Shown here in pieces: positions 1 to 64,000 of a stretch of DNA of 64,000 nucleotides. A model generated the notes under the pieces. That model saw only the letters and a list, made by a program, of their open reading frames with translations. It was not told where the DNA came from and ran no database searches. This DNA comes from Polyangiaceae bacterium. Its GTDB lineage: Bacteria > Myxococcota_A > Polyangia > Polyangiales > Polyangiaceae. The stretch lies in contig CBDCTZ010000016.1 in the NCBI GenBank assembly GCA_965222375.1, positions 3,411,963-3,475,962 of the forward strand. Reading direction: 5' to 3'. Both the position numbers and the translations under genes were made by a program. The first letter of the stretch is position 1, and the number at the start of each line of letters is the position of its first letter.

Positions 1-2
1 CG

Positions 3-2414
3 GCGCTGCAGTTCGAGTTCGAGCCTGCCACTCGCAACGGCAAACCCGTCGTCGCCAAGATCCTCTACAAGTACTCCTTCACCCTCAAGGAAGCGCCTCC
101 GCCCAAAGGACCCGAAGCCAAGCCCACAACGGGCAACCTGGGCGGTAGCTTGCGGATTGCCGAGAACAACGCGCCTCTCGCTGGCGCGGAGGTGGTCGTC
201 ACTGGCCCGGGTGGGACGGAGCAGCGGGTCATCACGGACGAAAGCGGCGCATGGCTCCTCGAAGGGATCCCTCCGGGCAAGTACCGGGTGCGCGCGTCCT
301 CAGAGGGATTTCAGTCCAGGGAGGCCGAAGAAGAAGTCGTCGCTGGGGAAGCCACCGAGGTGACCTACCGCCTAGCGGTTCAGGTTGCCGAGGGCACTCT
401 GGAGGTCGTGGTTCAGGGTGAGCGGCCCCCGCGGGAGGTCACTCGTCGGACCATCGAAAGACGGGAGATCAACCGGATCCCCGGGACCAGCGGCGACGCG
501 CTGCGCTCGATTCAGAGCCTGCCTGGGGTGGCCAGGCCTCCTGGTCTCGCCGGCTTGCTGATCGTGCGGGGCTCCTCCCCCCAGGACACCCAGACCTTCG
601 TGGACGGCAGCAATGTGCCACTGATCTATCACTTCGGCGGTCTATCCAGCGTGATCCCGACGGAGCTCCTGGACCGGATCGACTTCTACCCGGGAAACTT
701 CAGCGCCCGATACGGTCGAGTCATGGGCGGCATCGTGGATGTGGCACTGCGCGAGCCGGATACCAGCTGCAACGCGCCCTATGGGAAGCCGACCAAAGAA
801 AAAGGCTGCTACCACGCCATGGCGCAGGTCGATTTGATTGACGCTCGCGCCATGCTCCAGGGGCCGATTGGGCCTTTGGAGGATTGGAGCTTCGCGCTGG
901 CGGGGCGTCGAAGTTGGATCGACGCTTGGATCACTCCCGTGCTCGAAGAGGCGGGAGCCGGCGTGACCAGCGCGCCGGTGTATTGGGACTATCAGGCGAT
1001 TGCCGAGCACCGTCCGTCCAAGAACACTCGGCTGTCGATGCGTGCTTTCGGGTCTGACGATCGCCTGGAGATCATCATCAACGACCCGGCTGCAAGCGAC
1101 CCGGCCCTGGGCGGTAACCTGGTGCTGCGAACGGGGTTTCACCGGGTTCAGGCAATCTACGAGGGAGCGCTATCACCGGACGTGGACATCAACGCGATGG
1201 TCAGCGGTGGGTCCCAGTTGATTCGCTTCTCCATCGGCAACTTTTTGTTCAATTTGGACGTGTATCCGCTGACGACCCGCAGTGAGCTGGGTTTCAAACT
1301 CACCCGTGGCTTCAAGCTCAACGCGGGCATCGATTTCTTGCTTGCGCCAGCCCAGGTCGAGGTGCGCGCCCCCGCACCGCCGCGACCCGGTGAGCCGGAC
1401 CCGGGTCCCTTCGCAACGCGGCCGCCCCTCGAAACGAAAGTCGATCTCACCATCTTCCGGCCGGCCTGGTACTTGGAAGGAGAGCTGACGCCGACCAAGC
1501 GGTTGCGCATCGTCCCCGGCGTCCGCGTCGATGCGGCTCGAGACACGGGGCACGCGGACTTCAGTCCCCGCGTCAACGCTCGCTACGACATCGTGTCGCC
1601 CACGGATGGCCAAGACGAGACGGCATTTGCCGGCAAGCGCAAACTACGTACGACCGTCAAAGGCGGCATCGGCGTGTTTCATCAGCCGCCCCAGTTTCAG
1701 GAAACCAACGAGGTGTTTGGTACGCCGGGCCTGCGCTCGAATCGGTCCATCCACTACTCCCTTGGCGTCGAGCAAGAGCTGACCCGTCAGGTCGAGCTGT
1801 CCGTGGAAGGCTTCTACAAGGACTTCACGCAGCTGGTTTCCCGCACTCCGAGCGCGTCGGGCACCTTCGACTACAACAACGAAGGTCTGGGCACCGCCGT
1901 GGGGCTCGAGACCCTGCTCAAGTACAAGCCGGACTCTCGCTTCTTCGGCTGGTTGGCCTACACCCTATCCCGCAGCGTGCGGCAGAACAGCCCCGACGAG
2001 GAAGAGTATCTGTTTCAGTTCGATCAGACGCACAACCTCATCGTATTGGGAAGCTACCGCTTGGGACGCGGATGGGAGTTCGGCGCACGCTTCCGAGTCG
2101 TCTCCGGGCCCTTGGAGACTCCAGTGCTCGGTCCTCCCGCGCTGCCTTCGCTGTACGCGGCGGACGCCGGCTCCTATACACGGCTGGACGGGGAATCTTT
2201 CAGCCGCCGCCTGCCCCTGTTTCACCAGCTGGACATGCGCGTCGACAAGCGCTGGCAGTTCAAAGAATGGCGCTTGAGCGCCTACCTCGACATTCAGAAC
2301 GTCTACAATAATCAGGCCGTCGAGGCGCTTGTGTACAATTACAACTTCAGCCAAGAAAGCTTCCAAACCGGGCTTCCCATCATCCCCTCGGTGGGGCTCA
2401 GGGGTGAGTTCTGA
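3..2414 (+). CDS. TonB-dependent receptor with N-terminal TonB C-terminal-like domain and carboxypeptidase-regulatory-like domain (5'-truncated by window)
   Basis: Frame is open from base 3 (ALQFEFEPATRNGKPVVAKILYKYSFTL, TonB_C-like). Plug motifs DALRSIQSLPGV, LIVRGS, IDFYPGNFSARYGRVMGG; barrel ends LDIQNVYN...GLRGEF with terminal Phe. Confidence 0.9.
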   Translation, partial: ALQFEFEPATRNGKPVVAKILYKYSFTLKEAPPPKGPEAKPTTGNLGGSLRIAENNAPLAGAEVVVTGPGGTEQRVITDESGAWLLEGIPPGKYRVRASSEGFQSREAEEEVVAGEATEVTYRLAVQVAEGTLEVVVQGERPPREVTRRTIERREINRIPGTSGDALRSIQSLPGVARPPGLAGLLIVRGSSPQDTQTFVDGSNVPLIYHFGGLSSVIPTELLDRIDFYPGNFSARYGRVMGGIVDVALREPDTSCNAPYGKPTKEKGCYHAMAQVDLIDARAMLQGPIGPLEDWSFALAGRRSWIDAWITPVLEEAGAGVTSAPVYWDYQAIAEHRPSKNTRLSMRAFGSDDRLEIIINDPAASDPALGGNLVLRTGFHRVQAIYEGALSPDVDINAMVSGGSQLIRFSIGNFLFNLDVYPLTTRSELGFKLTRGFKLNAGIDFLLAPAQVEVRAPAPPRPGEPDPGPFATRPPLETKVDLTIFRPAWYLEGELTPTKRLRIVPGVRVDAARDTGHADFSPRVNARYDIVSPTDGQDETAFAGKRKLRTTVKGGIGVFHQPPQFQETNEVFGTPGLRSNRSIHYSLGVEQELTRQVELSVEGFYKDFTQLVSRTPSASGTFDYNNEGLGTAVGLETLLKYKPDSRFFGWLAYTLSRSVRQNSPDEEEYLFQFDQTHNLIVLGSYRLGRGWEFGARFRVVSGPLETPVLGPPALPSLYAADAGSYTRLDGESFSRRLPLFHQLDMRVDKRWQFKEWRLSAYLDIQNVYNNQAVEALVYNYNFSQESFQTGLPIIPSVGLRGEF

Positions 2415-3442
2415 TGCGCAGGGATCTCACAATTGTCCTCGCACTATGCGTCGCTGGCTGTGGCGTCGAGTTCGACCCCCAAAGCGAGGTCCGGTCTCTG
2501 CGCGTCTTGGCGGTGCAAAAGTCCGCGCCCTACGCTGCGCCCGGTGAGGATGTCGACTTGAGCATGCTTTGGTACGACGGTTCCCCAAAGGCGCCCCGCA
2601 ATGTGCAGGTGGCTTGGATCACCGGGTGTTTCAACCCTCCCGGAGACTCCTTCTTCGGCTGCGGAGAGGTGTTCGGAGCTTCGGGCGCGGGTTCGAGCGG
2701 CGGTGGTGGCTTCGGGCTGCCACCGGGAGTGAGCGTGGGGTTTGGCGACAGCTTCAGCTTCCAAATGCCCTCGGACGTCATCTCGTCCCGCCCACCGCCG
2801 ACGGACCCCGCGGTGCCGCGCTACGGCCTCGCCTTCGTGTTCTTCGCGGCCTGTGCCGGCACTCTGGGTGAGGCGCCGCCTGGGCAGCTGACCTTCCCGT
2901 TGGCTTGCTACGACGCTCACGGTGAGCCCTTGGGCTCTGATGATTTCGTCGCAGGCTACTCCTCGGTGTACGCCTACGACTCGCTGCGCAACGCCAACCC
3001 GGTGGTGACGGGCTTTTCTTTTGCGGGGCGGGAGGTAACGCCGTCGTGCATCGGTGCCGCCTGCTTGACCACTCCGGTGAAAGCCATCGACTGCGATGCG
3101 GGCGACCCTTGCGTGAATGCCTGCGCCGATGATGGCGATGAAAGCTGCCCCGACACCACGATGGCGCTGCGCATCGATCGCGCCAGTGCCGAAATCGACG
3201 AGGTGAGCAAGATCGCCTATGGGCGGAACTTCACCGAACAGATGTGGTTGCGCTATTACGTCGAGCGGGGCTCGGTAAAAAGCGATGTGAAGCTCGTGAA
3301 CGACGCCATCAAGGGCTGGAACGACGACTTTTCGACAGAATTCCGCGCTCCGAAGGCAAAGGGGGTCATGAGCATCTGGGCGGCGGTGCATGACAACCGT
3401 GGGGGCGTGGAATGGGCGCGCATCGAGGTCGGCATTCGCTGA
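2414..3442 (+). CDS. Cys-rich lipoprotein coupled to the TBDR
   Basis: TGATG overlap with the receptor; lipobox LCVAGC; multiple Cys. Confidence 0.75.
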   Translation: MRRDLTIVLALCVAGCGVEFDPQSEVRSLRVLAVQKSAPYAAPGEDVDLSMLWYDGSPKAPRNVQVAWITGCFNPPGDSFFGCGEVFGASGAGSSGGGGFGLPPGVSVGFGDSFSFQMPSDVISSRPPPTDPAVPRYGLAFVFFAACAGTLGEAPPGQLTFPLACYDAHGEPLGSDDFVAGYSSVYAYDSLRNANPVVTGFSFAGREVTPSCIGAACLTTPVKAIDCDAGDPCVNACADDGDESCPDTTMALRIDRASAEIDEVSKIAYGRNFTEQMWLRYYVERGSVKSDVKLVNDAIKGWNDDFSTEFRAPKAKGVMSIWAAVHDNRGGVEWARIEVGIR

Positions 3443-3825
3443 CTCGAGCTCTGCTGTTGCTGTGCTGGGCTTCGACCGCCGGCTGCAAGAGCAGGACCGA
3501 ATCGAGGCCGGCATCCAGCAGGACCGGCGCGCGATCACCTCAGGCGCGGCCTGTTGGCTCTGCGAACGCGGCCCCGACGGCCCCGGTTCGGGCTGACGCA
3601 CACGTGGACCTCACCCGCCGCTCCCGCGACCACGGTGATGCGCTGATGCAATCCGCTCAGAAGGACTGCGGCGTGGATGTAGATTGCCGTCACGGTTTGT
3701 GTCGCCGGCGCTGCCAGGCCTTCCTACGCGAGCTGGACGCGGGACAAGCCAGCACCAACCAAAAGACGCGCGCGTTTCTCGGCTGCGTCGCGCAATGCGC
3801 CCGGCCCAGCGCCGCCGGCCCCTAG
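3412..3825 (+). CDS. small hypothetical Cys-containing lipoprotein (start uncertain)
   Basis: Hydrophobic stretch then STAGC; C-terminal Cys cluster; fills the gap to the convergent gene. Confidence 0.45.
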   Translation: MGAHRGRHSLTRALLLLCWASTAGCKSRTESRPASSRTGARSPQARPVGSANAAPTAPVRADAHVDLTRRSRDHGDALMQSAQKDCGVDVDCRHGLCRRRCQAFLRELDAGQASTNQKTRAFLGCVAQCARPSAAGP

Positions 3826-5294
3826 CAGCCCGGCGCGTAGATGTGGAGCGTAGTTTTCAAGCTTGGAGTTTGGCTCGACGGCGTGAGGACGAAACCGAAG
3901 CGTCGACTCGCCGTGACGCCGATCTGATTGATGCTGAAGGACAGTACCGGCGGCGTCTCGCTGCCGAGAGAGAGGCTGGTTCCATTGCGTACGACGCTTC
4001 GGACCAGGGTTTGTTGCGGATCCGGTGGGTAGGCCGCGGTTGTAATGGCCAGACTCGGGTTGAGCAACGCAGATGGGCCAGCTAGCACGCTGTTGGCACT
4101 GCCCTTGTTGTAGGTTGCGACGACGACTTTCGCTTTGTCGTCGAAGGTGTCCGACGTCCCAACCAAGGGCCAGTACAGAACTGCCGCATCGGCTTCGATG
4201 GGTCCGCCATCCGGACCTGACACGCGATTGGTGCCCCAGAGCAGAGACCCCTCATATCCGCTGAGGAAACGGTGGGCGCTGAGAGAAGTCGGTACGTCAA
4301 AACTGAAGGCTTGCTCCGCGGATGAGCCTTGGGCGTTAGCCGTGCCGGCGTCCTTGACGAATCCGAAAGTCGGCGTTTGCTTCCCCGAACTCGTATCTGT
4401 CCGGTAGGTGATGATGCGAGTGCCACTGCTGGCGACGACCGCCTGGCCGCTGGGCAGACCCGCTGCGGGAAACAAGGTGACTGCCGTTTGGTTCGTCAGC
4501 GGTGGAGTGAGCAGGGCCGATGGATAGAGGTTTCCGGCATTGTTCTGAACCAGGAAGAAACCGTCTCCAGCGGCAGGGTAGACGGTGTTGTAGCTATCGG
4601 TGAAGTCCACCGCTGCGGTGCTGGCGGTCAGCGTCGTCGCCAAGGGATCCGAGGGCAAGTCTATCCAGGCGATGCTGAGCTTGTTCGAGGCGATCGGGCC
4701 CAGCATGATCAAGCGCCTTTCTGTCGCCAACATGCGGGTGATCGCAAAGGGTGGGGATTGCACGGTGAGGGGCTCTGGCGCCGTCGGGCTTATCACCCGG
4801 TAGCCGATTAGGCCGGCTGTCGTGCCGACAAACACATAGTCGTCCATGCCGGCGACGCAGCGACTGGCGATGCCGCCGCAGCCAATGTCGTTGTCTAGCG
4901 TCAGCGAATGGGCTTTGAAACTGAAGCTGGCTGGGTCTGAGCACTTTTTCTCTGTCGTGTCGCAGCCGCGTGCGGAGCACGCCGCCATGACGGGGCAGAT
5001 TTCGTAGACACAAGTGCCCGTCGCGCAGCGGCCCTCGATACAGCCGCCTTCGGTGGCGCATTGAAGGTCCGCGTCGCAGGCGCCGCCGGAATCCAGGATC
5101 TTGCCCCCCGTTCCACCACTGCCGGTTCCAGAACTTCCGCCGGTGGCGCCGCCAGCCCCACTCACGCCACCACCCTGTCCGCCCACACCCGCTTCGCTCG
5201 GAATCAGACTTTCATCCAAATCGAGGCTGCATGCCACGAACAAGCCCAGCACTCCGGTGGTGCCGGCTAGCGCTGCCCAGGTATGTGCCCTCAT
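3822..5294 (-). CDS. Gly-rich/Cys-rich surface lipoprotein
   Basis: Lipobox LFVAC, GGxGG linker, Cys-rich repeats, beta-rich C-terminal part; 1-bp overlap with upstream gene. Confidence 0.75.
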   Translation of the reverse strand: MRAHTWAALAGTTGVLGLFVACSLDLDESLIPSEAGVGGQGGGVSGAGGATGGSSGTGSGGTGGKILDSGGACDADLQCATEGGCIEGRCATGTCVYEICPVMAACSARGCDTTEKKCSDPASFSFKAHSLTLDNDIGCGGIASRCVAGMDDYVFVGTTAGLIGYRVISPTAPEPLTVQSPPFAITRMLATERRLIMLGPIASNKLSIAWIDLPSDPLATTLTASTAAVDFTDSYNTVYPAAGDGFFLVQNNAGNLYPSALLTPPLTNQTAVTLFPAAGLPSGQAVVASSGTRIITYRTDTSSGKQTPTFGFVKDAGTANAQGSSAEQAFSFDVPTSLSAHRFLSGYEGSLLWGTNRVSGPDGGPIEADAAVLYWPLVGTSDTFDDKAKVVVATYNKGSANSVLAGPSALLNPSLAITTAAYPPDPQQTLVRSVVRNGTSLSLGSETPPVLSFSINQIGVTASRRFGFVLTPSSQTPSLKTTLHIYAPGC

Positions 5295-6283
5295 CAGAAC
5301 GAGCCCTCCGCAAAGACCCCCGATGGTGTGACCCGTAGCCCCACTTCACTGGGCGGCTTTTCGGGTCCCGACGACATGGATTGCCAAACCACCAAGCCGA
5401 TGCCGGCGGCGGTTAGCACTCCCCCTGTGATGAACAAGATGTTCGTTTTGGTCTCCAGACCCTTTGCATGGTCCAACGTTTCCTGAGTCGGAGCTGCCTT
5501 GTAGGTGTCTTCGGCGTCCTTTGCGGAAATCCCGAGCAATGCGCCGCCTGCAAGGGTTGCCACGCCGGCGCCCGTGGCCACGAAGCCCACGGTCGCCCAC
5601 GCATTCGAAGGTTCCTTCTCTACCCGCACTGGCTGCTTTTTGGGTTCGGCCAGCGGGACCGGCTCGGCGGCCTTCTTGGGCGGGGCTTTCTCCTCCGGCG
5701 TCGCCTTCTTGGTCGTGTCCATTTCCACGGTGCCGCCCTTTTCGAGGTTCACGGTTCGGGATTCCGTCTGGCCGTCTGCGCGCACGATGGTCACCACATG
5801 CGGCCCAGGGCTGCCGTGGAGTCGGGCTGGCGCGGCCGTTTCCATTTGGTCGTCCAGCTGCACTCGAGTGCTGTCTGGGCCCATCACGACGACCACGCCC
5901 GTTTCTTTCTCCAGTTCCGCTAGCCGTTCCCGCGAGCGCGTGGCCTGGGTGTCGCTCAGCTTGGGCGTGGCGAGCGCTTTGGCGTAAGCGTCTGCGGCGC
6001 GAGCCAGTTCTCCCGCAAGCTCCCAAGCTTGGGCAGCGGTGTAAAGAGCTACTGCGTGGGGGCGCAGCCGGCTGGCCGCCTCGAAGCCGCGCGCCGCTTC
6101 CTTGTAGCGCTTGTCCTTCATGGCGTCCTTGGCCTCGTTGTAGAGCTGCCTAGCCTGCTTCGTGGTGTCGTCGGCGTCGGCGTGAGCCGTGCTCGCCGTC
6201 AACGTCGGCACGACGCTGGCGGCGCTAAGGCTGACGCAGAGGGCGAGCGAGCTCAGACGGGAGTGATTGCGTAATCCAAGCAT
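5294..6283 (-). CDS. TPR + PEGA-like exported protein with C-terminal membrane hairpin
   Basis: Signal peptide ending AHA; TPR-like ARQLYNEAK..YKEAARGFEAA; PEGA-like VQLDD...GPHVVTI; two hydrophobic helices; C-terminal FAEGSF. Confidence 0.75.
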   Translation of the reverse strand: MLGLRNHSRLSSLALCVSLSAASVVPTLTASTAHADADDTTKQARQLYNEAKDAMKDKRYKEAARGFEAASRLRPHAVALYTAAQAWELAGELARAADAYAKALATPKLSDTQATRSRERLAELEKETGVVVVMGPDSTRVQLDDQMETAAPARLHGSPGPHVVTIVRADGQTESRTVNLEKGGTVEMDTTKKATPEEKAPPKKAAEPVPLAEPKKQPVRVEKEPSNAWATVGFVATGAGVATLAGGALLGISAKDAEDTYKAAPTQETLDHAKGLETKTNILFITGGVLTAAGIGLVVWQSMSSGPEKPPSEVGLRVTPSGVFAEGSF

Positions 6284-6397
6284 GGGGCAGGGGTCCTCGA
6301 AGGTAGGCGCGCTCGTAGGCGCGCGCCCAGATGTTGGCACGATCGAAACCAGGTCGGCAAAACGTGGCTCCCGGCGAGGTGTGAACCATGCTCGCCG

Positions 6398-8140
6398 CTA
6401 AAAGGGATTCTCCGGGATATCGAGCTTTGGAGGCTTTTTGGGCTTCGTCGGCTTGTCCTCCCTGGAGGTCGACGCCGGGGAGGACCCGGACGTCGAGGTC
6501 GATGTTTTCACTGGAGCTGGCTCGTCCAGCTTTGCCAGCATCACCTCGAGTACGTCGGGGGTGTCAGCATCCAAACGCAAGGTGTCCGTGTGGTAGCCGA
6601 CCGCGCTCGCCTTCAGCATGGAAAACTTGCCTGCCGGCGGTCGCGGTACTTTCGGTTCTGCGCCAACCAACCGCTTGCCATCCAGCTCGAACGCGACGCG
6701 CCCCTTTGGGCTGACGGTTCGAATTATGATGTCGGATTTCTGGGGGGCTGCCGGTGCCGGTTTGGTTTCTTTCGCCGGCTTGGCCGGGGTCGCAACCGGT
6801 GGCGGCGCGACCGCGGCCGGTGCTGGCGGCGGGGGGCTGTCCTTGCTGGAACGCAGCAAGAAAATGCCAGCGCCGCCCACGGCGAAAACCAAGACGCCGA
6901 TGCCTATGCCAAATAGTGCGGTGCGGGCAGTGGTGTCTTGTTGCCGTGCCGGTGGTGGGTGCGGGTACGCGTAGGGCGCCGCTGGAGGCGTGAAAGAGCC
7001 GCTGGGCGTCACCAGAGGCTGCACGCTGCGAATGGCGCTTGCGCTGGGGTTGGAGATTTTGGAGCTGGAAGCCTCGGCTGGCTGGCTGAAGGGCGCTTCG
7101 GGAACCTGTGCGCTGTTGCGAGTTCGTTCCCGAATGAGCGAGGTGCGTTCGTCCACGACGCCGCCCACCCGCTCTCGGGCTAGCTCGGCGACCTGGGTTT
7201 CCGTCACGACCGAACCCGAACGAGCCAGATACTCCTCTAGCGCCCGACGCATGTCGTTGGCTGTGGGATAACGCTCCTCCGGGTCGATACTCATGGCCTT
7301 GAGTACGATGGCCTCGAGCTCGGGCGGGTATCCTGGCGCGACAGATCGGGGCGGAGCGAACTTCCCGGCGAGAAGGGCCTGGAGCGTCGCGACTTGGCTC
7401 TCTCCGGAGAATGGCCGGGAGCCAGTCGTGACCTCGTAAAGGCAGATCCCGAGTGCGAAAACGTCGCTCCGGCGGTCTAGCTTTGCGCCTCCTGCCTGCT
7501 CCGGCGCCATGTAGGCGGCTTTGCCTTTGATCTGTCCGGCGGCCGTAGCTTCGTGGCTACTCCCCAACGCTTTCGCTACGCCAAAGTCCGTCACCTTCAC
7601 GGTGCCACCGACGCTCACCAAGATGTTCTGAGGTGACACATCTCGGTGGACCACGTTCAGAAGTTCGCCGTGTTCGTCTTTCTGCTGGTGCGCAGCGTGC
7701 AACCCAGCTGCGGCGTCCGCGATGATGCGAGCCGCCACTCGGAACTCCAGGGGGTTGGCGCCGCCCCTTTGGCCTCCTCGCCGCGCGGGTTTGAAGATAC
7801 GAGCCAGACTCTCGCCATTGACCCATTCCATGGCGATGTACAGAACGCCGTGGTCTTCGCCAAGATCGAAGATCTCGCAGACATTGGGGTGATGGACGCC
7901 GGCGGCAACCCGCGCTTCGTCCAAGAACATCGCCTCGAAATCTGGGTCACTCGCCAGCGCCGGCAAGATGGTCTTGATCGCGACAACCTTGGAGAAGCCC
8001 CGCTGACCATGCTGTTTTGCAGCCCAGACGCGTGCCATGCCGCCTTCGGCGATGCCGAGCAGGACTTCGTAACGCCCAAGGCGCACGCCCGGGCGAACCT
8101 CGAAGTTGCCAGCAAATCCAGCCTCCAAAGCCGTCATCAA
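6398..8140 (-). CDS. Hanks-type Ser/Thr protein kinase, single TM, Pro-rich extracytoplasmic tail
   Basis: IAEGGMARVW, VAIK, HRDVSPQN, DFG, GKAAYMAPE, DVFALG; TM ALFGIGIGVLVFAVGGAGIFLL. Confidence 0.95.
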   Translation of the reverse strand: MMTALEAGFAGNFEVRPGVRLGRYEVLLGIAEGGMARVWAAKQHGQRGFSKVVAIKTILPALASDPDFEAMFLDEARVAAGVHHPNVCEIFDLGEDHGVLYIAMEWVNGESLARIFKPARRGGQRGGANPLEFRVAARIIADAAAGLHAAHQQKDEHGELLNVVHRDVSPQNILVSVGGTVKVTDFGVAKALGSSHEATAAGQIKGKAAYMAPEQAGGAKLDRRSDVFALGICLYEVTTGSRPFSGESQVATLQALLAGKFAPPRSVAPGYPPELEAIVLKAMSIDPEERYPTANDMRRALEEYLARSGSVVTETQVAELARERVGGVVDERTSLIRERTRNSAQVPEAPFSQPAEASSSKISNPSASAIRSVQPLVTPSGSFTPPAAPYAYPHPPPARQQDTTARTALFGIGIGVLVFAVGGAGIFLLRSSKDSPPPPAPAAVAPPPVATPAKPAKETKPAPAAPQKSDIIIRTVSPKGRVAFELDGKRLVGAEPKVPRPPAGKFSMLKASAVGYHTDTLRLDADTPDVLEVMLAKLDEPAPVKTSTSTSGSSPASTSREDKPTKPKKPPKLDIPENPF

Positions 8141-8239
8141 GTACCTTTCGGCAGTATATCAGCCCAGCGGCGAAGGGCAGGCATGACCTTCCGTCACACG
8201 CTGCGACCTTTCCTTACACTGCGTTTCCTGGGCTTTTTC

Positions 8240-8473
8240 CTACATGCTGCTCTGAGCTCCGGAGGCCCGCGCCATCACCACGCGATTCCCGTACGCCGGA
8301 GGCGGGGCAATCAGCTTGGGTGCGGTGTCATCCGGAGTGCTGCCGGGGCGAATCTCCGTGCTCGGAGGGGTAACCCGTGGCGGTGGCGATGCGGGCTGTA
8401 TTGCCGCGCTACCGCCGCAGCCTGTGGCGAGCGAAAATGCAAGAGCCGCGCTGAAAAAAAATTTTCGGCTCAT
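8240..8473 (-). CDS. small lipoprotein (77 aa)
   Basis: MSRKFFFSAALAFSLATGC signal with lipobox; Pro-rich mature part ending PPPAYGNRVV. Confidence 0.6.
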   Translation of the reverse strand: MSRKFFFSAALAFSLATGCGGSAAIQPASPPPRVTPPSTEIRPGSTPDDTAPKLIAPPPAYGNRVVMARASGAQSSM

Positions 8474-8633
8474 ATTCTAAATATGACACCGAATCGAGAT
8501 TTCGCCACTGCTTGACGGGGTTTTTCCGTGTCAAAAGGGGGCTCCGCAACGCTGGCTGCTCGCTTCGATTTGGACACGAGCCCGCGCACGAGTCGCTCAA
8601 CAAGCGGCGTGAAGTTTTGCTAGGGTCCGTCGC

Positions 8634-9215
8634 GTGGATCGGGGGACGCATGTCTTCTGGGGGATCATTACGGCGCTGGTCATTGCCTCCGCCATTTTCG
8701 GCTCGCTTGCAGAAGACCGACGGCGCGCGGCGCAAACCCGCGGAGGAGATCTGCAAACGGGTGACATGGTTCAGCTCTTCCGCGTGACGGATGGCGACAC
8801 TCTTGTCGTCCGCACGAAGGACGGGGATGAGGCAGTCGTGCGGCTCTTGGGTATCAAGTGCTTCGAACCGTCTCGCGGCAAGGATCCCATCGCCAAGTTC
8901 GGAAGGGCAGCGATCAAAGCCGTCAAGCGCCGCGTCGGGGACCAGCCGCTTCGGGTCCTGCTCCATTCCACGCCCAAGGATCGCCACGGTCGCACCATTG
9001 CCACGCTGATCATCGGGGAGGACGATCTGGCCCGGTACCTGATCAGCCAGGGGCATGCACTGGTTTATCCGGTCTACCCCTTCCCGACGATGCCCGTCTA
9101 TCTGGACGCGCAGTCCAAGGCCCGCGATCAGGGCAACGGGCTGTGGGCAGATGATGCCGCCAGCCGACGTGCCGACGTGCTGTTGGCCGACTGGGGAAAG
9201 CGGGCAGCAGAATGA
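8634..9215 (+). CDS. thermonuclease (SNase) family protein with N-terminal membrane anchor
   Basis: RVTDGDTL, VRLLGI, DRHGRTIA, LISQGHA and GLW motifs. Confidence 0.9.
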   Translation: MDRGTHVFWGIITALVIASAIFGSLAEDRRRAAQTRGGDLQTGDMVQLFRVTDGDTLVVRTKDGDEAVVRLLGIKCFEPSRGKDPIAKFGRAAIKAVKRRVGDQPLRVLLHSTPKDRHGRTIATLIIGEDDLARYLISQGHALVYPVYPFPTMPVYLDAQSKARDQGNGLWADDAASRRADVLLADWGKRAAE

Positions 9216-10255
9216 TCGCAGTGCTGTTTCGCTTCTTCAAGCGACGGATTCTCAAGAATCCGGCGGCGCCCTTGCGCGTCGCGGTACTGCTACTGGCCGT
9301 GCTCTCCTACGGCACGACGGGCTTTCTCTATTACGAGTTGGAGGTCAATCCGGACCTCGGCTGGCAAGATGCCATCTGGTACGCCGTCGTGACCATGACG
9401 ACCGTCGGCTACGGCGACTTCTACCCCCAGACCGTGGGCGGGCGGTTCGTAGTCGCGGTACCGCTGATGTTCTTCGGCATCGGCCTGCTTGGCTATGTGC
9501 TGTCAGTTGCGGCCAGCTTGTTGGTGCAGGCCAAGACCAAGGAGTTTCGTGGAATGAGCACGCACAAGTTGAACAAGCACCTCGTGGTCATCAACTACCC
9601 TGGGCTGGCTCGCATGGAGCGCTTGCTGGCGGAGCTGGAAGGAGACCCAGAATTTGGCCAGCGGGAAATCGTTTTGGTGGACGAAGACCTGGAAGAGTTG
9701 CCTCCAGAGTTGCTCAAGCTCGACGTTGCCTACGTGCGAGGCAATCCGACTCGAGATGAGACCTTGACTCGTGCGAGCCTAGACAAAGCGACCTATGCGG
9801 TCGTGTTCAGCAAGACGCCCGGGGATGCACATTCCGACGACCTCAACCTCGCAGTGACTTTGGCGATCGAAGCGCGTTCCAATGCCGTCTATACCGTCGT
9901 CGAGTGCGTGGACTACACGACCCAAGAGTTGCTCCGAAAAGCCGGCTGCGACCGGATCGTGTGCACTTCACGTTTCTCAGCCCACTTCCTAAGCCATGAG
10001 CTTCTCAATCCCGGGGTCCAGGAGGTCGTGGAGGAGCTCACCACTAACTTGCACGGCCAGCAGATCTACGTCACCGCCTACCGTGGCAAGCCCCGCCAGG
10101 CCTCGGACATCAGCAAGATCTGCATCGAAGCCGGGCATCTGCTGATTGGTCTCCGGCACGGACAGGACACCAGCTTGAATCCGGCCTCGGATCTGGCAGT
10201 CGAGGACGGTGACTCTGTGATCAGCATCGGAAAAGCGCGCCTGTCCCTGGGCTGA
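9212..10255 (+). CDS. potassium channel with TrkA-N/RCK domains
   Basis: Selectivity filter TMTTVGYGD between two TMs; RCK-like C-terminal region (GNPTRDETLTRASL, LLRKAGCDRIV). Confidence 0.93.
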   Translation: MIAVLFRFFKRRILKNPAAPLRVAVLLLAVLSYGTTGFLYYELEVNPDLGWQDAIWYAVVTMTTVGYGDFYPQTVGGRFVVAVPLMFFGIGLLGYVLSVAASLLVQAKTKEFRGMSTHKLNKHLVVINYPGLARMERLLAELEGDPEFGQREIVLVDEDLEELPPELLKLDVAYVRGNPTRDETLTRASLDKATYAVVFSKTPGDAHSDDLNLAVTLAIEARSNAVYTVVECVDYTTQELLRKAGCDRIVCTSRFSAHFLSHELLNPGVQEVVEELTTNLHGQQIYVTAYRGKPRQASDISKICIEAGHLLIGLRHGQDTSLNPASDLAVEDGDSVISIGKARLSLG

Positions 10256-10316
10256 GTCGCGGTCTTTTTTCGCTGCGTGAATTGCACTTTGTCGAGCTCC
10301 GCCTGATGCTCCTTTC

Positions 10317-12041
10317 GTGATTCGATTCTTCATTGCTCTGGTTGCCAACGCGTTTCGACTACTCCTGCTGCCCTTGATGTGGCTGCGGCGGGTTCGAGCG
10401 GTGCCGCAGGGCGGCTGGGTTTGGCTGCGGATCGACGGGCCGGTGGTGGAGCTAGGGAGAAAACCCCGCCGTTGGGACCGGCGCACGCGCGCATTGTCGC
10501 TGCACAGTCTGCGCCAAGATCTGAAGCTTGTCGCCGCGGATGTCCGCGTTCAGGGGCTCGTGGTGAGCATCGACTCTATGGATGCCGGAACAGCAACCGC
10601 GGAGTCCTTGCGTGAGGTGCTCGCCGGGTTCAAGGCCAGCGGCAAGTCGCTGTGCGTGTACCTCCCCCGTGGAGGCGCGGCAAAGACGTTCTTTGTGGCT
10701 AGCATCGCTGACCGCCTCTTCCTCGGTACCGAGGCGCTGGCCGAACCATCGGGCTATGCGGTGACCACGCCCTACGTCGCTGGATTTCTCGATCGCGCTG
10801 GTATCGATCGAGAGGTGATTGCCCGTGGCCGCTACAAGACCATGGCGGAACCGACGGTGCGGGAAAACATGAGCGAAGCCCAACGCGAACAAGTGGGCGC
10901 GTATCTGGACGCGGTTCACGACAACTTGGTGTCCGCCCTCTCCGAAGGCCGGGGCCTCGAGCCGCACCAGGTTTGTGAGATCATCGACGAAGGGCTGCTC
11001 ACGGCTGAAGAAGCCAAGCAGCGAGGCTTGTGCGATGCCGTGCTGCACCCGGATGAGGTGGCCACCACTCTGGATCCCGATCGTGCGGACGGCGCGGTGA
11101 TGGTGGAGCTCAAGTCCTACGTTGCTCGGCGGCGCATTCGATTCCGCCCGCTGCTGAGAAAGCCGACCCTCGCGGTCCTGCCCCTTCAGGGGCCGATCGT
11201 CGAGAAGTCTCCGTCACCCTTCTTCCCTGCGGCCGAAGAGCGGACGATCGTCGAGCGCTGCCGCGAGCTATGGGCGGACGATAGCGTGCCCGGTGTGCTG
11301 TTGGCGGTGAATACGGGAGGCGGGGGTGCCCTCGCGTCGGAGCGCATCCGACGTGCCCTCACCCGACTTGCCGACAGGAAGCCGGTCGTAGCCTATCTGG
11401 CGAATATCGCCGCGAGTGGCGGGTACTTGGCGGCCGTAGCGGCGCCAACCATCGTTGCACGGAAGACGACATTGACCGGGTCGATTGGAGTGATCGCTGC
11501 ACGTCTGACTCCCGCGCCCCTGCTTCGGCGTCTGAATGTCAGCGTAGAAGTCGAGAAACGAGGCGCCCGTGCGGACATCCACAGCGGTGCGCGTGTGCTC
11601 GACCCTGGTGAGCGAGAGCGCTTCGACAGCTATGTGGACGCTTCCTACGACTCTTTCCTGCGCGCGGTGGCCGATGGCCGCCGCATGGACGTCGAGGCGG
11701 TCCATGAAGTCGCGCAGGGCCGGGTGTGGAGTGGCAGTGATGCGCTCGCTCGGGGGCTAGTCGACAAGCTGGGTGGCTTTCAGACGGCGCTGGAGACCCT
11801 CCGAGCGGCCGTCGGACCCAAAGCGGTACGGTTCGAACCGAAAGTTGTGCCTCTCGAGGGTGCTGGTGGAGCGCTGGCCTCACTATTTACCCGCTACGCG
11901 ATGCCCTGGGTGCTGTCGCCTCTGGCACGGGGGTTGCTCGGTTCTGAATCGCACTGGTTACTGCCTGCCCTTGCAAAAGAGCGAGCACTCGCGGCCGCCA
12001 CGTGGGCGCCGGCGGACGCCCACGCGGCTTTTGACGCCTGA
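10317..12041 (+). CDS. sppA: signal peptide peptidase SppA (S49, long form)
   Basis: GRYKT (Lys), AASGGY (Ser), LTGSIGV, AQGRVWSGSDALARGLVDKLGG. Confidence 0.9.
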   Translation: MIRFFIALVANAFRLLLLPLMWLRRVRAVPQGGWVWLRIDGPVVELGRKPRRWDRRTRALSLHSLRQDLKLVAADVRVQGLVVSIDSMDAGTATAESLREVLAGFKASGKSLCVYLPRGGAAKTFFVASIADRLFLGTEALAEPSGYAVTTPYVAGFLDRAGIDREVIARGRYKTMAEPTVRENMSEAQREQVGAYLDAVHDNLVSALSEGRGLEPHQVCEIIDEGLLTAEEAKQRGLCDAVLHPDEVATTLDPDRADGAVMVELKSYVARRRIRFRPLLRKPTLAVLPLQGPIVEKSPSPFFPAAEERTIVERCRELWADDSVPGVLLAVNTGGGGALASERIRRALTRLADRKPVVAYLANIAASGGYLAAVAAPTIVARKTTLTGSIGVIAARLTPAPLLRRLNVSVEVEKRGARADIHSGARVLDPGERERFDSYVDASYDSFLRAVADGRRMDVEAVHEVAQGRVWSGSDALARGLVDKLGGFQTALETLRAAVGPKAVRFEPKVVPLEGAGGALASLFTRYAMPWVLSPLARGLLGSESHWLLPALAKERALAAATWAPADAHAAFDA

Positions 12042-12043
12042 GT

Positions 12044-13375
12044 TCACCGCACCAGCGCACACCCGGCCACGAAACCGTGATTCTTGAGCCAAGGATCCGT
12101 GGTCAGGGACGTGGATGATTCTGCGGAGACGTTGAAACGCTGCACATCGGCGCTGCTGCCGCCGTCTAGCATGGTGATCTGCACGCCCAGCAAGCTCTGG
12201 GCATCCTCGACGATCGCGCCGCCAGGCACGCCGCTTAGATCGCCTCCAAGGGATGAACTCGCAGTCGACCACGTCGTCCATAGCTCGGAGAAGGCCGCGT
12301 CGAATCGATTGATGACGACTTCGCTGCTGGACAGCAGCAATAGCCTGCTCAGAAAGTCTCCGCTGGTTGGGCTGAGTAGTGGCGATACGGCTAGGGACTG
12401 GAGCACCACTTCTTCGACGCCGTAGCCCTGGCGTACGGTTGCGCCATCAGCACCAGCGAAACAACCTGCACTGAGAATCAGCAGGCGGCCGGACGTTTCG
12501 TCGAGTGCCATGTCCACAGGATTGGCCATCGTCAATGCCAGGCCTTCCCCAGGAGCAGCGCCGTTCAGATCGGCGATTGTGCCGGTCTTGACGTCAAGAG
12601 CCATGAGTAGGGCCGTTTCGGTTGGACATGCAAGCTGGAAGCTCGGGGGCACAATGGTGGTGCGGTCGGTGCGAGCCAAGGTGAAGTAGAGCCGACCCGT
12701 GGCTTGATGAAAGACCGGGGTGTCCGCATCCACGGCGCCGTCCCCGTCACTGTTCGCAAGATAGCTGCTCAAGTCCAGAGTCGTGTCGACGCTACCCTTG
12801 GCGAGATCCAACCTAGCGAGGCGGTTGGAATCGTACGGGAACACCCACGCTTGGTCTGGCGCCACCACGGAGATGGCGATGGGATTGGTCGGGCTGGTTC
12901 CCGTTTCACCGAGCGCTGCCCGATCGACGCTAATCTTCTGATCCTGGTTGCCCGCGCTGTCCAGGCTGATGACGTCGCTGGTCGTCCGCGATAGCACGAA
13001 CCCTCGGCCTCCACTTGCCGCCGGAACCGCGTCGCCGTCCGCAAGGCTGACCCTCCCGGTGACGGTCAGCGTGTCCAGAGCCAGCGCAGTGACCTCCGTC
13101 TCGCTGAAGAAGTCCGTGCCTCCGACGAGAAGAGTGCCCTTACTCTTGGCGGCGTCTGTGCCCGCGTCACCCCCGCTTCCTGCCGACCCGGATGCCCCGG
13201 CCGATCCTGAGCTCCCACTGGCCCCGCTGCTGCCACTGCTGCCGGCGCCGCCATCGATGGAGCCCCCACTGCCGCCGGCGCCTCCACTTGCGGAGCCCAC
13301 GGGTTCATCTTCTCCGCAGCCTGCTGCGCACGCCAGAAGGGTGATTGCGGCTAGAGCCGCTGATGTCGTCTTCAT
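12044..13375 (-). CDS. riboswitch-controlled lipoprotein, probable beta-propeller, candidate cobalamin-binding protein
   Basis: Lipobox CAAGC, Gly/Ser linker, repeated beta-strand blades (TNPIAI, ANPVDM); lies directly 3' of the cobalamin riboswitch. Confidence 0.7.
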   Translation of the reverse strand: MKTTSAALAAITLLACAAGCGEDEPVGSASGGAGGSGGSIDGGAGSSGSSGASGSSGSAGASGSAGSGGDAGTDAAKSKGTLLVGGTDFFSETEVTALALDTLTVTGRVSLADGDAVPAASGGRGFVLSRTTSDVISLDSAGNQDQKISVDRAALGETGTSPTNPIAISVVAPDQAWVFPYDSNRLARLDLAKGSVDTTLDLSSYLANSDGDGAVDADTPVFHQATGRLYFTLARTDRTTIVPPSFQLACPTETALLMALDVKTGTIADLNGAAPGEGLALTMANPVDMALDETSGRLLILSAGCFAGADGATVRQGYGVEEVVLQSLAVSPLLSPTSGDFLSRLLLLSSSEVVINRFDAAFSELWTTWSTASSSLGGDLSGVPGGAIVEDAQSLLGVQITMLDGGSSADVQRFNVSAESSTSLTTDPWLKNHGFVAGCALVR

Positions 13376-13524
13376 GAAGGTCCTCGAGTCTGCGGACACG
13401 TCCCCGGTCCGCGAAAGGAGTCCCGATGGGCAATGGCGACGAGGTGCGGCAGTATTGCCGAAACCCGACGCCCCGGCACCCCGCGGAGCTCTGCTCAGGT
13501 GCGCGCTCCTTTCCTGGGAGCACG

Positions 13525-13705
13525 CCGCGCGAGGTAGGTTTCCTGGCTACCGGATCTGCCTCCAGCGAGCCCTTCCCAGGCACTCTGCCCAGTGGATTTG
13601 CTCGCCTTTGTCCCCGGTTACAGTGGCGGGGGCCGCGCCGGATTCTCACCGGCTTCCCATTTCCTCGACGCCATTCCGCAAGATTTCCCGCGGAACGAGG
13701 GTTGG
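13525..13705 (-). ncRNA. cobalamin (B12) riboswitch
   Basis: Minus strand reads AAATGGGAAGCCGGTGAGAATCCGGCGCGGCCCCCGCCACTGTAA...CCACTGGG..CCTGGGAAGG...GTAGCCAGGAAACCTACC (core at 13618-13658, B12 box at ~13530-13550); ends approximate. Confidence 0.92.
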
Positions 13706-13822
13706 CTAACATACTGATAAGCAGCGCGTCTAGGGGTTTGTCCGGCTCGTTGCCCGGATCGGCAACGCTCCGATTGCAGGCGAGCCCCAAATCGAGGACG
13801 CTTACGCGGCTTACGACTCCCG

Positions 13823-15517
13823 ATGGCTAACTCTCCGCGAAATGCTCCGCCGCTCACCCAAGGGATGGTGGTCAACGAGCGCTACGAGATCCGTCAAAGC
13901 CTGGGCAAGGGCGGGATGGGAGAAGTTTTCCTTGCGTACGATCGCAGCACTCAGCAACCAGTCGCCTTGAAGATCGTGCGCGAGGAATCGCGCATGCCCG
14001 GCGACGATGAAGCGTTGCGCCAAGAGTTGCTGCTCGCGCGTTCCGTCGGCCACCCGAACGTTTGTCGCGTACACGACCTAGCTCCAAGCACTTGGGGGCC
14101 CATCCTGGTGATGGAGCACATCGCCGGGCAGACCCTGCACACCCATATTCGGCGGCGGAAGGCGCAGGGCGGCTACACCGCCGATGAATTCCGAAAAATC
14201 GCCAGCGAAGCTGCCGCAGGCCTTGCCGCAATTCATGCGCAGGGCCTCGTGCACGGTGACCTCAAGCCCGGCAACGTGATGGTCACCAACGACCGCGCAA
14301 TCATTCTAGATTTTGGTTTCGCTCAGGAGCGCGCACGAATATCCGCTCGGCGCCCGGGGTCGCCACCAGATGGCGGCACTCCCAACTACATGGCGCCCGA
14401 GCGGCTCCGTTCCGGCGGTGCGAGCATGGAAGACGACATGTACGCGCTGGGGCTCACGTTGTGGGAGATGTGGACCTGCCGCGTGCCCGAGCCCGGCTAC
14501 CGCCCGCGGGCCAAGCCAATGCGCTCTCAGATCATGTTTGACGTGCCAGCCGGGCTCTCCGTTGACGAGGTGAAGCAAGTTTTTCGCTGCCTTGCAGAGG
14601 ATATTGCGATGCGTCCTCAAGCGCGGCATCTACGCTTTTTCAATCCTACCGCGCTGACGACGAGCCAAATATCCATTCCCCGGGAGCGGTTGTCCCCCGG
14701 TGCTCCAATGGGGCGGAGTTCCGCCGAGAGCTTCGTGCCCGGCGCTCAGGCGCTACTCGTCACCTACGCGAGCAACGCTCAGGAGGCGGCGGGTAGCCTG
14801 TATCCGTTGGAAAAGCCGGTGTTCGCCCTGGGGCGGCGCAGCAACCAGGACATCGAATTCCCCGAAGCTACGGTTTCGGGATCCCATGCTGTGCTCCGCT
14901 GGCAGTCCGGATCCTGGGTGCTGGAGGACACTGGCAGCACCAACGGTACCTACGCGGACCATAGCTACGAGCGCAAGAAGTCAGTTGCCATGCTGCACGG
15001 CGGAGAAGTTCAGCTCGGTGAGTGCCGTGTGAAGCTCGTGAGCTTCCACGATGGCTCCCCGCAGCATCAGCGCGCGAAGGCATACCTGGAACGTCGAGAT
15101 GGGCTGACCAGCCTGCTGCAGCGCGAGCACTTCCTTCGTTGGTTGAGGGACGACCTGGCCTTTGCCGAGTGGGATGGCGTGCCAGTGACTGTTGCCCGCT
15201 ACCACGTGCGCGGGCCCAACCGGCACGTGAGTGATCGACCCACGATTCTGGAGATGCTCGCACTTCGCCGCGCTGCGCAACGAGTGATCGAGTTGACGGA
15301 GATGCTGCTACTGAGCGTCGTGCCGGTGACGGCTGGCCGGGTCGGGCCCTTGAAGTTTGCCGTTGCCATGACTGGGCCGACGATAGACGAGGCACGCAAT
15401 GTGGTGGAACAAGTCGTTAGTCAGGTTCAAGGCCTCATGCCTGAGTCCCTGGATCTCGCGGCGACCCTCGTCAAAGCGGAACCGGGCCAGAGCGCCGAGT
15501 CGATGCTCGAGGCGTGA
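13823..15517 (+). CDS. cytoplasmic Ser/Thr kinase - FHA - degenerate GGDEF-like fusion
   Basis: GKGGMGEV, HGDLKPGN, DFG, GTPNYMAPE; FHA LGR..VSGSHA..DTGSTNGT; RDGLTSLLQREHF followed by GRVGPLKFAV at the GGDEF position. Confidence 0.85.
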   Translation: MANSPRNAPPLTQGMVVNERYEIRQSLGKGGMGEVFLAYDRSTQQPVALKIVREESRMPGDDEALRQELLLARSVGHPNVCRVHDLAPSTWGPILVMEHIAGQTLHTHIRRRKAQGGYTADEFRKIASEAAAGLAAIHAQGLVHGDLKPGNVMVTNDRAIILDFGFAQERARISARRPGSPPDGGTPNYMAPERLRSGGASMEDDMYALGLTLWEMWTCRVPEPGYRPRAKPMRSQIMFDVPAGLSVDEVKQVFRCLAEDIAMRPQARHLRFFNPTALTTSQISIPRERLSPGAPMGRSSAESFVPGAQALLVTYASNAQEAAGSLYPLEKPVFALGRRSNQDIEFPEATVSGSHAVLRWQSGSWVLEDTGSTNGTYADHSYERKKSVAMLHGGEVQLGECRVKLVSFHDGSPQHQRAKAYLERRDGLTSLLQREHFLRWLRDDLAFAEWDGVPVTVARYHVRGPNRHVSDRPTILEMLALRRAAQRVIELTEMLLLSVVPVTAGRVGPLKFAVAMTGPTIDEARNVVEQVVSQVQGLMPESLDLAATLVKAEPGQSAESMLEA

Positions 15518-15539
15518 CTTTCAACCGGCGTAGCCGATC

Positions 15540-16223
15540 ATGGCCGGATCCACACGTCCCAGTTTCCCTTCTCCGAGCGAACCGAGCCTGCGTCGCCTCG
15601 GCGTTGGCGGTGGCGGTGGGGGCGGCGACCGACCACTGCGTGCTCAGCTGGTGGTTGCGCTCATGGTGGGGCTGGTGCTTCTGGCGGTCCCCTTGTACCT
15701 GTGGCGTCGCCCTAGCGGCACAGAGAACGCACCCAAGGACAGCGGTGCGGATGCGGTGGCATCGGGTGCGTCTTCCGTGGCGCTGCCTCCGGGTGTGGCT
15801 CCGGGAGATGCGGCATTGCAGGACGCTCGCGTCAAACTGGGCGCCGTTCAGCGCGTGAAGTGTGCCGCCGCACCGAATACGAGGGGGCAGGACGGCGAGC
15901 TCTGCGATCGCTTGGAGGGGCTCGAGAAGGCCCTGGCTCGTGGAATACGGGACAACGTGGACTGCGCCCCGCGCACGGGCAAAGAGGGCAACATCAACTA
16001 CGTGCTCAGCGTGGACTTCCGCGCCAAGAAGCTACACGTGTTTCCCGGCAAAAGCGGACAGTGGCGCGGACCTCAAGCGCGCAAGGCCGCTGAATGCGTC
16101 AAGCGCTCCTTGCCCGCACCCCAGTGGGACAAGATCAAGCACCAATACCGTTACTACCTGATAGCGATCTTGGCGACGTACCCAGCACCGAGCAGTGTGG
16201 GAGGAGGTCCGCTCTTCGAATGA
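15540..16223 (+). CDS. membrane-anchored hypothetical protein with four periplasmic Cys
   Basis: Single TM (LVVALMVGLVLLAVPLYLW) followed by a globular region. Confidence 0.65.
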   Translation: MAGSTRPSFPSPSEPSLRRLGVGGGGGGGDRPLRAQLVVALMVGLVLLAVPLYLWRRPSGTENAPKDSGADAVASGASSVALPPGVAPGDAALQDARVKLGAVQRVKCAAAPNTRGQDGELCDRLEGLEKALARGIRDNVDCAPRTGKEGNINYVLSVDFRAKKLHVFPGKSGQWRGPQARKAAECVKRSLPAPQWDKIKHQYRYYLIAILATYPAPSSVGGGPLFE

Positions 16224-16820
16224 TCAGCGCTCGTCGGGCAGGTCTGGTAACTCGAGGCGCCCAGAGAAGCGCAGGTCGGATACAAGCCGCGCCAGGCACT
16301 TCATGCGCTCGGACTTGTCCATTTGCTCCCGCAGCGCGCCGAGCTGGCTTGCGAAGCTCGCAAAGTCAGCGTCCGAGAGGAGGCGTTGGAGTTCTTCGCG
16401 CAGGCGCTTGGCCAGAGCTGGGGCCTTTCCATCTGTCGAGATGGCGATGCTCACGGGACCGTGCTCCTGAATCGACACGTGGTGGAATGAGTTGTGGCCC
16501 GGCTGATCCACCGCACAAAATGCCCGCCCGAGCTTCCGAGTCTGGACTCCGAGGCGCTCCTGAAGCTCGGTGTCTCTATCCACGAGCACCGTTAGAAACG
16601 CGCTTTCGACCAATTCTTCCGTCACTGGGCTGCGCACCAATTGCACGCTTCCGCCTGCCTCCAAGGCCCGCATTTCCGCGTCTGGGTGGCTGCAGCAGAC
16701 CACGACCTCAGCGCCAGCCTGAGCGAGGTTGCGTGCCCGCATCGCCGCTTCTTGCCCACCGCCGACAACCAGCGCGCGGCGGCCGGCAAGTTGCAGCGCG
16801 ACCATGAAGCTCTTCCTCAT
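16224..16820 (-). CDS. precorrin-2 dehydrogenase/sirohydrochlorin ferrochelatase (CysG N-terminal / SirC-Met8 type)
   Basis: LAGRRALVVGGG NAD-binding motif, AVDQP, IAISTDGKAPALAKRLREEL. Confidence 0.85.
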   Translation of the reverse strand: MRKSFMVALQLAGRRALVVGGGQEAAMRARNLAQAGAEVVVCCSHPDAEMRALEAGGSVQLVRSPVTEELVESAFLTVLVDRDTELQERLGVQTRKLGRAFCAVDQPGHNSFHHVSIQEHGPVSIAISTDGKAPALAKRLREELQRLLSDADFASFASQLGALREQMDKSERMKCLARLVSDLRFSGRLELPDLPDER

Positions 16821-17515
16821 TTCTTCTTCCTAGGGGGTGGTGGCACTCGCGGGACCACGGGCTTGGTAGTGAACTTCAGCACCCGTTCCGCGTCGCCGAT
16901 GCGCTGCAAGAACAGCCCCGTGAAGGTGCTGAACAATGCGTCGCCTGGCGCCGCCGTTCCGGTGCCCGTCGGCCGGCTCACCCAGCGCTTTATCTTCTGC
17001 AAGACCTGCGGACTGACCGGGTTTACCAGCACCTTGGCATTCAGGTACACGACTGCACCCACGGGGACTTGCGCCCGGGTGCCGACGATCAAGCGTCGCG
17101 CCTGGGCACAGCGGCGCAACACGCCGTCCACGGTGATGGCCGCTGACGATCGCGTGCCACCTGGACGCGTGACTTCGACGAGATACACCTCATCCCAAAC
17201 GTGCCAGGTGATCTTACAGGTTTGAGCCGTCGTGCTCATCGGCTCGCTCCTGCCCCGACGGTAAAGGGTGCCAGTCAGTACAATGGTCGTTGGCAAACCA
17301 CGACTGAGCTTCTTGCGAATCTTCGCGTCGACGACGTCTCGAAAGGATACGCTGACGTAGAGGGACGACTTCGCGCTATCCCAACTGAAGCGAGCCGAGC
17401 GGGTTGGTGAGTCCTTTGCTTTCGCCTGGGCGAATACCGACCTCGGCAGCAAGAGCACGACCGCGAAGGCAAGCCAAGCCGCGCGGACCAGGCTCATCCG
17501 CGCCGTCGGCGTCAT
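16817..17515 (-). CDS. exported protein, DUF4390-like
   Basis: Signal peptide; LSRGLPTTI..ITWHVWDEVY..VNPVS pattern; 4-bp overlaps on both sides. Confidence 0.6.
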   Translation of the reverse strand: MTPTARMSLVRAAWLAFAVVLLLPRSVFAQAKAKDSPTRSARFSWDSAKSSLYVSVSFRDVVDAKIRKKLSRGLPTTIVLTGTLYRRGRSEPMSTTAQTCKITWHVWDEVYLVEVTRPGGTRSSAAITVDGVLRRCAQARRLIVGTRAQVPVGAVVYLNAKVLVNPVSPQVLQKIKRWVSRPTGTGTAAPGDALFSTFTGLFLQRIGDAERVLKFTTKPVVPRVPPPPRKKK

Positions 17516-19143
17516 GGTCCGCCCTTTCGACGCAGGGGCACGAAAGACAGGACATTGGAAAACGCGAAGGTGAAACCTCCCGCGCTCGTGTCCATGCGAA
17601 AGCCAAGGTTCGCGGTCAGGTCCACCGGCAACAGCTGCACCCGTGAGTAACCCCGGGCCGGATCCGAGAGATCTCTCTGATGTGCGACGCCGTACACTCC
17701 GGCGCTACCAAAGAAGTCGATGCCGTAGACGGATCGAGTGCCTCGGTAGAGGGGGATGCGATACTCGCCACCCACCTTGCCGGCGTAGTGCCCATAACGA
17801 ACCTCGACGATCGCCGTATCCAAGAAGTTGGGTGGCGGCCTGCGGTCGAAGTTGAGCCCCAGTACGCGCCCAGGCAGAAAGTCGCTGAAGTCGCCTACGT
17901 AGTACTGCTCGAAGAAGGGCGCGTCGCCGGCGATGGCACCGCCGAAGAGTTCCAAGCGCACCACGTGCTTCCAGGGCAACTGCCACCAGCGCGAAGCGTG
18001 CAAGTCGAACTTCTGGTAGCCATAGTCGCTGCCCAGGGGTGCCAGTGCGCTTTCGGCCGTGAGGGACGCGTACCAGCCCTGGCTGGGCAGGAACGGCGAG
18101 TCTCGGGTGTCATGCTGCAGGGTGGCCCGTGCCGTCGACAGCACACTGCGGCCGCCCTGGATGTCGAATACGATGGGCTCTCGAGCCAGACCTCGAACGT
18201 GAGACGCTGCCCGGGGCAACTTCGTGTCCAGAGACTCTAGGCGGTAGTGGAGCCAGAGTTGCGTCGCGACTGAGAGATCGCGACCGACACCGAGGTTGCC
18301 ACCAAAGCGTTTGTAGCGCACTACGGCGTGGTCTGGTACGTCCTGCAACTGGGACGGATCGTCGAACAAGACGTCCGCGTTGCCGAAGGAGTCCTTGGCA
18401 TCGTTGAACAGGAGTTGCCCGCCGACCATCCAGCGACTGCCGAGGAATGCGGGATCCAGAAAGCGAACACGGAGTGCCAGCTGGTCCTGCGCCAAGCCGA
18501 CAGCCGTGCCCAGAGTGATTCCGGTGCCCGCAACGTTGGTTTCTGCGAGGTCTACGCCCGCGTATGCGGTGAGAGGTCGAGAGTTTCCGCGAGTGTCTGC
18601 GTCCGCTGAAAGCCCCATCCAAAGGTCGCCGATCACGATCGTGTTCCGCTCGACCACCTCGATGAGCAAAACGACTTTGCCTCGGGTCGAGCCCTTCTTG
18701 AGGGAGAACTGGACGTCCCGGAAGAAACCAGTGCCCAACAAGCGGTAGCGGGTCAGTTCGACTTCGGGGTCGTCGACGCGAATGATGTCCCCGGCTTTGA
18801 AGGGCACGTAGCGAAGGACCACCCGAGAGCGTGTGCGCCTGTTGCCGCGCACCTGAATGCCTTCAAGCTCGTAACGCAGCGTCGATTCGCCGAACCGTGT
18901 CTTGCGTGTACTCGAAGGCCGCGCGACGGGTGGAGCGACATCCTCCGGGTTGGGTAGGGGCACCTCTACAGCTTCGGGCACGGCGGGCTCCGGACGGGTT
19001 CCGCCGCCCCAGGTATCTGGTGCGACGTCCTTGGGCGCTGTTTGGGGCTCGGGTGCCGGAGCGGGAGGGCCCGGCTCTGGTTGCGCGAACGCGCGGGGAG
19101 CAGCAAACAGCACCACGGCGGCTGCGCACGCAAGCGGCCGCAT
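17512..19143 (-). CDS. Omp85/BamA-TamA family outer membrane protein (single POTRA + barrel); start 19143 or further upstream
   Basis: POTRA IQVRGNRRTRSRVVLR..RLLGTGFFRDV..IEVVER; barrel HDTRDSPFLPSQGW. Confidence 0.85.
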   Translation of the reverse strand: MRPLACAAAVVLFAAPRAFAQPEPGPPAPAPEPQTAPKDVAPDTWGGGTRPEPAVPEAVEVPLPNPEDVAPPVARPSSTRKTRFGESTLRYELEGIQVRGNRRTRSRVVLRYVPFKAGDIIRVDDPEVELTRYRLLGTGFFRDVQFSLKKGSTRGKVVLLIEVVERNTIVIGDLWMGLSADADTRGNSRPLTAYAGVDLAETNVAGTGITLGTAVGLAQDQLALRVRFLDPAFLGSRWMVGGQLLFNDAKDSFGNADVLFDDPSQLQDVPDHAVVRYKRFGGNLGVGRDLSVATQLWLHYRLESLDTKLPRAASHVRGLAREPIVFDIQGGRSVLSTARATLQHDTRDSPFLPSQGWYASLTAESALAPLGSDYGYQKFDLHASRWWQLPWKHVVRLELFGGAIAGDAPFFEQYYVGDFSDFLPGRVLGLNFDRRPPPNFLDTAIVEVRYGHYAGKVGGEYRIPLYRGTRSVYGIDFFGSAGVYGVAHQRDLSDPARGYSRVQLLPVDLTANLGFRMDTSAGGFTFAFSNVLSFVPLRRKGGP

Positions 19144-19474
19144 GGGAGGTAAGACGAGCCAGCTGCGGAGGTGATTCATCAAAGAAAATGTCCTCCCCGC
19201 TGCTGCCATATTAGCCCGAAAAAGGCAGGTTACGCGCGAGAGCGTTCCAGAGCTCATTCGGCGTGGTTTCGACCTCGTACGTTGCTGCTGTGAGCTGTCT
19301 GGACGATGTCATGATCGGGTCGCCGTGCTCCAATTTGCGTGGCGTTACCTCTGCCGCTGGCGCAGGACCACGAGCTAGGGCGTGTCCAAAACCGCTGGAA
19401 GCTACAGTGATGAATGCCGCCCGAAATCCCACCGCAATCCGCCCTTTCGTCCAGTTCCGTCTTAGCACGAGAAA

Positions 19475-20518
19475 TTGCCGAAACGTGCGCTACCATCCCA
19501 GGTGGTGGACAGAGAGCTGATCGGAGGTCGGTACCGGGTGCTGCGCATGATGGGCGAAGGCGCAGCGGCCAAAGTGTATGCTGCAGAAAGCCAGCTATTT
19601 GGTCGCGTTGCGCTCAAAGTGCTCCACGAACCCTTGGCGCGTGACGAATCCGTGGTGCAGCGCTTCGTGCACGAAGCGCGCGCAGCAAGCGCGATTCAAC
19701 ACCCCAACGTGGTGCGCGTGTTCGACCTTGGGAAGCATGGTGACGTGCCCTTCATGGTCATGGAGCTTTGCGAAGGTGAGACCCTGCGAGAGGTGATTGA
19801 CGCCAGAGGTGCAGTTGGGCCGCAATACGCTTGCGAGCTTGGCGCCCAGGTCCTGAGTGCCCTCGAGGCGGCTCATGCTGCGCAGATTGTGCATCGTGAC
19901 CTGAAGCCGGCCAATGTGATGGTCGTGCATCCCGAACCCGACCGTCCGGTGATCAAAGTGTTGGATTTCGGGATCGCCAAGCGCCTACTGTTCGGTGACG
20001 CTCATGACGACGCTAAAGTGTTTGGGACGCCCAGCTACATGGCGCCGGAGCAAATCCGTTTGCGTCCAGTGGACCACCGCGTGGACATCTACGCGGTGGG
20101 CGCTCTGCTGTACGAGCTAATGACCGGCAAGCCGCCGTTCCGCGGTGCGACCCCTGCCGAGGTCATGACCCAAGTCGTATCTCGGCCACCCATGCCCATG
20201 CGGGCTTCAGATCGCGCGCTGCCCAAAGATCTGGACGAGTTGGTCCGGCGCTGCCTTGCCAAGAGCCCAGGGCGGCGGCCCGGTTCCGCGCGGGAGTTGA
20301 GCGAGGCCCTGCAGGCGCACGGTGGTGGACCTATCTCGGTGCCGCCAGCAGATCGCGCCAGCCACGAGCCCGTACCCCTACTGGTTCGCGGCCGGCCCCC
20401 AGAAACCGAAGCCATTCCTTTGCGGCCACGGACGAAGAAGGCCGGCCGCGCGAGTTCTCCGGCACCGCCACGGCTGGAGCTCGTGGCTGACGGAGAAGAC
20501 ACAGCCGACCCAGACTGA
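19475..20518 (+). CDS. cytoplasmic Ser/Thr protein kinase (start may be GTG 19502)
   Basis: GEGAAAKVY, VALK, HRDLKPAN, DFG, GTPSYMAPE, DIYAVG; no TM. Confidence 0.93.
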   Translation: MPKRALPSQVVDRELIGGRYRVLRMMGEGAAAKVYAAESQLFGRVALKVLHEPLARDESVVQRFVHEARAASAIQHPNVVRVFDLGKHGDVPFMVMELCEGETLREVIDARGAVGPQYACELGAQVLSALEAAHAAQIVHRDLKPANVMVVHPEPDRPVIKVLDFGIAKRLLFGDAHDDAKVFGTPSYMAPEQIRLRPVDHRVDIYAVGALLYELMTGKPPFRGATPAEVMTQVVSRPPMPMRASDRALPKDLDELVRRCLAKSPGRRPGSARELSEALQAHGGGPISVPPADRASHEPVPLLVRGRPPETEAIPLRPRTKKAGRASSPAPPRLELVADGEDTADPD

Positions 20519-20528
20519 ACCATCTCGC

Positions 20529-22064
20529 TCATGGCGCGCGTTCGTAGGTTGTCGCCAGCTTTCTCAGGCGGACCGCCAGGCGGCGATTCAAGTCCCGCGG
20601 AGAGACCCGCCACGCCCAATTGTTCTCCGACGTGCCAGGCACGTTCATACGAGCCCGACTGCCCAGCCCGAGGCAATCTTGAAGGGGCACGACGGCCACT
20701 GCGGCGATGGACGAGTACGCCAGGCGAATCAGCTGCCAATGCGGTGGCTCGCGGCTCGCTCCCAGATAGGCATGCAGGCGTCTTCGTTCGTCCAGGCCGG
20801 CTCTGCCGCCGCGCCCTAGGCTGCGATACCAACCCAGCGAGGTGTCGTTGTCGTGGGTGCCCGTGTAGACGACGGTGTCCCTGGAAAAGCGATGGGGCAG
20901 GTATTCGCTGCCTTCGGGATCCCCAAAGGCGAATTGGAGTACACGCATTCCTGGCAGCCCGAGAGACTCGCGAAGCGCAACGACCTGAGGCGTCACGATG
21001 CCCAGGTCCTCAGCCAAGAAGGGCAAGTCGCCGAGCGCTTTTCGAACCCGCGCGAACAACGCTTCTCCCGGCACAGGGACGAACCGGCCCCCTCGCGCAT
21101 CTTTCGCCGCAGCCGGTATCTCCCAGCAGCGCGAGAACCCGATGAAGTGATCTAGGCGGACGACGTCGAACAGTTCCAAACAGCGTTGAAATCGAGCGAC
21201 CCACCACGCGAACTTGGCTGCTTGCATCGCCTTCCAGTCGTACACGGGGTTGCCCCATAGCTGCCCGGTCGCGCTGAACAGATCCGGAGGAACGCCGGCC
21301 ACGACGCGGCGACTGCCGTCGGCGTTCAGGCGGAATAGGGATTGGTTTGCCCAGACGTCAGCACCGTCATGGGCGACGAACATCGGTACATCACCCAGCA
21401 ACGCAATTCCCTTTTCGCGGCAGTATTTGGCTAGGGCTTGCCACTGAGAATCGAACACGAACTGCACCCATTCGTGGAACGCAATCTCGGACCGGAGTTC
21501 TTGCTGAGCCGCTGCGACGGGCTCGGGTTGGCGGCTTCTCAGACCCCGGCGCCACTGCATCCAGTGCTTTCCGGGATTGCCTGCATGCAGCGCAGAGAAG
21601 AGGCAGTGGTCCGGAAGCCAGGCCGACTGGGTTTGCCGAAAATGCTGCAGGCCCTTCGGTGGTCGGTGGCGCAAAAAGCGGGCGTGGGCGCGTCGGAGTC
21701 TCTCTTCCCTGAATTGCTGGCTCTCGAGCAGCTGGGCACGTCCAGTCCTGAAGCTCTTTGGAGGAGCGGTCTCTCGCTTCGTCAGCAGGCCGTCGCGCTC
21801 CAGTTGCACCAGGCTGATCAGCCACGGACTGCCAGCGAAGGTGCTCGACGTGTCGTAGGGGGATGCTCCCCAACCCGGCGGGCTCACCGGCAGCGTTTGC
21901 CAAACGCTTTGACCCGACGCTGCCAGGAAGTCTGCGAAGACGAACGCTGCAGGTCCGAGATCTCCGTGGCCGTGGGGGCCAGGGAGGGAAGTCAGATGCG
22001 CTAGGACGCCCGCTCGGCGCTGGCGGGTCAGATCGAAGCCAGGACGCTCAGCTCGGCTCTTCAC
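20529..22064 (-). CDS. malQ: 4-alpha-glucanotransferase (GH77)
   Basis: GVLAHLTSLP, GDVP, GVPPDLFSATGQLWGNP, RLDHF, AEDLG, YTGTHDNDT, RMNVPG. Confidence 0.95.
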   Translation of the reverse strand: MKSRAERPGFDLTRQRRAGVLAHLTSLPGPHGHGDLGPAAFVFADFLAASGQSVWQTLPVSPPGWGASPYDTSSTFAGSPWLISLVQLERDGLLTKRETAPPKSFRTGRAQLLESQQFREERLRRAHARFLRHRPPKGLQHFRQTQSAWLPDHCLFSALHAGNPGKHWMQWRRGLRSRQPEPVAAAQQELRSEIAFHEWVQFVFDSQWQALAKYCREKGIALLGDVPMFVAHDGADVWANQSLFRLNADGSRRVVAGVPPDLFSATGQLWGNPVYDWKAMQAAKFAWWVARFQRCLELFDVVRLDHFIGFSRCWEIPAAAKDARGGRFVPVPGEALFARVRKALGDLPFLAEDLGIVTPQVVALRESLGLPGMRVLQFAFGDPEGSEYLPHRFSRDTVVYTGTHDNDTSLGWYRSLGRGGRAGLDERRRLHAYLGASREPPHWQLIRLAYSSIAAVAVVPLQDCLGLGSRARMNVPGTSENNWAWRVSPRDLNRRLAVRLRKLATTYERAP

Positions 22065-22962
22065 GCTTAACCGGACGTAGCAAGGAAGCGACGATGGCTA
22101 GGGTCAGCACAGCCGCGATAATCCCCAAACTGGCCAGATTGGGCACTTTGTAGACTTCCGCCGCCAACATCTTCACGCCAATGAAAACGAGGATGATCGC
22201 GAGGCCGACGTCCAAGTAGTGGAACCGGCTCATCATCCCGCTGAGCATGAAATAGAGCGCCCGCAGACCCAGAATCGCAAAGATGTTCGAAGTGTAGACG
22301 ATGTACAGGTCGTCGGAGATCGCGAGTACCGCGGGAACGCTGTCCACGGCGAAGACGACGTCCGTGAACTCGACGACGATCAGCACCAGAAACAACGGGG
22401 TCGCGTAGCGCACGCCGTCTTTGATCACGAAGAACTTGTTGTCGACCATCTCCTTGGTTGTGCGTAGGTACTTCCGTGCGAGGCGGAGGGCGATGTTGTT
22501 CTCCGGGTCGACCGAGTCGTCCTTCTTCAGTGCGAGCTTTGCGCCCGTGAATACCAAGAATGCGCCAAAAATATACATCGTGAAGTGGAAGCGATGCAGT
22601 AAGGCGGTGCCGGCCAGAATGAACACCGCGCGCATGACCACCGCACCGAACACGCCCCAAAACAACACGCCGTGCTGATGTTGTTCTTTCACTTTGAAGT
22701 AGGTGAAGATCACCAAGAAGACGAACAGATTGTCGACGGAGAGAGATTTCTCCACCAGATACGCGACGAGGTAGCTGACGGACTTTTCCGTCCCGAGACG
22801 TTGCTGGATCCAGATGGCGAAGAGGAGGGCGACCGCTATCCAGATCACACTGCGGATAGAGGCCTCCCGGAAAGAGACGCGGTGTGCGCTGCGGCCGAAT
22901 ATCAGCGTATCGGCCAGCATGGTCACTAGGACTATCCCGGCAAATACCCCCCAATCGAGCAT
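22048..22962 (-). CDS. TerC/Alx family membrane protein
   Basis: EKSLSVDNLFVF, DVVFAVDSVPA, TSNIFAILGLRALYF. Confidence 0.93.
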   Translation of the reverse strand: MLDWGVFAGIVLVTMLADTLIFGRSAHRVSFREASIRSVIWIAVALLFAIWIQQRLGTEKSVSYLVAYLVEKSLSVDNLFVFLVIFTYFKVKEQHQHGVLFWGVFGAVVMRAVFILAGTALLHRFHFTMYIFGAFLVFTGAKLALKKDDSVDPENNIALRLARKYLRTTKEMVDNKFFVIKDGVRYATPLFLVLIVVEFTDVVFAVDSVPAVLAISDDLYIVYTSNIFAILGLRALYFMLSGMMSRFHYLDVGLAIILVFIGVKMLAAEVYKVPNLASLGIIAAVLTLAIVASLLRPVKREEPS

Positions 22963-23093
22963 GGCCGCGCTGCCGAGCATCGCCGGGGTGCTATCACGCG
23001 GCCATCGCCCCGGCTAGCCGAACGCGGGGCCGGACGCCAATTCGGCGTTCTCCATTGCGCGGCCCGGGGCGCTTGCCATACACCCAGGCGGTA

Positions 23094-26000
23094 GTGGTAC
23101 CCGCTCGATCGCACCTGCTCTCCGTCTGCCTGCTGCTGCTGGGCCTCAGCCTGACGTTGCGCTCAGCCCTCGCCGCGCCCCCGGGGGATGCCGGGGTCAG
23201 CAGAGATGCTTCGACTCCAAACACCGACGCCGAGGTGCAGGAGGTCCTGCGGCGCGCGAAGCAGGTGCAGCAGTTGATCGCGGAGACCTTGGACCCAACG
23301 GTCGAGCCGGCGTCTCTGTTCAGCGTCGTGCTGACCGATGAGCGGGCTGTTGCCGTCGAGGCCCAACGACTGCGTGCACTGCTAGCGCGGGCCAGCACCG
23401 CACTCCCGGATGCAGGAGCGCCAGAGTCAGGTGCGCCCGACGAGAAGAAGGCTGGTGCGGGCGCCAAAGCGGAGCCGGGCAAACCTGGCGTGCCGGACGC
23501 TTCCGTGCGCCCGCCGACGCCCGCGTCGGGGCTGAGCGCCAAAGAGACCAAACTCTGGCGCGCCCGTCTGGAGCTGGATGCCGCCCAGTTGAGGTTTCTG
23601 AAACTGCCGAAGCGGGTCCGGGCTGCGAAACTGACTGCCCATGAAAAGCGTCGAACCGAGGCGAGCAAGCAGGGTACAGGCGTTGACCAAGCTCAGAAGA
23701 AGGCAGAGGCGGCTGCAGAGGCCAAGAAGCGAGCTTTGGAGCAGGCCAAGCGAGCCCGCAGCGAAGCGGCGCGTCTGGTCGCGGAGGAGGAAGCGCGCCT
23801 CTTGGGCGTCAAGGAGGACCAGGCTCGCTTCGAAGCCACTCTGGCCAAGTCCGAGGCCAAGACTACCAAGCGGGCTGAAGAGGCATTGGCCTGGCGACGC
23901 CGAGTGGCGAACCTCGTTTCTGAGCGCAAAGAAGGCAAGAAGACCCCGGAAGAGGCGGATGCCCTGTATGGCGAGTTGCGCAAGGCCCTTAGAACGGCGC
24001 GGGACGAGCTGGCGAGCTCACTTTCCACCCTCGCGAAGCTAGAGCTGCCGCGAGTCGGTGCAGACCGCCTCGACACAGCGGGTGCCGCGGTGGATCGGAG
24101 CAAGGTCGACAAGTTGCGCTCGGAGCTCGCGTCCCAGGAGTCCAAACTCGAGGCTCGAGAAAAGAAGATGCGCACCGCGAGGGCAAAGGCGCTGCTCGAG
24201 CAGGTGGAATCCCTGAATCGGGATCGACTCGCCCTCTATCCGCATCTCAGCAGTGCAAAGCGCTCCGCGCTGACTAGCTTCAACGTGCCCGGAATCGATC
24301 AGGCTCGTGCAGAGGCACGCCAGGTGACTCTGGTGATGCGCTACCACGTGCGAGCGTCGTGGAATTGGATCACCAATCTCCGTGATCCGAATCGGGATCG
24401 CGCGGGCGAAGTCGTTGCCGGTTTCAGCCTGCTCAAGATATTGGTGCTGATCGGAATCTTCTTCTGGTGGCGCCGTCGGGCCCGCTCCATCATCGAAATG
24501 TTGCGCGAACGCATGGAGGAGGCACGCCGCGAGTATCGAGGCGCGCGCTGGCTCACCTACGCGGATCGCGCGGTGAATCTGGTGGACCGGGTCCATAATC
24601 CAGTCGCTTGGCTGATCTTCGTGTGGGGAGTTGGCTACCTCGCGGGGCCTGGCGTCAGCGACTTGTACGAAGTCGAACTGCTCTGGATCGTTCTGAGCTG
24701 GACCCTCGGGGGAAACATCGTCGTGCACGTGATCGATGTAGGTTTTGGCCACGGGACCAGGATTTCGAGGCAGCGTGGATCGGACGCTTTGCGCTACAAG
24801 TCTCTGCGTCTGGTTGGGCGAGTCATCGTTACCGTGGGTCTGTTCTTGGCGCTCACCAATCACTTGGTTGGGCGTGGGACCATCTACAGTTGGGTCCTCT
24901 CTAGCTTCTGGTTCGCTGCTATTCCCATCACACTGGTTATCGTTCGCTGGTGGCAACCGGTGGTTTTCGAGCGCCTCAGCCTGCTTCGCAAGAAGAGTGC
25001 GTTTGTAGAATGGGTGCTCAATCGAAAGGCAGGCTGGACGAGTTTCCCAGCCGCGGCTGCCGGTGGTGCGTACCTCGTGGGTCTGGGCACCGTGCGCACT
25101 CTGCGAACCTACGTCAGTACGTTCGAGACGACGCGGAGAGTGCTTGCCTACTTGTTTCGACGCGAAGCGGCCAAGCAGGCTCGAGAACGCGGCAGCCGCC
25201 CCACTAAGCCACTGGCGGCGGCGACCTACGATTCTCTAGGGCCTCAGGAAGGCACGGATACGCCCGTGCCGGGGGTTGGCGATGCCGAGATTGTGTCAAT
25301 CAAAGCTGCCATCGACAGTCCCGGTGGCGGCGTGTTTGCGCTGGTCGGGGAGCGGGGCCGTGGAAAGAGCATGCTGCTCGATCGTATTCTGGGAGAGAAG
25401 CCGAGCAGTCTACACATGCACTGCCCGGTGGGCGGCGCGGGGGCGTTTAGGGAAGAGCTGACTCGGGTCCTCGAGCTTGAGCCCGGCGCCGCTGACGACG
25501 CCATCTCCCAGGCGTTGAGTGCTCTGGGGGAGAACAACGCGCTGCTGGTCGACGATGCTCACCGCCTGGTGACCCCCACCATTGGCGGATTGGACGACTT
25601 CGACCAGATCATCGCATTGGCACGGGAATCGAGCAACACGACGACGTGGGTGTTCTGTATCGGGGCCGTGACCTGGCAGTACGTGGAGCGCGCCCGCGGC
25701 GCGCGACCGGTTTTCGACGAAGTGATCAAGGTCTCGCGTTGGAGTGAAGAAAACATCGCCACGATGCTGAAGTTGCGCAGTGCTCGCGCTGACATCAAAC
25801 CGGTGTTCGATGATCTCGTCGGCGAAGAAGAGGATGACGAGGTGCTGCGCCGAGAGCAGTTGGCGCGTACCGAGGCCAGCTACTACCGGTTGTTGTGGGA
25901 CTACGCTGCGGGCAACCCTGCAGTGGCGGTGCACTTCTGGCGTGAGTCTCTCGGCGTCGACGATGAAGGCAACGTGCGGGTGCAGCTGTTTCACGCTCCG

Positions 26001-26258
26001 GACACCACGGATATCGAGCGCCTCCCCGACACGTCCATTTTCGTGTTGCGCGCCGTGATTCAATTGGAGCTTGCGCGGCCCGTGGATATCTTGGCCGCGA
26101 CCATGTTGCGACCCCGCGAAATCGAGGACGCTCTGCGCTACACCTTGTTTCGTGGTTACCTGGAAATAGTGGATGAGCGCTACCGTGTGACCTGGACCTG
26201 GTTTCGCGCGATCACTCGGGTGCTACAACGACGGCACTTGATCGCCACTGGGAGCTGA
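23094..26258 (+). CDS. large exported coiled-coil / multi-TM protein with C-terminal P-loop NTPase and probable winged helix
   Basis: GTG 23094 precedes a signal peptide (LLSVCLLLLGLSLTLRSALA); long Ala/Glu/Lys/Arg coiled coil; about 5-6 TMs; Walker A GERGRGKS (~25347-25370); Walker B LLVDDAH; later AGNP motif. Confidence 0.8.
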   Translation: MVPARSHLLSVCLLLLGLSLTLRSALAAPPGDAGVSRDASTPNTDAEVQEVLRRAKQVQQLIAETLDPTVEPASLFSVVLTDERAVAVEAQRLRALLARASTALPDAGAPESGAPDEKKAGAGAKAEPGKPGVPDASVRPPTPASGLSAKETKLWRARLELDAAQLRFLKLPKRVRAAKLTAHEKRRTEASKQGTGVDQAQKKAEAAAEAKKRALEQAKRARSEAARLVAEEEARLLGVKEDQARFEATLAKSEAKTTKRAEEALAWRRRVANLVSERKEGKKTPEEADALYGELRKALRTARDELASSLSTLAKLELPRVGADRLDTAGAAVDRSKVDKLRSELASQESKLEAREKKMRTARAKALLEQVESLNRDRLALYPHLSSAKRSALTSFNVPGIDQARAEARQVTLVMRYHVRASWNWITNLRDPNRDRAGEVVAGFSLLKILVLIGIFFWWRRRARSIIEMLRERMEEARREYRGARWLTYADRAVNLVDRVHNPVAWLIFVWGVGYLAGPGVSDLYEVELLWIVLSWTLGGNIVVHVIDVGFGHGTRISRQRGSDALRYKSLRLVGRVIVTVGLFLALTNHLVGRGTIYSWVLSSFWFAAIPITLVIVRWWQPVVFERLSLLRKKSAFVEWVLNRKAGWTSFPAAAAGGAYLVGLGTVRTLRTYVSTFETTRRVLAYLFRREAAKQARERGSRPTKPLAAATYDSLGPQEGTDTPVPGVGDAEIVSIKAAIDSPGGGVFALVGERGRGKSMLLDRILGEKPSSLHMHCPVGGAGAFREELTRVLELEPGAADDAISQALSALGENNALLVDDAHRLVTPTIGGLDDFDQIIALARESSNTTTWVFCIGAVTWQYVERARGARPVFDEVIKVSRWSEENIATMLKLRSARADIKPVFDDLVGEEEDDEVLRREQLARTEASYYRLLWDYAAGNPAVAVHFWRESLGVDDEGNVRVQLFHAPDTTDIERLPDTSIFVLRAVIQLELARPVDILAATMLRPREIEDALRYTLFRGYLEIVDERYRVTWTWFRAITRVLQRRHLIATGS

Positions 26259-26262
26259 TGAG

Positions 26263-27201
26263 ATGAAACGCCCGATCCTTCGTTCCGCAGCGCTGAGCAT
26301 CTTCGGCCTGGTCTTCGCGACGCCGGCACTGGCCTACGCTCAGGATCCTCCCGACGTTTCGCAGATTGTGAGCTTCGTGCGCTGGAGTGGCGTGGCGGTG
26401 TCCATTCTGGTGATCGCGGGTGCCACCATCACGCTCAGATTCCTGTCTGGAATCGTCGTCCGGCTGAGCGAGCGGTTCACGAATCGTCGGCTTCTGTTCA
26501 GCAAGATCGAAAGTTTCACTCGCTTCTTTCTCTACTTCGCCACCGGCATCGTCGTGGTTGGGCTTTCCTTCCAGATCAATCAGACGGTGCTCACCCTCAT
26601 TGGCGGCACCTTCGCGGTGGCGGTGGGTTTCGCGATGCGGGATTTGGTCGCGGCCATGATCGCCGGCGTGACCATCATGTTCGACCGCCCATTCCAGGTG
26701 GGTGACCGCGTGCAATATGCCGGCGAATATGGCGATATCGTTGCCATAGGCTTGCGTTCCGTCCGAATGCAGACGCTGGACGACAACACGGTGACCATCC
26801 CCAACAACAAGATCCTCACGGACGTGACCAGCTGTGGGAACTACGGCGCCTTGGACATGCAGGTGTCCATCGTCTTCTTCATAGGAATCGATCAAAATAT
26901 CGAGCTGGCCGAGCGTCTCATTACCGAAGGCATTCTGAGCAGCCGCTACGTCTTTCTGGAAAAGCCAGTCGTCGTCATCATGAAGCAGGTCATCAAGGAC
27001 GACTATGTGGCCCTACAAATGGCTGGCAAAGCCTACGTTCTGGATACGAAGTACGAGAAACTCTTCGAAACGGACGTGACCAAGCGAGTTCTGACCGCTT
27101 TTCACACCCATGGCATCTTGCCGCCCGCTGTGCTGCACCGCGCGGTCGACACGGCTGTATATGAGAAGCCGCACACCAAGAAGGCGAGAGCAGAGGCATG
27201 A
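26263..27201 (+). CDS. small-conductance mechanosensitive channel (MscS family)
   Basis: GFAMRDLVAAMIAGVTIMFDRPFQVGDRV, IGLRSVRMQTLDDNTVTIPN. Confidence 0.93.
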   Translation: MKRPILRSAALSIFGLVFATPALAYAQDPPDVSQIVSFVRWSGVAVSILVIAGATITLRFLSGIVVRLSERFTNRRLLFSKIESFTRFFLYFATGIVVVGLSFQINQTVLTLIGGTFAVAVGFAMRDLVAAMIAGVTIMFDRPFQVGDRVQYAGEYGDIVAIGLRSVRMQTLDDNTVTIPNNKILTDVTSCGNYGALDMQVSIVFFIGIDQNIELAERLITEGILSSRYVFLEKPVVVIMKQVIKDDYVALQMAGKAYVLDTKYEKLFETDVTKRVLTAFHTHGILPPAVLHRAVDTAVYEKPHTKKARAEA

Positions 27202-27812
27202 GGGAGCTGGTCGTTGTTGTTCTGGGCACGCTGTTGCTGTCGGCTTGTGAGCAGAAGAAGGAAACCCCAAAGCCCCTGCTCATCGAACCAGCCACGACAC
27301 CAGCCAAGTCGGCAGTAGCGGCGCTGCCCAGGCCGGCAACCCACGGCGGTGCTCGCGCGTTGGGCGTTAGTTGGTCCGATGTTCCAGGGCTGACCAAGCT
27401 CAGTGGCAAGCGTCCGATGCGCGCCGCCAGCTATCAAGCGCCCGCCGCGGATGGCGACAAGGAGCCGGGGGACTTGGGCGTGTTCTACTTTGGTGCTGAC
27501 GAGGGTGGTGGCGTCGAGAGCAACATGAAGCGCTGGGTTGGGCAGTTTCCGGGGACACCCAAAGAGCGGATACGTCGCAGCCAGCGGACGGAGAATGGTC
27601 TCTTGCAGCACATCGTCGAGGTGGACGGCGAAAAATTCATGAGCGGCGTGCCTGGAGGCCCAAAGACGCCGAAGGACAAGTACGCGATGATCGCCTTCAT
27701 CGTCGAAGCCCCCAGTGGTCTCTATTTCTTCAAGCTGACCGGGCCCCAGGCCACGGTCGAAAAGGCCAAAGAGCCACTGTTTTCGATGATGAAGACCGTG
27801 CAGGTGAAGTAG
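27198..27812 (+). CDS. lipoprotein of unknown function
   Basis: Lipobox LLSAC; ATGA overlap with mscS; GGGVESNMKRWVGQF and YFFKLTGP motifs. Confidence 0.75.
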   Translation: MRELVVVVLGTLLLSACEQKKETPKPLLIEPATTPAKSAVAALPRPATHGGARALGVSWSDVPGLTKLSGKRPMRAASYQAPAADGDKEPGDLGVFYFGADEGGGVESNMKRWVGQFPGTPKERIRRSQRTENGLLQHIVEVDGEKFMSGVPGGPKTPKDKYAMIAFIVEAPSGLYFFKLTGPQATVEKAKEPLFSMMKTVQVK

Positions 27813-27822
27813 CCGGCCCCCG

Positions 27823-28965
27823 CTACACCATTTGTTGGGGCTGCTTGGTGCCTTCCTTCTTGCGTGTGCGCAGGATCCGGATGCCGACATCGAAGCGGAT
27901 GAACGCCAGCATCACGATGAGGATCAGGCCGACGCCGAAGCCGGCCAGGACTCGATTGGGCTCTGCCTTGATGAACACCGCACCTTCGCCAATGCGCGGG
28001 TGCTCCGCCGAGTCGGCCTTGAGTCCGTGGGACTTCGCGATCTTCGCGATGTTGCTCACGTGAACGACTGGCGTGCCTCGCTCCGCGAAGCGCAGCATCA
28101 CGGAATCCAGAAGCCCTTCTCCGCGGGGAGGCTCCAGATTGAGCCCGGGGCGGAACTGCTTCTTGCCAACGTGCGTGCCCACCGACGCGGAACCGCCTCC
28201 AACGTTGACGTACGCCTTGATCGAGCGGTTGCCTGCGCGAGCGTCATAGTGCGCCATGCGAAGTTCGATAGAATCCACGAGGGACTTGCCTTCGATCCGT
28301 TCGACATTGTTGCGCGCGATGGCCGCCTCGATCAGGGCTCGCCCTTCTTTGCTCATGCCCAGGCCGCGGTCGTCGATACCGCCCCGGGACGCCGCAGTGG
28401 AGCGGTACGAGAAGACCTTGTTTTCGAACAGGGTTCGCTCCATGTCGAGCCAGGTGTAGTTGGGGTCGTTCGCGCCCCACTCCGAGCCAGACACACTGGC
28501 AACCACGATGGCTTGGGCCTCGAGCACGTGCAGGGCGGCGAAGGTCGACACTGAGAGCGCGGGAAATGACCCCGAAAGGCCCACGGCAACCACATCGCCC
28601 CGCTCCACACCGGCGCGTTTCAAGAAGTGCAGGATGACGGCCGCGAAGTTGGGGTTGGTGCTGGCACGCTTGGCGCTGATGTAGCCTGTGTTCGATGTGA
28701 TTGGCGTGAGTGAGAAGCCAATCAAGCCGGTTTGGTGCGGATCTGCTTCGGGGTCGATGACCAAGCCGCGTTGGATGCGCTCGGCTTTGATTGTGCGCAT
28801 CGCGTCGTGGGAGAGGCGCGCCGCGCGGATCTTCTCGGCCTGCCACGACTGCTTCCGAACCACGGGGAAGCGCTCGACGATGACGAGCGCGGCGATTGCC
28901 GCGAGTGCGATCATCGCGAGCGCGGAGCGGGAGATCCCGGGGGGACGCCAATAGACGCGCTTCAT
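27823..28965 (-). CDS. pgsW: poly-gamma-glutamate system protein PgsW
   Basis: TGLIG..TPITS, KRASTNPNF, SGSFP, SEWGAN, YVNVGGG; third gene of the pgsB-pgsC operon. Confidence 0.85.
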   Translation of the reverse strand: MKRVYWRPPGISRSALAMIALAAIAALVIVERFPVVRKQSWQAEKIRAARLSHDAMRTIKAERIQRGLVIDPEADPHQTGLIGFSLTPITSNTGYISAKRASTNPNFAAVILHFLKRAGVERGDVVAVGLSGSFPALSVSTFAALHVLEAQAIVVASVSGSEWGANDPNYTWLDMERTLFENKVFSYRSTAASRGGIDDRGLGMSKEGRALIEAAIARNNVERIEGKSLVDSIELRMAHYDARAGNRSIKAYVNVGGGSASVGTHVGKKQFRPGLNLEPPRGEGLLDSVMLRFAERGTPVVHVSNIAKIAKSHGLKADSAEHPRIGEGAVFIKAEPNRVLAGFGVGLILIVMLAFIRFDVGIRILRTRKKEGTKQPQQMV

Positions 28966-29417
28966 CCCGAAAGCTCCGCGCCGACGACGACAATTAGGAT
29001 CAGCCTGACCACCACGGACGCCGTGACCAACGCTGCTAGGGTTTCGACGATGCCCTGCCGGTCAAGCCAGATGGCGATCAGGCCTGGGATGATGAACCCG
29101 ATGACCTGGATTTCGGCCCCACCGAAGCCCACGCTACCGGTCGTCCAGCGTAGGGCCATGCCTACGAGATAGCCGACGAGAATCATCAACACCGTCCGGC
29201 GGCGGCCATAGATGATGATGAAGGAGGACAGGGTGTGAACAACCGCGAACGTCGCGAACCCAGCCAGCACCGTCAACAGCACATCGATGGGGCGGTTGAG
29301 GGATAGCGCCAAGTACCCCGGCACGATCATGCCACCCGCGGCGATGCCGAACATCTCCGTGAACAGTAGGCTGACAGCCAACCCGATACCCACGGATAAG
29401 GGGAGAAGCTCAATCAT
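28962..29417 (-). CDS. pgsC: poly-gamma-glutamate biosynthesis protein PgsC/CapC
   Basis: GIAAGGMIVPGYLAL, IIYGRRR, IGFIIPGLIA..RQG. Confidence 0.95.
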   Translation of the reverse strand: MIELLPLSVGIGLAVSLLFTEMFGIAAGGMIVPGYLALSLNRPIDVLLTVLAGFATFAVVHTLSSFIIIYGRRRTVLMILVGYLVGMALRWTTGSVGFGGAEIQVIGFIIPGLIAIWLDRQGIVETLAALVTASVVVRLILIVVVGAELSG

Positions 29418-30606
29418 GATCCACCGGAACTGAGCGATTACGAAAGTAGCGAGTCAGGGGCAATCCATCTCCGCCGATGTTGCCCAGACCCATGACCAAC
29501 GCGGAACCATCTACCAGTGCGACGATTTGCTCGAAGAGCTCTTCGACGTCGATGTCTTCCGCGAAAACGAAGCGGCCCGAGTCCACGCCGACGCGAATGG
29601 CAGCCCGGGCGAAGAGATAGGTGCCGGTACCCATCAGCACGTATTTGTCCGCGGGGGTCCAACTCGCGATCTCGGCGCCCAATCGAAGGCTCCGATCTGG
29701 CCGGTCCGCACGGCAGTTGAATACCGCGATCTTCGTTTTCACTCTCGGGTTGCGGGCCAGGGCTAGGTTCCAGAGCTGCTCGCTGGATATGGGGTCGTTT
29801 GCCGCGAAACCGTTGACGAAGACGATGTGACGACCAAAGAACGAAAGCTCGAAGGAAGTCAGCGCGCCTGGGTCCGGCTTGGTCTTGTACATGCCTTGGA
29901 GCGCGAGCTCCCGTTCGACACCCAAGTCTTCGCAGACGGAAAGGGCGAGCGCCACGTTGTCAGGGTGCTCCACGTAAGAGAAACGAGAAAGCTCCTCATC
30001 GCTGACTCGCGCGACTTCATCCCGATCGACCGTGACGAGGCTCGTGCCACGGTCTTCGGCGGCTTGCTTCAGGACCGGTAGCTGACGCTGCTCCGCCGTG
30101 AAGAGCTTTCCCTTCACGGGCACCATGCCGCAGAGCGCTCGTGCCACGTCGACTTCTCCTGGTCCCATCACGTCCAAGTGATCAGGGCGAGTATTGGTGA
30201 TGACCCCGTGGGTCGCCCGAACCAGCTTCAGCTCGCTCAGGGAGATCAACTCTGGCGTCAAGGCCATACACTCAACGATGAGCGCTTCAGCGTCGTGAGC
30301 CGCGGCTGCCGCCACGATGCGCTTTTGCTCGATCACATTGGCGCCCGAGGGGCGGAAGATCGGCAGCTCGCGGCCGTCGGGCAAGATGAAGCGGGCCAGC
30401 GTCCCGGTGGTTTTGGCGCAGGTCACCATGCCCGCCTCTCGCAGCGCCGATGCGATCAGTCGCGTGACGCTGGACTTTCCCCGAGTGCCACTGACGTGCA
30501 CTCGGATGCGGACCGTATCGAGCTTCTTGCGGTGCGCCCATAGTTCAGCTGCACCCAGGACGAGCAAAAGGGCGGTGGCGACGATCAGCAGAGTGGTGCC
30601 AGACAT
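29410..30606 (-). CDS. pgsB: poly-gamma-glutamate synthase PgsB/CapB (Mur-ligase-like)
   Basis: RVHVSGTRGKSSVTRLI, KTTGT, ECMAL, ITNTRPDHLDVMGP, NGFAANDP, NCRADRPDR, GNIGG. Confidence 0.95.
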   Translation of the reverse strand: MSGTTLLIVATALLLVLGAAELWAHRKKLDTVRIRVHVSGTRGKSSVTRLIASALREAGMVTCAKTTGTLARFILPDGRELPIFRPSGANVIEQKRIVAAAAAHDAEALIVECMALTPELISLSELKLVRATHGVITNTRPDHLDVMGPGEVDVARALCGMVPVKGKLFTAEQRQLPVLKQAAEDRGTSLVTVDRDEVARVSDEELSRFSYVEHPDNVALALSVCEDLGVERELALQGMYKTKPDPGALTSFELSFFGRHIVFVNGFAANDPISSEQLWNLALARNPRVKTKIAVFNCRADRPDRSLRLGAEIASWTPADKYVLMGTGTYLFARAAIRVGVDSGRFVFAEDIDVEELFEQIVALVDGSALVMGLGNIGGDGLPLTRYFRNRSVPVDHD

Positions 30607-30695
30607 GGCGGGCGGCTCGGGTATACGCCGAGGCTCGCCCTGTCCGCAATTCGTAAGCGATTCCCGAACTCAGGACGCCAGTCTGAATCCGTCTG

Positions 30696-32087
30696 TCACC
30701 AGGGAAACCACTCTCTCGGCATCTTCTGCCACTCGGTTGGGCGCCTTGGATCTCCCTCGGGGATGACCAGGGAGCCCACGAAGTCTGCGTGCTCGTAGAC
30801 GCCACCGATGCTCTTGGCGATTCCGTCCAAGTCCTTCTCGCTGACCACACCGTTGCTGGTGGCCTTGTAGAACTGCACAGTGATTCGAATCGGAAAGCGG
30901 TCATCGCGCACCAGCTTCAACCCGCCACCCTCTTCGAAGGGGCCTCGGTTTCTGCCGTGTCCCAGTACGGCTTGTTCGACATCACTGCGGGGCCGCGCAG
31001 ACTTCTTGGCGGGTGCGGCGCCGGCGGAGGGCGCTGCCATGTCGGCGGCCATCACCTCGCTGGCCGTGCCTTCGGCTAGGCCGCCCAGAAAGCCGCGCTG
31101 TTTGTGTTTCAAGGGGACCTGGATCAGGAACAGCGCGTCGGCGCCCCGAGCCAGAGCGCTCTTGTCGTCCTGGGTCTTGGGCCCGCCCTTGGCGGCGATC
31201 CGTTTCTTGACGTCGCTCTTGCGCTCCGCCGTGAAGGCTGCCCGCTGACCCTCGTTGTTGAAGTACAGCTCCTGTCCGGCGCCCCGGACGACGCTATCTT
31301 CAGGTCGATTCTCGATCACGGTCATGCTCGTGCCCTGGCGCGTAACCAAAATGGTCAGCACGGCTGGAGAGCCAGGCGCCGATTGGTAGTTGAAGATGAC
31401 CGGGTTGAACTCTGCCTTTCCCTTCTTGGGAATCGGCAGAAACACTGCTTGGGCGCTGACCAGGAAGTGCGTATCTCGCTTGGCTAATAGGTTGCCACTG
31501 CCCTTGATGCTCCAGGGCTTCGCGGCGAACTTGCGCAGGTTCTTCAGAACGTCTGTGAGGGGAACGGTTTTCAGCTGCTTCTTGTTGCGATGGTTGCCCA
31601 CGCGAATGAGGAACTTGTTGGCAGGTACATCTCCGGTTCGATCGCTGAAGTTCGGAAAGCGCAGTACCGGCATCAGCGCGGTGCGCTCGCCATCAGCACC
31701 CGGTTTGCGGTACCGGACCTGCAGCGTCAGGTCCGAGATGTTGGGCCCCAGAGACGAGCCCTTTGCGCGCCCGGTATCCTCCCACATCACGTTGAGAACG
31801 TTCAGACCGCGCCGCTTCGCTCCGCGAACGACCTGCTGGTCTCCGGTCATGGCTACCACCTTGTCGACCACTTTGGAGTAGCTTGGATCGCCGATGATGC
31901 CCCACTCTCCGTCGTCGGGCATCGGGTTGTCGGCATCTGGATCGCCAGTGGCGATTTGATTCTCGGTTCCCGAGGCCGCCACCGGTGCTGCGGGCTTGCC
32001 ACCGGGCGCGTTCGACTGGGGTTGCCCCGAGGCGCACGCCGCGAGGAGGGCCAAGGTCAAGCCGGTCAGTGAGCTGCGTTTGATCAT
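30696..32087 (-). CDS. lipoprotein of unknown function
   Basis: RBS AGGAG; lipobox LLAAC; ordered motifs WEDTGR..GPNISDLTLQV and RFPIRITVQFYKATSNG. Confidence 0.8.
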   Translation of the reverse strand: MIKRSSLTGLTLALLAACASGQPQSNAPGGKPAAPVAASGTENQIATGDPDADNPMPDDGEWGIIGDPSYSKVVDKVVAMTGDQQVVRGAKRRGLNVLNVMWEDTGRAKGSSLGPNISDLTLQVRYRKPGADGERTALMPVLRFPNFSDRTGDVPANKFLIRVGNHRNKKQLKTVPLTDVLKNLRKFAAKPWSIKGSGNLLAKRDTHFLVSAQAVFLPIPKKGKAEFNPVIFNYQSAPGSPAVLTILVTRQGTSMTVIENRPEDSVVRGAGQELYFNNEGQRAAFTAERKSDVKKRIAAKGGPKTQDDKSALARGADALFLIQVPLKHKQRGFLGGLAEGTASEVMAADMAAPSAGAAPAKKSARPRSDVEQAVLGHGRNRGPFEEGGGLKLVRDDRFPIRITVQFYKATSNGVVSEKDLDGIAKSIGGVYEHADFVGSLVIPEGDPRRPTEWQKMPREWFPW

Positions 32088-32108
32088 CGTGTTCTCCTAG
32101 GATCTTGA

Positions 32109-32134
32109 TACGTCTCACAACCAAAAACGTTTTG
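32109..32134 (-). promoter_or_regulatory. candidate ECF-sigma promoter (CAAAAC-N16-CGTA)
   Basis: Minus strand CAAAAC gtttttggttgtgaga CGTA, 21 bp upstream of the 32087 start; matches the generic ECF AAC/CGT pattern. Confidence 0.4.
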
Positions 32135-32156
32135 TGTCGGGGGCTACTTACACCAA

Positions 32157-32188
32157 CGCCGAGCACGCGAGGAGTCGCATGCTCGGCG
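32157..32188 (-). terminator. GC-rich hairpin after the VIT/vWA gene, possible terminator
   Basis: CGCCGAGCA-tGCGA-ctcc-TCGCg-TGCTCGGCG stem; only a weak T tail. Confidence 0.45.
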
Positions 32189-32208
32189 CTGACCGCGACG
32201 CTCGAACT

Positions 32209-35200
32209 CTAGCGCCAACCGAAGTTGCGGACGGGCACCAGGCGCGACTGCATTCGGATCTTCGCGACACCGATCGTCGTGCGGGTCCCGTCCAGCGTGA
32301 AGGGAATGATCTGGCGCTTCCCGGCGATGTTGACCGTGACTTCTCCGCGCACCTGCGCGCCGGTGCCGCCACCGGCGCGTGCGATTTCGATCACATACTC
32401 GCCGGTCTTGGCGCCGCGAAGCGACAAGCCCTCACGCTGCCGACTCTGTACGTCAGTGGCGGTAATGACCGAGCGGGTCGGCGCTCCGAGCCACGAGACG
32501 CGATGCCCATCAGGATGGATGATCGCGAGGTCGAGGTCCGCATCGCCGCTCCATTTGGCTTCCACACGGAAGTCGCCGGACAGCTTGTCGCTACGCTTGT
32601 CAATCCGTGGGATGAGCCGCTCCGCGACGCGCTGCACGCGCCTTTCAGCACCCGAAAGCATGTCGTTGGCCATTCTGCTGAGTCCAGTCTGGCGGGCACA
32701 GCTGACCGCTTCTGCAAGGAGCTTGGCATCTCCACTTCGGATTTGGGCGATTGCCAAGGCGTGGCGACAGCCAACGTCGGGGCGACCCGCCCAACGATGC
32801 AGACGCGCCAGCCGCCGCTGGGCAGGCACATCGTCGGGCCGAACGTCCACAACACTACCGAGAATGCGAATGGCGAGTTCTCGGTCCCCAGTTCGCGATG
32901 CCAGATCTGCCCGAGCCGTCAACGCATCCGCGTCCAGGGGCTCCTTTTGGCTCCAGCGTTCCGCAGTCGTGAATGCCTTCTCCACGTCGCCTGCGAGCAT
33001 CAGGAGCGAGTAGAGCTTCTTCACTGCAGCACGACGGTTGGGGTTCTGCTCCACGTCCCGCTCAGCGACGGCAATGACAGACGGAAGGGCGGTGGTGGGA
33101 ATCGCGTTGCTACTGGCTTCGAAGCTGCCCTTGCGTTCCCAGATCCGGCGCATGGGGATCATGCGTCGACCACGAGGACGTCGCCAGGGACGTCGGTTAC
33201 TGCTACGCCGATCCAGTTCGAAGGCACTGCTGTCTCGAGGTTTGGACTTGGCTTCCTTCTTGGACTTCTCCGCGAAGACGGGCTCCTCTGCTGGAGTCGC
33301 CGCCGCTGGCGGGCGCGGCGTCGGCGCTGGCTTCTTCATGGGCCGGCTGAAGCCGCCGGGCTTGCTGTCCGATGCGGCCGATTGGCCTAGCCCGAAGCCG
33401 CTGTCGCCAAAGTCGTCTCGAGTGGACAGCGTTACTGGGCCGCGAGCCCTCTTGCCACCGCCCCGGGGCGCCAAATCGCCTACCGGATCTTCTTGATCCT
33501 CCAGCTCATCGAGGCCCGTAGCCACGGAGCCTTCCGCCGCCTCCTCGCCAGTCCATTGGTGGCTGGTGCGGGTGTTGTCTAGACCGAAAGCGCGGAACAT
33601 GGCCTTGCTCTCCAGCACCAGAAGTGAGGTGTAGCGGCTCGCCACGTCGAACTCGCTGGAGAGCTTGATGGCCTCCTTCTTCGCCTCAGCAACAGTCTCG
33701 CGCTCCAAGTCGGCGATGCGTGTTGCGGCGAACAGCCGCGGAACGAAAGCATTACCCTTGGCGGTGCTTGCAAGCAGGCGGATGGGGTAGCGTTGTTCGA
33801 AGCGCTCCTTGCCGACCCGGCCCCGAAGAACCACGGTTCCGTCGAGTTCGTTCGCCTTCATTCGCGCCACCACTAGCTGCTCGCCGCCGGCGACGATGGT
33901 GTCGAGGCGTTTGGGTGCCACGGCGGTGAGAGCGGCAGGTAGCTCCACCGTAACGTCTTGCAGGGTGGTCCCGTAGGACGCGCCGAGCACGGCGAACGCG
34001 ACTTCCGCGGTCGTCTGGCCGGGCACGTAGGGCAACACCACGCCGCCGCCACCACGGGATAGGGCGCTGAGGGAATCCAAGTCCGAGTCCGCGCCAATGG
34101 CGACTGCCGTGACCGTACCGGAACCTGGCGGTACTGCGTCTTGTACGGCGCGCGTCACGTAAGCCGGTCGGATTGGACCCACCGTCGGCGTTCCGTCGCC
34201 GATGTATACGATGCGCACTGAGCCCTCTCCGCCCTGCGCAGCTCTACGAGCCGCAGCAAGTGCAGCGGTCGGGTCCGAGGCGCCCTCAGGGCTCGAACCC
34301 TCGAGGAAGCGTCTTGCTTCCAAGGCGGCTTGGGAGCTTGGCACGCGGGGGCCGCCGGTCATCGTGCGGCAAGAGGTATCGCAAGCGAGAACCGTGAATC
34401 GGTCGCCGCGGTCGAGTTCGCGCACAGTCTTTTCTGCCACGGCAATCGCGCGACGATAGCTCTCGCCGTACATCGAGCGGCTGGCGTCTACGACGATGGC
34501 GAAGGTGCGCTTCACGTTCTCTCGGGCGCGCGGCAGCTTCGGTCGCAACGCCAACGCAACGTAGGCGTCCGAAGGGTCCGTCGCCTCTGCCGCTTCGAGG
34601 GCGGCCTTGGACTTGTCCGCGGTTTTGGCGAGCGCCGGAGCCTTGCCCGACACGGGTTTCGCCTGGGCTTTGACGCTCGGGCGGTACGCCCACGCGGAAA
34701 GTTCGGCGTCCCTGTTTGGTAGCGCAAGCTCCAGGGTCAAGTCGCCACTGGGTACGAAGTTCGTCGCTTTCATGTCCAGGCGCTGGGCCTTGCCCGACTT
34801 CGAGGAAGCCAGCTCGTAGCCGCTGCTCTTGACCCCAAAGCCCTGGTCGTGGCCCCGAACTTCCGCGTCTACGCTAAAGCGTTCGACCTTCGTCGAACCA
34901 CTCGGGTCGTGGGGTAGGGGATAGCTGTAGCGGCGTACGCCACCCGTGGGCTTGAGCATTTGGGTGTACGCGAGCACCACGCGCCGCGAGCCGCGCTTTG
35001 GGATCGGATAGATGCGCAGCTCGAAACGGCCGCCGCGCTGCCACTCGAGCAGGGCCGGGTCTTTCCACGGGCCGGGTACCCAGACAATCTCTTCACGGAT
35101 CTGCCGACGCAGCTTGGGAGCCGCGTTCACGATGGCTCCGCGCCAAATCGAAGCTGCACGATCGCGGTCGACGAAGGCGCCTTCCTCTAGCTTGCCGTCG

Positions 35201-36669
35201 ACCTCGAGGGCCAACCGCTCAATCTTGGCATCCGGCGGGATCGGGAACCGGTAGATCCCCTCCAATACCTCGTCCGTGTTGTTGGTGAAGGTCTCGTCGA
35301 CCTCTGTGCGGGCCATGACTCCGGCAATGCGCACCTTCACCGAGTGGGAGGTGAGGGTGACGGCGCCGGAACGCTCGGTCTTGTCTCCGGGCTTTTTGGC
35401 CTTGAGTTCGCCCAAGCCGCGTGCTGGCACATCTTCGGCCTCGCTTTCCGCCGACGCGGCTTCGCTCCAGGCGAGGGCTTCACCCAGGGAGGGTGCCGGG
35501 CTCACGAAGGGTGGAGAGCCAGCGAGCAGGCGCCCCTCTTCTCCCGCTCGAACCGTGACTTTGCGATCCTCTGCACCGACGAGCTCGACCTTGCCGCGGC
35601 TCACGTCCACGCTGGCGCTGTCGTCGAGGACTTTGATTGCCAACTTGGTTCCCAGGACATTCACATGCCCCTTAGGCAGGTCGAAGCGAGCTTGTTTGCC
35701 TTCGATCTTGGCGACGTCCGCCACTAGACCGCCTCGGGTCAACTTGGCGCGGCGGCCGGTGTCATCGGAGAGTTCCAGGCGGGTGGAGTGATCCAAGGTC
35801 ACCTTCGTGCCGTCGGCCATGGTGAGCTGAGCGCGCGTCGTGCCATCGGTAACCAAGGCGCGCCCGGCCTCGACGTCGCTTTCAGCAGACACAGCCGTGC
35901 ACTCATCATCATCGGTGCACACGCTCAGGCCGCTCTTTTCGCCACTGGCACTCACGATGTGCGAAACCTTGCCGCTCCAACCATCGCCGTCGCCCAAGCT
36001 CGGGGCGCCGCCCCGCAACATCACGACGGCCGCCGCCGCAGCTGCGAGTCCGGCAAGACCACCACCCGCGAGCAGGATCAGTTTGCCGCGCGAGCGGGTG
36101 GTCAGCGGCTTGGGGCGCTCATCGATCTTGCTCCCCTCAGCCGCCCCTTGGGCGGTGGGCACAGGTGCTGGGGCGGGCATCTCCTCGGTTTGCGCTTTGG
36201 GGTTTTCACTCTTGAGGGTGTCGTGTCGATCCGCCGTAACCGCGGCGGGTTCGTCCATGCGCGCGGTGATGGGCGGCGCAGAGTCGGGCGGCGCGCTGCT
36301 GTCTTCGCCGTCTCGGCCCTCAGCGTTCGCGCCCGCCGCTACCTCCGCAGAGGCAGCCGGCACTGCGCTCGGTGCAGTGGCGTTTTCGGGGGCTGGCGGG
36401 GCGGTGACTTGATTGTCGGCGGCGTCTCCGGAACCACCAATACGACGATCGAGTTCCGCGAGCACGCGCGCCTCGAGATCGTCCTGCGCGATATAGTCGG
36501 CTCCAGCCGACGCGACCAGCTCTGCCAGACGCTCTCCCTCGTAGCGGAGGTCCCGGCAGGCATCACAGTCCGCCACATGGTCGAACAGCTCGTCCGCAGC
36601 GGTTCCATCGAGGATCTCGCTGAGGTGGTCTTCCACCTTGGCGCACAGCGTCGTGTCTTCCTCGGTCAT
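32209..36669 (-). CDS. giant anti-sigma-type protein: ZAS zinc finger - TM - FecR - VIT - vWA - TPR - YfaP/DUF2135-like
   Basis: ATG 36669 just after the sigma stop; HVADCDAC; TM; FecR DGTKVTLDHSTRL..VLGT..VSRGKV; VIT ARTEVDETFTN..EGIYRFPIP..DPALLEW; MIDAS DASRS and IGDG; WSGDADLDLAIIHPDG. Confidence 0.88.
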   Translation of the reverse strand: MTEEDTTLCAKVEDHLSEILDGTAADELFDHVADCDACRDLRYEGERLAELVASAGADYIAQDDLEARVLAELDRRIGGSGDAADNQVTAPPAPENATAPSAVPAASAEVAAGANAEGRDGEDSSAPPDSAPPITARMDEPAAVTADRHDTLKSENPKAQTEEMPAPAPVPTAQGAAEGSKIDERPKPLTTRSRGKLILLAGGGLAGLAAAAAAVVMLRGGAPSLGDGDGWSGKVSHIVSASGEKSGLSVCTDDDECTAVSAESDVEAGRALVTDGTTRAQLTMADGTKVTLDHSTRLELSDDTGRRAKLTRGGLVADVAKIEGKQARFDLPKGHVNVLGTKLAIKVLDDSASVDVSRGKVELVGAEDRKVTVRAGEEGRLLAGSPPFVSPAPSLGEALAWSEAASAESEAEDVPARGLGELKAKKPGDKTERSGAVTLTSHSVKVRIAGVMARTEVDETFTNNTDEVLEGIYRFPIPPDAKIERLALEVDGKLEEGAFVDRDRAASIWRGAIVNAAPKLRRQIREEIVWVPGPWKDPALLEWQRGGRFELRIYPIPKRGSRRVVLAYTQMLKPTGGVRRYSYPLPHDPSGSTKVERFSVDAEVRGHDQGFGVKSSGYELASSKSGKAQRLDMKATNFVPSGDLTLELALPNRDAELSAWAYRPSVKAQAKPVSGKAPALAKTADKSKAALEAAEATDPSDAYVALALRPKLPRARENVKRTFAIVVDASRSMYGESYRRAIAVAEKTVRELDRGDRFTVLACDTSCRTMTGGPRVPSSQAALEARRFLEGSSPEGASDPTAALAAARRAAQGGEGSVRIVYIGDGTPTVGPIRPAYVTRAVQDAVPPGSGTVTAVAIGADSDLDSLSALSRGGGGVVLPYVPGQTTAEVAFAVLGASYGTTLQDVTVELPAALTAVAPKRLDTIVAGGEQLVVARMKANELDGTVVLRGRVGKERFEQRYPIRLLASTAKGNAFVPRLFAATRIADLERETVAEAKKEAIKLSSEFDVASRYTSLLVLESKAMFRAFGLDNTRTSHQWTGEEAAEGSVATGLDELEDQEDPVGDLAPRGGGKRARGPVTLSTRDDFGDSGFGLGQSAASDSKPGGFSRPMKKPAPTPRPPAAATPAEEPVFAEKSKKEAKSKPRDSSAFELDRRSSNRRPWRRPRGRRMIPMRRIWERKGSFEASSNAIPTTALPSVIAVAERDVEQNPNRRAAVKKLYSLLMLAGDVEKAFTTAERWSQKEPLDADALTARADLASRTGDRELAIRILGSVVDVRPDDVPAQRRLARLHRWAGRPDVGCRHALAIAQIRSGDAKLLAEAVSCARQTGLSRMANDMLSGAERRVQRVAERLIPRIDKRSDKLSGDFRVEAKWSGDADLDLAIIHPDGHRVSWLGAPTRSVITATDVQSRQREGLSLRGAKTGEYVIEIARAGGGTGAQVRGEVTVNIAGKRQIIPFTLDGTRTTIGVAKIRMQSRLVPVRNFGWR

Positions 36670-36673
36670 CGTC

Positions 36674-37267
36674 TTACTCCTTACTCCTGGCGACATCCCG
36701 CAATTTGCAGAGCGCCCTCGAGACTCGTTTTCGCGCGGCGGCCTCTTCGATGCCGCACGCCTGTCCCACTTCCCGAAATGACAGCTCGCTGCCGTAGCGC
36801 AGCCAAAGGGCTTCTCGTTCACTGGGCCGGACTTGTTCCAGCATGGCGCGGGCCTTTTCGGCCCGTTGCCTCAAGACGACGAGTTCCTCGGTTGTGTCCG
36901 CGCGCGAAGCGTCTACGACGAGCCGTAGCCGCGAGCGCTGTCGGGAAGATTTTTCAATGTGTCGTGCGCACTTGCGGCGAGCGATGGTCAAGAGCCATGC
37001 TTTGAGTGAGCCTTCCGCGCGGTATCCGGCGAAGCCGGCGTGCGCATCCAGAAGCGTCTCCTGAGTCAGATCGTCGGCCTCCGAGCTAGAGCCCGTTAGC
37101 GCCATACACAGTCGGCCGATCGCCGCCCCATGCTGCTTGGCACAGAGAGACAGCGCCTCTCTATGCCTGCCGTCGGCGATGGCGCCGATGATGGCCTGGT
37201 CTTCGGGTGACACCTGCGGTCGTTCACTCCGTGCCGCGCTCGTTCCTGCTTCCGCCGAATGCCCCAT
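36674..37267 (-). CDS. ECF RNA polymerase sigma factor
   Basis: Region 2 EADDLTQETLL..KAWLLTIARR; region 4 REALWLRY..LSFREVG..AARKRVSRALCKLR. Confidence 0.93.
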   Translation of the reverse strand: MGHSAEAGTSAARSERPQVSPEDQAIIGAIADGRHREALSLCAKQHGAAIGRLCMALTGSSSEADDLTQETLLDAHAGFAGYRAEGSLKAWLLTIARRKCARHIEKSSRQRSRLRLVVDASRADTTEELVVLRQRAEKARAMLEQVRPSEREALWLRYGSELSFREVGQACGIEEAAARKRVSRALCKLRDVARSKE

Positions 37268-37504
37268 GTGTCCTCTCTTCCCCTGTGGCTGAGTGTCGCC
37301 GATCCGTGACCGCATTTTTTTCGCCCAATGGACAACGCTGGGTCGCGGCGGGCCTTGCAGCTCGTTCCTGGGTCGCTAATAAAGATAATAAATTCGAATA
37401 GTTACGAGGCAACTTCCCGGACTGGGGGTGACCTGCATCGGGACCGCTATCGGTCCCGGACTTTTGGCCCGGTCCGCGGGGCACGTGCCACGATCCGATC
37501 CGCC

Positions 37505-37909
37505 ATGCACAACGAAGCCGTCGTAGTTCTGGAGCGAGGTACCGCTCTGCCGCCTTGGATGGACGCCGAGCTGGGCGCCGAGTCCAGCATCTTCGTCCGC
37601 GCCGAGGGCGCTGGGGAGGCGCCTTCAGCTTTCGCGACCCGCGTCACTGAGGGCATCGAACGCGGCGAACTGCCCCGACGGGCGCGCATGTGTGTGCTGG
37701 TGGTGGGGGATGACTCGGGCCGCGAGCGGACCCTAGCCCGAGGGGCGATGCTGATTTCTTTATGGGAATTGGGTCGCGTCATTGTGTTGAGCGAGTCCAC
37801 CAATCTCGCCCTAGAGCAACTTGCGGCGATGTACGACGCAGAGCTTCGGATTGAGACACGGAAGTCCGAAGATCACGAAGAGCCCATCAGCGTACGCCGC
37901 GTAGCCTGA
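37505..37909 (+). CDS. hypothetical protein
   Basis: 134-aa ORF with globular composition, divergent from the ECF gene. Confidence 0.55.
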   Translation: MHNEAVVVLERGTALPPWMDAELGAESSIFVRAEGAGEAPSAFATRVTEGIERGELPRRARMCVLVVGDDSGRERTLARGAMLISLWELGRVIVLSESTNLALEQLAAMYDAELRIETRKSEDHEEPISVRRVA

Positions 37910-37968
37910 ACCCGCGTCAGCCCCTTTAGCCAACACCTAACCAGTCGGAAGGCGACCGGGGCCGGGGC

Positions 37969-39261
37969 CTGACGGCTCCCCACGAATTTCTTCGGAGAAT
38001 CGTGCGGGTACGAATGGATTGACGACCACACAGGCCTTTGATCTTCTGGAGTTAACCACAACGTCCAAAGGGAGACCTGTGCAGTCACTGGCTAAAGTAC
38101 CCAAACTCTTTGGTGATTCGCTACGCGGAATTCATTCGGCTCGAGTGAAGCTCGTTTTTGCTTTGGTTGCGGGACTGTTACGGGGCGGCCGCGCCACCGT
38201 GATCAGCATCGGTCGGGGTGTGTGAAGTACGGCGACCGAAAAACACCGCATCAAGCGGGCGGATCGTGCGCTTTCGAATCGCCATTTGCAGGCAGAGCTT
38301 GTGACTTGGGGGGCCGCGCTCGCGTGGAGGGTTTTGCGTCACTGCGAGCGTCCGGTGATCCTGGTGGACTGGACGAAGCTCTCGGACCGGCACGTCGCCA
38401 TACGTGCTTCCGTAGCTTTTCAGGGACGCTCAGTTGTGATCTTAACGGAGCCGCGTCCGAGCAGGTTGCTTGGCAACCGGAAGATGCAGCAGAGTTTCTT
38501 GCGCAAACTCAAGAAGGTCGTGCCCTCGCAGTGCCGTCCCATCGTCGTGACGGACATTGGGTTCTTGGGGCCGTGGTTTGAGGACGTCCTCAGGGTCGGC
38601 TGGGACTTTGTTGGTCGACTACGCGGCGATCTGACCCCGCGTAGGTGCCGTGAAGAGCCTTGCCAGGTCGTGGCCTATCAGAAAAAAATTGCTACCCATC
38701 AGCCGGAGGATCACGGCCAACACTTGCTGAGACTCAAAGCGCCATACGAAGCAAGGATTGTAACCTATGACGGTCGCAGTCGGCGGGCCTCGCGTCGGCG
38801 TCGAACGCTTCCTCGAAAGAACAGCGACCGCAAAAACGTCTTGCGCGCAACGCGTCCCTAGGTCCTAGCGACATCGCTGAAGGCCGAATCGGCGGCACAA
38901 ATCGTGCGGGCATATGCTCGTCGAATGGAAATCGAGGAATCCTTCCGTGACGACAAGAGCTCTCGCTACGGTTGGGCACTCGAGCAGAGCATGACTCGCA
39001 AGATCAACCGATTGCGCGTCCTGCTCATGCTTACTGCATTCGCCAGCTTCATCGCGCTGCTCGTGGGCGCCGCCGCCGAAGAGCGAGGACTCCAGAGACA
39101 CTTCCAGGCCAACACGACACGAACTCGACGTGTGCTTTCCATCATTACTCTCGGCAGACGATGCCTTGAGCGCGATACCCCTCACATATTCAGGGCGCTT
39201 GTCGACGGTCTGTCGGCACTCCGCGCGCTGGAGGCCGTGTGATTTCGTGGGGATCCGTCAG
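37969..39261 (+). mobile_element. IS4-family (IS10-like) insertion sequence, 1293 bp
   Basis: 18-bp terminal IRs CTGACGGCTCCCCACGAA / CTGACGGATCCCCACGAA (1 mismatch); 9-bp flanks GGCCGGGGC / GGCCGGGGG; transposase inside. Confidence 0.92.
38079..39242 (+). pseudogene. IS4/IS10-like transposase with two in-frame nonsense codons
   Basis: Three ORF-track pieces share one frame; TGA at 38223 and TAG at 38859; motifs KHRIKRADR, LVDWT, VTDIGF, YARRMEIEESFRDDKS (YREK); RBS GGAGA before GTG 38079. Confidence 0.88.
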
Positions 39262-39485
39262 GGCCGGGGGAATCTTCCCCCGCGAGCTGTACCCAGCGAT
39301 GGACCGCACGAGGCACCAGAACACAATTCGCACGCGTGCCCCCATGGGTCCGGCGCTCTAGGCTCAAACGTGCCCACGCAAAACCATCCCACGAGCACCA
39401 ACTTGTTCGCGACGCATCAGCCCCTTCGCCAAGCGCTTCCCAGTCACGCATTATTAGCGACCTTTACAAATCCCGAAACAGGTGC

Positions 39486-40829
39486 ATGTTTGCGGGCATC
39501 GTGCCTGCTTGGTTCGACCCCCTGCGGCCCTACGTCGCGTGGCTCTTTCTGGCCGTTGCCTTGGCGGGAGCGGGATTCACCCTCAATGCCCTGCGCCCGA
39601 TCAAGGGCGGGCGGGTTTTGCTCATTCCTGCGTTCCTGAGCTCGTGGATTGTGGGCGAAATGGTTGCGCACCAGTTCGTATGGCAGCTGGTGTCGACCCT
39701 CGTCTTCGTTTGGCTCGGGGCCCTCGACCATTGGCCGGGTTGGGTTGCGCTCGGTCTCACGACAATCTCGTGGGTGGCCCTCGTCGTGATGTGGGTGAGC
39801 GCACGGCGCGCCGAGAGCGTGGTGCGGGGCGCGCTGGCGGACTTCCAGCCCTTTGACGATTGGCCGCGGGTGCCGTGGACCAAGTTGGTGACACCGCTGC
39901 TGATGGGGCGGCGTGGCGTGAATCGAACCCGCGGCGTCGAGTACCACCGGATTGGCAAGAAGCGGTTGTTGCTCGACGTGTATCAGCCCGCTCAGCCGGG
40001 TAGTCGCCGCCCCGCCGTGCTGCAGATCCACGGTGGCGGCTGGGTGCTCGGGAGCCGGCGCGATCAAGGGCTCCCGTTGCTGTACCATCTGGCCAGTCAA
40101 GGTTGGGTCGGGTTCAATGTCGACTACCGGCTCAGTCCGCGGGCGACCTTCCCGGATCACCTAGTCGACATCAAACGCGCTTTGGCGTGGATTAGGGAAC
40201 ACGCCGATGAATACGGCGTCGACCCGGACTTCCTGGTGGTGACCGGCGGCTCGGCTGGGGGCCATTTGACCGCGTTGATGGCACTGACCCAGAACGATCC
40301 GAGCTACCAACCCGGCTTCGAGAGCGCAGATACGCGAGTCCAAGCGGCGGTGCCCTTCTACGGGGTGTATTGCTTCGTCGATCGATTGAAGCTGTATGGG
40401 CCCGAGTTTTTCTCGATGCTGATCGAGCCGCTGGTGATGAAAGCGAAGCTGGCGGATGAGCCGGAAAAGTTCCACCGTGCCTCTCCCCTCGACCAGGTGA
40501 ACGGGGATGCGCCGCCGTTCTTCATCGTCCATGGGGACCGCGATACCCTTGCGCCGGTGCAGTACGCTCGAGAACTCGTGCGATTGCTTCGCGAGCGCTC
40601 CAGCGCCGCCGTCGCATACGCGGAGCTGCCCGGCGCCCAGCATGCCTTCGACATCTTCTACTCGCCGCGCAGCGTCCGCGTGGTGGAGGGGGTCGAACGG
40701 TTTCTCAGTCGCATCCATCAGAACCGTGAAGGCAAGCACGCGGATGCCGAGCCGCAGGGGCAGCGCGGGAGTAGCGCCCCAGCGCCGCCAAGTGACGCGA
40801 CCCAAACCCAACAAGAGAGCACGGTTTGA
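39486..40829 (+). CDS. membrane-anchored alpha/beta hydrolase (HSL-type esterase/lipase)
   Basis: N-terminal TMs; HGGGW oxyanion motif, GGSAGG nucleophile, HGDRD, AQHAFD. Confidence 0.92.
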   Translation: MFAGIVPAWFDPLRPYVAWLFLAVALAGAGFTLNALRPIKGGRVLLIPAFLSSWIVGEMVAHQFVWQLVSTLVFVWLGALDHWPGWVALGLTTISWVALVVMWVSARRAESVVRGALADFQPFDDWPRVPWTKLVTPLLMGRRGVNRTRGVEYHRIGKKRLLLDVYQPAQPGSRRPAVLQIHGGGWVLGSRRDQGLPLLYHLASQGWVGFNVDYRLSPRATFPDHLVDIKRALAWIREHADEYGVDPDFLVVTGGSAGGHLTALMALTQNDPSYQPGFESADTRVQAAVPFYGVYCFVDRLKLYGPEFFSMLIEPLVMKAKLADEPEKFHRASPLDQVNGDAPPFFIVHGDRDTLAPVQYARELVRLLRERSSAAVAYAELPGAQHAFDIFYSPRSVRVVEGVERFLSRIHQNREGKHADAEPQGQRGSSAPAPPSDATQTQQESTV

Positions 40830-40859
40830 CCCGGTGCCGCCCACAAGGCGAGCCGAGAG

Positions 40860-41765
40860 CTACTCGGTGCTGCTCCTCCAACCGCTAGGGCCCAACCAGA
40901 AAGTGGCTCCGAAGTAGCCGGCCTCTTTTAGGTAGCGCCCGGTCAAGGGTTCGTCGTCGATGAAGCCCTCGAAGCGGCGAAGAAAAGCGATGCCCGATCG
41001 AAGCTGAAGGTGAAAGGCCTTGCCAAGGTGCACGGTCACATGCGGCCCCACCTTGGCTACGGAGTACGCGAGAAATATTCGGCTCGCCCCGATATTCTCT
41101 GCGCCGAGGTGAAAGCGGTCTCCAGTCAGTCCACCTACGATCCCCGTGGTGACTCGCTCGGAAGTTTGGAAGCCGAGTTCCACGTGAGCGGGAGCGATTC
41201 CGGAGAGCCTCCAACGAGGTGCGAAGTGCCAGTTCAAGGCCAGCAGGGGCAAGGGTTGGAATTTGCCGGTGCGTCGGTCGTAGCCAACACCAGCGCCAAG
41301 GGAAAAATCCTTGCTGAACTCGTAGCTCCCAATACCTCGGAAGACGAAGACGACGTCGTCCTCGTGCACGTCATCTTCGAAGTCTGACGCCAACCCAGCA
41401 CCCGCGATGAACATGCTGCGCCAATGCTCACCAAATTTCTGGATCCACGCGGTGTTCAGCAGCAGCGAATGGAGTCGGTCCACAGGGATGGGTTGGTTTT
41501 CGGTCTGGATGTCGACGAAGCGATACTTGATACCCGGTGCCAGGATCGTGCCCTTCCCCAACTTGAGCCCGTAGTTCAGGCTGAGCTGGGTGTCAGTCAC
41601 CCCTACTTCGCGACTTTCCTCCCCCGCCACTGCATCCTTGCCCCGGGTCGGCGGCACGTAGTCCACGCCGGCCACGACCAGGCCCTTCGGCTGGCCCACG
41701 GCAGCGCCGGTTGCAAGTAGCGTGGTGGCTGCCAGAGCAAGCGCTGACGGTTTGCGTGGATACAT
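40860..41765 (-). CDS. outer membrane beta-barrel protein (DUF6268-like)
   Basis: Signal peptide; alternating amphipathic strands; PLPLLALNW; 25 bp downstream of the RND gene. Confidence 0.65.
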   Translation of the reverse strand: MYPRKPSALALAATTLLATGAAVGQPKGLVVAGVDYVPPTRGKDAVAGEESREVGVTDTQLSLNYGLKLGKGTILAPGIKYRFVDIQTENQPIPVDRLHSLLLNTAWIQKFGEHWRSMFIAGAGLASDFEDDVHEDDVVFVFRGIGSYEFSKDFSLGAGVGYDRRTGKFQPLPLLALNWHFAPRWRLSGIAPAHVELGFQTSERVTTGIVGGLTGDRFHLGAENIGASRIFLAYSVAKVGPHVTVHLGKAFHLQLRSGIAFLRRFEGFIDDEPLTGRYLKEAGYFGATFWLGPSGWRSSTE

Positions 41766-41790
41766 GTCGCGATGCCAAGTGCGCAGCCGA

Positions 41791-44700
41791 TTAGGGATCC
41801 ACCTTGCCGAATTTGACCCGAAAGAAGAGCGAATACAGTACCGGTACGACCCCCAAGGTCAGCACGGTCGAAAACAGCAAACCGAAGATGATGCTGATGG
41901 CCATGGGTTCCCACATCGGACCACCGCCGTACCACAGCGGAATCAGACCGAGCACGGTGGTGAAGGTGGTCAGCAGGATAGGGCGGAGGCGGCGTTGAGC
42001 CGACTCGATGATCGCGCGGGCTGGCGGGTGACCGTTTTCTTCAATCTCTATCTTGATGCGATCGATCAGAACGATGGCGTTGTTGATCACGATCCCGGCT
42101 AGGGAAATGATCCCGAGCGTTGTCATGAAGCCGACGTAGGAATCGGCGACTAGCAGCCCGACGGTGACACCGATGAGAGACAGAGGGATCGCCATCAGAA
42201 CGATGAAGGGCCGACGGATCGAGTTGAACTGCATCACCAGAAGTAAGATGATGACGAGCGCTGCGATGGGCAGTTTGTCCGCGATGGCTTGGTTGGCGTC
42301 GGCGCTGCCTTTGCCATCGCCACCGAGCTCCCAGCGCATCGACGGACCCCACTCCTTCGCCTTGCCATCGAGCCAAGGCACGATCTGCGCGTTGACTTCC
42401 GCGGCGGTGGTATCGCCCTCCACATCCGCGCGGACCTCCATGGTCTTGAGGCGATCGCGGCGCAAGATCTTGGCGGGTTCCCAGACGATGTCGACGTCGG
42501 CTACCTGCTTGAGGGGCACCGAGCGGGTGCTTTGGGCAGCGTAGACCTTGAGGGTATCGAGCTTGCCCAGGTCATCTCGGTCAGCGACCTTGGCACGCAG
42601 CACGACCGGTATGCTGTCGTCGCCCTCGCGGTAATCCGTCACCGTGATGCCGCTCAGGGAGGTTTTCAAGGAGGTGGCCACATCGCGGTTGGACAGCCCA
42701 GAGCGGCGAACCCGCGCCGGGTCGATCTGCACGATCAGCTTCTTGATCCGCTGCCCCCAGTTGTCACGAATGTTGGTCACACCCGACGTGTCGGCCAGCT
42801 TGTCTTTGACCTCCTGGGCGTGGGCGTACAGGCCTTGCTCCGTCCGGGCTTGGATCTTGTAGACCACTGGCGCCGTTGCGGGGGCACCTGCCGCCCTCAG
42901 TCGCACCGTCGCCACGGTATCTGGGAAGTTGTCGGCCACGAACTTGCGCACCTTGGGCATGGCCGCGGACGCCGCGTCGAAGTCCGTTGCGGTCACGATC
43001 AAGACACTGAACTCAGGTGCGGATTCGGGACCCGAGTAGCCCAGATAGAAGCGTGGCCCACCTTCCCCGATGAACGTGGCCCAGTGCTTCAGCCCGCTCT
43101 TGCGCTGCTCATTGACCTGGAGCTCTCGGTTGAGAAAGCCCTCCAGCTTGGCGGTGACCTGCCGAGTGTGCTCGATCGCCGTGCCCGTGGGTAGCTCGAG
43201 TTCGACGGTGAAAGACGGATTGTCCGACGCCGGGAAGAAGAGTTTGCGGACGTAGCCCAGGCCCTGGATCGCCGCGAAGAACGTAGCGGCGACAACCGCG
43301 AGGGTCACGACTCGATGCCGGAGCACGGTCAACAGCCCAGCCCGATACAAGCGATAGAAGCGTGTGTTGTAGGTCCCTTCGCTCGCGACTTTGGGAGCCT
43401 TCAGGAGCTTTGCGCAAAACAGCGGAATGACGGTGATGGACAGAATCCAGGAACAGAGCAGCGTGATCGTGACCACCTTGAACAGGGGTGCGGTGTACTC
43501 GCCAACGGTAGACTCCGCGAGGTAGATCGGCAGGAACGCTGCAGATGTCGTTAGCGATGCGATCAGCAGGGGCAGCGCGAGTTCCACCGATGAACGCACT
43601 GCGGCATCCGTGGCGGACTTGCCTTCGCCCATCTGTACCAGGGTGGATTCCGCCACTACGACGGCGTTGTCCACCAGCATCCCGAGGGCGATGATCAGTG
43701 CCGCCAACGATATCTGGTCCAGCCCGACACCGAAGATGGACATGACGAATAGCGCCGATGCCATCGCCATGGGGATCAGGGTGGAAACGACCAAGCCCGT
43801 TCTGAGGCCCAGGAAGAGCAGCATCGCCAAGAGCACCACGCCAATGGCCTGAAGTAGGTTCGAGACGAAGTCGTCGACCTTGGTCTCCACGTCGCCAGGC
43901 TGAAAGATGACGATGTCGAAGCTGACGCCAATGGGGTAACTTCGTTCGACTTCTTCCAGCCGCTTCTTGACCGCCGTGCCGAGGTCGACGAGGTTGCCGC
44001 CCTCTCGCATCGCTACGGCCAGGGCAAGGCCTGGCGTGCCTGAATGGTGGTAGAACTTGGATGGCGGATCGACGTAGCTGCGCTGGACTCGCGCCACTTC
44101 CTTCAGCGGCAGCACGTTTCTGTTGGGGAGCTGGATCAGCGTCTCTTCGATGTCTTTGACGGACTCGAAGTTGCCGCTCGGCTCCAACGAGTAGCGCTCG
44201 TCGCCAGCCCGCACCCGCCCACCCGCAATGAGGATGTTCTGACCCTGGAGGATGGACTGCATCTGGCCCGGTGAGAGGCCGAGCTCAGACAAACGCTCGT
44301 TGTCGAATTCGATGAAAACGCGCTCTTCCTGGGCTCCGTAGATGTCTACCTTGGCGACGTCATCGATGCGCAATAGCTCATCGCGAACTTCATCGGCCAC
44401 CTCCTTGATCTCGCGGTAGTCGTAGCCGTCGCCGGTAATGCCGATCACCGTGCCGAATACGTCGCCGAACTCATCGTTCACGACCGGAGACTGAGTACCC
44501 TCTGGCAAATCCCCTTCGACGGCTTCCACCTTCCGCCGCAGCTTGTCGAAGACCTTCTGTAGGTCCTTCTTCGCGACCGAGTCCTTGAAGTTGGCGGTCA
44601 CCACGGACAAACCGGGCTGATTCTTGCTGGTGACGTCCTTCAGCTCGGGGATTTCTTGGACCTTCTTCTCGATCTTGTCGGAAACGAGCAGTTCCACTCG

Positions 44701-44871
44701 GGCGGGACCGGCTCCGGGAAAACGGGTGATGACCGTTGCGGCTCGGATCGGAAAGCCCGGATCTTCAGCTCGAGACAGACTGAAATACGCCTGGACGCCA
44801 CTGAATAGGACGCAGGCCAGGATTACAAACGTGATCCTGCTCTTGTCGATCGCTAGTCGCGTGATGTTCAT
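41791..44871 (-). CDS. RND efflux permease (AcrB/AcrD/AcrF family)
   Basis: EDP, FPGAGP, GMLVDNAVVVAE, GIVINNAIVL, RLRPILLT; 1026 aa. Confidence 0.95.
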   Translation of the reverse strand: MNITRLAIDKSRITFVILACVLFSGVQAYFSLSRAEDPGFPIRAATVITRFPGAGPARVELLVSDKIEKKVQEIPELKDVTSKNQPGLSVVTANFKDSVAKKDLQKVFDKLRRKVEAVEGDLPEGTQSPVVNDEFGDVFGTVIGITGDGYDYREIKEVADEVRDELLRIDDVAKVDIYGAQEERVFIEFDNERLSELGLSPGQMQSILQGQNILIAGGRVRAGDERYSLEPSGNFESVKDIEETLIQLPNRNVLPLKEVARVQRSYVDPPSKFYHHSGTPGLALAVAMREGGNLVDLGTAVKKRLEEVERSYPIGVSFDIVIFQPGDVETKVDDFVSNLLQAIGVVLLAMLLFLGLRTGLVVSTLIPMAMASALFVMSIFGVGLDQISLAALIIALGMLVDNAVVVAESTLVQMGEGKSATDAAVRSSVELALPLLIASLTTSAAFLPIYLAESTVGEYTAPLFKVVTITLLCSWILSITVIPLFCAKLLKAPKVASEGTYNTRFYRLYRAGLLTVLRHRVVTLAVVAATFFAAIQGLGYVRKLFFPASDNPSFTVELELPTGTAIEHTRQVTAKLEGFLNRELQVNEQRKSGLKHWATFIGEGGPRFYLGYSGPESAPEFSVLIVTATDFDAASAAMPKVRKFVADNFPDTVATVRLRAAGAPATAPVVYKIQARTEQGLYAHAQEVKDKLADTSGVTNIRDNWGQRIKKLIVQIDPARVRRSGLSNRDVATSLKTSLSGITVTDYREGDDSIPVVLRAKVADRDDLGKLDTLKVYAAQSTRSVPLKQVADVDIVWEPAKILRRDRLKTMEVRADVEGDTTAAEVNAQIVPWLDGKAKEWGPSMRWELGGDGKGSADANQAIADKLPIAALVIILLLVMQFNSIRRPFIVLMAIPLSLIGVTVGLLVADSYVGFMTTLGIISLAGIVINNAIVLIDRIKIEIEENGHPPARAIIESAQRRLRPILLTTFTTVLGLIPLWYGGGPMWEPMAISIIFGLLFSTVLTLGVVPVLYSLFFRVKFGKVDP

Positions 44872-44882
44872 GACGCTCCCGC

Positions 44883-46073
44883 CTACTTGACGGATCCGGA
44901 TGGGGCGGAGGACGCGCTAGGTGTGGGCGGCGCGCTGCTCGGCGCCGGCACTTGCAGCGGTTGCAAACGCACCCGTTGGCCGTCTTTCAGGAAGCGCAAG
45001 CCCGCCGTGACGATGAATTCGCCGGCTTTGACTCCAGACTTGATCTCGAGGCCGCTGTCCCCGATCTCTCCAACCACGGCCTTGCGCCGCTCGACCTGCG
45101 CGAAGCCCTTCTCTTTGGGAACGGCGATGAACACGAAGCGACCTTGGAGATCCTCTCCGACGGCCTTCGGCGGTACCCGTAGCGTTGGGGTTTCTCCAGA
45201 CTTGCCAAAGCTCAGGGTGACCTTTGCCGCGAGTCCGGATCGGATCCGCTTGTCTTCTTTGGCCAGGGTAATCGTCACCGGAAAGGTCGCAGCTTGGTCG
45301 TCTGCGGAAATCCCGACCTCGCTCACGGTCCCCGGGAAGGTCTCACCCGTGATGGCGTCGAAGCGCACCTCGGCGCTGGCTCCCCGCTCGATGGCACCGA
45401 TCCATCGCTCCGGCACCGCGACCTCCACTTCGGCTTTCGCCTTGGCGTTGACGATCAGTACGGGCTGCCCGGCGGAAACGTTTTCACCTTCCTCCACCAG
45501 TACCTTGGCCACCACGCCATCGATCCTCGGCTTCAGTGTGCGATCGCCCGCCTGGGACTGGAGCAGCTGCACCCGTTTTTGTCCGGCTTTCAAACCGGCC
45601 TGGGCCGAGTCGCGATTGGTGCGCGCTGTATCCAGCTCTTGCCGGGATGCCGAGTTCGCCTCGTACAGACGCCGCACTCGCTCGTAGTTGGACTTGGCGT
45701 TGCGCAGCTGCGCCTTGGACTGCTCGACCGAGGCCTTGGCCTCTTGCACCTGCAGCGAGGCCTGGCCGCTGTCCAGACTCGCGATGGTGCGGTTCTTCTT
45801 TACCTTGTCGCCGACTTTCACCTTGAGGTTCTTCACGGTGCCGGCGGCTTTGAAGGACAGGTTCTTCTTGGAACCCGCCTGCGCCACGCCCGCGAGGGTT
45901 TGAGTCTGCTGACCGCCCCTGGCAACCACGACCTCGTAGCGAACAGGACGAATCACCTCCTCGGCGACGGGCTCTTCGGACTTCTTGCCGCAGGCGCTGC
46001 AGAAAAGCGCCAGGGCGATGAGCCACTGCCCAGCGATGCGCAACGCGCGGCCATTATGAGCGTAGCGATTCAT
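44883..46073 (-). CDS. RND periplasmic adaptor (MFP) lipoprotein
   Basis: Lipobox CSAC; lipoyl half VKVGDKVKK; alpha hairpin; GVKAGEFIVTAG. Confidence 0.93.
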   Translation of the reverse strand: MNRYAHNGRALRIAGQWLIALALFCSACGKKSEEPVAEEVIRPVRYEVVVARGGQQTQTLAGVAQAGSKKNLSFKAAGTVKNLKVKVGDKVKKNRTIASLDSGQASLQVQEAKASVEQSKAQLRNAKSNYERVRRLYEANSASRQELDTARTNRDSAQAGLKAGQKRVQLLQSQAGDRTLKPRIDGVVAKVLVEEGENVSAGQPVLIVNAKAKAEVEVAVPERWIGAIERGASAEVRFDAITGETFPGTVSEVGISADDQAATFPVTITLAKEDKRIRSGLAAKVTLSFGKSGETPTLRVPPKAVGEDLQGRFVFIAVPKEKGFAQVERRKAVVGEIGDSGLEIKSGVKAGEFIVTAGLRFLKDGQRVRLQPLQVPAPSSAPPTPSASSAPSGSVK

Positions 46074-48508
46074 CGGGCCCCCCGTGAACCATCTTGGAGT
46101 TGGCGGCTTGCGAGGTAGGTGTCCAAGCGTTTGAAGAAGGCTTCGCCGCCCTTCTTATCCGCCGAGAGCACTCCGATCGCGCGCCGAACTTCGACGACGT
46201 CCGCCAGGAAGTCGTACACCGCGTTGGACGCCGCCAGCTCCGCCGCAAGAGTCTGGTTCTGCGCGTCCAGCAGCGTCAGGATCGTCGTCGAACCCGCCGA
46301 GTAAGCTGCGGTGACCAACTTGAGGTTCCCGCGGGCGGCCTTCGCGGCGTCCCCGGTCAGGCGCACGCCCGGGTAGGATGCGCCCGCGCGGTGCAACGCA
46401 ACTCGGATGCGTTGACGAATCAGCTGCGTTCGGTTCTTCGCCTCCAGAGTGAGCTGGAGCATTTCGGCCTCGGCCTTGCGCGTGCGGGCATAGCGCGCTC
46501 CGCCCTCGAACAACGGCAGCTGAGCCACAGCTGCAACTTGCCAATCCAAGTTGTCCGGACTGCTGAACACGCCCTGAAACTGCGGCGGGAGCGTGGCGGG
46601 CTCGCTTCCCTCGCCGTCCTTCAAGAAGCGATGGGTCAGGGACGCCTGAAGGGAGAAGCTCGGCAGGTAGTAGGCGTTCCGGTTGGACTTCAGCTCGCGC
46701 CGCTTGGCGGCGATGGCGAGGCGTGTCGCTTTGAGTTCCGGCGCGATCCGCGTCGCCTCTTTTTCGAAGAAATCCCGCAACACGCGAAAGCGAAACGGGT
46801 TGTTCACGTAGTGGGCGATACGCTTTTCGCTCTGGAGCATCGAGGTGGCTGCCATCGACGACTCTCGGGTCAAGAACGGTTCTTCCAGAGGTCGGTTGAG
46901 CAGCCGGTTGAGTTCCATTTCCGAGAGGTTGCGCTGGGAAGCGGAGTTGATCAGGTTGCGGCGGTCATTGGCAATCTGGGACTCCCAGCGGAACACCTCG
47001 GCCGAACTACCACTGCCAATCAACTTCCGCTTTCGGGCGAGTGCCAGGTTTGACCGGGATAGGTTCAGGTTGTTCCGCTGGATGCGTTCCGCGTTCTGCG
47101 CCCTGAGCAGATTCAGGTAGGCAACCGCGACGTCGCGTACGACGTCTAGGCGAACCGCATCCCGCTCGTGGGCCACGGACTTCAGCGCGATCTTGCGGAC
47201 CTTCAGGTTCGCGTAGATCTTTTCGTTGTACAAAGATTGATTGAGAGTTGCGGACCAGGACAGCGTGCGCTCCGCGGCCGACGTGCCAGCGCGGTCCTTG
47301 TCGATCCATACGCCCTGGGCGCCGACGGACAGCTGGGGATACAAGCCCGCGCGAGCCTCGCGGACGTCGGCTCGCGACGCGCGAAGCTTGATTCGTGCGA
47401 TTGCCAGATCGAGATTCGTCTTGGTGGCTTCGCGGATGGCTTGCTTCAGGTTGAGCTTCCGCGTCACCTTCCCACGTTTGTGGTGCAGCAGCTCGGCTTC
47501 GGTGATCAGTGTCCAATTTGGGTAGACGCCGATCTGACGCGCGGTCGCCATGTTGATGACCAGCTGCTCGGTGGTCTGAAAGGCCTTGCTCTGGCTCGAT
47601 ACCGGTTCTTTGAGCAAGAGGCTCTGTACGTTGAGCGCCACGCGGCGGGCTAGGCGCGACAGATCGCTCGGAGCGGCGAGACCCAGCAACATTCCCCGTT
47701 GCACGTCCTCTCGACCACGCCAAGCGAAGCTGGGTAGCCGTTTGGCCGCGAGTGCCTTGGCCAATGCGGCGGTGTAGCTCTTTGGCATTTGGAGCAGCGG
47801 TCCTACGTAGACGGCTTGCACATCCGCGGGGATGGAGCGGACCGTGGCATTTGCATCGCTGCTGACTGGCACGAAGACCGCCGTGGCGCCGGCCTTCTTG
47901 AATTGAGTGACGAGAGTCTTGCGCACTCCAGGTAGCGGCTCCCCGGTGCCGCCGAGGAAAGCGATCTTCCCAAATGGGCCCAGCTCTTGGAGCAGCTTCA
48001 AGTCACGCTCGAAATCCAATTTCCAGACAACGTAGCTCAGGTTGGTGCGCCGCTTGCTGCTGCCATCACTCTGGACGAGGCCGTGGAAGCGCTCGTCCAG
48101 CATGAAGGGCGCGACGGTCGGCTTCTTGAGCCCCGAGTGGCGTGCGGCGGCGTCCGCGCTGGCGAGCCCGAATACGAACACCATGTCGACGTCGGCGTCG
48201 CCTAACAATGTGTCGAGGTGGGATTTCGCCGTTTGCTTTTTCCAATCTCCGGTCAGCTGCTTGTCCGCGGGGAAGGTCACGCTGAACTCGCCGCGAGTGA
48301 GTTCCTGCACTTCCTTCTCGATGATGCGTTGGGTGCGCTGCAGAAACTCTGATGGGCCGTCGTAGACAACTCCGATGCGAGCACTTTTGGAGCCACCTGC
48401 GACAGGCTTGCCCGCTTGGGCGGAGGCTGCAGCTGTGGTCAGCGTCGCGATCAATACGAGCAGCAGGGGAAGCCACCTGCGAGCGAACAGAAGTCGTTGC
48501 GAAGCCAT
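46070..48508 (-). CDS. TolC-family outer membrane factor with extra N-terminal substrate-binding-protein-like domain
   Basis: OEP repeats (LNLKQAIREATKTNLDL, LYPQLS, YLPSFSL, QLPLFEGG) preceded by ~320 aa alpha/beta region (IGVVYDGP...LVINMATARQIGV). Confidence 0.85.
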   Translation of the reverse strand: MASQRLLFARRWLPLLLVLIATLTTAAASAQAGKPVAGGSKSARIGVVYDGPSEFLQRTQRIIEKEVQELTRGEFSVTFPADKQLTGDWKKQTAKSHLDTLLGDADVDMVFVFGLASADAAARHSGLKKPTVAPFMLDERFHGLVQSDGSSKRRTNLSYVVWKLDFERDLKLLQELGPFGKIAFLGGTGEPLPGVRKTLVTQFKKAGATAVFVPVSSDANATVRSIPADVQAVYVGPLLQMPKSYTAALAKALAAKRLPSFAWRGREDVQRGMLLGLAAPSDLSRLARRVALNVQSLLLKEPVSSQSKAFQTTEQLVINMATARQIGVYPNWTLITEAELLHHKRGKVTRKLNLKQAIREATKTNLDLAIARIKLRASRADVREARAGLYPQLSVGAQGVWIDKDRAGTSAAERTLSWSATLNQSLYNEKIYANLKVRKIALKSVAHERDAVRLDVVRDVAVAYLNLLRAQNAERIQRNNLNLSRSNLALARKRKLIGSGSSAEVFRWESQIANDRRNLINSASQRNLSEMELNRLLNRPLEEPFLTRESSMAATSMLQSEKRIAHYVNNPFRFRVLRDFFEKEATRIAPELKATRLAIAAKRRELKSNRNAYYLPSFSLQASLTHRFLKDGEGSEPATLPPQFQGVFSSPDNLDWQVAAVAQLPLFEGGARYARTRKAEAEMLQLTLEAKNRTQLIRQRIRVALHRAGASYPGVRLTGDAAKAARGNLKLVTAAYSAGSTTILTLLDAQNQTLAAELAASNAVYDFLADVVEVRRAIGVLSADKKGGEAFFKRLDTYLASRQLQDGSRGAR

Positions 48509-48615
48509 CTTTCTCCTACGCGATTGCTATGCTCGCTGCGGACTTAGCCGAGGCGTCAACCGATGTCGAGAGCACCAACCATCGGGCATCGGCTATCTGT
48601 GGGCCAAGCGCTAAG

Positions 48616-49299
48616 CTATCCAGCTGAGCGTACTTTCGGGACTCTGTCTGGTGTGAGCTGCCGCCCGCGGTACACACCCACTAGACGCCCGATGAACACT
48701 GCCAGGTAGACTTGACTCGCCAGCGCTTCAGCTACACCTAGGCGGCGTGCAAGTGCAGTGCTCGGCACAATATCTCCGTATCCAAGTGTGGTCAGGGTTA
48801 CGAAGCTGAAGTAGGTGAAATCAATCCCACCCTTCGGTGCGGCGCTGCCCCCGGCAAACGAACCGGGCTGGAGGAGTTCGAGTAACGTGAAGACCAGGCC
48901 TGCCAGGAATCCGATCACCAGGTACACTGCGACGCCACCGGTGATCACGTCTCGGTTCACCTCGTTGGCGTCAAGTATCGCGGTCAGGGCGGTCCACGCC
49001 ACGTATCCGAGAAACAGAATCGCGCTGAGCAGTGATAGCGTTCCGAGCAGCTTTCCCGGCTGCGCTTCTGCGAAGGCCATGAACCCGATGGCGGGCAGAA
49101 TGAGTGCAGCACCAACGGCGAGCGTTTTTCGCTTTCGGCTCACGGCAAACAGAGCCGCCAGCAGCACCAACACGCGCACTACCACCCCGCCGATATGCCC
49201 ACTGTCCGGAGTGTCGGAGAGCAACGCGATCAAGAGCGCGGCTAGTAGCGGGACAAACCGACTGCGAAGCAGTTGGAGTGGAGTTGATTGAGCATCCAT
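48616..49299 (-). CDS. potassium channel family protein (pore with extra TMs, no RCK)
   Basis: YFSFVTLTTLGYGDIVP filter motif. Confidence 0.85.
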   Translation of the reverse strand: MDAQSTPLQLLRSRFVPLLAALLIALLSDTPDSGHIGGVVVRVLVLLAALFAVSRKRKTLAVGAALILPAIGFMAFAEAQPGKLLGTLSLLSAILFLGYVAWTALTAILDANEVNRDVITGGVAVYLVIGFLAGLVFTLLELLQPGSFAGGSAAPKGGIDFTYFSFVTLTTLGYGDIVPSTALARRLGVAEALASQVYLAVFIGRLVGVYRGRQLTPDRVPKVRSAG

Positions 49300-49583
49300 G
49301 GCGAGCAGTGTAGCTGTCGAAAAATGGCAGCTCAAAAGGACCGGGTGAGCACTCTCCACCGACGTGCCCTTCGCGGTTGGGTGGCCACCGGGTGTCAGCA
49401 GCACGGGCGAAGCGCCCTAGGGTGGCCCAGGGTGGGAGTAGTGGCCCAGGGGGGAACATGGCTCACCCCGTCGGGTATCGCGAAGCGCGTCGACCCAAAC
49501 CCAATCCAGCCCAAGATGAGTACGCTCATGCTGGGGGACCCCACCCCTTGCGCTCGGCGGGCCCCTTTGCCACCTTCCTCGGC

Positions 49584-50696
49584 GTGGCGCAGGCCTTTGA
49601 GCGCGATATCACTCCGGCACTTGAAGCCATCGTTGCCCGCATCCGTCCCGGGGCCACGCTGGAGCGCGTGTGGCCTTTCGGCATCGATGAAGCTGATGCC
49701 CAAGATGCCCCAACCTCAAAGGGCACCGGATACGGCGTACCTTTGCGGTTGGAGGTGCGCCTCGAAAACGGCGAGCAAGACACTCTCGTCTTCCACACCG
49801 CCAAGCCTGACGCCTTCGGGCACGACCGGCGCGCAGACAGGGCGGCTGAGATGCTGCTGTCCTTCGATCGCTTCGCGCAGATCCCCCACCACGTAACGGC
49901 CCTCGATGTTGGGGCCATCGGCAACGATGGCAAGACGCTCCACTCGCTCTCGGACGCTCGGGAGTTCTACTTGATTACTGCGTACGCGCCCGGGCACGTC
50001 TACGCCGACGAGTTACGGCGTATTGCTCAGCGCGGTAGCCTGGGCCCCGACGATTTGGCGCATACCGAGATCCTGGCGCGGGCTTTGGCTGAGATTCATG
50101 GCCAGAAGATCGACAATCCCTTGCGCTACACGCGCTCGATTCGCGATTTGGTGGGAAGCGGCGAGGGCATTTTCGGGCTGATCGACGCCTATGATGCGTC
50201 CGTGGAATGCGCGCCGCCCAAGCGTATGCAGCAAATCGAGTCGCTGTGCGACGGCTGGCGCTGGGCGCTAAAAGATCGGCATCACCGAATGGCGCGCTCC
50301 CACGGAGACTTCCACCCGTTCAATATCCTGTTCAGCGACGACCACAAACTCGCGCTCCTGGATAGCAGCCGGGGCTCCATGGGGGACCCTGCAGACGACG
50401 TCACTTGCCTTGCCATCAACTACATCTTCTTTGCGGTCGAGCATCCCGAAGCTTGGCAGCCGGCATTTCGCGTCTTGTTTCAGCGCTTCTTCGAGCTGTA
50501 CTTGGAACTCACTCAGGATGCAGAGCTATTTGACGTTTGCGCGCCCTTCTTCGCCTGGCGTGGGCTCGTGATCTGCAATCCCGTTTGGTACCCCGCAGTT
50601 AGCGGTCGGGCACGGGACCGAATGCTCAGTCTGATTGAAGACGTGCTTGCCAGAGATCGCTTTCACCCGGCGATGGCGGATGAGGTGTTTGGGTGA
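49584..50696 (+). CDS. aminoglycoside-phosphotransferase/choline-kinase-like protein (alternative start ATG 49458)
   Basis: KGTGYG, LAEIH, HGDFHPFNILF, LLD, GDPADD. Confidence 0.8.
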   Translation: MAQAFERDITPALEAIVARIRPGATLERVWPFGIDEADAQDAPTSKGTGYGVPLRLEVRLENGEQDTLVFHTAKPDAFGHDRRADRAAEMLLSFDRFAQIPHHVTALDVGAIGNDGKTLHSLSDAREFYLITAYAPGHVYADELRRIAQRGSLGPDDLAHTEILARALAEIHGQKIDNPLRYTRSIRDLVGSGEGIFGLIDAYDASVECAPPKRMQQIESLCDGWRWALKDRHHRMARSHGDFHPFNILFSDDHKLALLDSSRGSMGDPADDVTCLAINYIFFAVEHPEAWQPAFRVLFQRFFELYLELTQDAELFDVCAPFFAWRGLVICNPVWYPAVSGRARDRMLSLIEDVLARDRFHPAMADEVFG

Positions 50697-51208
50697 ACGG
50701 GGTCGTGCTGTGGATTGTCGGAAGACCATCCTCGGGCAAGTCGACCTTCGCGAAAGCAGCTTTCAAATTGTTGCAAGAGCAGGGGGTCTGCGCTTGCGTG
50801 CTGGATGGTGATGCGGTGCGCGCGGCTTTGCGCCCAGCGCCTGGCTATGACCCAGAGGCCCGGGATGCGTTCTACGAGACCCTGGCGAACTTGGCGGCGC
50901 TGGTCGCCGCTCAGGGACAGATCGTTTTGGTGCCCGCCACGGCGTCGCGGGCGGAGTATCGACGTCGAGCCAAACAGCTGGCGCCGGACTTTTTCGAGGT
51001 TTTCGTGGACGTTCCGCAACAGGAGGTGGAGGCGCGGGATGCCAAAGGGCTGTATCGCGCCGTTCGCGAGGGGCGCGTGCAGGGGGTGCCCGGAGCCGAC
51101 GCTCCCTTCGACGCTCCGGAACATGCCGATGCTGTCGCGCGCGGCGGCCACGACACGGCCACCGTGGAGGAAGTGGTGCGACGTGTGCGACAGCGAGTGA
51201 AGGGCTGA
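50693..51208 (+). CDS. adenylyl-sulfate-kinase-like P-loop kinase
   Basis: GRPSSGKST, LDGDAVR, EVFVD, RDAKGLY, PGADAPFDAP; GTGA overlap with the phosphotransferase. Confidence 0.85.
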   Translation: MNGVVLWIVGRPSSGKSTFAKAAFKLLQEQGVCACVLDGDAVRAALRPAPGYDPEARDAFYETLANLAALVAAQGQIVLVPATASRAEYRRRAKQLAPDFFEVFVDVPQQEVEARDAKGLYRAVREGRVQGVPGADAPFDAPEHADAVARGGHDTATVEEVVRRVRQRVKG

Positions 51209-52102
51209 TGCCCGAGCAGCCGGACGTCGACGTTTACTGCGAACGCATCACTGCGCTCTTCGCGGACCAGCGGCTGGAGCGGGTCCGTCTTCAGAGCCCT
51301 TTCTTGCTGCGCACTGTGTCGCCGCCCTTGGCGGCGGCGGAGGGAAAGAAATTGCTTGGGGCGCACCGGATGGGCAAACGAATCGTCTTCGAATTGGAAG
51401 GCGAGCTCTTCCTGGTGTTGCACTTGATGATTTCCGGGCGTCTGCGCATGAAAGCGTTGAAGGTGGTCGTGCCGCGTAAGGTCGGGCTCGCCGCCTTCGA
51501 TTTCGAGTCGCACTCTCTTCTGCTGACCGAGGCGAGTAGTCGCAAGCGGGCTAGCCTTTTCGTGGTCGAGGGGGAAGCGGCGTTGAAGCCCTTCGAGCGC
51601 GGTGGAGTGGAAGCACTCGAGGCCACCGCGGCGGTGTTCAGGGCGGCGCTGACTCGGGAAAACCGCACCTTGAAACGGGCGCTCACAGACCCCAGGATCG
51701 TGAGCGGCGTCGGGAACGCCTACTCGGACGAGATCCTCTGGCTGGCGCAGCTTTCTCCCACGAAGCGCACCCAGTCCCTGGCCAAGGAGGAGCTGGCCCG
51801 ACTGCACAAGGCCACGAAGAGCACGCTGCGCGACTGGACGAAGCGTTTGCGGAAGCAGGTCGGTGACGGATTCCCTGACAAGGTGACGGCGTTTCACGAT
51901 GACATGGCCGTGCATGGTCGGTTTGGAAAACCTTGTCCGCGCTGTCAAACCAAAGTCCAGCGCGTGCGGTTCGCAGACAATGAACTGAACTACTGTCCGC
52001 GCTGTCAAACGGGTGGGAAGATGCTTGCGGATCGCAGCTTGTCGAAGCTTCTGGGGGGGGACTGGCCCAAGACAATCGATGAATTGGAAGAGCGGGCCGA
52101 CT

Positions 52103-52113
<11 letters not shown>
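51208..52113 (+). CDS. Fpg/Nei family DNA glycosylase
   Basis: N-terminal PEQPDV, GK, HLMISG, H2TH GVGNAYSDEIL, zinc finger CPRC...CPRCQ. Confidence 0.92.
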
Positions 52114-52983
<870 letters not shown>

Positions 52984-52987
<4 letters not shown>

Positions 52988-53364
52988 GTATCACCTTCGC
53001 GGTACAGAAACACCACGTCGCCCATTTGCAGGGTATCGCCGTCTCTCAGCACCGCGGAGTTCGCTCGCACGCCGTTGACATAGAAGCCGTTCTTGCTGCC
53101 CAGATCACTGCAGACGTACTCCAGACCCTTGCGGTTGAGCGCAACGTGCTTGCGGGACAGCGCGCTGGATTCCAAGGAGATGTGAGCCTGCAGGGACCTG
53201 CCGACGACGACCTCCGGGAGGCGCAGTACGAATCGTTGCGGGGCTCCGGGCCCTTGTACCTGCTCGAGTACGAATGGCTTGCGGAGCTGGGCCATGGCTT
53301 CGAGCACGGGCCCACGCTCTATCGAGAGGGTTTCCTCTCCGTCCAACTTGTCACTGCCACTCAC
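52984..53364 (-). CDS. small FHA-domain protein
   Basis: VGR, LSRKH, DLGSKNGFYVNG, LRDGDTLQMG; ATGA overlap with the MBL gene; start estimated at GTG 53364. Confidence 0.85.
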
Positions 53365-53543
53365 GATCCCAAGAACTCTACCTGAAGACGACGGGGGGCG
53401 CTCGGGTAGGTGTGCAGTGCCCGCAGTTTGCAGGCGCTTGGCGGGCGCGCCGGCTGGCCCCGGGGCCTGCCGGGTGGGAAATTCGTGTCCTAACTGGCGC
53501 TCGCGACAGGACGATGCGAGGTTGTCGCCCGAGCGAGGCACGG

Positions 53544-53918
53544 ATGACCAAGTGGCTATGGGTAGCGCTGGCGGGAGCGCTCGGCACCGTTTTGCGGGTG
53601 TGGGTCTCGGGGGCCATTCAGCGTGCGGTTGGGCCCGCCTTTCCCTGGGGCACCGCGGTCGTGAACGTCGTCGGTTGCCTGCTTTTTGGTGCGGCCTTTG
53701 CGGCTCTCGATGGGCGGGTCAACGTCTCTCCCACACTGAAGCTCGTGATCCTCGGGGGATTCATGGGCGCGTTTACGACCTTTTCTACTTTCATCTTCGA
53801 GGCAGAGGCCTTGTTGGTGGACGGACGGCTAGGAGCTGCGGCGCTAGACGTGCTAGGTCAAAGCGTCGCGGGGTTGGTCGCGATGGTTGCCGGCCTCGCT
53901 CTGGGTCGTGCGCTTTGA
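53544..53918 (+). CDS. crcB: fluoride efflux channel CrcB/FluC
   Basis: GALGTVLR, FPWGTAVVNVVGC, GFMGAFTTFSTF. Confidence 0.93.
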   Translation: MTKWLWVALAGALGTVLRVWVSGAIQRAVGPAFPWGTAVVNVVGCLLFGAAFAALDGRVNVSPTLKLVILGGFMGAFTTFSTFIFEAEALLVDGRLGAAALDVLGQSVAGLVAMVAGLALGRAL

Positions 53919-53947
53919 CCCGCCGTTAACTCAGCTTCAGGTTTCCC

Positions 53948-54412
53948 ATGGCCATCCAACGCATTCTGGTTCCTGTTGATTATTCGGATCGCTGCCGTCA
54001 TGCCCTCGGCTACGCTTTGAACTTGGCGGACAAGCTCAAGGCGGCTGTCGACGTTGTGCACATCTGGGATCGCCCGGCGTACGTTCCCGATACCATGGTA
54101 GTCGGCAAGCCCGGAACCCAGCCGAAGTCCCTTGCCGACCTGATCCGCGAAAACGCCGAAACCGAGATGGAAGAGTTTTTGGCGAAGATGAGCGCTCCCG
54201 AGGGCGTCACCATCGAGCATCACCTGGAGTCCGGCGAGCCCGCATCGGCCATCTTGGCGACGGCGAAAGACTCGGGTGCCGATCTGATCGTGATTGGCAC
54301 TCACGGCCGCACGGGCGTGCGGCACTTTCTTCTGGGCAGCGTGGCCGAGAAACTCGTCCGCTTGAGCTCGGTTCCGGTCGTCATCGTGCCGGACGATTCG
54401 ACGAGCAAGTGA
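53948..54412 (+). CDS. universal stress protein
   Basis: RILVPVDYS, ADLIVIGTHGRTG..LLGSVAEKLVR..VPV. Confidence 0.95.
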   Translation: MAIQRILVPVDYSDRCRHALGYALNLADKLKAAVDVVHIWDRPAYVPDTMVVGKPGTQPKSLADLIRENAETEMEEFLAKMSAPEGVTIEHHLESGEPASAILATAKDSGADLIVIGTHGRTGVRHFLLGSVAEKLVRLSSVPVVIVPDDSTSK

Positions 54413-56187
54413 GCCCAGCTCCCTTTCCTCTCAGCCGTGGTTTGAAGCGTTGGGGCCGCCGTCTCGGCAGGCTAGCTCGGGGCCGTAAGCTCACCCTGTG
54501 GGTGGACGCAAGCTATCGCCTACCCCTGGCTTCCGTGGAGGCACTGACGGGGATCGAACCACGTCGCGCCGACCTCGTCGTTGCCTATCTGCATTCTCTT
54601 GGCATGATCGGCCCCGGTGACGTTCGCCGACCGACCCGGGCGCACTTCGAAGATCTGTGCCGCGTGCACACCCTTCAGTGGCTGGAGGAGATCCACAACG
54701 CTGACACCCTGGCCCGGGTATTCGCCGTCGACGCGTCGGACATCGTGGTTGATGAAGTGCTGGACACGTTGCGATTGGCCACCGGCGGCACCTTGGCCGC
54801 AGCGAGGTCCAGTTTGGAGGATCGCGGGCCAGGCCTGAACCTCCTTGGCGGGTTTCATCACGCGGGGCCAGGGCGTGGCGGCGGTTTTTGCGCAATCAAC
54901 GACATTGCTGTGAGCGTGGCTGCCCTGCGAGAAGAGGGTTTCGACAAGCGAGTGGCGATTCTGGATCTAGACGCGCACCCGCCCGATGGGACCGCGGAGT
55001 GTTTCCAAGACGATCCGTCCGTATGGACCGGATCCCTGTCCGGCGCGGACTGGGGGCCCCTTCCGGGAGTGGATGAAACGGTGCTTCCGCCTCAATGCGA
55101 CGACTCGACCTACCTGGCGTCGCTGTCACAACTACTCACGCGGATGCCGCCGGCGGGCCTCTATTTCGTCATCGCGGGAGGAGATGTGCTGGAAGTGGAT
55201 CGTTTGGGAGGGATTTCCATGTCCCTTTCTGGCGTGCAACAACGAGATGATCTCGTGCGGCGCGCCGTGGGTTCATCGCCCCAGGTTTGGCTGCCAGGTG
55301 GCGGCTACAGCAAAGACGCCTGGCGAGTCTTGGCGGGCACTGCGCTACTGCTACTGCGGGGGCAGCCCAGCCACGTCGAAGCGGATGTGGACCCTCTCGC
55401 GCTATCCTACGCTCACATCAGTCGGGAGCTGAGGCGGGAAGACCTCGGGGAGAGCCTCGCGCTCAGCGAGGACGACATCTTGTCGGATCTGGGTGGTCGC
55501 TCCATGCGACAGCCGAAGCTGCTGGGCTTCTACACCGCATCGGGGCTCGAGTTCGCCTTGGCGCGCTACGGAATACTCAGTCACTTGCGCCGGTTGGGCT
55601 ACGGCTCGTTTCGAGTAGCCATAGACACCGACAACCGCGGCGACCGAATGCGCGTCTTCGCCCGCAGTGATGGCGTCGAGCATCTGCTCTTCGAGACGGT
55701 GCTGGAGCGCAAGACTGTCGCGGACAAGCAGGTCTTGTACGTGCACTGGTTGACGCTGCGCAACCCGCGGGGGGCGTTTTCAAAGACCCGCCCGAAGCTA
55801 CCGGGGCAGGAGGAGCCAGGCTTGGGATTGGCCCAAGAGGCGGGGCAGCTCCTGGCTCTGACGGCGGGTCGACTGGGCCTGGCCGGAATCGCCTTCCGCC
55901 CCGCCTGGCTCCACACCGCCTACGCAGCGCGACACCGTTTCGTGTTCGTGGACCCGGAACGCCAGGGTCGTTTCGAAGCTCTGCTTCGGGATTTGGGCGG
56001 CACGCCGCTGCTGCGGCTGTCCGTCTCGCTGGCAGAGGGGCGAGTACGCTTGAATGGGGAGTCCTACACCTGGGAGGCCGATGAGATGGTGTACTGGCTT
56101 TCAGAGCAGCAACCCAGCCAGCCGGAAACCGCAGCGGCGCGGGAAGCCGCCCACTTCACTCTCGATCGTGAGCCTTCGGACGCATGA
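54409..56187 (+). CDS. histone-deacetylase-family (AcuC-like) protein with extra C-terminal domain
   Basis: GGFHHA, GFCAINDIA, DLDAHPPDGT, AGGD..DRLG, GGGY; ~250-aa C-terminal extension. Confidence 0.88.
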   Translation: MSPAPFPLSRGLKRWGRRLGRLARGRKLTLWVDASYRLPLASVEALTGIEPRRADLVVAYLHSLGMIGPGDVRRPTRAHFEDLCRVHTLQWLEEIHNADTLARVFAVDASDIVVDEVLDTLRLATGGTLAAARSSLEDRGPGLNLLGGFHHAGPGRGGGFCAINDIAVSVAALREEGFDKRVAILDLDAHPPDGTAECFQDDPSVWTGSLSGADWGPLPGVDETVLPPQCDDSTYLASLSQLLTRMPPAGLYFVIAGGDVLEVDRLGGISMSLSGVQQRDDLVRRAVGSSPQVWLPGGGYSKDAWRVLAGTALLLLRGQPSHVEADVDPLALSYAHISRELRREDLGESLALSEDDILSDLGGRSMRQPKLLGFYTASGLEFALARYGILSHLRRLGYGSFRVAIDTDNRGDRMRVFARSDGVEHLLFETVLERKTVADKQVLYVHWLTLRNPRGAFSKTRPKLPGQEEPGLGLAQEAGQLLALTAGRLGLAGIAFRPAWLHTAYAARHRFVFVDPERQGRFEALLRDLGGTPLLRLSVSLAEGRVRLNGESYTWEADEMVYWLSEQQPSQPETAAAREAAHFTLDREPSDA

Positions 56188-56656
56188 CGAGAACAGGGCA
56201 GGGCGCCTGCTTCACGGTGCCTTCTGCGACGGAACCCACGACGAGCCGCGAGATGCCTTTGCGGCTGTGGGTGCCGACGATGATCAGATCCGCATCCACC
56301 TCTTTAGCCAGAGCGACGATGGCCTTGGCCGGAGTGCCGAAGTCGACAACTGCGGCGATTCGTTTCTGATTGAACTTGAAGCCCTGCGACTCGAAGTTGG
56401 CGATGCGCTCGGCGACGTACGCTTCGAGGGCGGCCTGAGCTTCGTCCTGGAACTTCCGTCGGACTTCCTCCATCAAGTCTGCTGGACGAGGGAGTCCGTC
56501 CTCTGCCACGGCCACCGCGTAGATCATCCCATCGCGCTCGAGGGCCAGCACCATGGCCGCTTCCAGCGCGGAAGCGGCTTGGTCCGAGTAGTCGACGCCG
56601 ACCACTATCTTGTACGTCTTCGGTACGGGCGGCGGAGGCGGGGGTTCCGTGGGCAT
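56156..56656 (-). CDS. universal stress protein
   Basis: KIVVGVDYS, ADLIIVGTHSRKG..VGSVAE..APCPVLV. Confidence 0.93.
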   Translation of the reverse strand: MPTEPPPPPPVPKTYKIVVGVDYSDQAASALEAAMVLALERDGMIYAVAVAEDGLPRPADLMEEVRRKFQDEAQAALEAYVAERIANFESQGFKFNQKRIAAVVDFGTPAKAIVALAKEVDADLIIVGTHSRKGISRLVVGSVAEGTVKQAPCPVLVMRPKAHDRE

Positions 56657-56755
56657 GGCCCGGGGGTTTAGCCCCCGCTTCGCCCAGCGCGCAAGTCGGC
56701 GTCTGTTCAGACAGCCGTCTTCGCGCCAGAAAGCAGTGCTATACGCTGCGGGCCA

Positions 56756-57196
56756 ATGGGCGAAAGCTTCAAAACACGCTACCGGGTTCGGGTTCGCTTC
56801 GGCGACACGGACCTGATGGGCATCGTGCACCACGCTGTCTATCTTTCTTACTTCGAGGCAGGCCGCGTCGAGTATCTGCGGCGTCGCGGCGTTGAAGCCG
56901 AAGGCTGGGCAGCCCGCGGTCTTCACTTTCCAGTGGTGGATGCGAAGTTGCGCTACCGACGACCGGCCCACTTCGATCAACTGCTCGTGGTGGAATCTTG
57001 GGTCTCAAGGCTGACGCGGGTGACGCTGGAGTTTTCCTATGACGTCGCGCGCGCCGGCGATGCTGAGCTGTTGGTGCAGGGCAGCACTTTGCTTGCGTGT
57101 GTAGACCAAACCCACAAACCGGTACGCATTCCGGCTGACCTGGCGAGTTGCATCCAGGGACCGGAGCTCCATCCCCGGCCCGAAAACGAGACCTGA
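56756..57196 (+). CDS. acyl-CoA thioesterase (YbgC/4HBT family)
   Basis: RVRFGDTDLMGIVHHAVYLSYFEAGR. Confidence 0.92.
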   Translation: MGESFKTRYRVRVRFGDTDLMGIVHHAVYLSYFEAGRVEYLRRRGVEAEGWAARGLHFPVVDAKLRYRRPAHFDQLLVVESWVSRLTRVTLEFSYDVARAGDAELLVQGSTLLACVDQTHKPVRIPADLASCIQGPELHPRPENET

Positions 57197-57198
57197 GC

Positions 57199-57837
57199 TC
57201 AGAGCGTAATGGGGGCAGAGCGCGGTTGACTCGGGGGTTTGGCTTTGGGGTCCTCGCTCTCGATCCTGACCTCGTCGAAGGACACGGAGGCATGGTCCAC
57301 AACGGCGCTTGCGACGAAGATGGGCGCCGATGCGCCGAGGGCTAGGGCGATGGCGTCCGAGGGGCGGGCATCGAGTTCCCAGCGTCCGTTAGGACTCTTC
57401 AAGACCACGGTGCCGTGAAAGGTTTGGTCTTCCAACTTGTCGACACGCGCCGCCAGGACCTTGGCCTCGAGCCGCGACAACGCGTCGTCCATCAGGTCGT
57501 GGGTCAAGGGTCGTTTGAAGCGCGCTCCCTTGTGGCGTAGCTGAATGGACAAAGCCTCGGTGCCCGAGATGAAGATCGGCACGCCGATTCGCTTGTCGTC
57601 CCGCGCTAGTAGGACGACGTTGCCGCCACCGCGGGTTTCCAACACGCCGCCCACTCGCATCTTCACGTAGCCCGGTGGGGCAAGCGGGCGCGCCGACGCT
57701 GCACTGGAGGCTGGCCGCGCCACCGAAGTGGAGGGTGCGGGCTGTGGGGACGCGTTGGGGTCACGCTTGCAGGCCAGCGCCGTGACGGCCACCACAACGG
57801 CCAGCCCGCAGCTCGAATACGGCCTCAAACGGGACAT
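57199..57837 (-). CDS. bifunctional nuclease (DUF151) domain lipoprotein
   Basis: PIFISGTEA, RPLTHDL, DARPSDAIALA; N-terminal lipobox ALAC. Confidence 0.85.
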   Translation of the reverse strand: MSRLRPYSSCGLAVVVAVTALACKRDPNASPQPAPSTSVARPASSAASARPLAPPGYVKMRVGGVLETRGGGNVVLLARDDKRIGVPIFISGTEALSIQLRHKGARFKRPLTHDLMDDALSRLEAKVLAARVDKLEDQTFHGTVVLKSPNGRWELDARPSDAIALALGASAPIFVASAVVDHASVSFDEVRIESEDPKAKPPSQPRSAPITL

Positions 57838-57952
57838 GGTTCGACTTGGGTGGATCCCCTGGCGACAATTGGATCGCCCATGGCCATGCAGCATGCGGGA
57901 CAGGGGGCTCTTCTGCAAACGCAATGGGAGCGCGGAGGCGCAACCAGCCGAA

Positions 57953-58960
57953 TCAGACGTGTGCGATGCCGACGGGAGGACCTGAGCTCACGAAAAGCTC
58001 GGCGACATGCTCGATGGGTTCGCCGTCGAGAATCAAGGACAGCAGTTCAGGTCCCGTCGCGACTACCCGCATCTGGCGACCCTTCTTCTCGACCAGGCGC
58101 GCGCTGGGTATAGCGCGCCCGCGGACCAGGGCAGGCAAGGCACGGATCATTTCCGCGGGCACGATCTCGCCCGCCTGGAAGTGGCTTTCACCCCGCTCAG
58201 CGGCGTAGGGGAATACCCGAAACACGCCACCCAAAGACACATCGAAGGCACCGGCGTGAATCGCACCGTGCGCTTCCCCTGGCACAGCCTCACCGTCGAT
58301 TGTGACTGCCGCTACGGTTGGCCGGAAGACCGCGCGGCCGTACTCCAGGTAGCGCTCGGGTACTGGGGCGCGCACGCGATCGAGAGCATGAGACGCAACC
58401 GCTTGCACAACGACTCGCACGATCGCGCGCGCGCCTTGCACGGGCTCCGTGTAGTACTTCGTGAAGAAGCGTTGGCCGATTCCTCCTGCAGCCAAAGCGA
58501 AGCCCACCACGTCCAGCTCCTGCTCGGGCCGGCCAGGTGCACGCAGGGTGCCCGTGAGCCGAAGGCTGTCGACTTCCTTGCGTTGAGGGCGCGCGCCCCT
58601 TCGGTAGGTTGCTGCCAGTCGGGCGACGATGCTCTCCACGTCACCAGCGATACCCACCTTGCGTGCCACGAAGTCGATGGTGCCGCTGTTGGTCGGAAGC
58701 AGCAGCGGCAGTTCGCTCTCGCTTCGGCGCTTTCGCAGCGCATTGAGTACGCCGCCTAGGGTTCCGTCGCCGCCGCTGATGGCGACCACCTCGGCGCCGA
58801 CGTTCAGCGCCTCGTCGACCGCTGGACCCACGGCGTGTTCGGACTCGGTCTCGAACACCCGCCCCTGCCAACCCAGGATTGCCTCCAGGCGTGCTGCGTC
58901 AGTTGCCGGTCGGTGTCGGCCGGCGTTTGGATTGATGATAACGGCAATAGGGCGGGACAC
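57953..58960 (-). CDS. diacylglycerol-kinase-family lipid kinase
   Basis: VIINPNAG, GGDGTL, SGTIDFVAR, LDGE; start set at GTG 58960 because the rest of the track ORF is antisense to the next gene. Confidence 0.85.
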   Translation of the reverse strand: MSRPIAVIINPNAGRHRPATDAARLEAILGWQGRVFETESEHAVGPAVDEALNVGAEVVAISGGDGTLGGVLNALRKRRSESELPLLLPTNSGTIDFVARKVGIAGDVESIVARLAATYRRGARPQRKEVDSLRLTGTLRAPGRPEQELDVVGFALAAGGIGQRFFTKYYTEPVQGARAIVRVVVQAVASHALDRVRAPVPERYLEYGRAVFRPTVAAVTIDGEAVPGEAHGAIHAGAFDVSLGGVFRVFPYAAERGESHFQAGEIVPAEMIRALPALVRGRAIPSARLVEKKGRQMRVVATGPELLSLILDGEPIEHVAELFVSSGPPVGIAHV

Positions 58961-59043
58961 GGCGACCTTGGGGCCATAGCGTCCGCCGGAGTTTCCGTAA
59001 ATGTCCGATTTTTCTGGAGTGAATGCTACGCTGGGCACGAGCG

Positions 59044-60879
59044 ATGAGTGGCGACGATCAGAAACCGCGCCCATCCGTGCGGCCTTCGCGCGTCGACGCC
59101 GGCTGGGAAGAAGTGCCGTCCGTCGTGCCGGAAGACACGGTTTTGGACCCCTCCGTGGACTCCCGAGAACTAACGTCTCCTCACCCGTCCCAGCGATTCT
59201 CCGACCTTGGCGTGCCGATTCCTCGCCGGAAGACCGTGATCGGATTGGCGCCACCGGGCGCTGGGGCTCCCACTCCGAGCGCGGATTTTCGCGAGGCGCC
59301 GACGGCGGCATCGAGCGGTCCCTCGATGCAGACCCTGCCGAGGTCGTCTTCGGGCCTGATGAACGAGGACGAGCCGGCAGCCGACGCTCTGCCACGCTCG
59401 GCTCCGCCCCCAGCACCGTCCGCGCCCCCGCCCCCGCCATCCGCGCGCTACCCCTCGGCGCCTCCTCCGCCTCCTCCGCCAGCAGCTCGATACCCGTCCA
59501 CCCCGCCCCCGGCGCCGTCGGCGCGCTACCCGTCGGCCCCGCCCCCACCCGCTGCCCCGCCTGCCCAGGACGGGGACTACGACGATTACGGCGCTCCGCC
59601 TCCGGACTACGATGCCCCACCCCCAGACTACGGCGCTCCGCCGCCCCCACCGTCCCAACAAGGACCCGGCGCACCTCTCGGGCCAGGTCGAAAGCCCTAC
59701 GACAGTCTCGAGTCGATCCACACGGTCTCCGACTTCGTGAGTACGTCGTCCCTGACCACGGATCCGAACGTGGAATTGGAGAGTCTGGAGGCGACCCAGG
59801 AGCGGCCCGGCAACGCTCCTGTCGCCGAGTACTTTCCTGAGCCTGCGGCCGAGTCCGATCGGCCAGCACCGCCATCGGTGCAGCCCCCCACCGAGTCTTC
59901 GGGCACACGGGAGCTCCGCGACATTCAAGCGCCGCCGATTCATCTCGTGGGCGAGAGCGCTTCTGCGGCCTCGTCGCAGCCGCCGGAGTCGCAGCATTCC
60001 CCCGTGGAACCCGCGAGCGACGAGCCGCAACCGCTGGTGGTTGCACTGAAGAAGCGGGTGCGTCTTGGTTCTGGCACTGCTCCGCTGTGGGGCGTGGTCG
60101 CCGGCGGAGCGGTGGTCTTGGCAGCCGTGGTGATGCTGCTGTCTAGCACCGTGACCGCCCTGATAGCGCGCCGCGGGGATGCACCAGCATCGGCACCCAC
60201 TCCGACCGCCGCGACGGCCGCCGCTCCTGCGGTGCCGTCGCCTTCGGCGCCCCCTGCGCCGACTCGCGAGCTAGCCGGCAGCGAGACTTGGGACACGGCC
60301 ACTTTGTCAAGAATCGAAGAGAAGCCCCAAGCGGAGCGAACCACCGTCGAGACCATGACCCTGGCCCAAGGACGCCGGGCCCAGCGCCGTGCCATGCTGG
60401 CGCAAATGCGGAAGGACCTTGCAGGCAAGGAACCATCCGCCGAAGACGTCAAGCTCCTGCGCAGTGCCGTCACCGACGGCGAAGCGGGGTATGCAGCGCT
60501 TGTGGCCATGGCAGCTTTGGCTGGTCCAGCCGGACCGGATCTGATCTACGAAGCCTGGACCAAGCCGCGCAGCCGCACCCCGACGACGAAGTTCGCGGAA
60601 GCGCTGGTTTACTCCAGGGAAGTTAGGGCGAAGGCGTCTCCCGCGTTGGGGATTGCTCTGGATCTGCGCGCAGTGAAGGACTGCGAGCAGGCTGTCAGCT
60701 TGGTGGAGAAAGCCAAGGAGATAGGCGACCGGCGCGCACTGTACCCGCTTTCGCGACTGACTAGAAAATCCGGATGCGGCGCGAAGAAGCGCAATGACTG
60801 CTTTCCGTGCCTTGGCAAGCGCAAAGACGTCGTCAAGGCCCTGCGCGCCTCCGGGCGGCGCCCCAAGCCTCGTTACTGA
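59044..60879 (+). CDS. Pro-rich single-pass membrane protein with Cys-containing helical C-terminal domain
   Basis: Low-complexity N-terminal half; TM LWGVVAGGAVVLAAVVMLL; C-terminal GCG....NDCFPCL. Confidence 0.75.
   Translation: MSGDDQKPRPSVRPSRVDAGWEEVPSVVPEDTVLDPSVDSRELTSPHPSQRFSDLGVPIPRRKTVIGLAPPGAGAPTPSADFREAPTAASSGPSMQTLPRSSSGLMNEDEPAADALPRSAPPPAPSAPPPPPSARYPSAPPPPPPPAARYPSTPPPAPSARYPSAPPPPAAPPAQDGDYDDYGAPPPDYDAPPPDYGAPPPPPSQQGPGAPLGPGRKPYDSLESIHTVSDFVSTSSLTTDPNVELESLEATQERPGNAPVAEYFPEPAAESDRPAPPSVQPPTESSGTRELRDIQAPPIHLVGESASAASSQPPESQHSPVEPASDEPQPLVVALKKRVRLGSGTAPLWGVVAGGAVVLAAVVMLLSSTVTALIARRGDAPASAPTPTAATAAAPAVPSPSAPPAPTRELAGSETWDTATLSRIEEKPQAERTTVETMTLAQGRRAQRRAMLAQMRKDLAGKEPSAEDVKLLRSAVTDGEAGYAALVAMAALAGPAGPDLIYEAWTKPRSRTPTTKFAEALVYSREVRAKASPALGIALDLRAVKDCEQAVSLVEKAKEIGDRRALYPLSRLTRKSGCGAKKRNDCFPCLGKRKDVVKALRASGRRPKPRY
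59440..59650 (+). repeat. intragenic tandem peptide repeats ARYPS(A/T)PPP x3 and DY(G/D)APPP x3
   Basis: Read directly from the translation; codons differ between copies. Confidence 0.8.
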
Positions 60880-60880
60880 C

Positions 60881-61312
60881 TCAAGCAGGCTTTTCGGCCC
60901 GGATCTTCAGAGCGTGGTTCATACCCACGAAGGCACGGCCGGCCTGGGTGAGGGTTCGCGTCAGCACCCGCACCAACACGCCACGGAAGTTCTCCGAATG
61001 CTTCAGTCGGGTTCGGCCTGCGTCCAGCGCTTCCAGTTCGAAGAAATGCTCGCCCTGCAGCAGCCCCGGGACCAACAGCTGACCCACCCAGCGCAGCTCC
61101 CGGGCGGGATCGACGCGAGTGACCGTGGACCGGACCTGGTGTTCCGAGCCGTCGGGCAGGGTCAGGGTTAGCCTGAGTTTCTCGCCTTCGGCCAATTTGC
61201 CCTCGACGTTCGCAATGAACGGATTCCACTGCTGGTAGCTCGAAAAATCGGTGAGCACGTCCCAGACGCGTTGGATTGGCGCGTCTATCTCGACCTCAGT
61301 CCTCAGCTCCAT
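60881..61312 (-). CDS. SRPBCC (polyketide cyclase-like) domain protein
   Basis: EIDAPIQRVWDVLTDFSSYQQWNPF, GEHFFEL, MNHALKIRAE. Confidence 0.88.
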   Translation of the reverse strand: MELRTEVEIDAPIQRVWDVLTDFSSYQQWNPFIANVEGKLAEGEKLRLTLTLPDGSEHQVRSTVTRVDPARELRWVGQLLVPGLLQGEHFFELEALDAGRTRLKHSENFRGVLVRVLTRTLTQAGRAFVGMNHALKIRAEKPA

Positions 61313-61348
61313 CTGTCACCCTCGGCTGATTGTGCCACAATCGCCCCG

Positions 61349-62408
61349 ATGCGGCTGCTGATGGCGCGCCTTTCGGGCATCAGACCTTTCAGCGACGAAG
61401 CCTTTCCGTTCCAGGATGAGACGGGTGCGCCTCGGCCGGTCACGGTGATCGTCGGAGGGGGGGGCGTTGGTAAGACTACGTTGCTGACTGCGATCGCCAA
61501 TACCCGGCCAGGACATGCGGTCGTGTCCAGTGTGCTGACCTCGCGAGCCGAGCCCGACCAACCCCCCCTTGTCGCATGTGATTGGGCCCTAGGCGGTGAC
61601 GACGAAGATCGCCCCCACGCGCTACGGGTGACGACCCCCACGACCCACGGGCGGGGCTTTGACGACGACGGAGCGGAGGTGCTGCGTCGGCGCGAACAGG
61701 CTTTGTTTGACAAGCGCGCGCGGGAACGCGGGTTCGCGCTTCTGACAATACCCGCGATTCGTTGGTTTTCCAGGACTCCACTCAGCCTGCACGCACCTTC
61801 ACGGAGCGTTGGGCGCTACGATGTGCGCGCCCCCGCCTCCTTCGATGACGGGTCTCGCGCCGACCTCACGCGCGAGGTCAAGCAGGCGCTAGCCTACGCG
61901 GACATTGCCATGGCCTTGGCCGGGGGTGGGGAAGACCAGGGACGCGGACTATCTCTCCTGGGTGGGGCCATGCGACGCACGGTTTCGGCGGTCTTGGGCG
62001 ACAGTGGCTTCGAATACCTGGGCCTGGACGCCCAGAGTTTTGAGCCGATGTTCTCCCACGGGCGCGGCCGCGCGCGGCGTTTTGACGAATTGCCTACTGC
62101 CTGTCGCCACCTGGTGGCGTTCGCCGCGCTGACGGTGCGGATGTTGTGGGCAGCCTACCCGGGGGCGGACCCGCAAGCCTCGGAGGGCGTCGTGTTGATC
62201 GATGAAGTAGACGCCGGGGTCGATCCGGTGGTCGCCGCTGGCGCGCTTTGATCAGCTCAGTACCGCACTGCCCAACGTGCAATGGATTGTGACGACATCG
62301 AGCGTAGTGATATCCGGGGAACGCGGTGCTGGTGAAGTCATCGCTCTGAGGCGCGCTGAAGACGACACCGTGGAGCTGTACATGGGCAGCGCCGCGCTGA
62401 CGCACTGA
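61349..62408 (+). CDS. ABC/SMC-like (AAA_21-type) ATPase, interrupted by a +1 frameshift at ~62249
   Basis: Walker A GGGGVGKT; Walker B VVLIDEVD; the +1 frame continues DQLSTALPNVQWIVTTSS... to TGA 62408. Confidence 0.75.
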
Positions 62409-62512
62409 TGGTTTCGCACGGCCCTGTACCGAGTGACGGGGGAGTGTAGCAGCGACGACCAGCGTCGCGTTGCGGGAGGACGCGACGCTGTTTCGCCTAA
62501 CGACTCCCGGTA

Positions 62513-63540
62513 TCAGGGCAGGCAGCTGTTCTTGGTGCCGGGAGACGGGGTTCCGCTCTGGAATGTCGCTGCGAGGTCTTCGCTGGTCTCGTCATGTCCA
62601 GTCAATCCGTTGCCGCCGGCGAGCTTCTCGCCCGTTTCGAGCTGACAACGCTGAATCGAGGAGGCGGTGCCTGCTTCGGGCTTGATGACGACGGCGGGCT
62701 TCTGGGAACCCCGCGCGGTGTCGTTGACGTAACCCGTCACACCCGTCTTGTCTGCCCGAGTATCGTTGTCGAAGGTGCCGCCCCAGGTCACGTAGTCGAC
62801 ATCTTTGACCGTCGCGGCAGAGCCGTCCCAGGTGAATAGCACGACCATTTCGCGACTGTTGCTGATGAACCCGCCCTTCTTGTCGCCAGCGCCGCCGTTG
62901 GCGGGGTTGAGCATGGCCGGCACACTGCCGCCGCCGCAAGAGAGCGGAGTCGCGGTGCTGTTCATCGTGAAGTCGGGGCAGGAACCGAAGATCTTCTCGT
63001 GGCCATCGTTGCCTGTGTCCGGTTCGCCTGCGACGGTAATCACTGCGCCGGCGGCGATCTGAGTGCCGGATGGGAATTGCACCAGCCAATCCGTCCCTGG
63101 GTTGCTCGTTCCCGGATTCCAGGGACCACTGGTCACCTTGTGGTACGCAGAGTTGTCCGCGAGGTAGTAGTTGCTTAGATCTACGACCGCCGACGTCGGG
63201 TTGTAGATTTCGACGAACTCAGCGCCGCCGGGTTCAAGGCCGACCTCGCTGATCAACACGTGGTCCGCTGGAGTCCCTGCGCCGCCATCCGTTGCGCCGC
63301 CCGCGCCTGCTGTCCCGCCGCTGCCGCTCGAGCCGCCGGCTCCTGCCGATGCGCCTACGCCTCCCGTGGCGCCGCCGCCGGTACCGCTGGTTCCGCCGAA
63401 GTTGCCCACGTTGCCGGAGCCGCCGGTGCCAGGACTGCCACCGCCGCCACCCCCCCGCCACTGTCGGAACATGCGCCGACACACAACGCTGCAATGGAGA
63501 CGGATACGGATAGACCCAGATAGAAGCTTGAAGTTCGCAT
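62513..63540 (-). CDS. lamin-tail-domain lipoprotein, frameshifted in a G7 tract (63450-63456)
   Basis: Signal MRTSS..LCVGAC is in one frame; the Gly linker and LTD (VLISEV..AEFVEIYNPT..DLSNYYL) are in another. Confidence 0.78.
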
Positions 63541-63757
63541 GCCCAAACGCTGACCGCGCGGTCGCGAGTTGTCAATTGCTCGCGCGGTTGGCGCATGCTC
63601 TTGGGCGTTCGCTGGCGAGGGAGTGGAACGTCGCTGCCCGGGTCCAGGCGCCCGAAGGAAAAAACCGGGTAGTTTCAGTGCCTTGTCGGGTTGCCCTGGC
63701 TGACGGGTTGCCTCGGACCGGCGTCGCGAACAGGCTGCCGAGCGGAGGCCGTCTCAG

Positions 63758-64000
63758 GTGTCGAAGGCCAAGCAGCTACTCTCGAGCCTCTTTCGCCTCC
63801 GCAGCCTGTGGATCTTGCTGGCGGTTGTGCTGGCCGCAGGCACTGGGCTCTTTGCTTTCGGAATGCACATGCCGGGCAGCAGTCACAGCGGCGCCCTGCC
63901 CGCTCTGGTGATCCGGGCCGCGAGTTGGCCCGAGAACTTCAGCGTGATGTAGACAAACTCTCTACCGAGATCGGTGAGCGCAATCTTGACCATCCCGCCC
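63758..64000 (+). CDS. probable M28 family peptidase N-terminus (3'-truncated, frameshift near 63907)
   Basis: RBS GGAGG; TM then MPGSSHSGALP; shifted frame gives ELQRDVDKLSTEIGERNL. Confidence 0.6.

Follow-up and report, generated by a model that had tools for sequence, protein, structure and literature searches.

Organisation of the locus

The window, a stretch of 64,000 nucleotides from the genome of a Polyangiaceae bacterium, carries three closely packed genes encoding a large membrane protein with an AAA+ module, an MscS-family channel subunit and a predicted lipoprotein (Table 1). The reading frame of gene 1 is open from position 22884, and translation from the GTG at 23094, which lies just downstream of an AGG-rich tract, yields a protein of 1054 amino acids. 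The database gene call (P0004) is of 1067 amino acids and matches a TTG at 23055; the start is therefore uncertain by 13 codons. The TGA stop codon of gene 1 (26256–26258) is followed by four nucleotides (tgag) and then by the ATG of the MscS gene at 26263, while the stop codon of the MscS gene overlaps the ATG of gene 3 at 27198. A previous description of the locus made from the letters alone (the sequence-only reading) had given this three-gene layout, with the signal peptide, transmembrane helices and Walker motifs of the large protein, and it was confirmed in each of these respects. A scan of positions 22000 to 28500 against Rfam at E 0.1 gave no match, and hence no riboswitch in front of TerC/Alx, the divergent gene. 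Scanning the locus for promoters and terminators yielded signals at background level only.

Table 1. Coordinates of the genes and protein segments at the locus, numbered from the first letter of the window.
Feature	Position	Strand	Basis
Gene 1, 1054-aa membrane AAA+ partner protein	23094..26258	+	ORF; 258 homologues of ~1000-1100 aa; model pLDDT 88
Signal peptide, residues 1-27 (hydrophobic 8-26, then SALA/AP)	23094..23174	+	translation; hydropathy
Periplasmic part, residues 28-439 (~410 aa)	23175..24410	+	models; MscK periplasmic helices the best structural match
Five TM helices, residues 440-617, N-out, C-in	24411..24944	+	hydropathy; loop charges
Cytoplasmic juxtamembrane helices, residues 618-704, with conserved TRRVLAYLFRRE motif	24945..25205	+	alignments A1/A2; model
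AAA+ core and lid, residues 705-970	25206..26003	+	Pfam AAA_22; Foldseek; VIA; residue conservation
C-terminal winged helix, residues 971-1054	26004..26255	+	VIA MarR-type matches; weak AspA match
GGGAG, likely ribosome-binding site of the MscS gene, within the end of gene 1	26250..26254	+	sequence
Gene 2, 312-aa subunit of an MscS-family channel, with signal-like N-terminus, three TM helices and beta and alpha-beta domains	26263..27201	+	
Gene 3, 204-aa predicted lipoprotein	27198..27812	+	lipobox in translation

The MscS-family channel subunit

Gene 2 matched the MscS beta domain of Pfam (PF00924, cut-off 20.2 bits) with 65.2 bits (E 5.7e-18). Alignment with hhalign gave 98.8% against residues 30–272 of the 286 of E. 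coli MscS, with TM1–3, the beta domain and the alpha-beta domain colinear, and 98.2% against residues 834–1086 of E. coli MscK. Hydropathy placed the hydrophobic segments at residues 48–66, 85–113 and 105–136, and the protein shows the order of parts that defines an MscS channel: three transmembrane helices, the third of them rich in Gly and Ala, and then the beta and alpha-beta domains. Unlike E. coli MscS (YggB), it has a signal-like segment at the N-terminus, it ends in 21 residues that show no conservation and could not be aligned to the C-terminal strand of MscS, and its type always has an AAA+ partner gene. The orthologous group is tight, with a median of 436 bits to its own profile compared with 37–76 bits for the six MscS paralogues in this genome that lack such a partner. 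PMC3924187 counts four MscS proteins in M. xanthus.

The AAA+ and winged-helix module of gene 1

The cytoplasmic C-terminal part of the gene 1 protein contains a Walker A motif (GERGRGKS, 752–759, fitting GxxGxGK[ST]) and a Walker B motif (816–821, LLVDD ending in D820/D821), in addition to the segment ERARGARP (865–872) and R895. Pfam AAA_22 matched residues 745–853 with 33.7 bits (cut-off 27), whereas the STAND models AAA_16 and nSTAND_NTPase5 matched only below their cut-offs. NCBIfam gave a sub-threshold TrlF match only, and the best result of a PDB sequence search with the family profile was a short P-loop match of E 0.0085. Structural comparison of the AAA+ core with Foldseek retrieved Cdc6, ORC and RuvB at about E 4e-7 (Cdc6p 1fnn, 3.9e-7; Cdc6/Orc1 2qby, 4.9e-7). 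VIA matched ORC/Cdc6, TnsC and MuB at Z 14.5–15.6 over 225–274 residues, led by TnsC 9g0f (Z 15.6, 247 residues aligned, rmsd 3.9), MuB (15.4) and Cdc6/Orc1 2qby (14.9), and matched the C-terminal domain to MarR-type winged helices at Z of about 11 over 77–83 residues. The NTPase is an AAA+ protein of the ORC/Cdc6/TnsC kind, in which a helical lid and then a winged helix follow the core as they do in that group, and its Walker A and B motifs are intact; a STAND/AAA-like NTPase was what the sequence-only reading had proposed. The module profile retrieved 3,094 clusters (50% identity level) at E<=1e-30.

Within the subtype of gene 1, K758 is conserved in 104/105 sequences, D820 in 105/105, R868 in 105/105 and R895 in 104/105. 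By this measure the subtype retains the residues that nucleotide binding requires, and the constancy of R868 and R895 is suggestive of a site that depends on oligomerisation. ORC/Cdc6, TnsC and MuB share with the module its core, lid and winged-helix fold, the Walker motifs and, after strand 4, a conserved arginine. Unlike those proteins, the module is anchored in the membrane through five preceding transmembrane helices or a transporter, and its partner gene is that of a channel rather than a replication or transposition gene.

The N-terminal half and its likeness to MscK

The AlphaFold2 model of the whole gene 1 protein had a mean pLDDT of 88. In the models, the periplasmic part comprises a small helical domain (residues 45–102), a disordered linker (105–142) and long antiparallel helices (149–430). 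Transmembrane segments were placed by hydropathy at residues 440–458, 504–522, 529–547, 570–588 and 599–617, and loops rich in lysine and arginine put the C-terminus on the cytoplasmic side. W536, R567, G575, G593, G595, T596 and W600 of the transmembrane region are invariant in the alignment of homologues.

The closest known structure to this half of the protein was E. coli MscK. It was the top Foldseek match (E 3.4e-3, probability 1.00, TM-scores of only 0.18–0.23; next match E 0.35), and VIA ranked it first with a Z of 9.6 over 301 aligned residues (rmsd 9.3), below the level of about 13 advised by the tool for helical proteins. The five transmembrane segments coincide with the first five hydrophobic segments of E. 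coli MscK (502–676) at one common offset, taken from the ends of the aligned ranges and not from a residue-by-residue alignment. Pfam assigned no family to residues 1–720, even at E 10, and sequence homology to the N-terminus of MscK/MscM was not found, profile A3 giving a probability of 8% against E. coli MscK in hhalign. The likeness is one of helical folds. The idea of a split MscK, as put forward by the sequence-only reading, gains real but weak support from the structural matches and the transmembrane spacing, with no counterpart in sequence homology. The system shares with MscK (KefA) and MscM of E. coli a signal peptide, several hundred periplasmic residues that are predicted to be helical, additional transmembrane helices and an MscS pore core. 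Unlike in MscK, the sensor half and the pore lie on separate genes, here 4 nt apart, and the sensor half ends in the AAA+/winged-helix module, which MscK lacks.

Conservation of the gene pair

The profile detected the gene 1 family in 118/401 genomes of the phylum, mostly with one match per genome. In 97 of 99 other loci, with ATPase identities as low as 22%, a homologue of MscS was the gene directly downstream and had the same orientation; this count joins 77/79 loci from a scan of the genome collection with 20/20 more distant places (22–30% ATPase identity) selected from a longer list of profile matches, the loci are mostly from metagenome bins, and relatives among them are non-independent samples. 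At one exception (L016) the contig ends 77 nt past the ATPase gene. At the other (L054) the MscS position is occupied by a different ion channel of the CASTOR/POLLUX-RCK type (Castor_Poll_mid plus RCK). A start codon lies in frame near the ATPase stop in 94 of the 97 pairs, at a median of +2 nt, and the commonest arrangement is a 4-nt overlap. Sensor half and MscS pore are separate genes in all surveyed loci. The source genome contains three module genes and nine MscS-family genes, and each of the three directly precedes one of the nine, which places the pairing far beyond chance. The ATPase-MscS pair is real, and the lack of linkage to mscS that would have told against the sequence-only reading was not found.

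No other flanking gene was conserved across the surveyed loci, and the lipoprotein, which had been counted as part of the system, proved not to belong to it. Its N-terminus carries a lipobox (LLSAC, MRELVVVVLGTLLLSAC in the translation), the L-[AS]-[GA]-C motif that ends the signal peptide of bacterial lipoproteins. Gene 3 matched no Pfam, NCBIfam or PADLOC family; the Atlas offered nothing beyond 'hypothetical' clusters and one weak lead, to DcrB/PsbP. Gene 3 occurs in just 2 of 79 loci (L004 and L010) and was rejected as a third subunit; it is a lineage-specific passenger outside the conserved module.

Paralogous pairs

The same genome holds two paralogous pairs. In one, a Kef-type antiporter carries the AAA+/winged-helix module as a fusion (L113, 1401 aa); in the other, an SLC12-like permease does so (L114, 1702 aa, with a MarR_2 match). 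Both fusions represent conserved families. An MscS gene was the next gene in 21/21 loci of the SLC12 type and in 12/12 of the antiporter type (10 by tblastn, 2 by Pfam), which brings the pairing to 130/132 loci over three architectures. Each MscS was closest to those that accompany the same type of ATPase (97/97, 9/9 and 19/19), and the partner types have co-diversified. A common origin of the three types is not implied, as the profile of the coil-type MscS scored antiporter- and SLC12-type partners at 25–39 bits, below the unlinked paralogues (37–76). One further cluster with one member (P0154, 1515 aa) fuses, in gene order, the antiporter, AAA_22, two transmembrane helices and the MscS beta domain. 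The element constant across the paralogues is the AAA+/winged-helix module and not the periplasmic coiled coil noted by the sequence-only reading.

KefC and KefB are K+/H+ exchangers that carry a C-terminal KTN/RCK nucleotide-binding domain. The present systems resemble them in joining an ion-transport membrane domain to a cytoplasmic nucleotide-binding regulatory domain, most directly in L113, and differ in that the regulatory domain is an AAA+/winged helix rather than a Rossmann-type KTN and in that a dedicated MscS gene is always next.

The paralogous types have often replaced the Walker A lysine or the residue at the D820 or R868 position. Nucleotide turnover therefore cannot underlie the partnership in every type, and the term 'ATP-gated' may apply to the subtype of gene 1 only. 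These losses also bear on whether gene 1 might encode a dedicated assembly or quality-control factor for its MscS paralogue, concerned with insertion, oligomerisation or turnover and standing outside the working channel. Such a role would account for strict pairing, and AAA+ proteins frequently act on other proteins, but the fold is of the initiator or loader kind (ORC, TnsC, MuB) rather than the unfoldase kind, many paralogues keep the partnership despite the loss of catalytic residues, and neither an MscK-like sensor half nor fusion to transporters has an obvious part in assembly. We regard this explanation as quite improbable.

The fusion of the paralogues to housekeeping-type ion transporters argues against a defence pair of the abortive-infection type, in which a STAND-like NTPase would sense phage and open a channel effector, collapsing the membrane potential. 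The sub-threshold AAA_16 and nSTAND matches noted above point in that direction, as do VIA matches to Avs and NLR proteins (Z of about 11–12) and the precedent of Tmn, a membrane P-loop NTPase defence protein that is reported to export Mg2+. Against this, PADLOC assigned 0 families to all three proteins at E 0.01, the family's distribution in the phylum is mostly of one match per genome, partner types are matched throughout, and the nearest relatives retain the same neighbours (TerC, MalQ and pgs). A defence function is accordingly judged highly improbable.

Complex prediction and proposed mechanism

The sequence-only reading had cast the large protein as an accessory subunit of the channel. 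When residues 430–1054 of gene 1 were modelled with the MscS protein as a 1:1 pair, the complex scored 0.53, the best of three controls scoring 0.00; this is classed as 'weak support', with no interface reported. The mark applied is passed by 116/157 solved complexes and 2/215 mismatched pairs; only 18 of the 157 solved complexes, and both of the passing mismatches, do so at scores of 0.60 or less. At least 88% of contacts agreed between runs and the partner pLDDT was at least 74.

TnsC, MuB, Cdc6/Orc1, RuvB and the MarR-type winged helix bind DNA in known relatives. Gene 1 might accordingly be a membrane-anchored switch that senses the state of the envelope or osmotic conditions by way of its periplasmic helices and transmembrane domain and binds DNA or some other cytoplasmic target with its AAA+ domain and winged helix, its MscS being merely co-expressed within one stress response and never contacted; these are its closest folds, and the predicted complex is just a weak pass. 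Co-regulation does not usually preserve as much as is seen here, namely pairing at 130 of 132 loci in three architectures with matched partner types. A different channel stands in the MscS position at L054, a fused antiporter-AAA+-MscS form exists, and the commonest arrangement, the 4-nt overlap, is one of translational coupling. The explanation is considered unlikely.

The reading we favour, at a rough probability of 0.55, is that of a split MscK-like channel, encoded by genes 1 and 2, with a nucleotide switch on its sensor subunit. Gene 2 would provide the pore, the gate and the cytoplasmic cage of an ordinary MscS. Gene 1 would provide the equivalent of the N-terminal extension of MscK, an exported helical domain of about 410 residues and five peripheral transmembrane helices, and would terminate, instead of in a pore, in a cytoplasmic ORC/Cdc6/TnsC-like AAA+ domain and winged helix. 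The sensor subunits would surround the MscS oligomer in the membrane, with their AAA+/winged-helix modules placed at the cytoplasmic cage of the channel. Nucleotide binding and slow hydrolysis, acting as a switch and not a motor, would set whether and how easily the channel opens, and solute release would then be governed by the energy or ionic state of the cell and by envelope signals in addition to membrane tension. The analysis shows the anatomy of the proteins, their folds, the almost constant pairing of the genes and the co-diversification of the partners; binding of the two proteins to each other, their stoichiometry, the effect on gating and a role in turgor or ion control are what we infer under this split-channel reading.

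A more specific picture is possible, though speculative and on balance doubtful. TnsC-type AAA+ proteins and MscS are both heptamers. Seven sensor subunits might ring the MscS heptamer, as the extensions of MscK do, with seven AAA+ modules closing into a ring under the cage, so that the valve would open by nucleotide state together with tension. One interface, between the AAA+/winged-helix module and MscS, might also tie a K-Cl cotransporter and a K+/H+ antiporter each to a valve of its own, making up a cell-volume machine.

Relation to known channels and significance

KATP channels consist of a Kir6 pore and an SUR ATPase subunit, and the bCNG channels are cyclic-nucleotide-gated relatives of MscS. 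As a concept, a pore under the control of a nucleotide-binding subunit or domain is common to these and to the proposed system, but the protein families concerned are unrelated to genes 1 and 2. In literature searches, nothing came up on a pairing of MscS with AAA+ proteins or on an AAA+ partner of any mechanosensitive channel, nor any description of an auxiliary subunit for MscS channels, which are treated as self-contained tension-gated valves. The absence of a characterised system of this architecture, stated by the sequence-only reading, holds in these searches; the ATPase-MscS pairing, kept phylum-wide, has gone undescribed as far as they reach.

If true, a dedicated partner that carries an ORC/Cdc6-like nucleotide switch and is kept across the phylum would add a second, cell-controlled input to solute release. 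Through the partnership, MscS is connected with two further transport systems, the Kef-type antiporters and the SLC12-like cotransporters. The partnership would lend functional context to the large accessory part of MscK-type channels and would mean that an initiator-type AAA+ fold serves a purpose unrelated to DNA. Should the cell-volume machine also prove true, the Myxococcota would own wired uptake-and-release units for the control of turgor.

Gene layout and genomic setting

The three open reading frames proposed in the sequence-only reading agreed in position with our reading of the sequence. The frame of gene 1 is open from 22884, and a GTG start yields the 1054-aa form to which residue numbers refer here. 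A public gene call of the identical protein (P0004) has 1067 aa, compatible with TTG 23055 as the start codon; the start is therefore uncertain by 13 codons. The TGA stop of gene 1 (26256-26258) is separated by 4 nt from the ATG of gene 2, which encodes an MscS subunit and has GGGAG 8 nt 5' of its start. The stop codon of gene 2 is overlapped by the ATG of gene 3, whose product carries a lipobox. The genome has a size of 10.6 Mb; positions 18000-33000 of the window have a G+C content of approximately 62%, and relatives are labelled Polyangiaceae or Myxococcota.

A poly-gamma-glutamate synthesis (pgs) cluster, comprising PgsB (TIGR04012, E 2e-132), PgsC (TIGR04011) and a system protein (TIGR04332), is convergent on the ATPase-MscS module, and a 1537-aa ORF lies just outside the studied region. 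A TerC/Alx-family gene is divergent from gene 1, with about 110 nt between the two. Its subfamily is 'riboswitch-controlled' by name; a search of 22000-28500 against Rfam (E 0.1) found no riboswitch.

Features of the window and of the compared loci (window positions in nucleotides; gene 1 features in residues)
Feature	Position	Strand	Length	Basis or content
Gene 1, coil-type membrane AAA+ protein	23094-26258	+	1054 aa	
Gene 2, MscS subunit	26263-27201	+	312 aa	
Gene 3, predicted lipoprotein	27198-27812	+	204 aa	
TerC/Alx-family gene	22048-22980	-		TIGR03718
Poly-gamma-glutamate synthesis cluster	27823-30606	-		
ORF outside the studied region	32209-36822	-	1537 aa	
Gene 1 signal-like segment	8-26			hydropathy; then SALA/AP
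Gene 1 small helical domain	45-102			AlphaFold2 model
Gene 1 disordered linker	105-142			AlphaFold2 model
Gene 1 long helices	149-430			AlphaFold2 model
Gene 1 TM segments (five)	440-458, 504-522, 529-547, 570-588, 599-617			hydropathy
Gene 1 TM bundle, then juxtamembrane helices				AlphaFold2 model
Gene 1 alpha/beta core	about 705-970			AlphaFold2 model
Gene 1 winged helix	971-1054			AlphaFold2 model
Channel gene after the ATPase homologue	L054:9000-10970	+	656 aa	Castor_Poll_mid (E 7.4e-17), RCK
Tandem MscS copies	L093:6912-8602			
Antiporter-type protein	L113:4233-8438		1401 aa	Na_H_Exchanger 43-415, module C-terminal
Antiporter-type pair	L113:4233-9355			contig C14
SLC12-type protein	L114:4554-9662		1702 aa	AA_permease 13-413, AAA_16/AAA_22 1382-1496, MarR-like end
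SLC12-type pair	L114:3820-9662			contig C12

Linkage of the ATPase and MscS genes

A single genome for each species was searched with an alignment of the coil-type family, the kind represented by gene 1, and this yielded 79 loci. In 77 of these, tblastn identified an MscS homologue (48-81% identity) as the next gene downstream, in the same orientation. At one exception (L016) the sequence stops 77 nt past the ATPase stop. The other (L054) is the sole locus with downstream room yet without MscS; what follows its ATPase homologue is, from its domains, an ion channel of a different kind, CASTOR/POLLUX-type with RCK, and a Ser/Thr kinase comes after the channel gene. Of 401 genomes from the phylum, at least 118 contain the family (profile, E<=1e-20). 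Twenty further places were chosen from the profile matches, giving priority to those on long contigs and to weakly matching ones (22-30% identity), and each is immediately followed by an MscS gene; at L093 two copies stand in tandem behind one distant ATPase homologue.

The neighbourhood survey proposed in the sequence-only reading thus found homologues linked to mscS in 97 of 99 loci; most of the loci are metagenome bins, and related ones do not count as independent samples. An in-frame MscS start lies near the ATPase stop in 94 of the 97, at a median of +2 nt and most commonly as a 4-nt overlap; the assembled MscS frame of L081 and that of L100 appear truncated or shifted. That gene 1 is a regulator with which MscS is merely co-expressed is an unlikely account of this arrangement.

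No third conserved gene was found among the clustered flanking ORFs of the surveyed loci, where the ATPase cluster occurred in 92 loci, MscS in 69 and the next commonest cluster in 10. In 29 further loci the MscS position holds an ORF on the minus strand, presumed to be an antisense shadow of the MscS gene. Gene 3 was found, among the 79 loci, at L004 and L010 only; of the three-gene unit envisaged earlier, the ATPase-MscS pair is upheld, but the lipoprotein is not part of the conserved unit. TerC and MalQ accompany only the six closest relatives. These six also keep the position of the pgs cluster, which in two more loci (L050 and L062) lies on the opposite side.

Domain architecture of the ATPase and its MscS partner

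The AlphaFold2 model of gene 1, built from a 105-row alignment, had a mean pLDDT of 88. From the distribution of K+R-rich loops, residues 28-439 are predicted to lie outside the membrane and 620-1054 inside. AAA_22 was the sole Pfam match, and a sequence search of the PDB with the gene 1 family gave no match. When the model was compared with the PDB in Foldseek, the leading matches were Cdc6, Orc1 and RuvB (E from 3.9e-7 upward). The VIA search, which is independent of Foldseek, was led by TnsC (9g0f; Z 15.6, 247 aligned, rmsd 3.9), with MuB (Z 15.4), TnsC 7mbw (Z 15.0) and Cdc6/Orc1 (Z 14.9) also among the leaders, and matched residues 970-1054 to MarR-type winged helices (Z about 11). On these fold matches the C-terminal module is an initiator/loader-type AAA+ core with a winged helix. 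Among 105 coil-type family members, K758 is conserved in 104, D820 in 105, R868 in 105 and R895 in 104, and 83 have D and 16 have N as the second Walker B residue, a pattern that would fit nucleotide binding with slow, switch-like turnover.

Gene 2 is an ordinary MscS core, scoring 65.2 bits against PF00924 (Pfam) and aligning in hhalign with residues 30-272 of E. coli MscS (98.8%) and 834-1086 of MscK (98.2%). Hydropathy indicated three TM segments and an additional signal-like N-terminal segment. The final 21 residues are unconserved and fall outside the stretch aligning with E. coli MscS.

Comparison with MscK

Residues 145-705 of gene 1, modelled separately (pLDDT 91.5, pTM 0.78), matched E. 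coli MscK first in Foldseek, in its closed (7uw5; E 3.4e-3, probability 1.00) and then its open form (7ux1; E 6.9e-3), the next match having E 0.35 and probability 0.13; TM-scores were low, at 0.18-0.23. The wide VIA search placed MscK second (301 aligned, rmsd 9.3, model 84-483 against chain 286-682) at Z 9.6, below the advised helical level, followed for the TM part by Flycatcher1, YnaI and bacterial MscS at Z 8.2-8.6, also below that level. A second look with VIA put the two MscK entries at ranks 1 and 3, with the longest alignments among the higher-scoring rows but likewise under the advised level. When MscK is shifted by the one offset that the aligned range in VIA gives, its hydrophobic segments at 502-520, 557-575, 584-602, 629-647 and 658-676 line up with the five gene 1 TM segments, and both proteins begin with a signal peptide followed by 410-470 exported residues. 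Profile comparison detected no sequence homology with MscK (probability 8%) and Pfam did not find the MscK N-terminal family in gene 1; membership of the MscK family is unsupported by sequence comparison. The earlier description as a split MscK gains weak support from structural match and TM spacing and none from sequence homology; the two N-terminal parts probably share the same architecture and possibly a distant common origin.

Paralogous pairs and the wider module family

The genome of the window holds three module genes and nine MscS-family genes, and every module gene has one of these MscS genes behind it. The two paralogous pairs (L113 and L114) each have their own divergent MscS; a sigma-54 activator comes after the L113 pair. 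The coil type matches the two paralogues over residues about 724-1050 only (hhalign, 97.0% and 97.8%), and no TM segments were found in the middle regions of the latter.

Each of the two fusions is a conserved gene family. For the antiporter type 31 proteins were retrieved: 29 clusters, about 1280-1440 aa long and carrying PF00999, of which several bear the name 'cation:proton antiporter', plus a partial protein (P0139) and a further fusion (P0154). Among the 120 SLC12-type clusters listed, most were about 1700 aa with PF00324 and often PF03522, the SLC12 C-terminal domain. P0154 (1515 aa, a cluster with one member) carries the antiporter, AAA_22, two TM helices and the MscS beta domain, in this order, in one frame and with consistent topology; it may be a genuine fusion or result from misassembly. 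P0156 and P0160 (1149 and 1223 aa) have SLC12-type modules on shorter proteins starting within the SLC12 C-terminal domain, which suggests either that the permease is encoded separately in such forms or that the gene calls are truncated.

In a set of 301 genomes from the phylum, 21 places carry the SLC12-type module, and every one of them adjoins an MscS gene. The antiporter-type module was located at 12 places, 10 with an MscS gene by tblastn; in the remaining two (L146 and L147) Pfam detects MscS at 23.9 and 26 bits against a cut-off of 20.2, and in both it overlaps the upstream stop by 4 nt. Every MscS was most similar to those of its own ATPase type (coil 97/97, antiporter 9/9, SLC12 19/19), the latter two totals being smaller because the weakest matches drop out in the larger database. 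Catalytic residues are often replaced in the paralogous types: K is changed to R in 9 of 12 antiporter-type sequences and the R868 position is without arginine in all 12; of 21 SLC12-type sequences, 15 retain K and 8 retain D820. With thresholds of E<=1e-30 and E<=1e-10, a module-only profile retrieved 3,094 and 4,397 representatives of 50%-identity clusters, respectively, and in rows inspected by eye the match reaches the protein C-terminus.

Complex prediction and proposed mechanism

Prediction of a complex between gene 1 residues 430-1054 and the MscS subunit, with an alignment as input for each, scored 0.53, with 0.00 for the best of three controls; in the benchmark, 116 of 157 solved complexes reached the mark, as did 2 of 215 mismatched pairs, and scores at 0.60 or under took in 18 of the 157 and both mismatches that passed. 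At least 88% of contacts agreed between runs and partner pLDDT was at least 74. The prediction names no interface and lends weak support to such a complex. A role for gene 1 as an assembly factor is quite improbable.

Common to all architectures is an AAA+/winged-helix module beside an MscS gene, with an N-terminal part that varies between an MscK-like sensor, a Kef-type antiporter and an SLC12-like cotransporter. Full-text literature searches found no report of an MscS-AAA+ pairing. That ATPase and MscS form a defence pair is very improbable. The simplest model, which reaches beyond the gene-level evidence, is that the module would contact the cytoplasmic cage of MscS and that its nucleotide state would modulate channel opening; in the coil type, the five TM helices may pack round the pore like the extension of MscK. 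The transport activities brought together here (exchange of K+ for H+, cotransport of cations with chloride, release of solutes, and a K+-type channel replacing MscS at one locus) would suggest a role for the pair in turgor and ion homeostasis.
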